A DNA stretch of 64,000 nt from Lytechinus pictus (GCF_037042905.1 NC_087252.1:38068001-38132000); one strand, 5' to 3'; positions 1 to 64,000 are shown, counted from the stretch's first letter. The notes: generated by a model not told the origin, from the sequence alone. A program made the numbers and translations.

Positions 1-254
1 CAGAAGTCAATTTGTAGTCATTAATAACTCCAATTCTGAAATACAGCACATTGCATGTGGCGTGCCTCAGGGCTCCCTTTTGGGTCCATTGCTATTTATT
101 TTATACATCAATGATTTCCAAAACTCATCCTCTTTATTATCATTTCTTCTTTTCGCAGATGACACGAGCTTATTTTTTACACACAGCAATCCTCAAATCC
201 TTCTTGAAAGACTAAATGTTGAATTATGCTCTGTGTGTGATTGGATACAAGCTA

Positions 255-3200
255 ATTATTATTATTATTATTATTATTTTATTCGGCACTTCATCAAAAA
301 CAAAACAGCATGTACAATGCAAAATTGAGAAAAAATACAAAAATACAAATAATTTTTAGACCCTTTCTCACCCAACCAGGTAGCCTGGGTAGGGAATAGG
401 TCAACTTAATGGCCATGGCCCACAGGCCTTCCCTCCCACACCTGATTGGGTGAAAAAAAGATCATTACATAATAGAGTTACAAAATAGAATTACATAATA
501 GTACAAGACAGGTAGGTTGCACACAAAAAAAAGGGAACCAACTTATGTTTGACTTAACCAAAGAAAACAGGAGGAACAAATATTCGGTTGAATATAATTG
601 AGCCAACAGTGGAAATAAATAACTTTACAACGAATGAGATAAAAGATATAAAGAAATAATAAATTGGACACAGTTTAGAAAATTAAAAAGAAACTTGATA
701 ATGTGTTGTGGATCTTTAGACATATTCTAATTTATATTTTAATCTAACTGGAACTTAAGGATATCCCTCTTGAGGACACAAAGAACATGATTAATGTTTC
801 CTGAGACTATTTCAACTCTGCTTTCAGAGGGCAGGGCTTCCCATACTATGGGATATCTGTGAATTGCAGTCTGATGGAGTCTCTCTGTTCTTGCCTTTAG
901 GTGTACAAATCTAACATCTACGTCAGAACGCCTTACACGTATTACAATATTATCCCTTGCGACTTCGCAAACGATCAAACCATACAACAATTTAACAAAA
1001 AAGGACACCATTAAGAAAATCCTCCGAGATTTTAGCGTATGCCATTTTAATAATCGCAAACGTTGGTCATATGGCATCTCTTGACGTCGCTGTCTGAGAA
1101 TCATTCGTGTTGCCCTTCTCTGAATGTGCTCAAGCATATCAATATGATTCTGAGTATAGACCATCCAAGCTGGCACTCCGTAATCAAGGATGGGCAACAC
1201 AAGTGACTTGTATAATGTCAGAAGCGCTCGTGAAGAGAGGCCAGCCGACATACGGGTTAGGAGCCCGAGCATACGGTTACACCTTGAAACAACATGATTA
1301 ACATGGTCATCCCAATTCAACTGGGAATTGAGAAATACCCCTAAGTACTTGATACAACTGACCTGTTCAATTACCTCATCATCTATCATGTAACTAGTGT
1401 TACCAACATTCTTTTTACGAGGAGCAATTCTCATAGCTTTGGTTTTACTGGCATTCAACTGCATCTTGTTAAGACTACACCATGATACAACCCTATCTAG
1501 ATCCTCCTGAAGGAATCTGGTCTCAACTGGGTCTCTAATCAATCTATATATCAATGTGTCATCTGCAAAAAGCAGGCAATGTGATTGGACAACTCTTACT
1601 AGATCATTGATAAACATATTAAACAATCTCGGACCCAGGACACTTCCTTGGGGTATACCAGAAGAAACAATTGCAGGATCTGAGCAAGAACCACGGTATT
1701 GCACAACCTGGTAACGATTAGATACAAACGACTTTATCCAATTCCACAGACTACCTTGTATATTGTAATTCTCAGAGAGCTTATTAAGAAGAATGTCGTG
1801 GGGCATGCGGTCGAAGGCCTTACTAAAATCAAGGAACACAGTATCAATAATTGGGGTAGGAGATTTGTCAAGGGCAGTATACCATGTATGAGTTAAATTC
1901 ATTAGCTGTGTTACACAGGACCTCTTTTGGCTAAACCCATGCTGGTTGGGGCTTAACAATCCATATGTTTCTAGATGTTCTCGAATCCTATTATCAATCA
2001 AGGTTTCCATCATTTTACACACGATGCTTGTCAAAGCAACTGGACGATAATTTGACACATTAGATGCACTACCAGATTTGTGGACAGGGATAATAAGAGC
2101 ATCCTTCCATTGAGAAGGCAATTTACCAAGTGAAATTGAAATATTGAATATTCTTTGTAATACAGGTGTGATTGGAACAATTGCCGACTTCAGAATAACT
2201 GCCGTGATTTTATCGGGTCCCGGTGATTTATTCATGGGCAACTTGCTAATGAGATCTGCGATTTCACGAGAGTGAATCTTTAGTGAACTCAAAGGGGGAA
2301 TCGCCAAGTTACAAGGTCGGGGCGTTTCAGGTAGTACATCACAATCACTAAACACTGATAAAAAGTAATCTGAGAAACATTTAGCTATTTCATCTGATTT
2401 GCTAGTTGGTTTACCATCTACATTAATGATTTGGGGAGGGGGGTTGCGTTTCTTTGAGCGTATATAGCTAAAGAAACGTTTCCTATTGTCTGGCAATGAA
2501 AATAAGTCATTCACATATTTCCAATAAGATTTGTTGACAATATTCTTCACTCTATTCCTGATTTCTTTATATCTTGACCACAATTCAGAACTACTACCTC
2601 CAGCCTCTCTACATGCTTGAGCACGTTTAAAGCATTGTTTTTTCTTTAACAACAGTTGCTTTATATCCTTATCGATCCATGGACAGAACTTTTTACTTTT
2701 TTGTACTTTGGAAGGGATACATTCATTAATTGCTGCCTGAAACACATCCATAAAACCTTCCCAACTTTGGTCAATATTTTTCTCATCTATGAATAAATTC
2801 CAAGGGGCAAGGTGAAGCAGATTATTCAAATGATCATAATCACCTTTACCATAACACAGGAACCTTCGAATAACAGACTTTGGTGGTTGTGGTTTACAAA
2901 CGTGAAGTATGATAGATACAGCATGGTGATCACTCTCAACACAATTTTCTACCACATCAACACTCTGACATAATTCTGGACGGTTAACAAATACAAGATC
3001 GATAACCGTTCCCTCTGGAGGGCTGTCAATTCGAGGTCTAGTAATATCATGAACACATTGAGTCATTTCCATAGTGTCAAACACACGAATCAAATTATCT
3101 CTATTCCTATTACCGTGATCAGTCCAGTTAATGTTGAAATCCCCTACGAATAAGACACCCCGGTATCTATTACCGATTGCCTGAATCTTGTCAACAGTAC

Positions 3201-4561
3201 ATTCAAGTTTCTCAAAAAAGTCATTTGTTGAATTTGGTGGTCTGTACATAGAACAAAGTAACCACTTCGACTCCCTCATACTTATTTCAACAATAACGAG
3301 TTCAAGGTCAGGGTGTTCTAATTCTGACACTCGCTGTGGCAGCAAATATGGTCGAGCTCCCACAAGAACTCCTCCACCACGGTTGAGGGATCGATCTGTG
3401 CGAAAGATACAAAATTCTTCATTTAAGCCAAGTTCATTTGTGCTGAAGTCCTCATCGAGCCATGTTTCACATATACAGATAATATAAAACACGTGATCAT
3501 GAAAGAACGCTTGCATGGATGCAGTTTTATTCCGAATGCTTCTACCATTGAATGAATATATAGATACATCGTGATTCTTCAAGGGGGTAGTGGAGACAAG
3601 ATGAGGACAGTGATTCTCACCCCAATCATCTGATGGTACTCTACGATTACGTTCCCCATCTGTGACTGTATTGCCCTGTGGTACACTGATGCTATCTGAG
3701 ATGTCAACTTCAGCTTTGGATTGATGCAAACTGGATGAAACTGAATTAGATGGTGAGTTATCATGGTAAGTCCTTCTTAATATGGGTCGTCTACTTCGTC
3801 TGGTTTTCTTTCTCCGAGATATACCGAGATTAGATAGTCTCCTCCATAATATAGGGTTAAGTCGCTGTTGTTGTAGGTGAATTGTATTAAATGCCAACAA
3901 GGATGCCTTGTCGTATACATAAGTTGCGCCCTCTGGTGACGGTTGTGTTCGGAGTTCACCCAAAGCATTTATGTGGTCTTCATTATTGCTGCTATTTGGG
4001 CCTGGATTTGAACTTACATCTCCAGCAAGCAATAATAGCAATTGAAATGTTGCGTTGGAGTTGGGGTAAAAACATAATCTTTTCCCGCAGTATTTATGAG
4101 ATTTCCATGATTCAATTTTTGGGGAAAAGATGCCATCATTGTGGGATTCTGCATATTCACTCCCAGTCCCTAGACTACACAGAATCAGCAGACATAGCAG
4201 TGAAAGTATTCTATACAGCATCATTGTAAGAGCTCAAAACTTCCTTTATGTATGACAAACGTTATTTAGAACTCAAGTTCATGGTTGAGTGGACATCAAA
4301 AGGCTGGTGTAGAGGTAGTGCATGCATGTACTGAATCATGGCTTCTCTCATACACGATCAACTAGTCCTTCCATGGTAAAAAACTTATCTCAAATTTCCT
4401 TGCTGACGCAGTCCACAAAACTCACAGATTTGGTCCTCCAGGTCCCTGGTGTCTCAATAAATCAATTCATTAACATCATGTACAACCAAACAAAACAGGA
4501 ACATAATACAAAACACAAATGTCGAGAGCTAAAAGTGAGCTACACCGCAGTGTGCTGCAAC

Positions 4562-4562
<1 letters not shown>
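255..4562 (-). mobile_element. Apparently full-length, young, single-ORF CR1-type non-LTR retrotransposon
   Basis: Uninterrupted 1161-aa APE-RT ORF, ~340-nt 5' UTR, 3' UTR with long hairpin, AATAAA and (TAA)n tail at ~255-283. Interrupts the RT frame of the host LINE. Confidence 0.92.
739..4224 (-). CDS. LINE polyprotein: hydrophobic leader, 2A-like motif, AP endonuclease, reverse transcriptase
   Basis: APE motifs ICICETWL, GGGV, YRPP, GDFN, SDH. RT motifs NYRPVALTS, QHGF, DFSKAFD, GIPQGSVLGP, FADD, KYLGV. Confidence 0.95.
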   Translation of the reverse strand: MMLYRILSLLCLLILCSLGTGSEYAESHNDGIFSPKIESWKSHKYCGKRLCFYPNSNATFQLLLLLAGDVSSNPGPNSSNNEDHINALGELRTQPSPEGATYVYDKASLLAFNTIHLQQQRLNPILWRRLSNLGISRRKKTRRSRRPILRRTYHDNSPSNSVSSSLHQSKAEVDISDSISVPQGNTVTDGERNRRVPSDDWGENHCPHLVSTTPLKNHDVSIYSFNGRSIRNKTASMQAFFHDHVFYIICICETWLDEDFSTNELGLNEEFCIFRTDRSLNRGGGVLVGARPYLLPQRVSELEHPDLELVIVEISMRESKWLLCSMYRPPNSTNDFFEKLECTVDKIQAIGNRYRGVLFVGDFNINWTDHGNRNRDNLIRVFDTMEMTQCVHDITRPRIDSPPEGTVIDLVFVNRPELCQSVDVVENCVESDHHAVSIILHVCKPQPPKSVIRRFLCYGKGDYDHLNNLLHLAPWNLFIDEKNIDQSWEGFMDVFQAAINECIPSKVQKSKKFCPWIDKDIKQLLLKKKQCFKRAQACREAGGSSSELWSRYKEIRNRVKNIVNKSYWKYVNDLFSLPDNRKRFFSYIRSKKRNPPPQIINVDGKPTSKSDEIAKCFSDYFLSVFSDCDVLPETPRPCNLAIPPLSSLKIHSREIADLISKLPMNKSPGPDKITAVILKSAIVPITPVLQRIFNISISLGKLPSQWKDALIIPVHKSGSASNVSNYRPVALTSIVCKMMETLIDNRIREHLETYGLLSPNQHGFSQKRSCVTQLMNLTHTWYTALDKSPTPIIDTVFLDFSKAFDRMPHDILLNKLSENYNIQGSLWNWIKSFVSNRYQVVQYRGSCSDPAIVSSGIPQGSVLGPRLFNMFINDLVRVVQSHCLLFADDTLIYRLIRDPVETRFLQEDLDRVVSWCSLNKMQLNASKTKAMRIAPRKKNVGNTSYMIDDEVIEQVSCIKYLGVFLNSQLNWDDHVNHVVSRCNRMLGLLTRMSAGLSSRALLTLYKSLVLPILDYGVPAWMVYTQNHIDMLEHIQRRATRMILRQRRQEMPYDQRLRLLKWHTLKSRRIFLMVSFFVKLLYGLIVCEVARDNIVIRVRRSDVDVRFVHLKARTERLHQTAIHRYPIVWEALPSESRVEIVSGNINHVLCVLKRDILKFQLD

Positions 4563-4603
<41 letters not shown>

Positions 4604-4714
4604 ATCCCTAAATTTTAAAAAGACACATTATATGGTTTTTAGCAACTCATTACACACATTGCCAGGTCTTATATGAATGGTAATGTCTTATAACAAATTG
4701 AATCAACAAAATTT

Positions 4715-5157
4715 CGGTTACACTTCGTAATTCCGAAGGTTCTTTATTCCGAAGGTTCGTAATTCCGAAACACGTAAATTGCCTATACCTCGATGTTCGT
4801 TAATCCGAAAACGTAAAAGGGTTCGTTAATCCGAACATTTGTGGCGTTATTCCTAAGGTTCGATAATCCGGAAACGAAATAAGGTTCGATGTTCCGAAGG
4901 TTCGTTTCTTTGAAAACGAAATAAGGTTCGTTAGTCCGAAAACGAATTAAGGTTCGTTAGTCCGAAAACGAAATAAGGTTAGTTAATCTTTTAGTTTTCG
5001 GACTATCGAACCTTCGGAATTACGAACCTCATTTCTTTTTCGGACTAACGAACCTTCGGAATTACGAACCTTCGGAAATACGAACCTTCGGAATAACGAA
5101 CCTTCGGAATATCCAAACCTTCGGAATAACGAAGCTTCGGAATTACGAATGTATGCG
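4715..5157. mobile_element. Foldback-type non-autonomous DNA element, short copy, 7-bp TSD AAAATTT
   Basis: Inverted arms of 16-bp (ACCTTCGGAATTACGA) and 42-bp subunits. AAAATTT at 4708-4714 and 5158-5164. Removing the element restores the host LINE frame ESTKFLG. Confidence 0.85.
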
Positions 5158-6420
5158 AAAATTTCTTGGTATCTTTATTGATTGTAAATTATCATGGAAA
5201 GTTCACATTGATCACCTTTGTAAATTGCTCTTAAGAAATCTTGGAGTAATTAATAAACTTAAGCCTCATTTTCCTCATCACATTTTGAAATCATTGTATT
5301 CTACTCTATTGTTACCGTATCTGAATAATGGAATTTTAGCCGGGGGAAATGCCTCTAAGACAAAACTTGAATCCTTCCTTAAAATTCAAAAAAGAGCCGT
5401 GAGGATGATTTCTTCTTCTGACTTTCTGGCTCATACTAATCCGCTTTTTTATTCAAACAAGTTATTGAAAGTAACCGATTTATATTATTGTTTTGTTGGT
5501 ATATGTATGTATCAACTAAATAGACAGGAATTACCGAGTGTATTCTCTGATTTGCTTGTTCAAAATCAAGAAATCCATTCCTACCCAACTCGACAAGTAC
5601 ACAATTTCCACATTTCCCCAGTGCACACGGTTCTTGCCCTTAAATCATTTACTTTTACAGGGCCTTCCTTTTGGAATAATTTAGACACCCATATAATTGA
5701 GGCACTCTCTTTATATTCTTTTAAATGTAGGCTGAAAATATTTATTTTACAATCGTACGCTAGTGGGTAAGCGCCTTGCTCGAGTGACTATCATGTAGAA
5801 CTCTTTATAATGTATTATTTTTCTACATTTGATTTATCTCGCTTCATTGCGTTATGAGTTTTTAATCCTTAATTATTTTCTTCTGGGAACCTATACAGTA
5901 TGTCTACAAGCTTTGCTTTTTAATAGGTTCCTCATATTTCACGATATTGTATTTCTTTGTAAAACACTACAACTATGTATTTTTTGTCATCTTCTCATAA
6001 TTATGCTCAAGATGTATGTTTTTGTGGAATGTGAAACAATAAATAAAAAAACAAATTGTCAAGAGGTATCAGCTAGCGCTGCACGCTTGCATTTTGATTG
6101 GCAAGTTATGTCTCAATATTGATTATACAACAAACTACTTAAAATCCCCTTTTCATGACAGTTTATCAACAATTTTGGCTCGCGATTTGCGCTCGCATTA
6201 ATGGTTAAAATATATTATCTTGATGCATTCTTTTTATAATTAAAAAAGTGCTTGAAATGTCCAGTTTTCAGACCATAATATCATCCGATTTCGCGCCCTA
6301 AGCATTAATGAATAAGATATGATTAAATTGTTCTTTTTGCTAGCAAGAGGAATAGGAATGTCCAAAGAGGTCCCGGTCCTATGTAAAAACTTAAAGTCAT
6401 AATAATTAAAATATCAGCTC

Positions 6421-7065
6421 TTTATTTATTTATTTATTTTTTGGTTTGTTAAAAACAGGGAAGCCCATTTAACAATGTGTTGATATCCCATGGGGCCCTG
6501 TCACAATGTTCATAGCATAACATAACAACTATAACAATTCATTTACATAACAACATCATAAGAGAGACATACATAAATTAGTAAGTTAGTAAGGAAACAT
6601 GTAATTAACAATAAAATTAAAATTATTTAAAAAGCAGATGACGTGAAAGCATTAAGACGTGTATTATTTCAATTACAATTAGCCAAAATCTGTAAAATTA
6701 AGAAAGTAAGCTGAAGTTGTGATTCGAACAAAAATATCAAAATAGAGGGCCGAATACTAAATTATATGTGAAGATTGAGGTACAGCTTGAAAAGAAGAAT
6801 GATTATGGGTCATGACTAGCTAATGCTAAAAAAGCTTCTTCAAGTGAAATTTAAATGATGCAAGGCTAATTTGAGATCTTATTTCAGTTGGTAGGTTGTT
6901 ATATAGGGAAGGGCCGTCATAGCATAATGCGTTTTTACGGTATTCTGTGCGACATTTAAGGAGTACTAGGTCGCCTCTTGCTGATTGTCGGGTGTTAATT
7001 TGGTGAAATTCACCAAGTTGGAGAAAAAACTTGCCAAAGTAGTTGTCACAGGAAAAATGACAAAA
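6421..7065 (-). mobile_element. 5'-truncated LINE 3' end (CR1/L2 group)
   Basis: Minus-strand translation HQINTRQSARGDLVLLKCRTEYRKNALCYDGPSLYNNLPTEIR...FKFHLKK, typical ORF2 C-terminus. (TAAA)n tail at ~6421-6440. Confidence 0.75.
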
Positions 7066-7932
7066 GCCAGCTAGAAATTATTTCTCGGCTCTAAGAGAGC
7101 GTTTAGTCTTTTATCTTCGTATTCATGGCCTGTGCAAAAGCTCCAAATATAAAAGAAAAAACAAGCATCGGCAAACATAAAACACCTACATGTAATTTTC
7201 AGGTTTTCATATGACAATTAACCCCCATTTTAAGAGAACAATTAATCATGATCAATTTTCTTCAACGTTTGAGAATTATACTTGCACAATAACCTGAATA
7301 ACAGGTGCATGTTTGAAACAGCCTTCTTGAACATGAAAAAAATGACCTGACTAACCCTGTGTTATAAACATATGTACAAACGTCTTTATGACCAAAATCA
7401 CTTAATAAGATGTCAAGAAATTCCCAAAGGAAGTTCCTAAACTCCTTTTGCATGTACTTCATATAAACCATTTATGTTTAGATAATACGTGATCAACATC
7501 ATCACATTTTAAAACAGCCACCTTTTCTTTTGTTTATATATGTATATATATGGAATGACTTCTTCAAAATTTATCACTGAAACACATAACAAAACAATAT
7601 CAATACCATGAAATATCTTAAGCACATCTGACCAGTTTTCTCTAGTGTTCCTTTTAGGATTCTTTGAACGTAATAAATAATTTTACATGACTCCAAATCA
7701 TAGTACAGCGCATATAGTAGTATTCTTTTACGTAAAAAACATGCATGATTACAATTTGCTTCCTAACTTAACACATAAAATGGTTATAAGCATGTATTTC
7801 CTTTTTGTAACCTAAAAATTGACATCATGGAACTGCCACATGCAACCTTATACCACCAGATAATTCAAAGCATACATAATAACATTATTTCACTGTAATG
7901 TAAGTGAACCAGAAACCAAAACCTAACATGTA

Positions 7933-10900
7933 TGGTTACAATTTGTAATTCCGAAGGCTCGTTATTCCGAAGGTTCTTTATTCCGAAGGCTCGTTGTTCC
8001 GAAACACGTAAATTGCCTATACCTCGATGTTCGTTAATCCGAAAACGAAAAAGGGTTCGTTAATCCGAAGATTTGTGGCGTTAATACTAAATAGGTTCAT
8101 TATTGCGGAATGAAATAATCGCTAGAGGGTATTCATTTTTCTCGCAATCTACTATGGTCAACAAAGAAATTCGTGATCACTCTCGCTATTCCGAAAACGA
8201 AATAAGGTTCGTTGTTCCGAAGGTTCGATAATCCGAAAACGAAATAAGGTTCGTTGTTCCGAAGGTTCGATAATCCGAAAACGAAATAAGGTTCGTAAGT
8301 GTGGTGGTGGGGGGGGGGGGGGGACACAGTTGCAGTTCAATTGTTATGAGGATGGAAAGGCAAGGGCGGCCGAATGAATGTTCGTTTTTGGGGTCAATTA
8401 CTGTTAAAATGTCATTATTGCGAGATGTTGCGAGCGTGAATCTCAAGCTCAAACTTTAGGGCATTTCAATAAGAAATGAACATAAAAAATCCCGAGCAGG
8501 TTTCTGCTATCATTAAAACATGGACCCTAGGTTCATGAATTAACTAAAAAGTTAACACGAGCGCAACGCGCGAGCTTAAATATACTGACCAAAAACAGAA
8601 CATGTTAAGGACTGCATTTAGTGACCTCTTTAGGATACATAATTATTTTACCAATCGAATAATGCGAAAAATTTAAATATTCCCGCCCGAAAATTAATTT
8701 AAAATGTGTAATTTAAAAAGAGTATTTATTTTGAAAAAAGGGAATTTCCCATTTCGGAAAAATAGCAAATAGCATTTCCCTGTAATTTATTTTGGGGGTG
8801 CAAGTGCCCCCTGCCCCCCCCCCTGCGGATCAAAATTTCGCCAATGGGGGGCAAAATTTTTTCACACATAATTTCCCCGACCGGCAGCTCAAATATTTTT
8901 TTGAAAATATGATGGGCAATATGTTTGTGATCTTCAAAACTAGATGCATAAGTAACTAGATAACAACTGCGAGCAAGAAGCGCGAGCAAAATTTTAAATA
9001 TAAGCTCTGACCTGATCTAAAAGGGACATGTTAATAATTTTTTGCAGTTAGCAATGAATACGATTCATGTTTCAACCAGGGGCGGCGGAACGTATTTTCC
9101 TTTGGCAAAGTAAAAAAAGGTGCACTTGTATACCAAAACGGGCATTTTGGTGCAAACGGATATTTTCACCATGATATTATCATCTGTGTAAAATTGTATG
9201 TTTTGTCTTAATTAAGTTGAGCAAAGTTTTTTAAATTGATTTGTAATTGATGAGATATATATTCAGGTTTTATTTTCGCAAGCGTAGCGAGCAAGCGGTT
9301 TGGAAAAAAATTTATCTGAAGTTGTAAAACTAACTTTTTTGTCAATTATGGACATAATTACTGTTTAAAGGGCATCCTTGTGAGAAATTGCGAGTGAATC
9401 ACGAGCTCAAACTTTGGAAATTTCATGTAGGCCTAATAAGACATAATAATGATAATAATAATAATATTGGTATTTTCTACCAAGGGAAGCAACTTCAATT
9501 CTGAAAAAAAAACTGTTCTCCCATTACCCCGGCTTTAGCTGGGCTGCCTAGGCGCCCAAAAGAAGGCATTTCATTAATTTCTTCCTACCGGGTACCCATT
9601 CACTTCACCCGGGATGAGTGCAGCACAGTGTGAATAAATTTCTTGTTGAAGGAAATTACGCCATGGCTGGGATTCGAACCTACGACCCTCTGTTTCATAG
9701 TCAGAAGACTAATCCACTTGTCCACAACGCCCCAAATAAAAAGTAAACATTCCGAGCATCTTTTTTAATCATGAAAAAAAGGATTAACATTGTTAACACT
9801 AGGCGTAACGATCAATACAATTTTATTAACATTTATATTCTTTATCACCATTTTTATTATGATCATCGTTTGGGATTATCATGATCATCGTTAGCATTAT
9901 TTTTATTACCAGCAGAAGCTCTTATTAAAAATGACATCCCCCCCAATACAAATCCTATCATCTGGAGGTTACTCGCGCGCGACCAACACACTTAATCCCC
10001 TGCATCTTTAAACCATTTGCTTGGGCAGCAATTGCTCAGATAAAATCGAAATTAAGCGTATGCTTGATCCGGCCGCCTATTCTTAACGCAATACATGTTT
10101 TTGGCCACAACACACACATGTATCATCGTTCGTTATTTTATTATTGCATAATATCATGACATCTTGTTAGAACAACACCGTTCTTGTTACCAAATAAATT
10201 AATTTCATTTTCGGAAATACGAACCTTTTTTCGTTTTCGGACTAACGAACCTTCGGAATTACGAACCTCATTTCGTTTTCGGCATATGGAAAACTAGCGG
10301 ACAGAAGGTCCTCGCTGCACGCGCGCATCCTTATAACACGCATAATTCCCTTGCATCATACACTTTTTTACAAACAAATGTGTATCAAGGATTCAGATAG
10401 AATTTCTGTCCCCCTGAAGTGAATGTTAACAACTTCTTCTATCAGATGACCATAATTCTATTTAGTTCAATTGGTGGGAAATATGGCACTTTATTACATT
10501 AAAATCACTCAAAACCATCCAAAGTCAGGAATATGTATTGGGATAATGGGTTTGGGGGACATTTTTATAGTACCCGGGTGGATTATATTCGTCGTCACAT
10601 CGGTGGGTGATGGTATCAAAAATTTCCGTTCAGATTATAATTAAGGGCACATTGTAAGGCAAATACTCATGAAAGAACCATAGGGATTGGTTAATAAATA
10701 AATAGAGCACTTTTATCATCAAATCAGGGGAGATTTTCTTTGTGATAGTGATGTCCGAAGAGCAAACCTACACTCGACGTGCATTCAACATATAGGGCTG
10801 GACAGAGCTTTTGTGTACGTCGTTGTGTTGTTCGAGTCACAGCGGTTTTCCAGCTCTCTCCATTGCAGTGCTGAACATTTTATCAGGAATATATAAATAC

Positions 10901-11504
10901 ATATACATTGTCGGTCCGAACTATAGATAAGTCTCTGAATATTGTGACGGGTCCATTATGTATACGAGGGGTGCATCCTAGCTTACCACTGCTTAGGTAA
11001 GTCTGACAATTAAGTTTTGCTTATTCCTTTCACTTTATAATGATTTTTTAAGTATTCAAACAACGATAATTCATGAAATTGACACAAAATATGGCGAATC
11101 AACTCTGAAACATTATTTGTGTATACATTTTATCCCTCTGTAATGCTATTTCCCCCATAAAGCCGCAATGGAACACTCTACACCACTAGTCATGCGATGA
11201 TCGCGAGGTCTGCAAACGTCGTCTGCTATGTTTTGACATGTCCGGTGCACTGGATGCAAGTTTTCGATATGCTAACGAACCTTCGGAATTACGAACCTTA
11301 TTTCGTTTTCGGATTAACGAACCTTCGGAATTACGAACCTTCATTCGTTTTCGGACTAACGAACCTTCGGAAATACGAACCTCTTTTCGTTTTCGGATTA
11401 ACGAACCTTCGGAATTACGAACCTTATTTCGTTTTCGGATTAACGAACCTTCGGAATATCCGAACCTTCGGAATTACGAAGCTTCGGAATTACGAATGTA
11501 TGCG
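7933..11504. mobile_element. Long copy of the same foldback element with nested repeats, 7-bp TSD ACATGTA
   Basis: Left arm 7933-~8295 and right arm ~10210-10281 plus 11272-11504 match the ends of 4715-5157. ACATGTA at 7926-7932 and 11505-11511. Confidence 0.8.
9447..9733 (-). mobile_element. tRNA-derived SINE
   Basis: Box A/B head (GTTCGAATCCC on minus), body shared with 16442-16735, (TTA)n tail. Confidence 0.8.
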
Positions 11505-12519
11505 ACATGTATGACTACCAAAAACATTTTTCGACAATTAAAAGAATATCCTAAACGTGATCCAATGTCGTCATGGAAGATTCCACTGACAGTCCTTAGA
11601 AACGCTGTTAAACGGCAATGAAGTTAGTATACATTAGCATCACAATGAAGAATATAGTCTTGAATCACATAGGCACTTGCAGTAACTAAAGTCCAAGTTG
11701 GGGCATTAATCAACGTCCATTGCAAGAGCAAGCGCCATGAGCGCCCAGCTGAGGCGGATACCAGCGCTATACAAGAACCCATCATCATCATCATCATCAT
11801 CATCATTATCTTTATTGTCCATCGGTTTATCCTCTTTTGAAGCACATTAATAAGTTAATTTTCCACTATGTTGATGTAGTCTGAACTTTGTGTCCACATT
11901 GAAGATTAGATATTTTAACAAACGGCATCCAAGGCAACTACGTTGTTCTGTTCATTGTTCTTATTGCAATGTTCATTTTTCATAATGTTCCAAGAATCAC
12001 CATTTGCAGATGACGGCTTCAAGATAATAATTCGCAAAGTCCAAATAATTTTGTAGCAAGTTTCGCAGTAAATATGTTTGAGAGTTCTCCAACGTAAATC
12101 TTCATCCTGAAGTTTATGGCAGCCATGTGCATACATAAACAAGAAATAATAAATATAGGCAAAAAATTCCAATCAAACATGAATTTCAACATGGATTAAA
12201 ATGACTCTTAATATGACAAACCGACATTGTTGTCTACAAAAAAACTGCAATACAGTAACTGTATCTTTCCTGACAGTGATACATTTGTAATAAAGAAATG
12301 TTTTTTCCTTGCATTTTTATTTAGAAAAATGCTCTTAAAAGCAGTAATGTATATACTATCACAAACATGAAATGAATCTGCAATATGACATGCACATAAC
12401 AAAAACTATAACATAATGGTAAGCCTTAGACATTAGCACAGATAAAGAACAAAATATGAAATGCAGCACACATAATTTTCTGTCGGAATCCACCCAATAT
12501 TGGTGAAGGCTTTCTACAA

Positions 12520-14530
12520 TTTACATCTTGCTCATAAAATCTGCTGCAACATTATCCTGACCCCTCACTAATACAAGCCAAAGCCTGTAGTCTTGGAGCA
12601 TTATGCTCCACCTCATGATTCTTTTATTCTCAAACCTCTTTGCTTAAATATACACCAACGATTTGTGGTCTGTATGCACCTCAAACTCACGTCCACATAG
12701 ATAATAGTCAAACTTCTTGATTGCCCATACAATTGCTAAGCACTCTTTTCCTATTGTTGAGTAATACTCTTCCCTAGATAATAGTTTCTTACTCGCGTAC
12801 GCGATTGTAAACTCTTCTCCTGAATGTTCTTGCATTAATACGGCACCTACACCCCTGTCAGATGCATCTACCTTTAATACAAATAACTGATAAAAACAAG
12901 GAAGATGAAGTATTGGACGTGTCACTAGACACTCCTTCAATTTCCTGAATGCCTTTTTTCATCTTCTCCCCACTTAACCTCAGTCGGTTTACCCTTTACT
13001 GTCAAATCTGTCAAAGGCAGAGCAATCTCAGCATAATTTGGGATATAGTCTATAAAATAACCCGTAAGACCTAAGAATGATCGTACCTGTTTCTTTATTA
13101 GTCAGAGGCCTTGGTGACTCAACAAACTTCTTTGTTAGCCTACTACTGGTTTGGATAATACCATCCCAAAGAATATGCCCGAGGAACTCAATGGTATCTA
13201 TTCCCAACGCACATTTGGATGGATGCGCTGCTAAGTTAACCTCGCGCAATCTTTGCAACACCTGATGGTCGCTATGTGCTCTTCTATAAACTCTGTGTAT
13301 GTATTAGAACATCATTGATATAATGAACTACATTGGGAATACATTGCAATATATTACGCATCATCTTGGTAAACTGTGCCCCTGCTGTTACCAAACCAAA
13401 TGGCATGTATTTGAACCTATATTGCCCGCTATGGGTATTAAATGTAGTCTTGTCTTTGTTACTGTCCCTCATTGGGATTTGCCAGTAACCCTTTGTCATA
13501 TCAAGTTTACTGAAATACTTGATTTGCGCCAATCTAACAAACAGATCATTGGGGTCAGGTATGGGTCCTGGATTGAACACTGTAATGTTGTTCAGACGCC
13601 AAAAGTCAATACAAAACCTATTGGACCCGTCCGGTTTCTTTATCATAACTATGGGATGGCCATATGGGGAATCTGCATGATCAATAATTCCCATCCGCAG
13701 CATGGTGTATATTTCTTTTTCTACACTCTCTTGCACTGCCTGAGGCACCTTATATGGGGGAGAACGAATCGGTTAGTCACTCGTTAACTGCAACTTGCAC
13801 TCTGCTGCGCATGTTTTCTTTGGTACATCAGTGAAAACATCCTTATACTCAAATAATAGATCAGATATCTCTCTCTTACGATCCTCTTCAAGAGTCTCAT
13901 TCACCCTGACATGCCTTACAAACTCTTTCTGTTGCATAAATGGCATCACTGGTATCTATCATCCTCACACTCCAGCTCAGAGTCATCACACAGATTCTTA
14001 CTCCCTGTATCAACATCAAAGCAACCAGCCATTGACAAGCTAACTTCCTTTCTTGGAAAGTATTTCTTCAACAGATTAATGTGATATGTTTTGGAAACAC
14101 CATCTACATCTACAATGTAGTTATAGTCATACTTCACACCAACAGCAGGGAATGGACCCTCCACTTCAACAACAACTTGTTCTGATCAGTGGGAAGCAAG
14201 ATCAACACCTGATCTCCAATGCTCAATTTCCTGTTTCTAGCATTTCTGTCATAATGCTTCTTGAACTTTCCTGCAGCACCTATCAATGCTTCTTGAGCTA
14301 GCTCCCACGACTTGACTAATCTCTCCCGAAGCTCTATGACATATTCATACTCATCTTTCAACTCTGGTGTTACCTCATCTTTTGTCCATAATTCACGTAA
14401 CACATCCATGGGACCACGGACATTCCTCCCATACAACAACTCGAATGGGGAATACCTAAGGCTATAATTAGGGGTCTCACGTAATGCAAAGAGGAGTGCT
14501 GGTAAATATATATCCCACCCACGCGGTTCA
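12520..14530 (-). pseudogene. Decayed Ty3/Gypsy pol with integrase upstream of RT-RNase H (Gmr1-type order)
   Basis: In reading order: INT C-part (SPFELLYGRNVRGP...KHYDR...GDQVLILLP...GPF...HINLLK), then RT (RFCIDF, LDMTKGYWQ, MPFGL, YIND), then RH (DASDRGVGAVL, ECLAIVWA, TDHKSL). Several frameshifts; no LTRs seen. Confidence 0.85.
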
Positions 14531-14994
14531 TCATTTTGATTGTCTAAGTCTTAGATTTATTTTTGTTCCCCCCCCCCCATTCTCATTCGGTTAAGGTTTA
14601 GTTAGGTGTTTGTTTGTTGTTGTTTTTTTTCTCATTGAATTTGTGATTATATGATGTTTTAAATATTTTTTTAAGTACAATTTTGGTTTAATATGGGTTG
14701 GCCTCACACAAGGTTTCTTCCTTTTTGGTCACTACCTTCCTCACTTTCTTTAAATTTGATATTCATTGTATTTAAATTGATCCTGAAGAATGAAAAAAAA
14801 AAGAGAGACCATTTACTAAAAGTGAAGGACTTAAAAAATCGAGTAAATTTTCAATCGCTCTGTTCCTCATACCATTGTTGTAAACTAACATTACAAAATT
14901 CACCTCTAATTTTGAAATTGATCGTAATTAACCAATGGTCTACTATTCTGAAAATAATTATGGCGTTTTTTTTTTCAAACATGATGATTTCAAA

Positions 14995-16400
14995 AAGATC
15001 ACATTCGACTTCCTGGAGAACATTACTGTAGTATATATTACTGTATGATTTGCTGTTAGCCATGGATAAACGTAAAGGTGTTTTTATGGTCACGCTTGAC
15101 CGGAAGTCGGCCTTTGACATCATTGATCACACTATATATACACTCTTAAAATGATTGTGCAAAAACATCACTGGGCAACATACTGCCCACACAACTATTG
15201 GTTGTCCAACATTTTATGTGTGTAAATGTCAGTCATTTGCACTCTTCTTTTTGTCGGATGCAGTACTTAATTAGTTTTGGTAGCATTTGAATGATGGACC
15301 ATGTAGAGTGTCAACTGGTAACCCATTATCACAGAGAGTTGATTTGCAATACGGAGTTCCTTAAGGTTCCGTATTAGGACCTCTACTCTTCACTTTGTAT
15401 TCAGGACCACTGGGGATATTCTAAGGCACAACAATGCTGAATTTCATTTATACGCTGATTATGTCCAATTATACCATTATTTTGATCACACATTGCTAAG
15501 CTAGATTTCGCAATGCTTTTTCTTTGATGGAAAAATGTGTTCGGGAAGTTTATGTATGGATGGTAAGACATAAGTTACTCCTAAATGAACAGAAAGCAGA
15601 ATCTCTATTGATTATTTCTCCTAGACTTAGGCACTACTTACCTTACCATATTCATTTGTTAATTGGTGATTATATTGTTCATCCGTCTGAATCTGTCAGA
15701 CCTCTAGGTGTCGAACGGGATTCGTCGCTAACAATGTCTCAACAAGTAAACTTCCTTAGTAAAACGCTCAACTTTCATTTATATAACATATCTAGCATGT
15801 CTAGGGTCAGGAAGATGTTGACAGATGATGTCTGCCGTCATGCTGTTTGCTCACTGGTGTGAAGTCGTCTGGACAATTCCAATTCTCTGTTGTCTAACAT
15901 TTACATTACGGACACACACAGAACCGTGCAGCTCGTATCATCTCAATGGCCAGAAAATGTGATTACGTGTCTCCATTGCTCAAAGAATTTCGCTGGTTGC
16001 CGGTCCAAAAATCATTACTTGTAAAATTGCTTTGTTTGCCTACATGTACTGTATAACCGGATACCGCAACATATTTCATGCCTATTTTCTCCAGTCCAAC
16101 AATCTCACTATTCATTACGTTTTAGATCAGAACCTTTTCGTTACTTTACAAATTCCTAAAATGAACTCCAAGAAAGGTCAGCAATGTATTAGCTTCACTG
16201 GTCCCTGTATCTGCATTAGCATCCCTATCACTATCCGTTCATGTTTTTTCATTACGAGTATTGACAAAAAAAGCTAAAACATATGTGTTTTTAATAATAC
16301 GCCTTTTTGTTTATAGCACTTGGAGAGCAGAATTACTTTTTTTGTCATATCATTGTAAAGCGCTTAGAGTATGTTAATGGAAAGGCGCTATATACATATT
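14995..16400 (+). mobile_element. Degenerate L2 LINE, RT and 3' end
   Basis: SAFDIIDH, GVP*GSVLGPLLF, LYAD, KLLLNEQKAE. L2-type tail AAAGCGCTTAGAG...GGCGCTATATA at ~16357-16395. Confidence 0.8.
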
Positions 16401-16441
16401 TTATATACAGTATGCATGTATGTATTGGAGCGTTGGAGCGT

Positions 16442-16735
16442 GGAGCGTTGTGGCCCAGTGGATTAGTCTTCTGACTTTGAAACAGAGGGTCGTGAGTTCG
16501 AATCCCAGCCATGACGTAATTTCCTTCAGCAAGAAATTACCCACATTGTGCTCTACTCAACCCAGGTGAGGTGAATGTGTACCCGACAAGATTAATTCAT
16601 TGAATGCATGAGCGCTGAAAGGCAGCTCGAGCTAAGGCCGGGGTAATAATAATAATAACACCGTGCCTCGGAGTAGAATATGTCTAGATAGATGGCGCTA
16701 TATAAATGCCTATTATTATTATTATTATCATTATT
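16442..16735 (+). mobile_element. tRNA-derived SINE with L2-type tail
   Basis: Box A TGGCCCAGTGG, box B GTTCGAATCCC, tail GGCGCTATATAAATGCC(TAT)n. Confidence 0.85.
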
Positions 16736-18960
16736 GTTTTTTTGTATTATCTTCCCCAATACAAGACATTTTATGACAATGAATGATTTCAGCTTATTTT
16801 GATAGTATTTTGAAAAGAGCCACACTCGCTTACTTTGCTGTCATATCAACTATGCATTATATATATTTATATTTTTCTTCATGCATTACACACGATTTAT
16901 GCGCAAACAATATACTCCTTTATGAAAAATGGAATGGTTCTTGATTGCATGCACCCCTGGAAGGAGTTTAATTGACACCACCAAATAAAGCCTGAAGGTG
17001 TACAATTGGTTCCAGTGTTGTGTCCGGGTCCAGTCAGTCCGAGTCCGGTATGTCCGAATCCGAGTCCGGCACATGTGCAAATGTATTACATTAACAATCA
17101 ACATCAACTTTCTCATTCAAAATATCTGTACTTTAGAAAATAGATATGCATACAAACGCACAAAAATAATTATAAGACGAAAGTATGCAGCTGATTTCAG
17201 TTTTAAAATTATGCGTAGTTTATTAAAAAAATCCTCAGAAACATACCAAGATAAAGTGTTCACTTGTGTCTAAGCACCCTTCCCGTTTTATATTAAAGAA
17301 AAAAAATTATACAACCCTTATACGTGTAAATGTATTTTGAGAAAATATTTTGCCAGATCGGATGCACTGAAGGTATTCTATTACATTAAAGTGAAATTCA
17401 GATACACACATAATGAAATATATCAGAAATTAAGGTTTAAAATATATTGTTACTTGAGTTACCATAATCAGTACCCGAGTACCAAAATATCTTCAAAAAA
17501 CTAAAAAAAAAAAAAAAAAAGTAATTGATACATTTAAAAATGTTGAAAGGTATTAACATTCTTTAAAAATGCTTTCGAAATTTTGTATTCATCAGAAAAT
17601 GTTCAATTATAGCATATCAAAGGCAGTGGGCAAGACCTCGCATGACTTTGATAAAGCATTGATTCAACTGTATATTGTGAATATGTCCTAGATAATGAAT
17701 AATCATGACTTGTGAACAATTCTTTGATAAACGGTCGAATCATTTTATGTATAATTAATATTCACGAGATCATGTGTGAATAAATTGCATAAAATGTAAT
17801 TGGAATTATTTCATAAAATAAAAAATGGTTATCAAGGCAGCTACCAACGGATTCTTATCATTATCAGAAACACGGGACGATCCTTGTAGCATGAACCAGG
17901 CACGACTCTCATTCCCCGTTTAGATCTACCATCAAACGCGAGGTAACCTAGGAGGCTACCGCAGGTAGTCCTTTGTCCACTGTAGATCTAAACGGTCTCG
18001 GCAAAAAAGCACATAGCTTGAATCTGAGGTAATCGCGAGGTAAATACTACCCTTGACAATCTAGCACAATCGCGAGGTCACACGGCGCGATCCTCTGTTG
18101 GACTCTAGACTGGGGCCTTGTTCATCGCGAAAACAGGCAGCCATTTTTTCCGTGGGTGTACACATACTATTGTTATACCATAGGGATTGCATAGACATTT
18201 GACTACTAATAACGTTCTCCGTGATCCAACTTGGCTGAACTTTGTGTCAGTGATGTTTAAAAATATCTTGTGAAATTTGAAAAATTTTGGAGTATTAAAA
18301 CTGCTTGCATAAGCGCAAAAATTACCTGGTCTCGTGCCGGATTTTTCACCGAGTCATCGAATCTGGGGCCCTCACGGACTCGAGTCACACATCACTATAC
18401 GTGTTTAACATAGTGGTCATGGGTGTCGATCGGTGTCCATGGTTGGGGGGGGGGGGGGGCGACTGACACAATTTTTTTTCTTTGTGAGCATTTAAAAAAA
18501 ATATTGTTTAGGAGGGCGGGGGGAGGGGGGGGGGCGGTCAGTGGCAGAATGATTATCAAATTTGTAGGGGGTTAGACATGGTGCAAATGGCAACATCAAA
18601 CAAGAAGCTGCGAGCAAGCAAACATGTTGCTTTTTTATATGTAAAATCTTTAATATTGTTATAGGTTTTGCAATGATATTTAATATATGTATATATATAT
18701 ATCGTATTTCACTAAATTTCTTTTCCCATTCTTTTCCTTTTATTTTTTCCAGCAAGTTTGCCGCCTACTTACCATTTATATTACTTTCGTATCTTAGATT
18801 TAATCTAATCATCTTGGAGATAACGTAATAGTTATCACCAAGAGTGTATGAAATTTTTGATATTGGAATTGATTTTATTTAGAGTTTTATTTGATTATCA
18901 TCGGTGATCTCGCCACACTTCTTGCCTCCAAAAAATAACTAATTGTCATAATGATAAAAC

Positions 18961-21900
18961 TAATAATAATTTGATTTATATAGCGCTTTTTCAGAAGATA
19001 CAAAGCGCTGTTGATGGCATAAGACAAGTTAAGGTTTATGGTTATATAAGTGTGTTTTAAGACGTTTTTTGAAGAGGTCAAGAGAAGAAAGGTTTCGAAG
19101 AGATGGAGTTTGTTCCAAGAACGGGGGGAAAGAGATTGAACGGAGTTGAAACCGGCTAGTTTTCTTTATTTTGGAATGACATAGGAAGGAGCAGCTGCAG
19201 AACGAAGAGAGTATGTATATCTTTGTTGCTGAAATAATGAAGAAATGTAAGAAGGAAGTGTAGTTGACAGATATTTATAGGTTTGAACAAGTACTCGATA
19301 ATGTATTCTATCAAAAACAGGTAGCCAATGTAGTTCATTTAGAAGAGGGGTAGCATGACGCCATTTTGGTTTTTGACAGATTAATCGCGCACATTTGTTC
19401 TGAAGGCGTTGAAGTCTTCCAAGACGTTGTTTACTAATACCCCCAAGCAAGCAGCCACCACAGTCAAGCCTGGAGAGCACAAGTGCCCTAACAATATTAT
19501 AACATGTGCCCTTATCAAGGAAACTTTTAAGGTGATTAAGATTACATATTTGCCAGTTGAGTGTACGACACAAGTATCTAATATGTTTAGTCATTTTCAT
19601 TTCACTATAAAAAACAACTCCTAAATCCTTAATGGTTAAAGATATTGGAATATCTATGTCATTAAAGGAAAAAGAAAGGTCAAGGAACCGATTAAGATGT
19701 GTAGGAGATGCAGCAACAAAGAACTCTGTTTTACAAGAAATTAATTTTAATAGATTATCAACAAGCCACAACTGAATGTCAGACAAAGATTTTGAAATCC
19801 GAAAATACGTGCAGGCTGCATTTCCAGGCTTGATATGATAAAAAATGGTGAACATCTGAATGGCATCGGCATAAACATGATACTGATAAGAGTGTCGACT
19901 GATGATGCTTCCAGTATTACGAATGTAGTATGTAAACAAATGAGGCCCAATAATTGACCCTTGCGGTATACCAAACTTCTAATGGTTTCTTACTTGAAAT
20001 TGACCCTTTTATGTGTACTCGACTAGACCTGTTGTTAAGATACGATTGAACCAGGAAAGAGCATTATTACATAGGCCAAATTCATCCGCCAACTTTGCAA
20101 AAGGATTTTGTGATCTACCGTATCAAAGGCAGATGAGAGGTCAAGCATTAATAACAAAACAGCTTGCTTATTGTCAATTGCACAATTCATATCATTCTGT
20201 AGACTAATCGGTGTAGTTTCAGTGCTATGTGCCTCACGATATGCAGACTGCATTGGATCGAGTAAACTATTCTGTGTAACAAAAGTAGATACCTGTTTGG
20301 AAACAGCCTTCTCAATCACTTTGCCAACAAATTGCATGTTAGACACAGGTCGATAACTACTTAAACAATCTTTGTCCAGAGTAGACTTCTTGAAAACCGG
20401 TGTTATAATGGACCACTTAAGACTCTCTGGGGAAAACACCAGTATACATTGACAGGATACGTGAAAGTACTGGAAGTAAAACAGACAAATGCTTCTTAAC
20501 CAGCCATGTAGGCATGGGATCCAAAGTGTAAGATTTTAAGGAACACTTGGAGATCATACGTTGTAAGACATTCTCACTCACAGTATCGAATTTATCAAAA
20601 GTTGAATCAAGTTTACATGTATTTGAAGATACGTTAGATACACTACAATTATTTGGAACAGTGCCCTCTATATCATCCCTAATTTTAGAAACTGTACTGG
20701 CAAAATGATCTGAGAAACTTTCAGCAAGATCTGAAGAGTTGGTAGACACAGGAAGGACATTACTACTGGCATTGAGCAATTCGTTGACAGTCTTATACAT
20801 GTCAATAGTATTACACGAAGAAAGTTTGTTACGATAATGTTTTTTTCTTAGCATAAACTACAACATCGACTACATTCCGCTGGGCCTCAATATAAAGTCT
20901 ATAATCAGTATCTGACTATGATTTGTGCCAACGTCTCTCAGCACGTCGTCTGGTACGTCGGGCTTCATTTACATCATCGGTGTACCAGCTAGGCTTCACC
21001 CGAACAGACATTGACCTTGTTGATGCAGGGGCGTGGGCGTCCAGGACTTCACGACAAGCTTTGTTGTATTGTAGCACAAGATCATCTATGTCACTACTAT
21101 CACATTCCATGATTGAGTTAGAGAAAGATCCTTTATAGAGAACTGATCGTGATCTATTCACTTAAACTTTCTGGGAACACGAACGTCACTAGAAGTAACT
21201 GGCTTCTTTAGATCAAGATCAAACTTTATCATAGAGTGATCAGAGTGGAGGATCTGATCAACGAAGCATGTCTGGATGATATTGTCACTGTCCTTAACGA
21301 TGACAAGGTCAAGGGTATGTCCAAAACGATGAGTGGATGAACAAGCTGCTTGATGTTAAGTGAGGTAAGCAACAAGTTGAAGTTTCTGACCTCAGGCTTG
21401 CTTGGACAGTCCATGTGAAAGTTAAAATCTCCCATGACCACAAGTCTGTTCGGTAGCAGACCTGCACAGCTGAGTACTTCCTCAAATTCTTCAAAAATGT
21501 TGATGATGGCAGAAATCCAGAAGGAGGCCTGTAGATAACACGAAAATTGACTTGCGGGTTTCTAAAAAGAGCAAACTCAAAAGAGCTTACTTCAGGGAGG
21601 GCATCAGAACAATCCTGCAGCTTCACATTGCTATCTTACACTGCAAAGATCCCTCCACCACGACAAGAAGTTTTTCGAGGAACACTGAGAACGGAGAAGC
21701 CAGGTGGACAAATCTCACCAAGGATGACCCGGTCATCCTGCTGAAGCCATATCTCTGTTAGGAAGGTGATGTCAAAGTCATTGTCGATGATCAAGTCACA
21801 CAGTAGAACACTCTTGTTGCAAACTGACTGTCTATTCCAGAGGCATGCTGTCACAGTTCCACACCTACTCGTATTACCTCGAAGATTTCCGGCGGCTCTC

Positions 21901-22430
21901 ACTGAACGATGCTCAGCCTTGTTCTTGTCCTTCCTCCTATCAGCTCTTGTTCCACACCGAGTAATATGCTTCCTGTGGATTATCAATTCCTTGATATGTG
22001 ACCATACATCACAAGGCAGCTTAAAATCACAGTTCGATTCAAGAAGTTCAGATCTAGTCAGACCCATTATGTTAGTATCCACTGAGAACAATGGATGAAT
22101 AGGTATAACAAAGAAACAAGATTAACAGGGATTTATACAATAAAAGTGTTCTGGTATAAGCCAAAGGCTTCTCAATAGAACGTGTGTACAATGCATACAT
22201 GGAAGCCATGGGCATAGCAAATTAAACCAAACTAGACCTACGAACACTAAACTATTTATCATAGAAATACATCGATTCTAGAGCACAAAACCTTCCGAAA
22301 GTGGTCCTGTAAGATCAGTGATATATAATAAACAGGATGTCACAATTTATAAACATAAAGATAGAGATAAACACACAAATGAACCAAAACTTGCAGAGCA
22401 AAATACAAGTGCTGCCTGTGATGCGCTCTA
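18961..22430 (-). mobile_element. Near full-length but frameshifted L2 LINE (APE-RT)
   Basis: Fragments FLTEIWL, RGGGI, IYRPP, MGDFNFH, LDPMPTW, YRPVSN, QSAYREAHSTET, LDLSSAFDTVDH, YHVYAD, LHWLPV. Tail AGCGCTATATAAAT(TTA)n. Confidence 0.88.
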
Positions 22431-25193
22431 AAGTATTTCGACTATGTGCAAAATTTAATTCCAACTTCTCAATCAAAAAAGCGATATGTTTCAGTGCAAT
22501 GTATTAGTTTAAAATAAAGATAAAGCAATTTCTGTCCCATTTCAATAGAATAATGTTGATAGTATGGTAGTTCTGAAAATCATTAATAAAACAGTCGAAC
22601 GTTGCCATTGTATACAATTGTTTGAAGTAATTCTCAATTACATTTGAAATTGGAATAAAAATATCTAGAGAGAGAAAAAAGACCAATATTACTATCATAA
22701 ATCGGATGTAATCCAATACGGTCGCTGAGTATGTATTATGTAGGATTTGAGTATATGGTTATTAAAGAGGGGACTCAACGGTTTTGCAACTTGAATACTA
22801 CATTGTCAGATTGTTGTATATGGCTTCAGAATAATGGAAAACTGTACATTTCATAATTAAACATGTGTTGTTTATATAAATGATCAAGTAAATTATACAT
22901 AAACATATCTGGACATTACATGCAATTATGTTAGTATTTAAATACCTTCCAGTGCAGTATATTGATAAAAGCGTAGAAATTTATAGATTTTTTTTCAAAA
23001 CTACATAATAAAATAAACATGTTTTTAAAGAATTTTCAAATGGAGCAAACAATGTGCACAATATTCCAAATAGGATTATAAAAAAAAAGCTGCAAAGCGG
23101 GGGGGGGGGGGGGGGGGGGGGGGGCTGACCATGCAAGCAATAAAGACATATTACAAGAAGATGGAAAACACGTTGCTTTCTGTCCGTTTTATTGAATGTA
23201 TGTGTGTCGGGTGTGGGGGGGGGGGTGGGTGGGATGAAGCTTCCTTAGCCACCTAGTCTATGCAAATATTTAAAATAGTGTGATTTTCAGTCAATTGAAC
23301 CAGGTTTCGGTGTCGGTTACTTGATTACGATACTTACAACAATAAAACAGTCATAACTGGCTTATCTCTAATGTGAATATATATATTTCCAAAAGAAAAA
23401 AATATTTTACTTCTTTGCAATGGTTCTTATAATTTTGTAGAGTAAAACCAATTTCAGTTTCGTGTTTCATCATTTACAATATAACTGAATAAATGACACA
23501 AGTACGCCTATGATTTTAAATATTTGCCTCTTAAGATATATTCAAACTTACACTGAAAGTATATTGGATAGACATGCACTTCCTCATTTCATTTTACTAC
23601 ACTACAAATGACTGTATGATATATCGCAATTTAAACACGTTTTTATTCGAGAAAGAATTATCAGCCACTACCTTCAATAGCAACCCCTTCTTATCATATG
23701 AAGGCTTTGATTACGTTTTGTAGAAATTTAGATGTTTATCCCTTATCGTCCACCTATCTTTAAACCAAACTTAGATATAACTCTAAAATCACAAATCTAT
23801 CGCTGAGCATGTCTGGATTATCTCTGATACTTAGTTTTTTTAATATAACGTAAGTACATCGCTTTGGGAAAAAGATTGCTTGAATGTTCTATTACTATAG
23901 ACAGATTTGGAGAAGCTAGACTGCATTTTTGTATTTGATTTCAACCATTATTATCCACAATGCACTTCCGGGTTTTCTCCCAGTGAATTGACTGATATTA
24001 TGGTAAGTCTTATGTCAGGCCATTTAACTTTTGTTCGAGCTGGACAAGTACCCGATTAACATATCTAGTTTTTCTTTATTGTTCATTGTGATTAATATCA
24101 GTGAATTAAAGCGAAATCTATCAAGGGATTGATTTTTGATTAGTTTTTGATGAGCTATGATTTAACACGTGAATGAATGGGGGTCTGTAATGCTCATGTG
24201 TTCCCTAAATAGTGTGACCTCTCTTCGTCTTTCTCTTTCCTCCGCAATATTCGATCATGTCGATTCGTGTCCCATCCCAGTTCGGTTTTCAGCTCAGTGC
24301 TATCTTGTCACGATATGTTTATTCTTCTGAAATTCAAAACCAACGTTTACTTATTTCGTAAACTATTTTTTTCTTCTTTAAGTAATTCTTTCATCAATAT
24401 TTAAAGGGAATGTTTGAAAATGTGAAAGGAGGTCGTGGCATAAGTCATAAGTGATAAGATGAATGTTTGCAAAAGTGCAAATCATGAAAGGTTATCGTGA
24501 AGTATCTGTTTAATGACTTCATATAACATTATTGTAGTCTATGGTTGGGATAAGTTTTGGGACAATTCCGGTCACTTCCCTTATTCATACATCGCTGTAG
24601 GTGATGCTAATCACCACATATTTTCAGGATCTATCTTAACCGTGGAATTTAGACTTCATAACATGATTTAAGTTAAAACCAGCTCATTTGAAATAAAGTC
24701 CTTCTATTTTCTCTTTAATCACATCATAGTTACTTCAGGTTCTTGAACAAAATTTCCCGGTATTTACCCGATGATATTACGGGTTTTATGTACATGAAAT
24801 AAACTTACAAACACATAGAATGCTAATCAACCTTTGGAAATATAGGGGTAGGGCAACTGTCTCCCCTTGTCACGCTTCCAAATTTCGTTTACAGTAATGA
24901 AAAATCCATATTTAATCTCCTTTCTTATTTACATCACAGTTTTCACAATTTTGTTTTCTTATAGCATACTGTTAAAGATGGACAGTATATAATATGTATG
25001 GAGTGCTTTTATTACAATCGTGAACATTTTTGTTTATATTCCGGCGATGCAATACTAAAAAGAACATGGTTGCAGTTCCATGGAATAACGTATCGTGTAT
25101 AGGCCCAAAGATAAAGCTTCGAATTTGCATTATTTTTTTAAACTATGTGTTGATATAAGTAGCTTGATCCTTGAGATTGTTTTGTGTTTGTAC

Positions 25194-25673
25194 TCATTTA
25201 GGAATGGGAATACGGCTTTCGTATAGCACTTCACCGCCATGATGTCCAACTGATGAAACGGTTGGTTTGGAGCCCTTCCGGTCCGTGCTCGCAGAGGAGT
25301 GGTACTTCTCGAGGGGCTTCATGGCCATGTAGGTGTGTGGTTCCCGGGTATCCCTAGAGCATGAAGAGATTGCTTGAGTGGTGCCCGTTGTTATGTTCGA
25401 TAGGATGAAGGGATCTGTTTGGCCAGTATGACCTGATGATAGACGGTTCTGGGAGGTCAAGCATGTGTTGGCTTCCCGCGAAGCGCTAGAGATTCCATGG
25501 ATGGTACTTGAGGATGTGTTCAAGGCCATCGAAGGGAAGAGCTGACCAGTATGAGACGATGGTATACCCTCATTCAAGGTCATGTATGTGTGACGCACAG
25601 TAGATCCATGCACATTGGAATCACTAGGAATTGCGTATGTGGGGTCCGATCTGTCAAATTCCACAGCTGAAGA
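25194..25673 (-). CDS. IgSF receptor terminal exon: cytoplasmic tail with tyrosine motifs
   Basis: Acceptor ttcttgaacag|TCT (phase 0), open to TGA at 25194. Motifs TYAIP, TYMTL, TYMAM, VLYES. Confidence 0.75.
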   Translation of the reverse strand, partial: SSAVEFDRSDPTYAIPSDSNVHGSTVRHTYMTLNEGIPSSHTGQLFPSMALNTSSSTIHGISSASREANTCLTSQNRLSSGHTGQTDPFILSNITTGTTQAISSCSRDTREPHTYMAMKPLEKYHSSASTDRKGSKPTVSSVGHHGGEVLYESRIPIPK

Positions 25674-26222
25674 CTGTTCAAGAACAGGGATACAAAAAGA
25701 TCACAATATTATGAGCGATTATTCACTAAACAACCAAGCACTAACATTTGTTTTTTAACATGTTCAAGATGATCCATTTTATTTTCATTTCAAACCTCTT
25801 GCATCACCTTACACTCAGTACAGTCTACAGGGGAAACGGATTAATTATACATACTTGATTACAATCTTTACGACAAATCATTTGGAAAATATATTCATGT
25901 CTCCTTTGTCATCTCCCACGCTTTTCCCATTTTGAAAATTCGAAAATACAATGAGCATGCTAATTATGAAACTGCAATTCAGTGTTAAAAAAAGTTGCAG
26001 AATATAGGTGTTACATGGTGAAAAACATTGCTTCAACTATACTCTGGTCTTATAATATTCCCAATTTTTTTCACTTCCAGTACCTTAGATAATAGAGTGC
26101 TCTGTTCGTCATTTCAGACAACACGCAATGAAATTATCCAGTTAAATTTTAATTTGTTAAAAGGAAAACATGTTCATGATCAGGATACTTCATAAGAACT
26201 ACGATTTATCTATCTTATTTAC

Positions 26223-26308
26223 CCTCGCTCCCCGTGCTGATACCTGCTCAGCACTGCCGTCGTTCCGGGAAATGCCGGAACTCTGGATTCCCGCTGATTC
26301 TAATCCAC
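26223..26308 (-). CDS. IgSF receptor juxtamembrane cytoplasmic exon (alternative donor would end it at 26244)
   Basis: Acceptor ttttttgtag|GT (phase 1), GGLESAGIQSSGISRNDGSAEQVSARGAR, donor AGG|GTAAAT (phase 0) matching the next exon. Confidence 0.7.
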
Positions 26309-26448
26309 CTACAAAAAAACAAACAATAATATTCATGTCCACATGCCATTACAGTTAACACTTTCTTGATTTTTCAAAAATGGTGTTGTATGCTCATGAA
26401 TGTATGTGGAAATGCCATAATAAATAGGGTGAATAAAATAAATCCTAC

Positions 26449-26565
26449 CTCTTTTCTTCCTCAATAGAAGATAGACAAAGGCTGCAAATACGATCAAGAG
26501 AAAGCCAGATGGAACTACTGCGTAGGCAATCGAGATTCGATGACAATGGCATGGTGTAGAAGCTC
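26449..26565 (-). CDS. IgSF receptor transmembrane exon
   Basis: tttttattgtag|...G|GTAGGA, 117 nt, phase 1-1: GASTPCHCHRISIAYAVVPSGFLLIVFAAFVYLLLRKKR (hydrophobic helix plus basic stop-transfer). Confidence 0.88.
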
Positions 26566-26789
26566 CTACAATAAAAATGACAGTGTATCAAAGTAGAATA
26601 AGCATTATCTACTCATCCCATTTCTGCACTCTAAAAACAGTTGGGCAAAAAATGCCTAATTTTAACCAACCCTGGGCAACATATTGTCCACAAAATTATT
26701 GGTTAAAATCTGTCCAAATTGGGTAATAAAAAACTAATAATCGGGTAGTAAATTTGTTCATTTGGATAACAATTGACTAGAATAAATTC

Positions 26790-26855
<66 letters not shown>

Positions 26856-27384
26856 TACGGACATACATTACCCAACACAGTGGACAGGATGTTGCCCAAA
26901 ATGTTAAATGTGTGCACTATCACGCTATTTTCTGAAAATTCGAAAAATATATATTTGTATTTTGTATTGTAAGAAGTCATTAGGCCTACTAACTCACAAT
27001 TTATATCTTTTTTTTTACCCGAAGAGTAAAAACGAACAAACAAAAACAATTAGCAAATGCATTGCATTCTGGCGATATAACGAATTACATCAACATGATG
27101 AATAAAACTTAATGGGGAATCGACTACAATAACACTATTTTGACCTGCTATTCAGTCACCCACTGACAGTAATTGTCATATCTGCTGCACATATCTATTA
27201 AGTTAAGTGAATGATAATTTGCCGTAAAAAAAAACAAAAACAAAGTAAAAGAAACGCGCTTGAAGAAAATATCCCAGAAGGATAATTAATTTCCACAGTT
27301 TTTTTTATACAGTTTTGTATTTTCGACGCCCCCTTATCTTCTAACAGTATGCAGTTATAATATAGGTGTTACTGATACTTTTAC

Positions 27385-27429
27385 CTTCAGTGAAATCGTC
27401 GGAGAATGTAGCCAGAGCATCCTCGCTAC
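27385..27429 (-). CDS. IgSF receptor 45-nt stalk exon
   Basis: ttttacag|GT...GAA G|GTAAAA, phase 1-1, SSEDALATFSDDFTE. Confidence 0.7.
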
Positions 27430-27687
27430 CTGTAAAATGCCAACGAAATCATCACTTTCATGTAAAATATTACATCAAATAATAAAAGGTAAACAAATGA
27501 GCGTGATCAGAATTTAGTACGGAAAATACACCAACAGCAATATGAGCATCTTCTTATAACGAAACAACGATACACCCGGTGAAAACGAAAGAATATGGAA
27601 TGAATTGTATTGTTATTGCTTAATTTATCAAAAAATACAAAATGTTATGAATCAGTTTATTAGATGAAATGATCATTGGCAAATTAC

Positions 27688-27762
27688 TTTCAAATCTTCC
27701 ATAATCCGTTCGCAAAGTTTGAGTGGTGTTTGCCCAGCGATCGTCAATAACGGTAGTGTGTC
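27688..27762 (-). CDS. IgSF receptor 75-nt stalk exon
   Basis: tttatacag|GA...GAA A|GTAATT, phase 1-1, GHTTVIDDRWANTTQTLRTDYGRFE. Confidence 0.7.
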
Positions 27763-28613
27763 CTGTATAAATTGAATTAAGAAAATGGAAATTAGTATGA
27801 GAGTTTGGTTAATAAATGTCCCCCAATATGCCAGTACCTGAAAAAAATTGCCAAAACAAACTAATCCTCAAAATACGCTTATCAATGGTTATTGGTATAA
27901 ACCCGTGATTGTGTAAATCACGTACAGTGTCAGACCAGGTTCATACATGACGAGTGTATGCAATTTGACACAGCTCTATTGACTAGTAGGATCCATCCCT
28001 ATACCGATGCAAAGGCACCTCTGTGTTCCTCTCCTTTCTCAATAGAACCCTCTCCCCTCACATCTGTACACACACACACACGCCCACTCTCTCACCCCAG
28101 CACACTCACAGACACACACATAAACTCACTCACACAGACCAATAGCTCTCCTATCTATCAACGCGTACATGCAATCATTAATTGATTTAACCCCCCCCCC
28201 AAAAAAAAAAAAAATAATAATAATAATTATATATATATATATATATATATAAATATACAAGAAGGAACATGAGAGAGAGAAAGCACACACACACACACAC
28301 TCATGCGCAAAAAGCCCAGTTGAGGATTTTTGTGGGTCAACTTTTCAAATCATAAATTGGATAGCTACGAGCTCTTTTTCCGTTCAAAATGGAAGGGATT
28401 TTAAGATGTAACAAGAAAAGATGGAAAACAATAAAATAATATGATTATGCAACTCGTAGCCAAAATATATAGGTTTTATTTAAAATAGAGAAGAAATATT
28501 GATTGAATAAGCCTTTAATAATTCTGAAGACAATATCCTGTTTGAAGAATTGATGATGAGTACGAAATGATGTAACATATATTTTATGACATGGAAAGAC
28601 AACTGACACTCAC

Positions 28614-28958
28614 CTCCATAGTTTATAAAGATGGATGCGAAAATACTTTGTGATGAGGAAGAAATGTTTGGCGTTCTGCAGATAATAATTTCTTGACGTT
28701 GAATATCAGGTACAGTAAATTGTAATGTCCTTGTAGGCACAACAAGACGTCTTTCACTTTCATCCTGGACAATTTGGTAAGAATCCGCATGAACAATAAT
28801 CCCGTCAGATAGTGTCCATTCCAAATCGACCGCTGGTTTAACAGGATTGGTTTTACAAACTATCGTCCTGTTTCCTGCCGGGTTAACTGGAAGTGATCCG
28901 TGGTTATCTATTCTCACATCTCCATCTTTATCGTACAATGTTAAGGCCTTCGGTGGAA
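28614..28958 (-). CDS. IgSF receptor constant-type (CD80-like C2/C1-like) Ig domain exon
   Basis: tttcatttcaag|TT CCA CCG...G|GTGAGT, 345 nt, phase 1-1: VPPKALTL...IVCKTNPVKPAVDLEW...RTLQF...IIC, with canonical Cys-Trp-Cys. Confidence 0.88.
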
Positions 28959-30396
28959 CTTGAAATGAAAACGAGATATATCCATTTATGCACTGGTAAA
29001 ACCCCCATTATCAGAATGCAGATCAATTTTGTTGATTGATTAACATTATATATGCCACTGTTTTCATTTTATTTTTTTATTTTTTTTATTTTTTTTGCTT
29101 TTGTTTGTTTGTTTGTTTTCTTTTTTTTTGGAGGGGGTTGATCCGTAGCCGTCTGTTGTGGTAATTACATGATTAAATTTTCATTCCACATCCCGCTTGT
29201 TTACTGAAAAGCATAATAACGGCTTGGTTTTCTCTTTCCAGTTAGTATTATCAGACTATGATAAATTTATATTTAAATTGCTGTACTGATATGGAAAGCG
29301 TTCTGAAACGTTTCAAGCCTTAGACAATTACTAGAACATCGTGCATTATGTCCGATGGGTCCATTCTCAATTTTAACACCTGACGTTTTTTTTGTGGAAA
29401 ACAATATTTCTAGGGTTTCTTCTTTTTCCCACTGTTAATGCATTTTTTTAATGAACATATATTGACCCTTCCATATATCTTGATAAATACCTAAGATTGG
29501 GAAATATTGTCAACCAACCAACATATCGTATACTATTATTAAACATCATCACAAACTCATAAAAAAATATCATGGTTTTAATCATTTCACAGCATGGTTA
29601 ACTAGTTCCTTCATGTTAAGTAACCACAAGGCTGCATGAGGATTTCTTTAAATTAAATTGGATTATCTAACACTGGAAGGAATCCCTCATATCATTATAT
29701 CGGAGGAATGCGACATAGACAGTCGATTACTAAGTTCTGCCATCATGACTGGAAGTAGACCAAAAGCTTCGGTCTCTGTTATGTTGGTTGTTCCGCTGAA
29801 CTCCGTTTGCTCCACTCACCAAATACAGAGACCGAAGTTCTAACTCGATCTGTACAGGGACTCAATGGCCATATGTTTATGTATTAAGTTTGGATCAACC
29901 AGGGAAGTGGGAGTTGCGCAAACAGCCGAAGTAAGTCACTGTTTTTCCTTTTAAGTTGATTTTTTTCCAATTTTGGTGCATTTCAGGCCAAAACGGACTA
30001 ATCATTATTTTGGTCCAGTTCTTTTTATATATTTTATGAAATAAAGACAAAAATCGATGAGCCCCGTCGGGGGGGGGGGGGGGTGGGATTTTGCATTGTT
30101 TACCCCTTAACGGTGGCTGCACGATAGCTAACCGTCTATGTACGAGTAGAAATAAAGAAAACAAATAAAATGTTTTAAAAAACTCCTCGAAACAGACGGC
30201 TGCCAGCTGTCTAGACTGGAAGGAGCATCCGAAGAAATTAATATTGTACGTGATGTCAAAATCTATAATTTTCTTCCGTCTGTTTTCGTAATAACGTGAA
30301 TGTCCTGCCCTATATAGATGAACATATACACTGACTAGGGTAAAAATCAAAATTTGATAGTGTATGGCATAAATTCCATGTAAAAATATTAAATAC

Positions 30397-30702
30397 CGTT
30401 CACTGTCAGGTTGATTTTACAAGTCTGTATGTCGTTATGATATAAAATATCGGAAATGTATTCATCTTCATCAGCCAACGAAACGTTACGAATAGTCAAA
30501 GTGCTGATAACCGTTTCGTTTCTTTCAAGTGTGTGTCTTGTAGAGTTGTTTTCACATGGAAAACTTATTTCGTTGCATGTGAATATCAAGGAGCCATTAC
30601 TTCGCCACCATATTATCGCCACGCTTTGGTCGATTGCACCGGACCCAACGCAGACTTACTTCATGTCTTCAACTACATTTTGGTAAACGGGGCATCATTT
30701 CA
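30397..30702 (-). pseudogene. V-type Ig exon copy 1 (proximal), disrupted
   Basis: 306 nt, phase 1-1, donor AAC G|GTATTT. C...IIWWR...STLTIRNVSLADEDEYIS...INLTVN. Two in-frame stops near the 5' end; F-strand Cys replaced by Ser. Confidence 0.8.
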
Positions 30703-32926
30703 CTTAATAGGAAGCGGAATAGTAGGGGGTAATACATCATGAGAACAGATGTTCATGAACTAAGCAAATTTAAGAATAGTATCTTTTGATCGAAAATCGG
30801 GGGGGGGGGGAGGCACTTGACCCCCTCAGAATAATAATAATAGTGATGATCAGAATAATAACAACACAAACAACAATACTTATATTAAGGTAATGGTAAA
30901 TGGAAAATGAATAAATGGAATGAAATCAATGGACAGATAAATATAAAATGCTAATAACAATAATAAAAAAAAATCCTGTGCCCTATTTGGGATATCTCAC
31001 TGGGCCGGCAACTAATTCGTTAATAATTTGCAATTTCAGGTTTGGGTAGTTATTAAGACGTCTCCGAGATATTTCCTCTACATTACGGAATCTCCAAGGA
31101 GTCGCAAGAAAACCAATCTGCTCGATTTTTGTATACTTTTCCAGCTTTTTCGCGATGTCTCCACGACGTCTCCAAAACATCTCCATCAGTTGCAGAGACG
31201 TCGAGTAGATACACCCCGGCTGCTCAGACGACTCCATGATGTCTTTGCGAAGTCTCAGAGACCAATACTGACGAGAGGAGGTACTTTAAGCTCTACACAC
31301 TGCCCTACTTTGGCATGAGGAAGCTAATTACAAATTATGATTTGTTGTAAACGAGCAATGTGTGTTCGTCATTTCCGAAGGCGTCAATGCAATTTAACAG
31401 CATACTTTCTTCAATATCATACCACAGAACGATCATATCTTCACCAAATTTTGCCTGAACGTGCAACATACAATGGGTGTTTCAGAAACAGCAATAACTC
31501 AAATTTGACTGATGTCACTTGCTTCCTTTCGCCAAAATTGTGTAGCACAGTTAAACGCAGTTTGAAATTTTATACAACGCTGTTTACTACATGTACCATG
31601 CAGTAGTTGTTTAACGGTTTAAACAACAAAGCTTAATTTATTGAAGATTAAATATAAGAAAGAAAACTTCAATTGTTTAAGATTTAAAACACTTGCTTAA
31701 ACTGTTTAAACTATATACTACTGTAAGGTTAATTTAGCAAAAAGCGTTGGATAGCCATTTTAAACAGCGTTTTTGCTGTGTATCTCACCAAATGAGACAT
31801 ATCTGTGATGTTTCAGAGTAGAGAGTCGCGGAGATGCCTCCAACAAAAAAAGTTTATCCGCTCTAACCGAGGAGACGTTTTAGCGACGCGTTGCTCCAGA
31901 CAAGGTGAAAACCACTAAATGTCCTAACATTCGCGGGCTGCAAAGTCTCCAAATAGTCATTGCGACATCTCGAAAATCTTGTTTACGTAAAAGCATAATA
32001 ATGATTTGGTTTTCATTTTTGAATAGTATTGTGATAAATTGATTTTTAGATTGCTGTACTTACATGGAAAGCGCTTTGAAACAAGTGTCAAAACTTAGAT
32101 AATCTGTAAAACATCGTGTAATGTGGCAAATTATGGCTCCATTCCAATTTAGTATCTGACATTCGTTTGAAATGCAATATTTGTGTTTTCTTCATTTTTC
32201 TCACTATTTTCTACTTAAAGTGATCAATTTAATAAGTTTCTTCCTAATTGATTTTTTTGTGAACACACCCTGACATATACTTTGCTAATTACCTAAAGAT
32301 TGGGAACTATTGTAAACCAACCAATTGTCCATGCGGTCAGTTGAAATACATGTATCATGGTAAAATTGTAAAATATATCATAGTTAACTTTAAGCAATTA
32401 ACCGTTAACATGGTTAACTAGTTCTTGGCCTTATGGAAGCAGGGGTGATGGGGATGTTATTCACCATTATAGGCAGCAAGGCTCTGGAATTCAAGCAGTT
32501 ATGGTAAAAAAAAATATAGAAATGTAACCAAAATCACATTCTTTTCGTAGTGTTTTTGCTTGTCGAATATATCCAGAGCCAAATCACGTTGATTTTTTGA
32601 TGAAAACCTGGGCTTGTCAAAAATGTTTCTTCAAAACCAGCGCCCTCTATTGAAAGATCATTCGCAGGGCCCTGGGGATGTATAATGAATCGCGAGGAGT
32701 GACGCGACATGGATAGTTTACTACTTAGTTCTGCAATATACGATATGATTTGAGAATGGACCATCCGTTTCACGACGATAAATAATTGTGCGTGATGGCA
32801 AGATCTAAAATTTTCTTCTGATCGTCTCGAAGGTATTATCGTGAATATTCTGAACAATACAGATTAGGATAAGAATGTGATGGTGTGTTATATACGAATG
32901 GATTTCATGTTAAAAATGTTAAATAC

Positions 32927-33111
32927 CGTTCACTTTCAGGCTGATTGTACAAGTATGTATGCCGTCAAAATCATACATATTGCAAATGTATTCATCTTCA
33001 TCAGCCAACGAAACGTTACGAATAGTCAAAGTGCTGATAATCGTTTCGTTTCTTCCAAGTGTGTGTCTTGTAGAGTTGTTTTCACAAGGATAATTTATCT
33101 CGTTGCATGTG
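32927..33111 (-). pseudogene. V-type Ig exon copy 2, 5'-truncated at a LINE junction
   Basis: TCNEINYPCENNSTRHTLGRNETIISTLTIRNVSLADEDEYICNMY...ISLKVN, donor G|GTATTT. Close paralogue of copy 1. Confidence 0.82.
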
Positions 33112-36100
33112 TCAACTTGGTTTTGTTGATGAAAGATCAACTGTCACTAATCGTTGGAAGGTGCTTGATGAGTGCACACACGTACTAGATAAGGGTGGTA
33201 CCATTGATGCCATATACGTGGACCTCATGAAAGCATTTGTTACGGTGTCTCACCAGCGTCTCCTTGTTAAGTTGGAATCCTTTGGTATCTGTGGTAAGCC
33301 CCAAAATGGCTTATGTCTTTCCTAACAGGTTGAAGGCAGCGTGTAGTCGTTGGTGGAAAGGCGTCGTCCTGGGGAGAAGTAACGAGCGGCGTCCGGCAAG
33401 GTAGTGTGTTGGGTCCGACCCTGTTTTTGGTATTTGTCAATGATCTTCCAAATGTTAATTCTGATATTGTAATGTCTGCGGATGATACAATGTTGTATGT
33501 ACGTTCTGATAGTGTTAAAGGTGTCGAACAACTCCAAAGAGATATCTTCCTTCCAGAATAACTGTCTGCAAAGTGGCAGCTACGTTTTCATCCTGATAAA
33601 TGCACCGCCTTAAAGCTAAGGAGAAACGATACAGAAGAGAGGCATGAATCTGGGAAGCGGGGGTGCTGAAGCACCCCGAAGATTTTCCCAGGGGGTGCTG
33701 CGTGTATTATTTTCCATAGGCAGCACCCCCGGAATTCTGGTTGGTGTGTCACATAGGAGAAATGTATGGAAAATGACCAACATCTTGTGTTGAAACCCTT
33801 TTTTGGGCCTATCAAATTTCTTGGCAACAAAAACGACCTTCATCTTGTGAAACCTTTTTGCTTGTCATATTTACATAGGCGGATCCAGGAGGCCCAAGAA
33901 GAAAAGGGGGAAGGCATTTAAAAAAAGAAAAAGAAGGGGAAAGAGAGGAGAAAATAGGAGGATGAAGAAGGGTGAATAAAATAAGGTGAAGGGACGACAT
34001 GGAATATACAATTAAAAAACCTTTCATGTCACTATAAAGTTTTCGCTCGCGCTTCGTGTTCACATTGCATGTTTGATGAGATGCATGAGATTCTTCCTCA
34101 ATAGGCTGATATGGAGCTTAAAATATCAAGTTTTGAATTCAATATACAAAACATCTTTCAGCTCCGACATCGAGGTTTTATTATTGTGTTTGATTTATAA
34201 ATTGATTTTCAAAAAGTGCTCTGTAAAATCAATGTCCATCTTATTGTCTCAGTGTCAACATTTTCAGCTCATGCTGCGCGCTTGCGCTATTTGATTTGTC
34301 AGGTACCTATTCTCTTTGTGTATTCATTAAAGTTCTCAAAATATCCCTTTTTAGGTTTGACTGTCAAAAGCTATCAGCGAGCGCTGCACGCTCGCATTTT
34401 GATTGATGAGTAATGTATACCTCTATAATTTCCTCTACAGTAATTGGCAATTCTATAACAAACTACTTAAAATCCACTTTTCATGACATCGCGATTTGCG
34501 CTCTCATAAAAAATATATTAACACATGCATCCTATTCATAATTACTAAAGTGCTTAAAATGTCCAGTTTTCAGGAAATAGTATCAACAAATTTCGAGCTG
34601 TCATTAGGCTTATTAGATTAATAAATACAAAAATAACATTTTCATGAATTCCTAATAATTAAATTGTCCTTATTTCAGAATGGAATATCTCGCGCTTAGG
34701 AAGAGAAATAGAAGAAAGTCATTATTTTCATATGATGACAAAAATGTCCTTAGAATGTCCAGGTCCTAGATCAAAATAAAAACAATAAAATATCATCTTG
34801 CGCTTAGCGCTCACATAATTTATTAAGAGCGATCCATAATATACACTTCACAATTTTCCTACATAGCGCTTGAATTAGTGCTTAAATTGACCCTTTTTCA
34901 GATAGGAATATCAAATATTTTCAGCTCACGCTTCGCGATCACATTATTGATTTTCATGATAAAAAATACATTTAGAATGCCCAGATACTAGGTATAAATC
35001 TTAAACACACGCACGCATGTTTATTGAGATACATAGATTGTTCTTTATTTAAAACATACTTAAATTATCTAGTTTCAGACTAAAATGTTCTGTTCGCGCT
35101 TCGCGCTCACATTTTTGATTTAGGATACCCAATTACCCATTATTTTCATGATTACCAAACATGAAGAGAGTGACCCGTTTTTTAGGTCTAAATCTCTTTT
35201 TTCCCCGCTTACGCTTCGCGCTCGCATTGTTTAGTTATATGCCTATCGTGCCAATGATTATAAAATATGCTTAGAATTTCCATTTTCTAGGTTGGAACGT
35301 CAAAATTTGTCAGCTCGCGCTTCGCTTTCGTTTTATTTGATTATTGAATGATTATAGAATATGTATCGATTTATGACTAACTACAAATAGTCCTCAACAA
35401 GTCCCGCTTCGATCAGTTATATACGCATTTTGTTCAGGATCACAAACATTGCCCAGAATGTTCGATTTTAAGGAAAAGATACATGAGATTTCCAAAAAAA
35501 ATAGCTCGCGCTTAGCGCTCGCACTATTTAAATATGGCTTATGGGGTTACTATATTTTCTAAGAATAAAGCAAAGAAGTGACTGTTACGAAGACACAAAC
35601 AGAAATTATCTTTGAGTGGCCGATCGGGGGGAAATGGGTGAATCCCCCCCCCCCCTTATTGGTAAAAGCTGGATCCGCCCCTGAAATTAGGCCTACTTCA
35701 GCACCCCCAGCAAAAAAGTCGTTCCCAGGGCCCTGAAGAGCGGACTCAGTATCGCATGAAGGGAGAGTCGAAACTACTTTACCCTTAAAGAGATTAAAGC
35801 AGAAAAGGACCTTGGCGTACAGATCGACTCGAAGCTGTCTTTCAAAGACCAATTGTGACAAGGAGCATTAAAGGGGAACAAAGTCAAAGGAATCGCTAGA
35901 AAAATACTTTGCTAGTTTAGATACAGTTACAATGTCATATTTGTTTAAAGGTCTTATCAGACCTCTATTAGAGTATGGACAAGCCGCTTGGTCGCCATAT
36001 AAACTAAGTGAACAAAGAAAGTTAGAAAGTGTACAGAGGCGAGCCACAAATATTATTCCAGGTTTTAGAAATATGTCTTATACATAGGGAACGTCTCATG

Positions 36101-36500
36101 AAACTCAAATTGCTAAGTCTTGCTCATCATATGCGAAGGAGAGGCGACATTATTGATGTCTACAAGTATTTGACTGGAATATATGACACACAGCATAACC
36201 TTTTTAATTTGTCGCAGAGGAGGTCTGGAGGTCATAGGTTAAAGTTGGATAAGAAACTTTCTCGGCTTGAAATTAGGAAGTATGTTTTCAGTATAGAGTC
36301 GTATATATGTGGAATAGTCTTCCTGATAATGTAGTTTCAGCTCCTTCAAAAATCGCCTGGATAGACACTGGTCTATAAATTGTACTTGCTTTATGAGCCA
36401 GTGTATCAAGTTCTCAATATCATTGATACTGTACTACAACCAGAGGAGATACTACGATCGATGAACAGGCATCCAAGCCTCCATCATCGTTGACCTACTG
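33112..36500 (+). mobile_element. Degenerate CR1 LINE 3' part, split by an hAT-type insertion
   Basis: IDAIYVDLMKAF.TVSHQRLL, FHPDKC, then after 35743 EKDLGV, RPLLEY, ESVQRRAT, RRRGDII. Confidence 0.8.
33643..35735. mobile_element. Non-autonomous hAT-like element
   Basis: Ends CA...CTGGGAA / TTCCCAGGGCCCTG. 8-bp TSD AAGAGAGG / AAGAGCGG (7/8). Internal CGCGCTTCGCGCTC repeats. Confidence 0.65.
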
Positions 36501-36506
36501 AACAAT

Positions 36507-37085
36507 TCCACCCCAACAAAGTTGATTTGAATAAAAAGAGAAAAATCCAACAAGCATAACACTGAAAATTTCATCAAAATCAGATGTAACGTAAGAAAGT
36601 TATGACATTTTAAAGTTTTGCTTTATTTCACAAAACAGTTATATGCACATCCTGGTCGGTATGCAAATGAGGAAATTGATGACATCATCCACTATTTTTT
36701 ATTATTATTATTATTATATGAAATTATTCTAATTTTCTCTTCATTGACAAGTGAAACAATGATTAATTCCTCCTTGAACATGTGGAATTAGTATTGTTTA
36801 ATACTATATAGTTCAGTCAAGCTGGTCCTTATTGTCCAATCTGTAAAAATATGAAACATTGTATAATTCAAACATTAGAAATAGTGAGGGACATCATTGA
36901 CTGTCTAATTTGCATGTCAATGAGTTGTGCATATCACTGTTTTGTGAGAAATAAACAAAACTTTAAAATGTCATAACTTTCTTTTTTTTTACACCCGATT
37001 TTGATGAAATTGTCAGCGGTATGCCAGTTTAATTTTTCACTATTTGTTCAAATCAACGTTTCTCTGGGGTGGACTTGACCTTTGA
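36507..37085. mobile_element. MITE with long inverted arms
   Basis: CCACCCCA...TTGATTTGAATAAA...AAATTTCATCAAAATC is mirrored by GATTTTGATGAAATT...TTCAAATCAAC...TGGGGTGG. Confidence 0.65.
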
Positions 37086-37104
37086 AGTAAGTATAAAGTA
37101 ATAA

Positions 37105-37781
37105 TTACTACGAGACGTAATTATTTAGATAGTGTAGTAATTTGGTCTTTCCTAGGTAATTCGTTTATTATTTACCAACTTGGCGTTTACCAGCAAAATA
37201 AAACTGTCCTGCCGAGTTCCTAACTGCTACAGTTATTTAACGTAGCGACTCTAATTAATTTAACGTCATGACGTTATTTCGTTGAGCAGTAATTTGAATT
37301 AACGTCGTGAAGAAATTCGAATCACGACGGTACATGATTAGTTAGATAGTTTAGTGATTCGAGTAACGATGCGACGTAATTATTAAGTTAGTGCAATAAT
37401 TCAAATTACGACGCGACATAATTATTTAGGTAGCGTAGTAATTCGGATTTTCATAGGTAATTCGTTTATTATTTACCATCTTGGCGTTTACCAGCAAAAT
37501 AAAACTGTCCTGCCGAGTTCCTAACTGCAACAGTTATTTAACGTAGCGACTCTAATTAATTTAACGTCATGACGTTATTTCGTTGAGCAGTAATTTGAAT
37601 TCACGTCGTGAAGTAATTCGAATCACGACGGGACATGATTAGTTAGGTAGTTTAGTGATTCGAGTAACGATGCGACGTAATTATTTAGGTAGCATAGTAA
37701 TTCGGATTTTCATAGGTAATTTGTTTATTATTTACCAGCTTGGCGTTTACAAGCAAAATAAAACTGTCCTGCCGAGTTCCT
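37105..37781. repeat. Tandem repeat, ~300/260-bp units (about 2.3 copies)
   Basis: TAGGTAATT...AAAACTGTCCTGCCGAGTTCCTA recurs at 37153, 37454 and 37713. Confidence 0.85.
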
Positions 37782-37950
37782 ACGGGAGATACCATAAAGA
37801 GAAACAGAATTACGGCCCGATGTATATCCATGTTTATGACGGTCTTGTGCTTTCATACTGAGGCGTTCTCGAGCTCTATACGACAGACACTCATGTGGTT
37901 CATGAGGCTGCGAAAAATCGTCCCCGATCGACCATGTCAATGGACGGCAA

Positions 37951-38199
37951 GGCCCCGTCTTACAAAGAGCTGCGATTGATCAAATCAATCAGTGTCATGA
38001 TTTTTTCTTTAGGAAGTTTGCTCAAACTCCTTCGAAAATAAAAAGAAGCATACTCAAATGTCAAGAAAACAGTGAATGTATAAATATATATCATTTGTAG
38101 AAAATATTTTGAAGAAACGTGTATTTAAGATGTTGACATTGCTGGCTTTCCATAGTTACGATGTATCGGATCAATCATAACTCTTTGTAAGACGGGGCC
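37951..38199. mobile_element. Short MITE
   Basis: Terminal inverted repeat (TIR) GGCCCCGTCTTACAAAGAG / CTCTTTGTAAGACGGGGCC. Confidence 0.8.
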
Positions 38200-38629
38200 A
38201 AAATCTAACATCCGCGTAGTGGTTGCAAAAAGTCCCTATTATTAGGGAGTTCACGCTTACCGACGTACGGAGGATCCAAGAACAGAGAAACTGTGTTATC
38301 AAATAACCGTCATTACAGAGAACAAAGAAGTTGTAAAATTCCATACAAATATAACAAATAAGTATTTGTCGAGAATTTGGTGAACTAAAATGGCATTTTG
38401 TCCTTGATTTTAGACAAACGATATTTGCAATTTTCCGTCAGCTTTAAAACTCAGGACGATCTCTTGTTGCTGTTCACCAATTTTCAATAATGACATCTGT
38501 TCTTTGTCATTTATTGACGGTCATTCCCAATATATTTACTCAGTCCTTGAATCATTCGTATGTCGCTGAGCTAAAACTCTTTATTATGAATTCGATGATC
38601 ATAATCTCATAAGACGCTCTGATGTATAC

Positions 38630-38948
38630 CGTTGAAAGACACGGCATGTGATTCAAATTTTGTTATAACTCTGAGAGCCTATTAGAAAGAACATTCTAGC
38701 GTAATATTCATTTTCATCAACTAAGGATATGTTCCAGATAGTAAAAGTGGTGATAAACGTATCGTTTCTTCCAAGTGTGTGTATCGTGGTATTGGTGTCA
38801 CAGGAATGAGTCAATGTGTAACTACAGTAAAATAATACAGAGCCATCGCTTTGCCGCCATCTTATCGTCACTGAATGGTCGGTTGCGATGGTCCCAATAC
38901 ATCGCAAATGTACGTCCTCTCCAGCTTGTGCCTCTACATGAGTTCCAT
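38630..38948 (-). pseudogene. V-type Ig exon copy 3
   Basis: Acceptor ttatattaaag|AT GGA; GTHVEAQAGEDVHLRC...IRW...FTIWNISLVDENEYYA. Donor AAC G|GTATAC. Length 319 nt (3n+1), so a frameshift gives an early TGA. Confidence 0.8.
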
Positions 38949-40560
38949 CTTTAATATAAACATAAACATATAATATAAATCACATATTATTATAAACATC
39001 TAAATCTACCTTTCCTACAGAAACTACTCAACTATGTTGGTGTACTCACGCGCGATTTACAAAACACACAAGGCGCGTTTGCCATAATAGTTAAATACAA
39101 TTTTTTGTTGCGAAAAATTTGATTATTTCCTGAAGTTATACATTCGCCTATCAGGTATACTTTTCCCTTTATGTATTATTGATCGGGTATGTAGGGAGGC
39201 CTTTTGATATGGGTTTAGTGACAAAACCAATTTTTTGAAATCTAATCAGGAAGAACGTAGTACATCTCAATACAGTATAATCTTATTTTAAAAATCTGCG
39301 TTTTTTTATAGGGTTGTTTTAGAATTTCGTTGTAACACGTTTTTAGAGCGATTCATTTCACACCCAGGGAACCGTAAGTACAGGCTGGCTTGCCCAGCTA
39401 CCCCACCCCTCCCTCGTTATGTGCCTAACCTTTTGAGGGGGTAGATGTGGCCTATCAGGCAAAATGAAACAAATATATATTGTGAGCGAGCGAAGCGAGC
39501 AAGCAAGCAGAAATTTTGACATTTTTATTATAAAATATGCAAATTTGTCATAGATTTTGACGTGATATTCAAAAAACAATTATCATTCTCTCTTTCCTTT
39601 TCCCTTTTTTTCTTGGTCGGGATTTTATTTATTTATATATATATATATATTTTTTTTTTTTGGGGGGGAAGTGCCCAAGCCCCTCCATCTGTTCACCACC
39701 GCCTCCTTCTCCGTATTACCCTAACCACACGTCTTTAATATTTCCAGTATATCCAAGCAAGAAATTGAAACCCTACTTAGTTCTATTCACACCCATAGTT
39801 GCCTACGAGGGACGAGCATCATTATTGATAACATGGATATTTTCCCTTACACAAATGGCGCAGTTTTATTTGGCATGCCAAACAACAAGATCTTACACCT
39901 GCATGATTCCAATACTGTCTGATTAACTGTATTTCTTCAAGGAAATACTCATTGTGTAAAACACTTTTTCAATCTGAATCAAGTATGCACGGAAAAAAAT
40001 CAAGCAAGTATGATGGGACCACGTAATAGCAGATTGAGATGAAAATAACATCTTTAAATATATCACAGAGAATTTAAATTAAAAATGAGAACAGCAAATC
40101 CTCTTTTCTTACTCTTTTCCTTCTTTTCAAGGATCACAATTTTTTTAATAAACAAAAAAGGAAAGAAAAAATACCAAGGACATGCAAGAGAGAGAGAGAA
40201 AACAAAAATTACAACTGAATTATATCAATCTACATACCACAAAAACATATCCACACTACCAAAAGTATGAAGTAAACAAACTTCATGGTACCACTGTCGC
40301 CCACAGTTAAATATACATGTAGAACAGAGACATCTATTAAATTCCGCTAATTTCTCCAAATCGATATGGTTTGCACACGGTTCGGGTAATGATTATGAAC
40401 GATAGTATTTACTCTAAACTGGTAATAGCAACGAGCTACTTCAACATTATTTTCTAATATTTCACATGCATTACAAACTTAAAAGCTAATAGCGATTGAC
40501 AATTTGAAACTGCTGAAACTGAAACTTTCATATTGAGTGGCTCTTGAAATGTCTATTTAA

Positions 40561-41497
40561 AGGGGAGTCCAACCAAAATAAAAACTTGTTTTTAGAGGAA
40601 AAAGAACAATCAGACAAGTTGATAGGTGCAAGTTTAAACAGTTTTGAACAAGCAATAAGAAAGCTATGAATTTTTAAAAGTTGTAAATATTGATGATCTT
40701 TATCCCCATGGAGACTTCAAACTGGCAGCATACATGGCATAGGTGATGTCATAGTGATGTAAGGCAAGGACTACTCTTCCATGTACTCCAATACATAAAA
40801 TGGCTAAAATGTCATTTTTTTCAAAAGTCTTACTTCAGATTATATTTTTCTTTTATGAGGATATAAAACAATATACTCCCTGGGTTATATTTAGATTGAT
40901 GGCCCAGAGGAATGATACTTATAGGAGAAAACCACAAATCTATGATATCTAAGAACATGACCTTTGTGGGAAATTTGTCCTTGCCCCTTGTCATTATTTA
41001 CATACCCTGTTGCCAATTTGAAACATACATAGTCGTAGGGACATTGGCGGCGGAAGCCGAAAACTTTAGGGGGATCCACCTGAAATTTTGGGATGGACAC
41101 AGGTAAAAGAATTGACAAGCAAAAAAAGAGAAGAAAAAAAAAGGTTATCAATCAACATTTTAGGGGGGACCACAACAATTTTAGGGGGGGGTCCACCTAA
41201 ATTTTAGGGGGGCGTAGGAAACAAAATTGACAAGCAAAAAACAAAAGAAAAAAAAGGTTATCAACCAAAATTTTAGGGGGGACCACCAACATTTTTTGAC
41301 AAGCAAAAAAAGAAAAAGTATCAACAAAAAAATTAGCAGGGACAGGACCCCCCCCCCCTTCCGCTGCATTTGCTTAGGGATCTCAATATCAAAGCAGTCA
41401 TAACTTTTTATTGCTTTTCCTTCAAACTTTCACCATTCTGTTTTATTCATTTTTCTCCTTTCCACATAGCAGTATATGACCAAGGCTGGATTCCCCT
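40561..41497. mobile_element. TTAA-specific MITE (Kolobok-like ends) with nested repeat ~41045-41370
   Basis: TTAA|AGGGGAGTCCA...TGGATTCCCCT|TTAA. Paralogous empty site CTATTTAATCGTATG at ~44032-44046. Confidence 0.8.
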
Positions 41498-42105
41498 TTA
41501 ATCGTATGTTGTTCAAGAATTGCTTGGTTTGGGGAGTTACACTTCTACAAGACCTCATGGATTTATTTATGCAGCTTTCAATGTATTTTTTTACCTTTGT
41601 TTCTTAGTATTTCTTATATTTTGTATTAAGAACATTGTTAATCGTCAATGGAATGCAAATGGAATCGCTTTCAATATAATATTAAGTATTCTTTCAAGAG
41701 CGAAACAACTCGAATTCACTTGTCAATATACAGGCTACGTTACCACCCTGAATAAAAGACCAAAGGATATTTAAGAGATAAATGGAGTGATCAATTTAAT
41801 GTCACAAAAAAGAATAATTCATTATCATCATTTTGTTGAATATTCACTAAAACTTTGCATATAGAAATTAGACGAGTATAAGCAATCGATTGTCCATTAG
41901 TTTTTAAACAAGTGTACAAATAGCATTTTTATTTATTTGAATGCAGGATAAAATAGAATTGTTGATGAAAAACCTTGCTCACGGGCATAGGAGCCGCGGC
42001 CGGGGATCGAGCCCCGGATTGTCCATGTTTAACCAGGCGCCTTAGACCACTATGCCAAGGTATGGGGGTAGATCGATTAAAAAAAGGCCTATAAAATTAT
42101 GTTAC

Positions 42106-42407
42106 CTAAAGTCCTGTTAACGTTTATCAAGTCAGTCTGTCTCTTAGAAAGACAAACGTAACGTCATAATCATCTTCTTCAACTAACGAAATATTTCAGA
42201 TAGTCAAAGTGCTGATAAACGTATCGTTTCTTCCAAGCATATTTCTTGTAGTATTGGTGTCACAGAAATTACTTAACGTGTCACAGTAAAATAACACCAA
42301 TCCATCGCTTCGCCTCCATCTTATCATCAGTACTCTGTCGTTTGCGATGATCCCAATACATCGCAATCGCACGTCTTCACCAGCTTGTGCCTCTACATGA
42401 GTTCCAT
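42106..42407 (-). pseudogene. V-type Ig exon copy 4
   Basis: Same acceptor as copy 3; GTHVEAQAGEDVRLRC...IRW...STLTI*NISLVEEDDY. Premature TGA where copy 3 has TGG. Probable donor TTA G|GTAACA. Confidence 0.8.
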
Positions 42408-43006
42408 CTTTAATATAAACGTAAGCACATAATATGAAAGAACATAGGCCTGTTATCATAAACATCTACAGAAGCTACACAACTATTAAGACTACATGTA
42501 TGTTGCTGTACTCACGCGTGATTGCATACACGCAAGGAGCGCTAAGTTTACCAGATTAGCCAAAATAATCAAATACAAGGTGTGTTTTTTTTCTCGAAAA
42601 ATTGTGATATTTCTTTAAGTTATACATTCGCCTTTCAGGTATATTTTCCTTTTTAAATATTGACACAACTAACTTTTTAAATCTAGACAGGAAGCACGTG
42701 GTAATACACAAAGTGGGTATCGTTTTTTAAAGGGTTGTATAATTTCATGGTAGCACGTTTTAGAACGATTAACACCCAGAAGTCCGTTAATAACACCGAC
42801 CTTCCTTCTTTGTTGGCGTAATAAGCCAAACCTTTTGAGGGCGCTAGATATGGCGTATTGGGCAAACAAAATGGGAGCGAACGAAGCGAGCAAACAAAAC
42901 AGACATTATTATGAAAAAAAAACAATTTTGTAAAATATTTTGGCGTAATATTCAGAAAATGATATCATATGTAATTATTCGCTCTTTTCTTTCCTTTCCC
43001 CTGTTT

Positions 43007-43216
43007 NNNNNNNNNNNNNNNNNNNNNNNNNNNNNNNNNNNNNNNNNNNNNNNNNNNNNNNNNNNNNNNNNNNNNNNNNNNNNNNNNNNNNNNNNNNNNN
43101 NNNNNNNNNNNNNNNNNNNNNNNNNNNNNNNNNNNNNNNNNNNNNNNNNNNNNNNNNNNNNNNNNNNNNNNNNNNNNNNNNNNNNNNNNNNNNNNNNNNN
43201 NNNNNNNNNNNNNNNN
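43007..43216. other. Assembly gap (N run)
   Basis: About 210 N bases. Confidence 1.
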
Positions 43217-45629
43217 TGGGCAAGCGCCCAACTCCCCTTCTGTAGGCCACCGCCCCCTTATCCGTATTACCTCAACCATACGTCTTCCATAAGCTCAGTA
43301 TATCCAACAGGAAATGGAAGCCCATCTTAACACCTATAGTTGCCTACGAGGGACGAGCATCATTATTGATAACGGGACATTTTCCCTTACACAAATGGCG
43401 CAGTTTTCTTTGCCATGCCAAACAACAAGATCTTACACTAGGATGGTTCCAATACTGATTGATTAACTGAATCAAGTATGCATGGAAAAAATCAAGCAAG
43501 CTTGGGATCAATTAAAAGCAGGAAGAGATGAAAATAACATCTTCTTTAAATATATCACAGACAATTTAAAGGAAAAATAAGAACAGCAAATCCTCTTTTC
43601 TTACTCTTTTCCTTCTTTTCAAGGATCACAATGTTTTTTTCAATAAACAGAAAAGGAAAAAAAAACAAGGACATGCAAGAGAGAGAGAAAAAAATCACAA
43701 CTTAATTATATTAATCTACATACCACAAGAACACATCCAAACTACCAAAAGAATGAAGTAAACAAACATCATGGTGCAACTGTCGCCTCACATTTACATA
43801 TAGCACAGAGACATCGAATTCTGCTAAATTTCTCCAAATTGATATGGTTTGCACACGGTTTCGGGTAATTATTATGAACGATAGTATTTACTCTAAACTG
43901 GTAATAGCAACGAGCTACTTCAACATTATTTTCAAATAGTTCACGTGCATTATAAACGTAGAAGCTAAGAGCGATAGATAATTTGAAACTGCTGAAACCG
44001 AAACTTTCATATTGAGTGGCTCTTAAAATAGCTATTTAATCGTATGATTCTCAATAATAGTTTGGTTTAAGGTATTGTGGGAGATACGCTTGTACAAGGC
44101 CTCCTGGATCTTTTTCATGCAGCTCCCAATGCAATTTTATTTATTTATTTTTTTTTAAAATACTTTTTGTTACTATTTTTCATATTTTATATCAGGTATA
44201 TTGTTAATCGTTCATGATGTGCAAATGTAATCACATTTGATAAAACATAAAATATTTATCCACGAGCGAAACAGCTCTAATTAACTTATCAATCTAAATG
44301 AGGTGATCAATATAATGGCACAAAATAAAATAATTGTGTAATTTCGTTGAAAACATAAAAATATTGGTATGCGAATATTCAATAAAGCTTTGCATATAAA
44401 AATATAAAATTAAGTATATATGCCAGACAAGAAGTATAAGCAATCGATTGTCCAAGGTTTTGCCCAAGTGCACACGTAGTTTTTAAGAATGTGTATAGAA
44501 TGTCCATTTCTTTGGATGCAGGATAAAAGAGCATTGCCAAGTAAATGCCTTGATCACGGGCATAAGTGCCGCGGCCGGGAATCGAACCCCGGATTTTCAA
44601 TGAATAGTCAGGTGCATTAGACCACTCGGCCAAGTCATGAGAGTACATCGATCTATAAAAAAGGGCCTTTAAAATTATATCACCGAAAGTCCTGTTAAAG
44701 TTTATCAAATATTCGATCAAACTTCAAGAGGATTAATGTGGAGTTCGAAGACGGAATAGAACGACGACTTCGAAGATGGCCGGTTACGACGAAGAACAGG
44801 TATGCCGATGATCGACGAAGACGAGGAACGAGTATGGGACGATAAAGACACGGCTGACATCATGGGTGAGAACACGCGTGTCATTGAAGAGTGATGAGCC
44901 AGAGTTAAGTTGAAGTTTTAGCATAAACTATAGGAAGAATGACGGTCGAATTTGATGAACAGTACGTAATTCACTGACTGAAATGCGAGTCATTCCCCTT
45001 GAACGACCTTGTGACTCATGACCTTGACATAGAGGTTAGGCCCGATGCTGACCTACGTTGCCTCTACGCTGACCATAGGTGCCTTTAACTTGACCCCAGC
45101 TTGACAGTCGTCTAAAATAAGAATAGACAAAACACTTAACGGCAAAGCCCTAACACTATTCTATTCACTAGAACTATATCAGCTTATCTAAAATTAGCTT
45201 TCATACTCATTAAACAAGTAAATAAACAACAAGTTTCTTACAACATAAGCTCTATGATAATCAAGAAAATATATAACAGTTGAGAAATTTCGCGCATTTA
45301 TATATCTCTTAAATATAGATCCAATCTATACCTTCAAATCTAACAGACTTGAAAAGGCGAGGTGGGGGCGGGGGGGGGGGGTGTGGCAGTGAGACGCGTT
45401 TCAAACGAGCATTGGTGTATAATATGTTATGCTTTCGTTATCATTTCACTTCATTCTTTGCAAAATAAACGCAACATTTACATACTTTCGATGAACGAAT
45501 ACGATTTGATAACACAAAATTGAACGCCCTCTCAGTTCGTATGATGTAACTTACACAATCGATGGCTCTCGCACACTTCATTGACCAGGCCCGTTTCAAA
45601 TAAATCGAACCTCCTATTGTAAGTTTCCG

Positions 45630-47552
45630 TCATACGCAGGAAAAACCAAAACGGTTTCAGAAAGGGTAGATCCACTTCTTCCCATTTTCTCTCATTAAAG
45701 CGAATCGGTGAAGAACTAAGAATGTCTCGGGAACAAGGTAATATCATCTTCCTTGATTTCTCAAAGACATTTGATAGCGTTAATATTATTAAAATTCTTT
45801 CAAATTATGGGTTCCCAAATGAAGTAATACAAGCAAGCTCTTAACAGACCTGCCAACCTCTAGGAATGAAAAACTGTAATCTGTGATTAAAAAAACTGTA
45901 TTTTTCCCCAAAAAGTGTATTTCATAATGAAATGCTTGGCGCACTCGCTCATCGCGGCGCTCAAGCTGCATGCAAGCTAAAATGCGCACTGCTCTTGCAG
46001 ATGAAAAAAACCCCCATTAAAACATGTGTATATCTTCACACTGGTTTTAACAAAATGATTGAAAAAAAGTTACCTGAAATTACATTGATCTATTAACCAT
46101 ATTTGTGTAATTTTTATGAAATAGAGACATATAGAGATTATTTTTCTCAATAAATTACGATTTAGTAAAAAAAATAAATAAATAAATAAAAAATAATATC
46201 GTGCAGCAAGGTTGCTCGTATTTGACATAGAAGAAGAGAGTAACAAATGCAGTGGAAAGTAAGGCCCTTGTATCCCTCTCCGAAGAAACCTCCCTTAAGT
46301 CGTCCCTTCTTCCGTTCCATGATATTGACTTGGTGCTTCCCTATCATGTATTTCCGTCCGTCATTCACCCTGCACATCTCCAGATAGCCATCAATATGAA
46401 AGCTCAGCTTCTTACCAGCACCTATCTCACCCAAAGTCGACTGTGCAAGATCTCCAGACTAGTTTCCGACCCAAGCTGTCCTGCTTGCCATGCACCTGCG
46501 GAAAATGTATTTAAATTGTTAGTGAATGCATAGCGTATACCCGTCTTAGAAATAATCTTCTGACGCATTTTTCAGAGGATGCCATTAAAGTGTATTCAAG
46601 CTTTTCAAATACAGACTCCTATCTTCATGTTGAAGGGAACCAGACTTGTCTTCCTTGGTGTCATTGGCAATGTCTCGTATCAGTTTCCTGACTTTCATCC
46701 TGTTACTCTTCAATTTTTTGTTTGATATACAGTGCGTCCCAGAAAAAACGAAACCGAGATTTAGCGATGATTTATCATAACTTAATCACAAATAAAATAG
46801 ACAAATGACCTACCAATGTAAAGCTTAGAATCTCATCTTTCATCTGATATTAATTCGATTATCTCTCCTTTACGCATGAGTGAACAAAAACAATTTGAAG
46901 GAAGGATACCAAAAACTCTTTGGCGGGGGGTATATGAATTTAAAAAAAAATCCACATGTCTTAAAATTTCAATATCTGCTCTTTGATTTGATATCTCAAT
47001 TACAGAAAATGGTCAAGAAATAACAAAGTTCTGGTTATTTGAAATAAGGCTTGAATTTCAATAATTTCATAAAATGAAGAGGTTTTACAGGCTAGCGTTC
47101 AAACTCACTCGACACTCCGTTTTGTTTATGATCAGCCATGCATTAAGTATTTTGTTAACCATGCGATAGCTTCTGTGGGAAACCGGTGAAAACAGTTTAT
47201 TTGATGAAATTATGGAAATACATAATACATGATAAATCATCGCTAAATCTCGGTTTCGTTTTTTCTGGGACGCACTGTACATTTCTGAAGACAGCGCTTT
47301 GTTGATCAAGCTGCTGCAAACAGTGACTAATAGCTCATTATTTTACCATGCTGTACTGCAACTAAAGGCTTGCAGTTCTCCGGTGAACGGAGGAATTCAA
47401 CACAGAAGAAGAAGAAGAAGATGTAATGCATGCAGATCCACTTTCCTTTGTTCAAAGTGTAGATGGATCTACTGAACAGTTTGTGACAACTTCTGGGATT
47501 CTTCAGGGTGATATGTTGGCACCATATCTATTTGTAATTGTAGTAGATTACA
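45630..47552 (+). mobile_element. RTE-type LINE RT fragments (~45630-45830 and ~47440-47552) separated by younger insertions, including a LINE 3' end with (GAA)n tail
   Basis: NQNGFRKGRST...IFLDFSKTFDSV and TSGILQGDMLAPYLFVIVVDY. Intervening CPACH..E knuckle-like remnant at ~46470-46510. Confidence 0.65.
46730..47277. mobile_element. Tc1/mariner-type MITE, TA TSD
   Basis: TA|CAGTGCGTCCCAGAAAAAACGAAACCGAGATTTAGCGATGATTTATCA with an exact inverted copy ending at 47277|TA. Confidence 0.9.
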
Positions 47553-49679
47553 TTCAAATATAATCACTAGATTCTATACGAACAAAGTGAATGGACATCA
47601 AACATATGTCTACAAGTAGGGACCAACACATATATGACTGAATTAGATTATAGACCGGGGATGGGAGAATTTATTGAGCTGATCGGGTACAAAAGCTTTG
47701 ATGGTCCCATTATGCTGGCATGAAGGCAGTGGTCAAGTAATTGTGTTGTTGCCGGGTAATATCCTGTACGGAAGGCCCAGAGGACCCCAATTTTGTCGGC
47801 CATCTTGGATTTTTCATGAAAATCAATTATTTTCATATTTTTGCACAGACAATAGGAAAATGTTAAATGAATACGCATTTCGCAATGATTTAGATAGTAG
47901 AAATCGATTGCAATCGTTTTCTGGACAGTCCGGTTGATATATTTTGAAAAATATGAGAATTTATGCCAAAATTTCCATGGTTTTGGTCAAAAATTTGCAT
48001 GTTCATTGATATTTTTCGGTTTTGTCATTAAGATAAAAAACTAATGCAAAATATCAATATTCGACATGAAAAAGGATATATTAACGAAGATTAAAATCTT
48101 GATATTTGCGTGTTTTTTTTTTAGGCCTTGAGGGGGTAGTCCTAACTAAAATTGAATGTTAGATACATAATCTTCATACTATAATATTGCATGAATTCAT
48201 GTTTCGTATTTGAAAATGTATGCCCATTCTGCTTTATAAATGTATTAATTAATTCAATTAGTATAAGTTTGGGATTGTCATTTTTTTCAAGCAATCTGCT
48301 TATGATGACAATCCTTCTCCTGCAAATTGTGAATATCATATAGTTAATCATTTTTGTCTGAAATTATCTTTTTAATACTCTTTATTTATGATTCATGCCA
48401 AAAATGCTAGCATATTATGTTTATTATGTTATGAAAAATGTATTATACAAATGTTATGGATGCAGAAGAAAACAATAAATCAAATCAAATCAAATAATAA
48501 CTTTATTCTAATCAACAAGATAAGTTATCCAATAGGTTCTCAATGACTAGGAAGATTAGTCAGATTTTCAAGGAAATATACATAATAGCGGGGCCGCAGA
48601 ACGGTTTTCAAAGTTTTTTTTGGGGGGGGCTGACCATGCAAAAAATTACAATCATATGGTCATTTTTGCGTTTTTGTACACGGCTTTGGAAAAAAAAAAG
48701 GAGAGGCCCAGCCCCCCCCCCCCCCCGGTTACGCGGCCCCTGAATAGTACCCACTTTTTTCAATTCTCTCCATCTCTTTTAGTTCATTTGTTAGTAAAGT
48801 AGATTCGTTTCGGGGTGGCTAATACATGTACGTCACCCTCTACCCATAATATTTAAGGTATTAATCTTGTTTATATCATCATGATATCATAAATCCCGTA
48901 ATACTTTACACATTGGGTCAAAATTTTAAATTATTGGCTTTGTCCCGATTGCAAGCACACACAAAAAAATGTGACAAAATTATCTCAAATCTCTTTAAAT
49001 TGTTCGGCGGAGGAACCCACGTTTGTTAGAATATATTACATCTAAGCGTGTGCAGATATTTTCCCCGTCCTTCCGAAGGATAGGAAACTGCTGAAAGTTT
49101 AAACTTACCATCATGTTAAAACAAAACCTTCACAAATACGAGCGCACGACTCTCTCTCTCTCTCTCATGTCACTGGGAAATATTCCGCGTCCAGTTAAGC
49201 GTGTTCGTCTACATAATCTGTTCATCAAGCAGAAGCGAAGCTCTGTTCACTTTTTGACCGTTCGATATATATCTCTCAAGAGCTCAACATATTCTGTTTC
49301 ATTTTCTTTCTGACTGATCTTTACCATGGCTTATAAGCAGTCCGTGGCCATCGATTATGAATCAAACTTGAATTGGTAGTTCCTGAGTACTTAGAAACAA
49401 GAGATGCGAATTGATTCAATTACAGTTGGTCGGTAGTAATGTATTGCCAGCTTTTTTAGTCAAAGTGTTGGATTGACTGCGTAAAAATTGTGTTGGCTTC
49501 AAGTTCAGTGTTCAAGCAGATAAGATAATGTTCTGTTGATTCAACATTTCTATATTTCTATCATTAATGCATTTCATAAATCACTACGAACTGATTGCAG
49601 GTAAGTTTACAATTCTTCGTTCGTTCCTTTGAGATTTTGTTTTGCCTTTGCTCGGCTTGGTTTGATTTTATCCTTTAAT

Positions 49680-50478
49680 GAAGAGCTCACTTGCAAAAAG
49701 GGTTAGGTCTATTTTCATCAAACTTGATTTTTTTCCAATGTAAAGATGTTTAGTAGCTCTATAAGATGATACCAAAGAAAAGTTGGAATCCCATTAAAAA
49801 GTGAACTAAAATGGCAAAAAAAAATAACCGTTTCAGTTTGGTTGCAAAAGGGATTAGGTCCACACAGATTTTTTTTGGAAAATAATATTAAAACCAAATA
49901 TGAAGACAGGTAGATTTATTTTATACCAAATCTTATGTTCTCATGGTAGGGTATCATGAAGATTTAGTTTCTCATAGGAATATTGCAATATGGGATAATA
50001 AAAAAAATGATTTTCTTGGAGTGGACCTAACCCCTTCTGCAACCAAAATCATCCGAAGAGCTCATTCGTTAAAAGGGGTTAGGTCAACTTTTCATAAATC
50101 TAATTGTTTTCTGTCTCAAAACCTCTAAATTTTAGTTGCTGTGATGATACCAAAGAAAATCTGAAATTCAAATGAAAACGTAAATAAAAGTGGCAAAGAA
50201 AAACCTTTTTTTTTAATCATTAGAGATTGGATTCATTTCAGTTTGCTTGCAAAATGGGTTAGGTCCACAATGATAATTTTGTTAAAGATATATTTAAAAA
50301 AAAAACATTGAAAACAGGTAGATTTCTTTTATACCCAATTTTATGTATACATGATAGGGTAGTACATCATTGCAATTTAATTTCTCATAAAAATATTGCA
50401 ATAAGTGAGAATAAAAAAGCATGGTTTTTCTCGGAATGATCCAAAGTGGAAGTAACCCCTTTAGCAACCAAACTCTTC
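49680..50478. repeat. Head-to-tail dimer of a ~380-420-bp GAAGAG-terminated DNA-transposon-like repeat
   Basis: GAAGAGCTCA...GGGTTAGGTC at 49680 and 50056. Both units end near AACCCC...GCAACCAAA; terminal CTCTTC. Confidence 0.65.
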
Positions 50479-51999
50479 AAATTGTTTTCATTCTGAAAGA
50501 AAAAAAAATAAGGAGTGGGCCTACGAGGTAACAATTATTTCATTTATTCATCCTTTTAAGACACTATACAAAAGCCCGTCACATTGTAAAATAATACAAA
50601 ACATACCGTAAATGCTAAAAGAAAGAATACAACAAAAAACGGTACGTTAGAAAATGTCATTCAAAATATGAAATTTTGTCTCTTTTTTTCTCAATCAAAT
50701 TTGTATTCCCGTTCAAGATTGATACAGTCCCGTATATGTCATATATTTCTCTTGTTATTTCAAGTTCATTATAATATTCAATAAAAGCATTATACCTTAT
50801 ATTTCTTGAATTGCCCCTTCCCCCTGTCTTTTGACTTTTCGTCGTCCCCCTTCGATTCGAATTGGATACGGCTGATACATTGTTATGAATACCTTTTTAT
50901 AGCCCCCAAACCCCATAAATTTCATTTCTTTATTTTTCCACATAACAAAATCAAAATCGCAACAACAAAAAAAATCAGAAAGCGGTGATATGAATAAAAA
51001 AAAAAGAGAGACATATCTGAGTAAGAGAAGCACAAAAATACTACATATTGAGTGGGTGGAAAAAGTTATCAGGGCTACCAATGGCTATCCCAAACAAAAT
51101 AACGATTATCTTATTGATAAACGTTTTCCCAATATATGAACACAAATAAATAATGTGCACGATCATATTTAAAAAAAAATGTGAGAGCAAAACGTCGTTA
51201 AAAGTTGAAGGAAAAATATGTTCGTATAGGACTTGTCAAATTTAATATCTATATACGTCTTTTTATAGCTCAAGCAGATAGGGCAACTCTTATGTCAGGA
51301 TTTAATTGGTTTAATCCATAGATTTTTGAAAATAGTTATAGGGGTAAAGTTTATTTTTAAGACTGGGGCTCACATTAACTGCAATGCGCGTAGCTTTGTA
51401 AATTTTAGGTCAACCAAGACTATGCGTATCGCAAAGAATTTCAACATCATTACAGTCGTGCATTCAAAAATATATATTGGCTCATCTCATTTCGAACGAT
51501 TAATTGTAGTATGTGTATTCTTAAATACCTTTAATAATTTTACAAACAAGTATGATTACTTAAAACTGTTCTTGTTATTTTATTACAAGGATATCCAAAT
51601 TGGTTAATGAACGTGCATTATTATCAAAATACTCAACCAAAACGTTATACTTGTCTCTGACTTGATTTTAAATAGATTATTGAGTAACATTGAATTCCGA
51701 TCACCAAGAAGCCCCTTGGTATATATATATACTTCTTGTTCTACCATAGCGTGTATTTAATTAGGCTTTAACTTATAATGGCGATTTTCATTTTGGCAAT
51801 ATCACTTGGGAAACACATATCAGCGCTGAACCACCAAACGAAACATTGGAATGTACCCAGCTATAGTGCACACATGCGAACATTCCCATTAAGTAATTGA
51901 ATCGTATGATTTAAAATATTAATTTACCTATCATTGTATACTTATTCAGTGTAAATGACGACAAGAAGTTCGAAGAAATGTACTACTGCTTCTACTACT

Positions 52000-52285
52000 A
52001 CTACTTCTACATATAATAATGATAATGATTATGATAACAATGGTAATAATAACAATAATAATAATTACAATAACAATAATAATAATAATAAAATAATAAT
52101 AATAATAAAGATAGTAAAAGTAATAGTAGTAATAATAAAAATAACAATGTGGGGTTTTTATAAATACAAAGTCTCCAAGAAAATAAATGATTAACTGAAG
52201 AGGAATAATCCAAGCTCAATCACACATCAGACAGAACAAACGGAGATAATGATGATAATAATGATAATGATAATAATTTAATAAT
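52000..52285. repeat. (AAT)n-rich microsatellite region
   Basis: Direct reading. Confidence 0.9.
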
Positions 52286-52705
52286 AAAAAAATAATAATA
52301 ATATTTACATTTATGCAATCTGTGTTTTTAAGCAATTGTAATCATTAATACCCCAGTTATTGGGTCCTGACATGCCCACACACAACGTCTGCACTTTCTC
52401 CACTCCCTGGGGGACATTCAAACAAGAGTTCTAAAACTCAATTGCTCAGCATACTACATAGGACATAGGCTTTCACATCCTACCGGATGGAGAGTGACAA
52501 GTGTATTTTTTAAAATAAAAAGTCATGGATGAAGAGTGAAACTAATACCACAATCTAATCTAAATAATATAATTGTATGTTTGACGTTCAGTCAGAGGGT
52601 ATCGGATATTTGGTACTAAAAGATATAACAAACTGTATGACTGCTTGACCATGTCATAAATTTTGTCAAATATTTTGCTTGTATATAGGGATTATAGGCA
52701 TTTAA

Positions 52706-53396
52706 CCCTTTGCGTGCGACGGGCTTCCACAGAAGCCCAGCGAGTCATTCACTTAGCTACGACGGGCTTCTACAGAAGCCGAGAAATGTTTGGTTTAATT
52801 CAATGAAGTTTTTCAGCTTTTTCGTAATTGTTATGTACTAAAACCTCTGCCACTATTTCCTGTATAAACCTATTTCGATAACAGATTGAAAAAAATATAC
52901 ACCTACGTGGGGAAAAATCACGAAAACTGGATATTATTTCAACTTTACCCGATTTTTTCGTTGGAGTCGGACGGGAAGGATAAATTTTGTGACGAGCACG
53001 TACGCGCGCGCATAAGGCCTGATCACGTGATTTCACGTGATTTGATCCATATCGTTCTGATAGATATACGCTAACATCTTTTCTGCAAGATTGTCACGTA
53101 ATAAGCTACGCGTTTATTCACCATTTTTATTTGTTTAATCAAGAAGATATCACTCTAGATAGAATGATATCTCATTGGTTTCATCGATCGATTGCATTTT
53201 CAGAAAAGCAAAAAGCTTGTAATGTCTTAGTACTTTGAGCTGATCTCGGTGCACTTTAGAACTTTTCCCCTCCCCATCATCCCTCTTCTTCTCATTATTT
53301 TTGTCTACCATTATGAAAAAAGGAGAAAAGAAAGCAGATTAGCACACCATTCATCTTCTGCTCTTTTCAAAAGGGGAACGTCCATGTAGTTCGTGA
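52706..53396. mobile_element. Left end of a piggyBac-like element, probable target of the Gypsy insertion
   Basis: TTAA|CCCTTTGCGTGC start and duplicated subterminal CGACGGGCTTC.ACAGAAGCC. No matching right end found. Confidence 0.45.
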
Positions 53397-53691
53397 TGTA
53401 GGGTGGCTACTGGAGTTAGCAATCAGTGTGTAGGCCCTATACTGTATAGTCAATGTGTGTGTAACAGAACATACAGAGAATCAATGAATTGAAGCATGTA
53501 CCGGTAATCCAGGTCAACTCCATGTCTTAACAAAGAAGTGAAATTCACAAAGACTGAGCAGATGAGTTGAATTGCATCTAACATTCCAACTTGTTTATAA
53601 AGAAAGTTCTCTGACCTATAGAATACTGAACTGCATCTAACCTGTACATGAAAATATAAAGTTCTCTGAACTATGGAAATAAGGCTCTACA
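53397..53691 (-). repeat. 3' LTR (295 bp, 160-bp internal deletion)
   Basis: Identical by eye to the 5' LTR except for loss of the 62117-62276 equivalent. Purine tract AAGAGAGAG just inside (~53697-53705). Confidence 0.95.
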
Positions 53692-56100
53692 TAATACTCT
53701 CTCTTACAGTAAAAATGTCCTCATTTTTCTTTAAATGGTCTATCTTCCCCATTTCTTTTTCTTTTAACCAACCTTCTTTTAAACCAAAATCAGTCTTGTA
53801 ATGTATTATTAAACATCATCATACAGTGTACACCAGACAAATTTTAACCTTTTTTTATATTAACAGCATTCATGTATTTAAAAAAAATATTGTGGAAAGG
53901 TTCTTGTAAAAAAAAAAACGACTTTGCAAAAATATTTGATTTGTGTATTTTCTTTTAAATCATGAAAAATACTAGTAAACTAAGATGTTTGAGACCTAGC
54001 ATACACAAATCCTCAAGATAACAAGTTCCTGAATAGAAAACAACAGCCATTCCCAAAATATGAAAATAAAATGCATGGAAATGAATCCCTGAAAGAATAC
54101 TGCATTTTCATGTTTTCATTTTTTTTTTTTTTTTTAAGAAATTGGGAAATCTATTTAAGATTTCATTGTCAGAAGAAATTTTTTTTTCTCCAAATATTGT
54201 CAGAAGAAATTTTTTTTTCCAAATGTTGAAAAATAACTCAATTCACTATGAAAGTTGTCATGAAATGAGATACGAAATCATCTTAAACAAGTATCCCCTT
54301 CAATGCAATCAAACATATGTACTGTGTACTGATAAAAAGTTGATGTTCCAAACAAAACTATGTGCAAGGGCACCATATTTATCATTTTGAACTTACCACG
54401 AAAATGCAGTTAATAAACATGTTTTCAAAAACACAAACAAATTTGCTATGACCAGGTAGCTTTCGCTTTCTACTATACTACACAGGTCAATGACCATTGT
54501 CAGTTCTGCAAACATCAGCTCCAAATTGGAAAAAAAATATTTTAGTACAATTCAAGCTTAATGATGAAAATCTTATTGTTCAATGCCTTCAGAACTTGCT
54601 TTATACTAACATATGGATATTGAAATTTGCAACATCATACCATTGTACTCTGACGCTACCCTCCAAAATACACCATTGCAAGGCCACAAACCTTAAAACA
54701 AGCACTGTACATTCAACTCTGCATTTGCTAACTGCACCAGTGATAAATGTTTCTTTTGTAAAATCACTGTTAGCTGGCAAAGTACTAATCGCTGGTAGGT
54801 CATGTACAGTAAATTCTGCATTACAAGTAAATTCAAAATGTGTAGATATCTGTTTCCCCATTTCAAAATCCTTGATAATTTTCTAAAGAAAACTTTACTT
54901 TTCCATAGTGAATATTCCAACTTCTATTGTATTTTTCACCAAAAAAACAAAAACAAAATGACAAACAGTTAAATTTGTGCAACATTGCAATGGTATAAAA
55001 TTTGGCCTAAAAAAAAAAAAAAGTGAAAGAACCTATTCAGCAAGCCATATGTCTCTTTGGTATCTTACTAATGATTTTTTTTTTAATGGCTTTCTGAACA
55101 CTTGTCCTAGATGTGAAGTGATTTCCTTTCACAAAGCTACAAACCATGACAAGAACTTTTTTCTATTTTCCATGTATTAGAAATGGTTTTATACAGGTAT
55201 GAGTTATTATATTTCGTTAAAAAAAAATTGCCCTTTGGGGAAAATTATGAATTCCAATTCACAGGGTCTGTCTAATGGAAATTTTCCTTTTGGCATTGTA
55301 CACATAAAAGACACATAGAGCAATTCCCATCTATATTTATAACTATGATGGCTCGATTTGAGATCAAATGTGCTAAAAACAGTTTCTCTACATTTGCTAT
55401 GTATAGTATATTATATACCACTAAATATACCGTAGTCTCTACTGAGACGTTGTCTTGCTTCACGTCATCGTATACGCACTACAGTAGTGATGGTAGACAA
55501 TAGACATCATGCCATGATACACAAAGGTACCACCGGAATCAAGCCTAATTAAAGCTGGGTAGCATACTATTATGTTGCAAGTTTACTTCCTTCTATCCTC
55601 CATCCTAAAAGTAATCATTTTGGGATAACATTTGTATTTATCTAAAAAAATGTTTGTGCTATATTGTATTCTAAAGTAATGTTCAATAATCTTCATCCTG
55701 AAGTGATATTTTTCCATATCCAACAGCCGTTTTCACGCTTTCTATCCATATTCTTTGATTGACAATCATCATCCTTATTTTGATGAGAAAAAGTTCACGA
55801 AGACATTTTCGTATAAAATAACTGGTACATCCAACCAAGTTTTTATATCACATCATATGTTGAGGACGTTCATAATTATAATGTTAATAATTTGAAGAGT
55901 GGCCACCACTTTTAGGGGGATTAACCAAAATTAAAAAGAAGCTTTTATCCAAATACTATAAGTTGGCAATGTCAGGGATTACAAAAAAAGAAAAAGTATA
56001 CCCGTTTCTGTAAATTGCAATAGAAAAACAGTTGCTAAAGTAAAACGACGACTTCTCAGCCAATCAAAGTTATTCGCTTTTCCTTTTTGGTTTGGTGACA

Positions 56101-59100
56101 TCACGAAGTATCATAGTCCTTGAATCTCTTAGGCGGTTTTAATAAGCGTCCACTTCGTGATCGTCGTGGCGGTTGCTCAACATTTGCCTGACATGGCGGT
56201 ATCGGTAGTTGTTCTCCATCCTCTTGGGGGAAGGGGATGGGTATCAGGTTTCCCTCGTCTGCCTGGGGGGCAGGCATTGGTAGTTGTTCTCCATCCTCTT
56301 GGGGGAAGGGGATGGGTATCAGGTTTCTCTGGTCTGCCTGGGGGGCAGGCATTGGTAATTGCTCTCCATCCTCTTGGGGGAAGGGGATGGGTATCAGGTT
56401 TCTCTGGTCTGCCTGGGGGGCAGGCATTGGTAAGTGCCCCTGGTCCGCCTGGTTGGGTGGAATTGGTAGTTGACCCTCATATGCCCGGCGGGGTGGAATT
56501 GGTAGTCGACCCTCGTCCGGCTGGCGGGGTGGAATTGGTAGTTGACCCTCGTCTGCCCGGCGGGGTGGAATTGGTAGTTGACCCTCGTCTACCCGGCGGG
56601 GTGGAATTGGTGGTATTTGTGGTTGCCACCAAATATCAAAAGAGTCTGCAGGCCTATTGGAGGATGTAGACCTGTTAAGGGAGGAAAATGGTATATTAAA
56701 GGGGGGAGAAAGTGTACCGAAGGAGGAAGTAGCTTTACCGAAGGAGGAAGTAGCTTTACTGAAGGAGGAAGTAGGAGTTCCCATCCTCGACCTGAACGGC
56801 TTCAAACGATTGTGGTGTACAATCTTTACATCTCCGTTCCTAGAAATCTTGTAGTTCAGTCCCTCAGTACATGATGATAGAACTTTATATGGTCCCTTCC
56901 AATTCGGCTCTAGCTTGTTCCGCACGTTCACCGGATCGTGTAACCAAACCAGGTCACCTGCGGAATAATTGATAGTCCTATTTCTCTTGTCATAATATTC
57001 CTGTTGGGCTACCTGTGCTCTCCTAGTATGCTCCTTCACAAATCTAAAGGCTTTAGACAGACGTTTATTCAGTGAATCTGTATAACCTTCTGGAGTAGAA
57101 GTAGGATGTGAGGTAGCTGCTGGCGTTGGGAAGTTGACGTTGGCTGGAGTCCTAGCCTCTCGTCCATGCATTATGAAGTAGGGTGATAACCCAGTGGTAG
57201 AATGCACACTAGAGTTATATGCCAATTGAAGTTGGTGTAAATGGCTATCCCAGTCTCCACCTTGGTCTGCAATGTACTTGGCTAGTTGATCTTTCAGGAC
57301 TCTATTGGCTCTCTCCACAAGACCTGCACCCTGAGGGTGGTATGGGGAGGACCTTGTTTTCTCTATTCCCAGATTTTTACATAATTCTTGCACAAGTTTG
57401 GATTCAAACTGCCTTCCTTGGTCTGTGTGCAGGCTTTCAGGCACTCCATGTTCTTGGATGTAATCTTCAAAAATGTGCCTTGCCACTGTCTGTGCTGTCT
57501 GGTCTTTCATAGCGTACACGTTCAAGTATTTGCTGAAGTGATCCACTACCACCAGCAGATATTGATATCCGTTCCTAGATCTTGGGAGTTGTGCTATATC
57601 AGCAAACACCTTCTCTAGAGGACGTGTAGTGGTAATGGTCATCAGCTTTGCTCTGTATTGTGGATTTGGAAGGCGAAAAGATTCACATGCCTTACAGGTG
57701 TTAACATAATCCACTATATCCTTATGCATATAAGGCCAGTAAAATGATGCATGAGCTCTCTGCAATGTACGTTGTGCAGCAAAATGTCCAGACGAAGGAT
57801 GACCATGCAAATTATGTAGAACTCTCTGTAATAATGATTTTGGGATTACAGTTTGGTAAGTGTATATCTCTCTAGGCTTGTCATAGGTCTTCCTACATAA
57901 GATGCCTTGCTTAATCACAAGACGAGGGAGCTGCCAAAGTAGTCGTCGCATACAAGCAGATTGTTGGCGACGTTCTTTCCAAGTAGGGTGATACCCATCT
58001 TTGACATACTCCATAACCTTAGAGATGTCTTCATCTAACCGTTGGTGTTGAAGTAGGTCGAGGTCAGAAATCAAATCACCATGTGGTCTCTTCTCGATGT
58101 CAGGAAGATTGTTTGCCTGAGTTTCATCACATTTAACTGATGTAGGTTGAATGTATGTAGTTCGAGTACCAGTAGTAGATGACGGTAATGAAAGAGGCTG
58201 GTGAACCGTCTGAGTACCAGTAGTCTTGGATGTAGAGGGAGGATGAATATTTAGATCAACCTTCTCCTTGGATGTTTTCCTCACCGCATCGCACTCAACA
58301 GATTCCTGTTTCGTACCGTTTCTTTGACCATCTAAGCGTCTTGACATAGCATCTGCATTTTGATGAGAACGACCACGTCTATGTTGTATGTCAAATGAGT
58401 AGGCATTCATCTCAACAATCCAACGCGCTCTTCTTCCCGTTGCATCATCCTGAATGGGGGCTTTCCTATAACCCAAAAGAGGTTGGTGGTCTGTCACAAT
58501 ATCGAAGTGTTGACCTCGAAGATAGTGCCTAAAATGTCTAATAGCACATACCATCGCCCACAATTCACGGTCATACGTAGACCACTTCTGCTGGGCTCTT
58601 GTCAGCATCTGACTGAAGTAGGCTATGACTCTCTCCTTTCCTTGCTGTACTTGTGAGAGGACAGCCCCAACTGCATCAAGTGAAGCATCTGTAGATAGGA
58701 TGAAACCATGACTAAAATCAGGATATGCTAGAAGAGGGGGACTAGTCAAAGCTGTTTTTAAGTGACAGAAAGCAGCGTCACACTCTGCGGTCCAGATGAA
58801 GGGTGTGCCCTTGTGAGTAAGCCTAGTCATTGGAGCTGCAATCTGTGAAAATCCAGGTATAAAGCGTCTGTAGAAAGAGGCTAAACCCAAGAATGATCTA
58901 ACATCAGTGGCAGTCTTTGGTTGTGGCCATCTAGTCACTTTCTCTGTATTACTAGGATCAGGGAGTACACCTTCTGAGCTGATTACATATCCAAGATATG
59001 TAACTTTCCTCTTGAAGAAGTGACATTTTGACGGTTTGAGTGTTAGTCCAGCATCACGAAAGCGATTAAACACTTCTTGTAGATTGTGTAGGTGATGATT

Positions 59101-60594
59101 AAAATCTCTTCCCACAACAATGCAGTCATCAAGATATACAAGACATGTAGACCAATGTAAGCGGTGAAGAACAATCTCCATTAAACGTTGAAATGTCATG
59201 GGAGCGTTCACTAACCCAAATGGCATCACGTTAAAATGGTAGAGACCACTGCCCGTGGTAAATGCGGTCTTCTCTTTGTCAGCAGGGTGCATTTTGACTT
59301 GCCAGTATCCACTGGACAAATCAATTACACTGAAGAAGGAAGACGCAGATAACGCATCTATGGAGTCATCCTGTCGAGGGATAGGATGTGAATCCCTAAT
59401 GGTAATGGCATTCAAAGCACGATAATCCACGCAAAATCTATAAGTATTATCCTTCTTGCGTACCATGACAATTGGACTAGCCCATGGGCTATGGCTTTCC
59501 TCAATGATATTGCGCTCAAGAAGATCATCAACTTGTCGTTGTATCTCTACTCTCATAGCTGGCGATGTTCGATAGGCTCGTTGTCTGATAGGCGTCTCTG
59601 TAGTTGTGTGGATTCTGTGATGGAGGAAGTCTGTTTCTCCAACATCTTCTGGAGCAGAGCTGAAAATATCACTGTAAGACTCAAGCAACTCTAAAGCTTG
59701 GCGTCGTTCACTCTCTGTCAAATCAGATTCAGCATCAATAAAGTTGGTGTGACTTTTAACTGTATCACTGACGTTATGAAGAGAGGAAGAAGCTGGAGGA
59801 GTTTTACAAGTCCCTGGTTGTATTGCACTAACAACATTGTACTCCTCTTCCTGGTCGCCTATCAAAGAATGAAATTGGCCTAAGTGTGTATCTGACTGTA
59901 ACTCTAAAGGCATCGAAGAAGGATTAACCAAGCGTACTAAGATTATCCCATTCTGAGCACTAGATAAAGATCTTGCTCCTGCTACTTCAAGCTTCTCATG
60001 AAGTGAGGGTTCAAATATCCCATCATAACCATGTGGAGTAAGATCAGCTTGCAATGATGTTAACTTCCCCTGTGCGTGTACCTCACTTAGAGGGGGTAGT
60101 GTCACTGTTCCTATCAAAGATACATTACAATGTAGGGGAGCTTGATGTTGACGATAATCAGCAAGGGGTATCTGAAGTCCAGGCATACTGAAGGAGGAAG
60201 TTGCTACAGATACCGTTGCCTCATGTCGAAGGAAAAAGTCCCAGCCGAGAATAAGGGGATGTGAAACATTCCGGGCAATGTAGAACTTGTGTTGAAGAGC
60301 CTTGTTACCCAGATGCAGGGAGGAGCAAACAGAACCTGTTATGTCCAGTGAATTCTCTGTAACAGAAGTAGCAGAAATTACTCCTTTCTGAATAGGACTT
60401 CTGTGAGGTGGAGGAATTGAATTAAAGAAGTCAGTACTCATTAACGATATGAATGACCCTGTATCTAGGTAGGCTAGAATATATGTCTTGTCAACAAGGA
60501 CAGGGATATAAGGAGATGGATGGTTGATTTTGGGGCCTGTTGTTGTAGTCTGAGCTGACGACTGACCCTCATCATCAGCTAATGAAAGTTTTCC
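56101..60594 (-). CDS. pol: Pol (PR-RT-RH-INT), -1 frame relative to Gag
   Basis: Protease YLDTGS (D at 60463-60465, upstream of the ORF-track start), RT YLDD, RH TDAS/TDH, INT HHCC + DDE + GPY, tail RSGRLLKPPKRFKDY. Confidence 0.95.
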   Translation of the reverse strand, partial: GKLSLADDEGQSSAQTTTTGPKINHPSPYIPVLVDKTYILAYLDTGSFISLMSTDFFNSIPPPHRSPIQKGVISATSVTENSLDITGSVCSSLHLGNKALQHKFYIARNVSHPLILGWDFFLRHEATVSVATSSFSMPGLQIPLADYRQHQAPLHCNVSLIGTVTLPPLSEVHAQGKLTSLQADLTPHGYDGIFEPSLHEKLEVAGARSLSSAQNGIILVRLVNPSSMPLELQSDTHLGQFHSLIGDQEEEYNVVSAIQPGTCKTPPASSSLHNVSDTVKSHTNFIDAESDLTESERRQALELLESYSDIFSSAPEDVGETDFLHHRIHTTTETPIRQRAYRTSPAMRVEIQRQVDDLLERNIIEESHSPWASPIVMVRKKDNTYRFCVDYRALNAITIRDSHPIPRQDDSIDALSASSFFSVIDLSSGYWQVKMHPADKEKTAFTTGSGLYHFNVMPFGLVNAPMTFQRLMEIVLHRLHWSTCLVYLDDCIVVGRDFNHHLHNLQEVFNRFRDAGLTLKPSKCHFFKRKVTYLGYVISSEGVLPDPSNTEKVTRWPQPKTATDVRSFLGLASFYRRFIPGFSQIAAPMTRLTHKGTPFIWTAECDAAFCHLKTALTSPPLLAYPDFSHGFILSTDASLDAVGAVLSQVQQGKERVIAYFSQMLTRAQQKWSTYDRELWAMVCAIRHFRHYLRGQHFDIVTDHQPLLGYRKAPIQDDATGRRARWIVEMNAYSFDIQHRRGRSHQNADAMSRRLDGQRNGTKQESVECDAVRKTSKEKVDLNIHPPSTSKTTGTQTVHQPLSLPSSTTGTRTTYIQPTSVKCDETQANNLPDIEKRPHGDLISDLDLLQHQRLDEDISKVMEYVKDGYHPTWKERRQQSACMRRLLWQLPRLVIKQGILCRKTYDKPREIYTYQTVIPKSLLQRVLHNLHGHPSSGHFAAQRTLQRAHASFYWPYMHKDIVDYVNTCKACESFRLPNPQYRAKLMTITTTRPLEKVFADIAQLPRSRNGYQYLLVVVDHFSKYLNVYAMKDQTAQTVARHIFEDYIQEHGVPESLHTDQGRQFESKLVQELCKNLGIEKTRSSPYHPQGAGLVERANRVLKDQLAKYIADQGGDWDSHLHQLQLAYNSSVHSTTGLSPYFIMHGREARTPANVNFPTPAATSHPTSTPEGYTDSLNKRLSKAFRFVKEHTRRAQVAQQEYYDKRNRTINYSAGDLVWLHDPVNVRNKLEPNWKGPYKVLSSCTEGLNYKISRNGDVKIVHHNRLKPFRSRMGTPTSSFSKATSSFGKATSSFGTLSPPFNIPFSSLNRSTSSNRPADSFDIWWQPQIPPIPPRRVDEGQLPIPPRRADEGQLPIPPRQPDEGRLPIPPRRAYEGQLPIPPNQADQGHLPMPAPQADQRNLIPIPFPQEDGEQLPMPAPQADQRNLIPIPFPQEDGEQLPMPAPQADEGNLIPIPFPQEDGEQLPIPPCQANVEQPPRRSRSGRLLKPPKRFKDYDTS
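60553..60594 (-). promoter_or_regulatory. -1 programmed ribosomal frameshift signal
   Basis: G GAA AAC heptamer (60594-60588), 7-nt spacer, stem-loop AGCTGATGA...TCGTCAGCT (60580-60553). Confidence 0.75.
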
Positions 60595-61715
60595 GATTGC
60601 CGGGAGAAGTGGACTCGACGAGGACTCTCGTCATGACGATAGGAAGTACGTTGCCCTGGATGTGTCTGCTCATACTTGTACCTCGAGTCATCATATCTAG
60701 AACGCCTGCCACTCTGGTCTCGAGGGCGTGTCTCATCATACATATATCTCGAGTCATCATAGTCAGGATGCCTTCCATTCCGATTTTGAGGGTATGTTTC
60801 CTCGTATCGGTACCTCGATTCACCATATCTCGAAGTAGGACACCTTCCTGGGCTCGGCGAGCGTCGGCCAAAATCCCTTCTTGAAGGACGATAAGAACTC
60901 CCAGGACTTGGAGAACGATGGGTATATGGGCTTGGTGAACGATGGGGATATGGGCTTGAAGAACGATGGGGATATGGGCTTGAAGAACGATGGGGATATG
61001 GGCTTGAAGAACGACGTCCCCCAAAAGTAGATCTAGGCCTGTATCTATCTGGCATACCACCATCCCGACTATTCTTTAGTTCCTTGACCTGCAAATCTAT
61101 CCTGTCTATCTTTTCCATTAATTTGTCCAATAAGGCATCATGGTCTACACTGGCGACTTGCGGTTTGAAAGGAGCTTCAGTCGATGGAGGATGCTGCATA
61201 GGGCTTTGGTGCAATGCTCTTTCCATCCTTACTGCAATCTGTAACGCCTCCTCTATTGTCTTTGCACCATGCTCTCGAACCTTCAACTGAAGAAATGGGT
61301 CAAGACCTGCAATGAAGCGTCTTAGATTCTCTCCATTTCTTGCTCTCTCTTCATAATCCGGAAACGCCTCTAATACAAGTTTCTGAACAATTGCAGCATA
61401 AACTTCTAAGGGCTCCTCAGTTGCTCTGGGTCTAGCTGCTGCATTTGTCCTAAAAATGTCTAGAAAACCTTTTCTGGAGAAGACTTGAGATAGTCTTGAT
61501 TTTGCTGCATCATAGTTATTTTTCACATCTGTGGGCATACCATCCCACAATGAGAATGCTGCGCCACCTAAGCGGGTTGGGAGAAACACTTCTTTCTTCA
61601 GGCCAGAAGTCGACCCCGACGCATCTAAAGCGACTTCAAATCTCTTTACCCACTGTTGAAAATCAGCTTCATGTTCTCCTGTAAAAACTTCAGGGAGCTC
61701 CAGGCGAAACATCAT
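60579..61715 (-). CDS. gag: Gag (start uncertain; frame is open to 61781)
   Basis: LPEVFTG...DFQQWVKRFE and RRFIAGL capsid-like region, coiled coil, Arg/Ser/Tyr-rich tail; no CCHC knuckle. Confidence 0.88.
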   Translation of the reverse strand: MMFRLELPEVFTGEHEADFQQWVKRFEVALDASGSTSGLKKEVFLPTRLGGAAFSLWDGMPTDVKNNYDAAKSRLSQVFSRKGFLDIFRTNAAARPRATEEPLEVYAAIVQKLVLEAFPDYEERARNGENLRRFIAGLDPFLQLKVREHGAKTIEEALQIAVRMERALHQSPMQHPPSTEAPFKPQVASVDHDALLDKLMEKIDRIDLQVKELKNSRDGGMPDRYRPRSTFGGRRSSSPYPHRSSSPYPHRSSSPYPHRSPSPYTHRSPSPGSSYRPSRRDFGRRSPSPGRCPTSRYGESRYRYEETYPQNRNGRHPDYDDSRYMYDETRPRDQSGRRSRYDDSRYKYEQTHPGQRTSYRHDESPRRVHFSRQSENFH

Positions 61716-62077
61716 GAAATATAGTAACAGCGAGATTATAGGCATAAGTAAAAGTAAAAGTCTCACCAGAGTAGATGACAATTAGTGTGAAGACATAAAT
61801 CCTATTCCTATCTCTGCAGAAAATACAATGTTCCAGAGTAGAGGGATCCAATAAGTTTTCACAATGATGGAGTAAATCTACTAATCACTGTAATGTATAA
61901 AGTATCCACTGAAGTATATGCACAGTCACGGAGTATCCAATGATGCACGAAGTAGAGTGATTCCACAAAGTATCCAAAGTGATGAAGGGAGACAGCTACT
62001 AAAACATCCAAAATAATCACGATGAAGGGAGAAAATTATAAATGACCAGCAAGAAAACACTGTAGAACACTGTAGAA

Positions 62078-62091
62078 CACCGCTGCTACCA
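62078..62091 (-). promoter_or_regulatory. Primer-binding site TGGTAGCAGCGGTG
   Basis: TGG-initiated, 2 nt inside the 5' LTR; complementary to a tRNA CCA end. Confidence 0.8.
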
Positions 62092-62093
62092 GA

Positions 62094-62548
62094 TGTAGGG
62101 TGGCTACTGGAGTTAGAGTTAGGGTTCACTACACTAGGTGTTAATGTTATATAAAACACAGAGAAGTCTCTCTATTCAAGGCTAGGGTGGAACTGCCCAA
62201 GAGCACGTGGCTCACTTTATTTCTGTCTCCTCTCCAAATCATAGACATCGAATTAACATAATCATTAACCAATCAGCAATCAGTGTGTAGGCCCTATACT
62301 GTATAGTCAATGTGTGTGTAACAGAACATACAGAGAATCAATGAATTGAAGCATGTACCGGTAATCCAGGTCAACTCCATGTCTTAACAAAGAAGTGAAA
62401 TTCACAAAGACTGAGCAGATGAGTTGAATTGCATCTAACATTCCAACTTGTTTATAAAGAAAGTTCTCTGACCTATAGAATACTGAACTGCATCTAACCT
62501 GTACATGAAAATATAAAGTTCTCTGAACTATGGAAATAAGGCTCTACA
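62094..62548 (-). repeat. 5' LTR (455 bp)
   Basis: TG...CA; contains CCAAT, AATAAA (62216-62221), CACGTG and TATATAA (~62147-62153). Confidence 0.95.
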
Positions 62549-63623
62549 GTGATATCGGCACTACCCGAACAAAAGAATGTCTGGGCGGCCACTCAAACAA
62601 ATTCTTTCCGAAAAGAGCAGGATACAGATGGTCAACGCCCCGAACAAAAGGATGATTAGTGTTTACCGGCAGGATGACCCATTGAACGCTTTTCGTACTT
62701 AGCAATACAAAAAAGCTTTTATGATTTTTTTTTTTCGACCAACATACCGTATCTAAAATAAATATGTCTCATTTACCGACAACACAGGTGCTTATGACAT
62801 CCGTCAGTGATTCATATTGCATAAAGGCGCTTCCCCTGGGTGATGATGCATATAAGGATGAACGAATATTATTTAGGGAAATTATCGAAAAAATATGTTC
62901 AAATGTCAGGGATAACGAGAGAGAAGGAGAGACAGAGATAAAAGAAGGAACAGAAAAGTGCGCTTTTGCTAAAATTCCATGCATGTATACTTACTTGAAC
63001 GAATTACAACATGACTTTATTTTTTGGTTAGATTACTTTAAAAAAATCCCACAACGTTTGTTTGTTGCAACTCGGTCCTCAGACCCTTGCCAATCTGATG
63101 AAGTTTTATCATTGTTCTTGTTTGACCCCCCCCCCCCCCCTGATGGAAATGTTCTGACCTACACTCGAATATATATTGCTTGTTTGTCTAGCTCCTCTCT
63201 CCGATTTTCTGTTTTTAATTGCGAGTAACGCGGTGAAAAAGATAAGAATAAAGACCGTCCTGGCCCCTTTTTTCCCCCGTTACGACCAAAAAAAAATCGC
63301 ATTTGGGGCGCTTACCATGGTTTGCATCTAAACCAAAATGTTTGGAAGAAGATGTTATACAGGGATAGCAACGTTTTTTTTATGGTGCAGGGGTTGAGCT
63401 GTAGGACGGGGATGAAGCGGCTAAAAATATTACAATTTGTTAATTCACATCATTTTACAGAATTAATTTATAATAGGTTAGGTTTTAGAAGCTCTTCATC
63501 TTATTTCCTTTTCTTTCCCAGATAAAAACTTTTGCATCGAAAAGTTGACGGAAACATAATCACTTCAAATGATGAAACCAATAATGAGCTAAAAGTTTCC
63601 ACGCGCGAACTTGGAGGAAATAG

Positions 63624-63768
63624 ATACCGTGTTTACACTTAATCGGCATTTGAATCGGCTCGCGGTTCTGAACCGCGAGCTGTAACAACGTGTAAACGCA
63701 ATCCAAATGCCGATTCTGCATCGGCATTTGGTTCAGAACCAAATGCCGATTAAGTGTAAACACGGTAT
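63624..63768. mobile_element. Short palindromic MITE
   Basis: ATACCGTGTTTACACTTAATCGGCATTTG / CAAATGCCGATTAAGTGTAAACACGGTAT. Confidence 0.8.
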
Positions 63769-63898
63769 AAATGATACAGGATGAGAAATTACGCTAAGGC
63801 ACCCCCTATAAAGAAAACACGTTTGTCTGGCGTGTCACCCGATAGAACCCTCTCAATCCTACAGACTTTTATTCATGTGTAACCTACACCCCCCCCCC

Positions 63899-63929
<31 letters not shown>

Positions 63930-64000
63930 TTGATACCGACCCAAAGTTTATTGATTTTCCTATATTTTGCCAATTTCTTTCTCCCTTTTTTTTACCGGCG

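What the first reader, a model, noticed from the sequence alone, without database searches (positions are those of the whole stretch)
25194..44710. Tandem array of V-type Ig exons upstream of a single constant-TM-signalling module
Seen: five V-exon copies in two subfamilies lie on the same strand (30397-30702 and 32927-33111; 38630-38948, 42106-42407 and a 3' tip at ~44684-44709). Their probable donors are phase 1 in the G-strand frame, so each could join the one C-type exon (G|TT CCA CCG = VPP). Only the V cassettes are duplicated; no second C, TM or tail exon is visible. Copies differ most around the C-C'' and F-G regions. Established: variable-cassette/shared-constant layouts underlie clustered protocadherins, Dscam and antigen-receptor loci. 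Inference: an invertebrate V-C-TM-Tyr receptor that diversifies, or once diversified, its ligand-binding domain by alternative V choice or V birth-and-death.
Basis: partly seen in the sequence, partly recalled or inferred. Interest (0 to 1): 0.8.

Follow-up and report, generated by a model that had tools for sequence, protein, structure and literature searches.

The report
Broken duplicate V exons, urchin receptor
This sea-urchin gene for a nectin-like surface receptor carries four copies of its outer antibody-like exon, made by piecemeal DNA duplication, but every copy is broken or incomplete, so it is a decaying locus and not a working system for swapping binding domains.

Summary
The repeated V-type Ig exons are real. 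Four copies lie on the minus strand (V30, V32, V38, V42; blastn E 1e-20 to 1e-82), upstream of single C2-set, TM and Tyr-rich tail exons.

The array comes from segmental duplication, and no copy is usable in this assembly:
- V42 is a 3'-truncated copy with an in-frame TGA.
- V32 is only the 3' half, next to a LINE fragment.
- V30 has in-frame TAA and TGA codons before its B-strand Cys.
- V38 is 319 nt (3n+1), so its body is out of frame with its donor.
- The "fifth copy" at 44658-44708 is most likely the start of the duplicated 3.4-kb segment, not a V remnant.

Related Lytechinus loci each have one leader and one V for each C2-TM-tail set. Their annotated mRNAs sometimes skip or truncate the V exon.

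Leader38+C2+TM+tail still forms an open 326-aa frame. I read this as a decaying or V-less member of an uncharacterised sea-urchin IgSF family, with no evidence for alternative V choice.

The N gap lies in an intron and its flanks are collinear with the sister unit. No RNA or DNA runs were listed. The scan found a similar truncated leader+V array elsewhere in this genome (s1-313783).

The parts
25194..25666 (-). Cytoplasmic tail exon, about 157 codons up to the stop. The phase-1 acceptor is cttcag|CT GTG GAA. Tyr motifs are PTYAIP, HTYMTL, HTYMAM and VLYESR.
   Evidence: The frame is open and the acceptor is in phase with the TM donor. The H-x-Y-M-x-M-K-P motif and the STV-x-H-x-Y...SHTG motif are shared with Lytechinus paralogs P0012 and P0023.
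26449..26565 (-). Transmembrane exon of 117 nt, phase 1-1, encoding ...ISIAYAVVPSGFLLIVFAAFVYLLLRKKR.
   Evidence: Found by a hydrophobicity scan. The splice sites are ttattgtag|GA and AGAG|gtagga.
28614..28958 (-). Single C2-set Ig exon of 345 nt, phase 1-1. It keeps the family invariants VCKT, VDLEW and IICR.
   Evidence: Pfam C2-set_2 matches only weakly. The atlas features score 0.96 to CD80-like C2-set clusters. It is 38-45% identical to the C2 exons of Lytechinus genes. There is no second copy in the window.
30397..30702 (-). V30, the C2-proximal V exon. It has the family-typical G strand TCKINLTVN and the donor AACG|gtattt. It also carries an in-frame TAA two codons before the B-strand Cys and a TGA further upstream.
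   Evidence: Translation. Every in-phase acceptor that keeps the A and B strands reads through a stop. The stop sits at the conserved Leu position in the alignment to family V exons.
32927..33111 (-). V32, the 3' half only of a V30-type exon (C' strand to donor). It is 89% identical to V30, and the downstream intron pieces are also duplicated (31978-32324 matches 29196-29521).
   Evidence: It abuts a plus-strand LINE reverse-transcriptase fragment at 33107-33498. No 5' half was found elsewhere.
38630..38948 (-). V38, a leader-linked V exon of 319 nt (3n+1). Its body frame hits a TGA 14 codons after the EYYA motif. The conserved donor AACG|gtatac is in the +1 frame, and the G-strand Cys is lost.
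   Evidence: Pfam ig scores 23.7 bits, above its cutoff.
40238..40286 (-). Leader exon 38, MKFVYFILLVVWICFC plus one nt, with donor G|gtatgt in phase 1 and start context ACCATGA.
   Evidence: It has the same length and phase as the leader exons of paralogs L004 and L005. Leader38+C2+TM+tail gives an open 326-aa frame.
42131..42407 (-). V42, a 3'-truncated copy of the V38 body. It has an in-frame TGA (TI*NISL) and is fused at about 42130-42141 to the start of the duplicated segment.
43724..43772 (-). Leader exon 42, MMFVYFILLVVWMCSC plus one nt, a duplicate of leader 38.
   Evidence: The surrounding segment (43218-44039 versus 39665-40560) is 88-94% identical in ungapped columns.
44035..44708 (-). 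Start of the duplicated 3.4-kb segment, homologous to 41497-42130.
43007..43216 (.). Assembly gap inside the leader42-V42 intron.
   Evidence: The flanks are collinear with the sister unit.
40560..41497 (.). Insertion present only in the V38 unit. It is a repetitive element also found in a Lytechinus pictus paralog locus (85% identity to L002).

Best explanation
The locus is one member of a sea-urchin-restricted family of uncharacterised Ig-superfamily receptors. The family layout is leader, V-set domain, CD80-like C2 domain, TM, and a tail with YxxM/YxxL motifs.

The V region was inflated in three steps:
1. An old duplication gave the V38 and V30 lineages.
2. A tandem duplication of a 3.4-kb segment copied the upstream spacer, the leader exon, the intron and most of the V38 exon. 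It produced leader42 plus the truncated V42.
3. A duplication of the 3' half of V30 with part of its downstream intron produced V32.

All four V copies are now disabled by a stop, a frameshift or truncation. They cannot supply alternative ligand-binding domains.

Inferred: only a V-less message (leader38 spliced to C2-TM-tail, 326 aa) remains open. I think it slightly more likely than not that the gene survives in that form, as annotated for a paralog. Otherwise the whole gene has died recently.
For: - Copies and unit structure.
- The duplication junction coincides within about 10 nt (38679/42141 versus 42130/44708). The segments have no homology outside the unit.
- Lesions: V42 TGA, V30 TAA/TGA, V38 exon length 319 = 3n+1, V32 lacking A-C strands.
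- The V38/V42 exon pair is 80% identical, against 73-94% for the flanking non-coding segments, so the exon is not specially conserved.
- Leader exons are duplicated with the V38 and V42 units.
- Paralog loci hold at most one leader and one V per C2-TM-tail set: L005, L004 and L003 have one V, and L002 shows none within the 10 kb fetched upstream.
- The annotated paralog mRNA P0022 joins the leader directly to C2 over an intact V exon. Isoforms X2, X3 and X5 of LOC135154845 use a donor inside the V exon.
- Leader38+C2+TM+tail is an open 326-aa frame. The V-derived sequence carries 4 lesions in about 359 codons. At that rate about 3.7 lesions would be expected in these 329 codons, and none is seen (Poisson p about 0.025; my arithmetic).
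Against: - There is no transcript evidence at all: no RNA or DNA run was listed.
- No protein among 1.84 billion representatives contains this C2 exon at more than 45% identity. The locus therefore appears not to be annotated as coding, which argues against a living V-less gene.
- The V30 stop is a substitution and the V38 frameshift is a single base in an AAAA run. An assembly error or a null allele in a highly polymorphic species cannot be excluded.
- The V30/V32 differences cluster in the F-G loop (p about 0.003) with 18 nonsynonymous and 2 synonymous changes. This could be a trace of past diversifying selection.
- dN/dS for V38/V42 is 0.45 (p about 0.014 against neutrality), so at least one of that pair was constrained for part of its history.
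Confidence: 0.7

Rival explanations
1. First reader's model. The locus is a working variable-cassette / shared-constant receptor. Different V exons, some with their own leader and promoter, are chosen and spliced to the single C2-TM-tail module.
For: - Several V copies lie on one strand upstream of a single constant module.
- Two cassettes have their own leader exon in a well-conserved segment of 88-94% identity.
- All introns are phase 1.
- V30/V32 differences cluster in the F-G loop.
Against: - No copy gives an open V-C2 frame.
- V42 and V32 are partial because of how they were duplicated.
- The V exons carry acceptors, so downstream copies would be included in the transcript, not skipped.
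- Relatives have at most one V per gene.
Confidence: 0.06
2. The whole locus, including C2, TM and tail, is a recently dead pseudogene. The open downstream exons simply have not yet accumulated stops.
For: - No annotated protein contains this C2 exon.
- No RNA run holds it.
- All V copies are broken.
- The neighbourhood is dense with transposable elements.
Against: - The leader, C2, TM and tail together give 329 codons with intact phase-1 splice sites, no stop and no frameshift.
- The family-invariant residues of the C2 exon are retained.
- The YMxMKP tail motif is retained.
- A V-less annotated paralog mRNA provides a precedent.
Confidence: 0.3
3. The lesions in V30 and/or V38 are assembly errors or belong to one null haplotype. 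The real gene is an ordinary receptor that uses V30 constitutively, or V38 plus V30 in series as a V-V-C2 ectodomain. V42 and V32 are inert by-products.
For: - The V38 break is one base in an AAAA run.
- The rest of V30 (88 codons) and its donor are intact and typical of the family.
- Both exons would be phase 1-1 if repaired.
- The old V38/V30 split shows purifying selection, with dN/dS 0.43 and unalignable introns.
Against: - V30 has two separate in-frame stops in its 5' part, not one.
- V38 has also lost the family's G-strand Cys.
- No annotated protein exists for the locus.
Confidence: 0.12
4. The V38 and V42 units are 3'-truncated copies of a neighbouring whole gene (leader plus V, with C2-TM-tail lost). 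They never were exons of the downstream gene, whose own leader has been lost.
For: - Each unit has its own leader.
- No leader is found for V30 or V32.
- The same genome holds another array of 3'-truncated leader+V copies, according to note s1-313783 (unchecked).
- V38 and V30 flanks share no homology.
Against: - No trace of C2, TM or tail exons lies between V38 and V32.
- By tree path length, V38 and V30 are closer to each other than to any V from another locus, but the tree is unresolved.
- This reading is compatible with most of the best explanation and differs only in the history.
Confidence: 0.3

Closest known systems
Lytechinus pictus LOC135154845, LOC135154843 and LOC135154872, and L. 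variegatus LOC121419900 (all annotated 'uncharacterized protein')
   Same: - The same exon plan: a short phase-1 leader, one V exon ending ...C(K/R)INLTVN G|gt, a C2-set exon starting VP(P/A)K, a TM exon and a Tyr-motif tail.
- The C2 exons are 38-45% identical to the window's, and the V exons 35-45%.
- The tails share the HxYMxMKP motif.
   Different: - Three of those loci hold a single V exon (L004 also a small 3' fragment); none was found in the 10 kb fetched upstream of LOC135154872. The window has four V-derived copies and two leaders.
- All of the window's V copies are damaged.
- The window locus has no annotated protein in the databases searched.
Vertebrate nectin / CD96 / CD226 / CRTAM / TIGIT-type receptors (N-terminal V-set, then C2-set, TM, Tyr-motif tail)
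   Same: - The AlphaFold model of the family's V exon matches CD96 D1, nectin-1 IgV, CD226, TIM-3 and PD-1/PD-L1 V domains, with TM 0.64-0.78.
- The C2 exon resembles CD80-like C2-set domains, and its best PDB sequence hit is CRTAM.
   Different: - Sequence identity is only 12-23%.
- The family lacks the canonical F-strand Cys and has a G-strand Cys instead.
- No orthology was shown.
Clustered protocadherin / UGT1A-type variable-first-exon loci
   Same: Several upstream cassettes, two of them with their own leader, lie on one strand ahead of a single set of constant exons.
   Different: - In those loci each variable unit is one exon with a promoter and only a 5' splice site, and all or most units are intact and conserved.
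- Here the cassettes are leader+V exon pairs, and the V exons have acceptors.
- All copies are broken, two by the duplication process itself.
Hydractinia Alr family of atypical IgSF receptors (PMC9546547; only the abstract shown by the search was read)
   Same: Per that abstract: an invertebrate IgSF gene family whose Ig domains depart from the conserved key residues.
   Different: A different phylum, and no sequence relationship was tested. It is cited only as a conceptual neighbour.

Membership tests
Ig V-set domain | Ig beta-sandwich with extra C' and C'' strands, about 100-110 aa | tested here: met
   The AF2 model of the closest relative's V exon (L001, pLDDT 79) has 8 strands. Its best PDB matches are V domains of CD96, nectin-1, TIM-3, CD226 and PD-1/PD-L1. 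The window copies align to it over their full length. The window copies themselves were not modelled.
Ig V-set domain | Canonical B-F disulfide (Cys in the B strand and the YxC motif in the F strand) and Trp in the C strand | tested here: not met
   The B-strand Cys and C-strand Trp are present. The F-strand Cys is present only in V32 (EYIC). V30, V38, V42 and the relatives lack it and carry a G-strand Cys instead. This is an atypical V-set domain. Pfam V-set scores below its cutoff, while Pfam 'ig' scores above its cutoff for V38.
CD80-like C2-set Ig domain (PF08205) | Profile match above the Pfam gathering score | tested here: not met
   The score is 12.3 bits against a cutoff of 21. Support comes only from language-model features (0.96 to C2-set_2 clusters) and a weak CRTAM hit in the PDB.
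Variable-cassette / shared-constant receptor locus (protocadherin-, UGT1A- or Dscam-like) | Several intact variable exons, each able to splice in frame to the constant exons | tested here: not met
   None of the four copies gives an open frame into C2.
Variable-cassette / shared-constant receptor locus (protocadherin-, UGT1A- or Dscam-like) | Transcripts that join different variable exons to the same constant exon | not testable with these tools
   No sequencing run was listed for the C2 exon or for 25100-31000, so read laying could not be used.
Variable-cassette / shared-constant receptor locus (protocadherin-, UGT1A- or Dscam-like) | The layout is conserved in related loci or species | tested here: not met
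   Of four related Lytechinus loci, three have one V exon per C2-TM-tail set and one shows none within the fetched flank. A true ortholog could not be fetched.
Sea-urchin uncharacterised V-C2-TM-Tyr receptor family (LOC135154845-like) | Shared exon plan and phases, conserved C2 residues (VCKT, VDLEW, VC.V), V-exon end CxINLTVNG, and the tail motif HxYMxMKP | tested here: met

The most novel reading that the evidence does not exclude
The array is a very recently extinguished leader+V cassette system, or one that is still segregating. In some haplotypes, transcription from alternative leaders would attach different V domains, diversified in their F-G loops, to one C2-TM-YxxM signalling module. 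That would be an invertebrate receptor diversified by promoter and exon choice.
Probability: 0.06. Interest if true: 0.75.

Novelty: new member of a known kind. Interest (0 to 1): 0.25.

Why it matters
As found, the array illustrates how partial segmental duplications scatter Ig pseudo-exons and can mimic a variable/constant receptor locus. That is a useful caution for scans of invertebrate immune-type genes.

The gene family itself is of modest interest. It is restricted to sea urchins among the hits. It combines a nectin/CD96-like V domain that lacks the canonical F-strand cysteine, a C2 domain, and a tail with a conserved YMxM motif. All members are annotated only as uncharacterised.

The family also shows a repeated tendency to skip, truncate or lose the V domain. 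That could be followed up as a question about V-less IgSF receptors.

Tried and rejected
Steps that led nowhere:
- Sequencing runs. Neither the C2 exon (RNA) nor 25100-31000 (any kind) returned a run. Read laying could therefore not be used, and neither splicing nor the lesions could be checked in reads.
- Annotated product or ortholog. A HMMER search of 1.84 billion representatives with the C2 exon found nothing above 45% identity. This left no ortholog for dN/dS on C2, TM and tail.
- Locus look-ups. Exact look-ups of P0006 and P0020 failed. The locus was reached through isoform X1 instead.
- Remnants of C2, TM or tail exons between the V copies. None was found at tblastn E<=10.
- The missing 5' half of V32 beyond the LINE fragment. 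Not found.
- A leader exon for V30 or V32. None was found.
- Trees of the V and C2 domains. They were unresolved.
- Literature. One full-text search found no paper on this family.

Ideas considered and rejected:
- An in-frame 'MFMITGLCSFILCAYVYIK' precedes V42. I rejected it as a signal peptide fused to the exon. It is the translated T-rich polypyrimidine tract, a 7-nt indel disrupts it in V38, and a proper separate leader exon exists.
- I first read V42 and 'V44' as sharing a TGATAA lesion that predated their duplication. I dropped this once the segment turned out to be non-exonic.


Full report
**Observation**

The gene lies on the minus strand. blastn of each proposed V exon against the window confirms four related copies:
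- V30 and V32 are 89% identical over 210 nt.
- V38 and V42 are 80% identical over about 330 nt.
- The two subfamilies are 70-80% identical to each other (E 1e-20).
- A 51-nt stretch at 44658-44708 matches only the sequence just 3' of V42.

tblastn with the C2, TM and tail peptides finds no second copy of any of them, even at E<=10. Exon borders were fixed by anchor strings:

| Exon | Coordinates | Note |
|---|---|---|
| C2 | 28958-28614 | 345 nt |
| TM | 26565-26449 | 117 nt |
| tail | 25666-25194 | acceptor cttcag\|CT GTG |

All introns are phase 1. The tail acceptor is the second AG, not the first.

**Assembly gap**

The N run at 43007-43216 lies between two segments of the upstream duplicated unit. 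Its flanks align collinearly to about 39665 and about 39620 of the sister unit, where only about 44 nt separate them. The gap is intronic, no exon or frame crosses it, and nothing suggests a hidden V exon. I did not try to fill it.

**How the array arose**

Self-comparison shows that 44708-42141 repeats 42130-38679, segment by segment. The first pair of segments to be transcribed is 44708-44035 and 42130-41497.

The V38-V42 homology ends at 38679/42141, and the V42-'V44' homology begins at 42130/44708. The two ends meet within about 10 nt.
- Nothing downstream of V38 resembles the segment that starts at 42130.
- Nothing upstream of 44708 resembles a V body or its upstream intron.
- The 3' tip and donor of V38 resemble those of V30 and V32 (AACG|GTAT). 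Those of V42 do not.

The simplest reading is one tandem duplication of a 3.4-kb segment whose junction falls in the F-G part of the V exon. V42 is therefore a 3'-truncated copy, and the 'fifth V tip' is the first 50 nt of the duplicated segment. A three-unit array with a lost V44 body is not excluded. It would, however, need extra events and would leave the coincidence of the two homology ends unexplained.

- 40286-40238, MKFVYFILLVVWICFC, donor G|gtatgt.
- 43772-43724, MMFVYFILLVVWMCSC, same donor.

Both have the same length and phase as the leader exons of the paralogs.

The V38 unit later received a repetitive element at 40560-41497, which is also present in an L. pictus paralog locus.

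V32 is a copy of the 3' half of V30 plus pieces of its downstream intron. It ends against a plus-strand LINE fragment, and its 5' half is nowhere in the window.

**State of the copies**

- V42 has a TGA where V38 has Trp (TI*NISL), and it lacks the G strand and donor.
- V30 has the family-typical G strand and donor. It also has a TAA two codons before the B-strand Cys, at a conserved Leu position, and a TGA further 5'. Every in-phase acceptor that retains the A and B strands reads through a stop. The only open alternative has a purine-rich acceptor and would remove those strands.
- V38 is 319 nt (3n+1). Its body frame ends in a TGA, while its conserved donor lies in the +1 frame. The break is equivalent to one base near an AAAA run, and the G-strand Cys of the family is gone.
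- V32 lacks the A-C strands.

In this assembly no V copy can therefore be joined to C2 in an open frame.

**Selection tests**

- The V38/V42 exon pair (80% identity) is not better conserved than its non-coding flanks (73-94% in ungapped columns).
- dN/dS is 0.45 for V38/V42 (p about 0.014 against 1), 0.43 for V38/V30, and 2.4 for V30/V32 (2 synonymous and 18 nonsynonymous changes, not significant).
- The older V38/V30 split retains exon similarity while the introns are unalignable. Both lineages were therefore once constrained.
- The V30/V32 differences are clustered: 11 of 20 fall in a 33-nt F-G window (permutation p about 0.003). This could be a relic of diversifying selection or a gene-conversion patch, and I could not decide between the two.

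**What the gene is**

Pfam 'ig' passes its cutoff for V38. An AlphaFold model of the closest relative's V exon (pLDDT 79) matches the V domains of CD96, nectin-1, CD226, TIM-3 and PD-1/PD-L1. The C2 exon looks like a CD80-type C2-set domain.

A HMMER search of 1.84 billion protein representatives with the C2 exon returned only 19 hits. The relevant ones, at 42-45% identity, are uncharacterised proteins of Lytechinus pictus and L. variegatus plus one anonymous contig. Earlier notes of this scan name the genome as L. pictus. I did not verify that independently.

The tails share HxYMxMKP and STVxHxY...SHTG motifs. YMxM fits the known YxxM class of SH2 docking sites. That assignment rests on general knowledge and was not tested.

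**Related loci**

| Locus | Gene | Layout |
|---|---|---|
| L005 | LOC135154845 | one leader, one V, one C2 |
| L004 | LOC135154843 | one leader, one intact V, a small 3' V fragment, one C2 |
| L003 | L. variegatus gene | one V, then C2 |
| L002 | LOC135154872 | no V within 10 kb upstream |

No related locus holds more than one complete V, so the multi-V array is peculiar to this locus.

The annotated mRNA of LOC135154843 splices the leader directly to C2 over the intact V exon. Three of the five annotated isoforms of LOC135154845 (X2, X3, X5) use a donor inside the V exon and lose the F and G strands.

**Interpretation**

The array is a by-product of piecemeal segmental duplication in a locus whose V exons are decaying. 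It is not a device for V choice.

Leader38+C2+TM+tail remains a clean 326-aa frame. The V-derived sequence carries 4 lesions in about 359 codons. At that rate about 3.7 lesions would be expected in these 329 codons, and none is seen (p about 0.025). I therefore lean slightly towards survival as a V-less receptor. Against this, the locus appears unannotated and no RNA run was listed, so a recently dead gene is almost as likely.

Sequencing or allelic artefacts in V30 or V38 cannot be excluded without reads.

**Relation to earlier scan notes**

The scan already met a similar picture elsewhere in this genome. Note s1-313783 describes nine leader+IgV cassettes judged to be 3'-truncated gene copies. 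I did not check that note. It agrees in kind with what I find here.

Noticed in passing
window 39665-40560 versus 43218-44039: The segment that carries the leader exon, with about 270 nt upstream and 570 nt of intron, is 88-94% identical between the two units. The V exon is only 80% identical and the other flanks 73-77%. This could reflect gene conversion or constraint on a promoter/leader region. It is unexplained.
   Followed up: partly
window 30397-30580 versus 32927-33110: Eleven of the 20 differences between V30 and V32 fall in one 33-nt window that encodes the F-G (CDR3-like) loop (permutation p about 0.003). Eighteen of the 20 differences are nonsynonymous. This could be a relic of diversifying selection or a conversion patch.
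   Followed up: partly
L004:13075-13347 and L004:13496-13579 (L. pictus LOC135154843): The annotated mRNA joins the leader directly to C2 and skips an apparently intact V exon. A partial copy of the V 3' end (EYDLSMIYHQDIAECKTILTVNG) lies 150 nt downstream. Partial V duplications therefore recur in this family.
   Followed up: partly
L005:10786-11085 (L. pictus LOC135154845): Isoforms X2, X3 and X5 use an internal phase-1 donor (GAAG|GTGAAT) inside the V exon. The resulting V domain lacks its F and G strands. X1 and X4 use the full exon.
   Followed up: partly
window 56101-61781, minus strand: An apparently intact Ty3/Gypsy-type retrotransposon. It has a gag-like ORF of 400 aa and a pol ORF of 1446 aa. 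The C-terminus of pol carries a proline-rich tandem repeat (EGQLPIPPRR and similar).
   Followed up: no
window 739-4224, minus strand: An intact 1161-aa LINE ORF (endonuclease plus reverse transcriptase) with an N-terminal hydrophobic leader and a DVSSNPGP 2A-like motif. Other first-stage notes already flagged it (s1-322142, s1-322228).
   Followed up: no
window 33107-36060, plus strand: A 5'-truncated LINE fragment (reverse-transcriptase pieces at 33274-33498 and 35896-36057) with a 2.4-kb interruption. It abuts the truncated end of V32.
   Followed up: partly
window 37103-37782: A tandem repeat with a period of about 300 nt and 85-91% identity, in the intron between V38 and V32.
   Followed up: no
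window 11197-11621: A minisatellite that translates as repeated (T/I)NLRNYEP.FVFGL-like units in two frames. Its nature is unknown.
   Followed up: no
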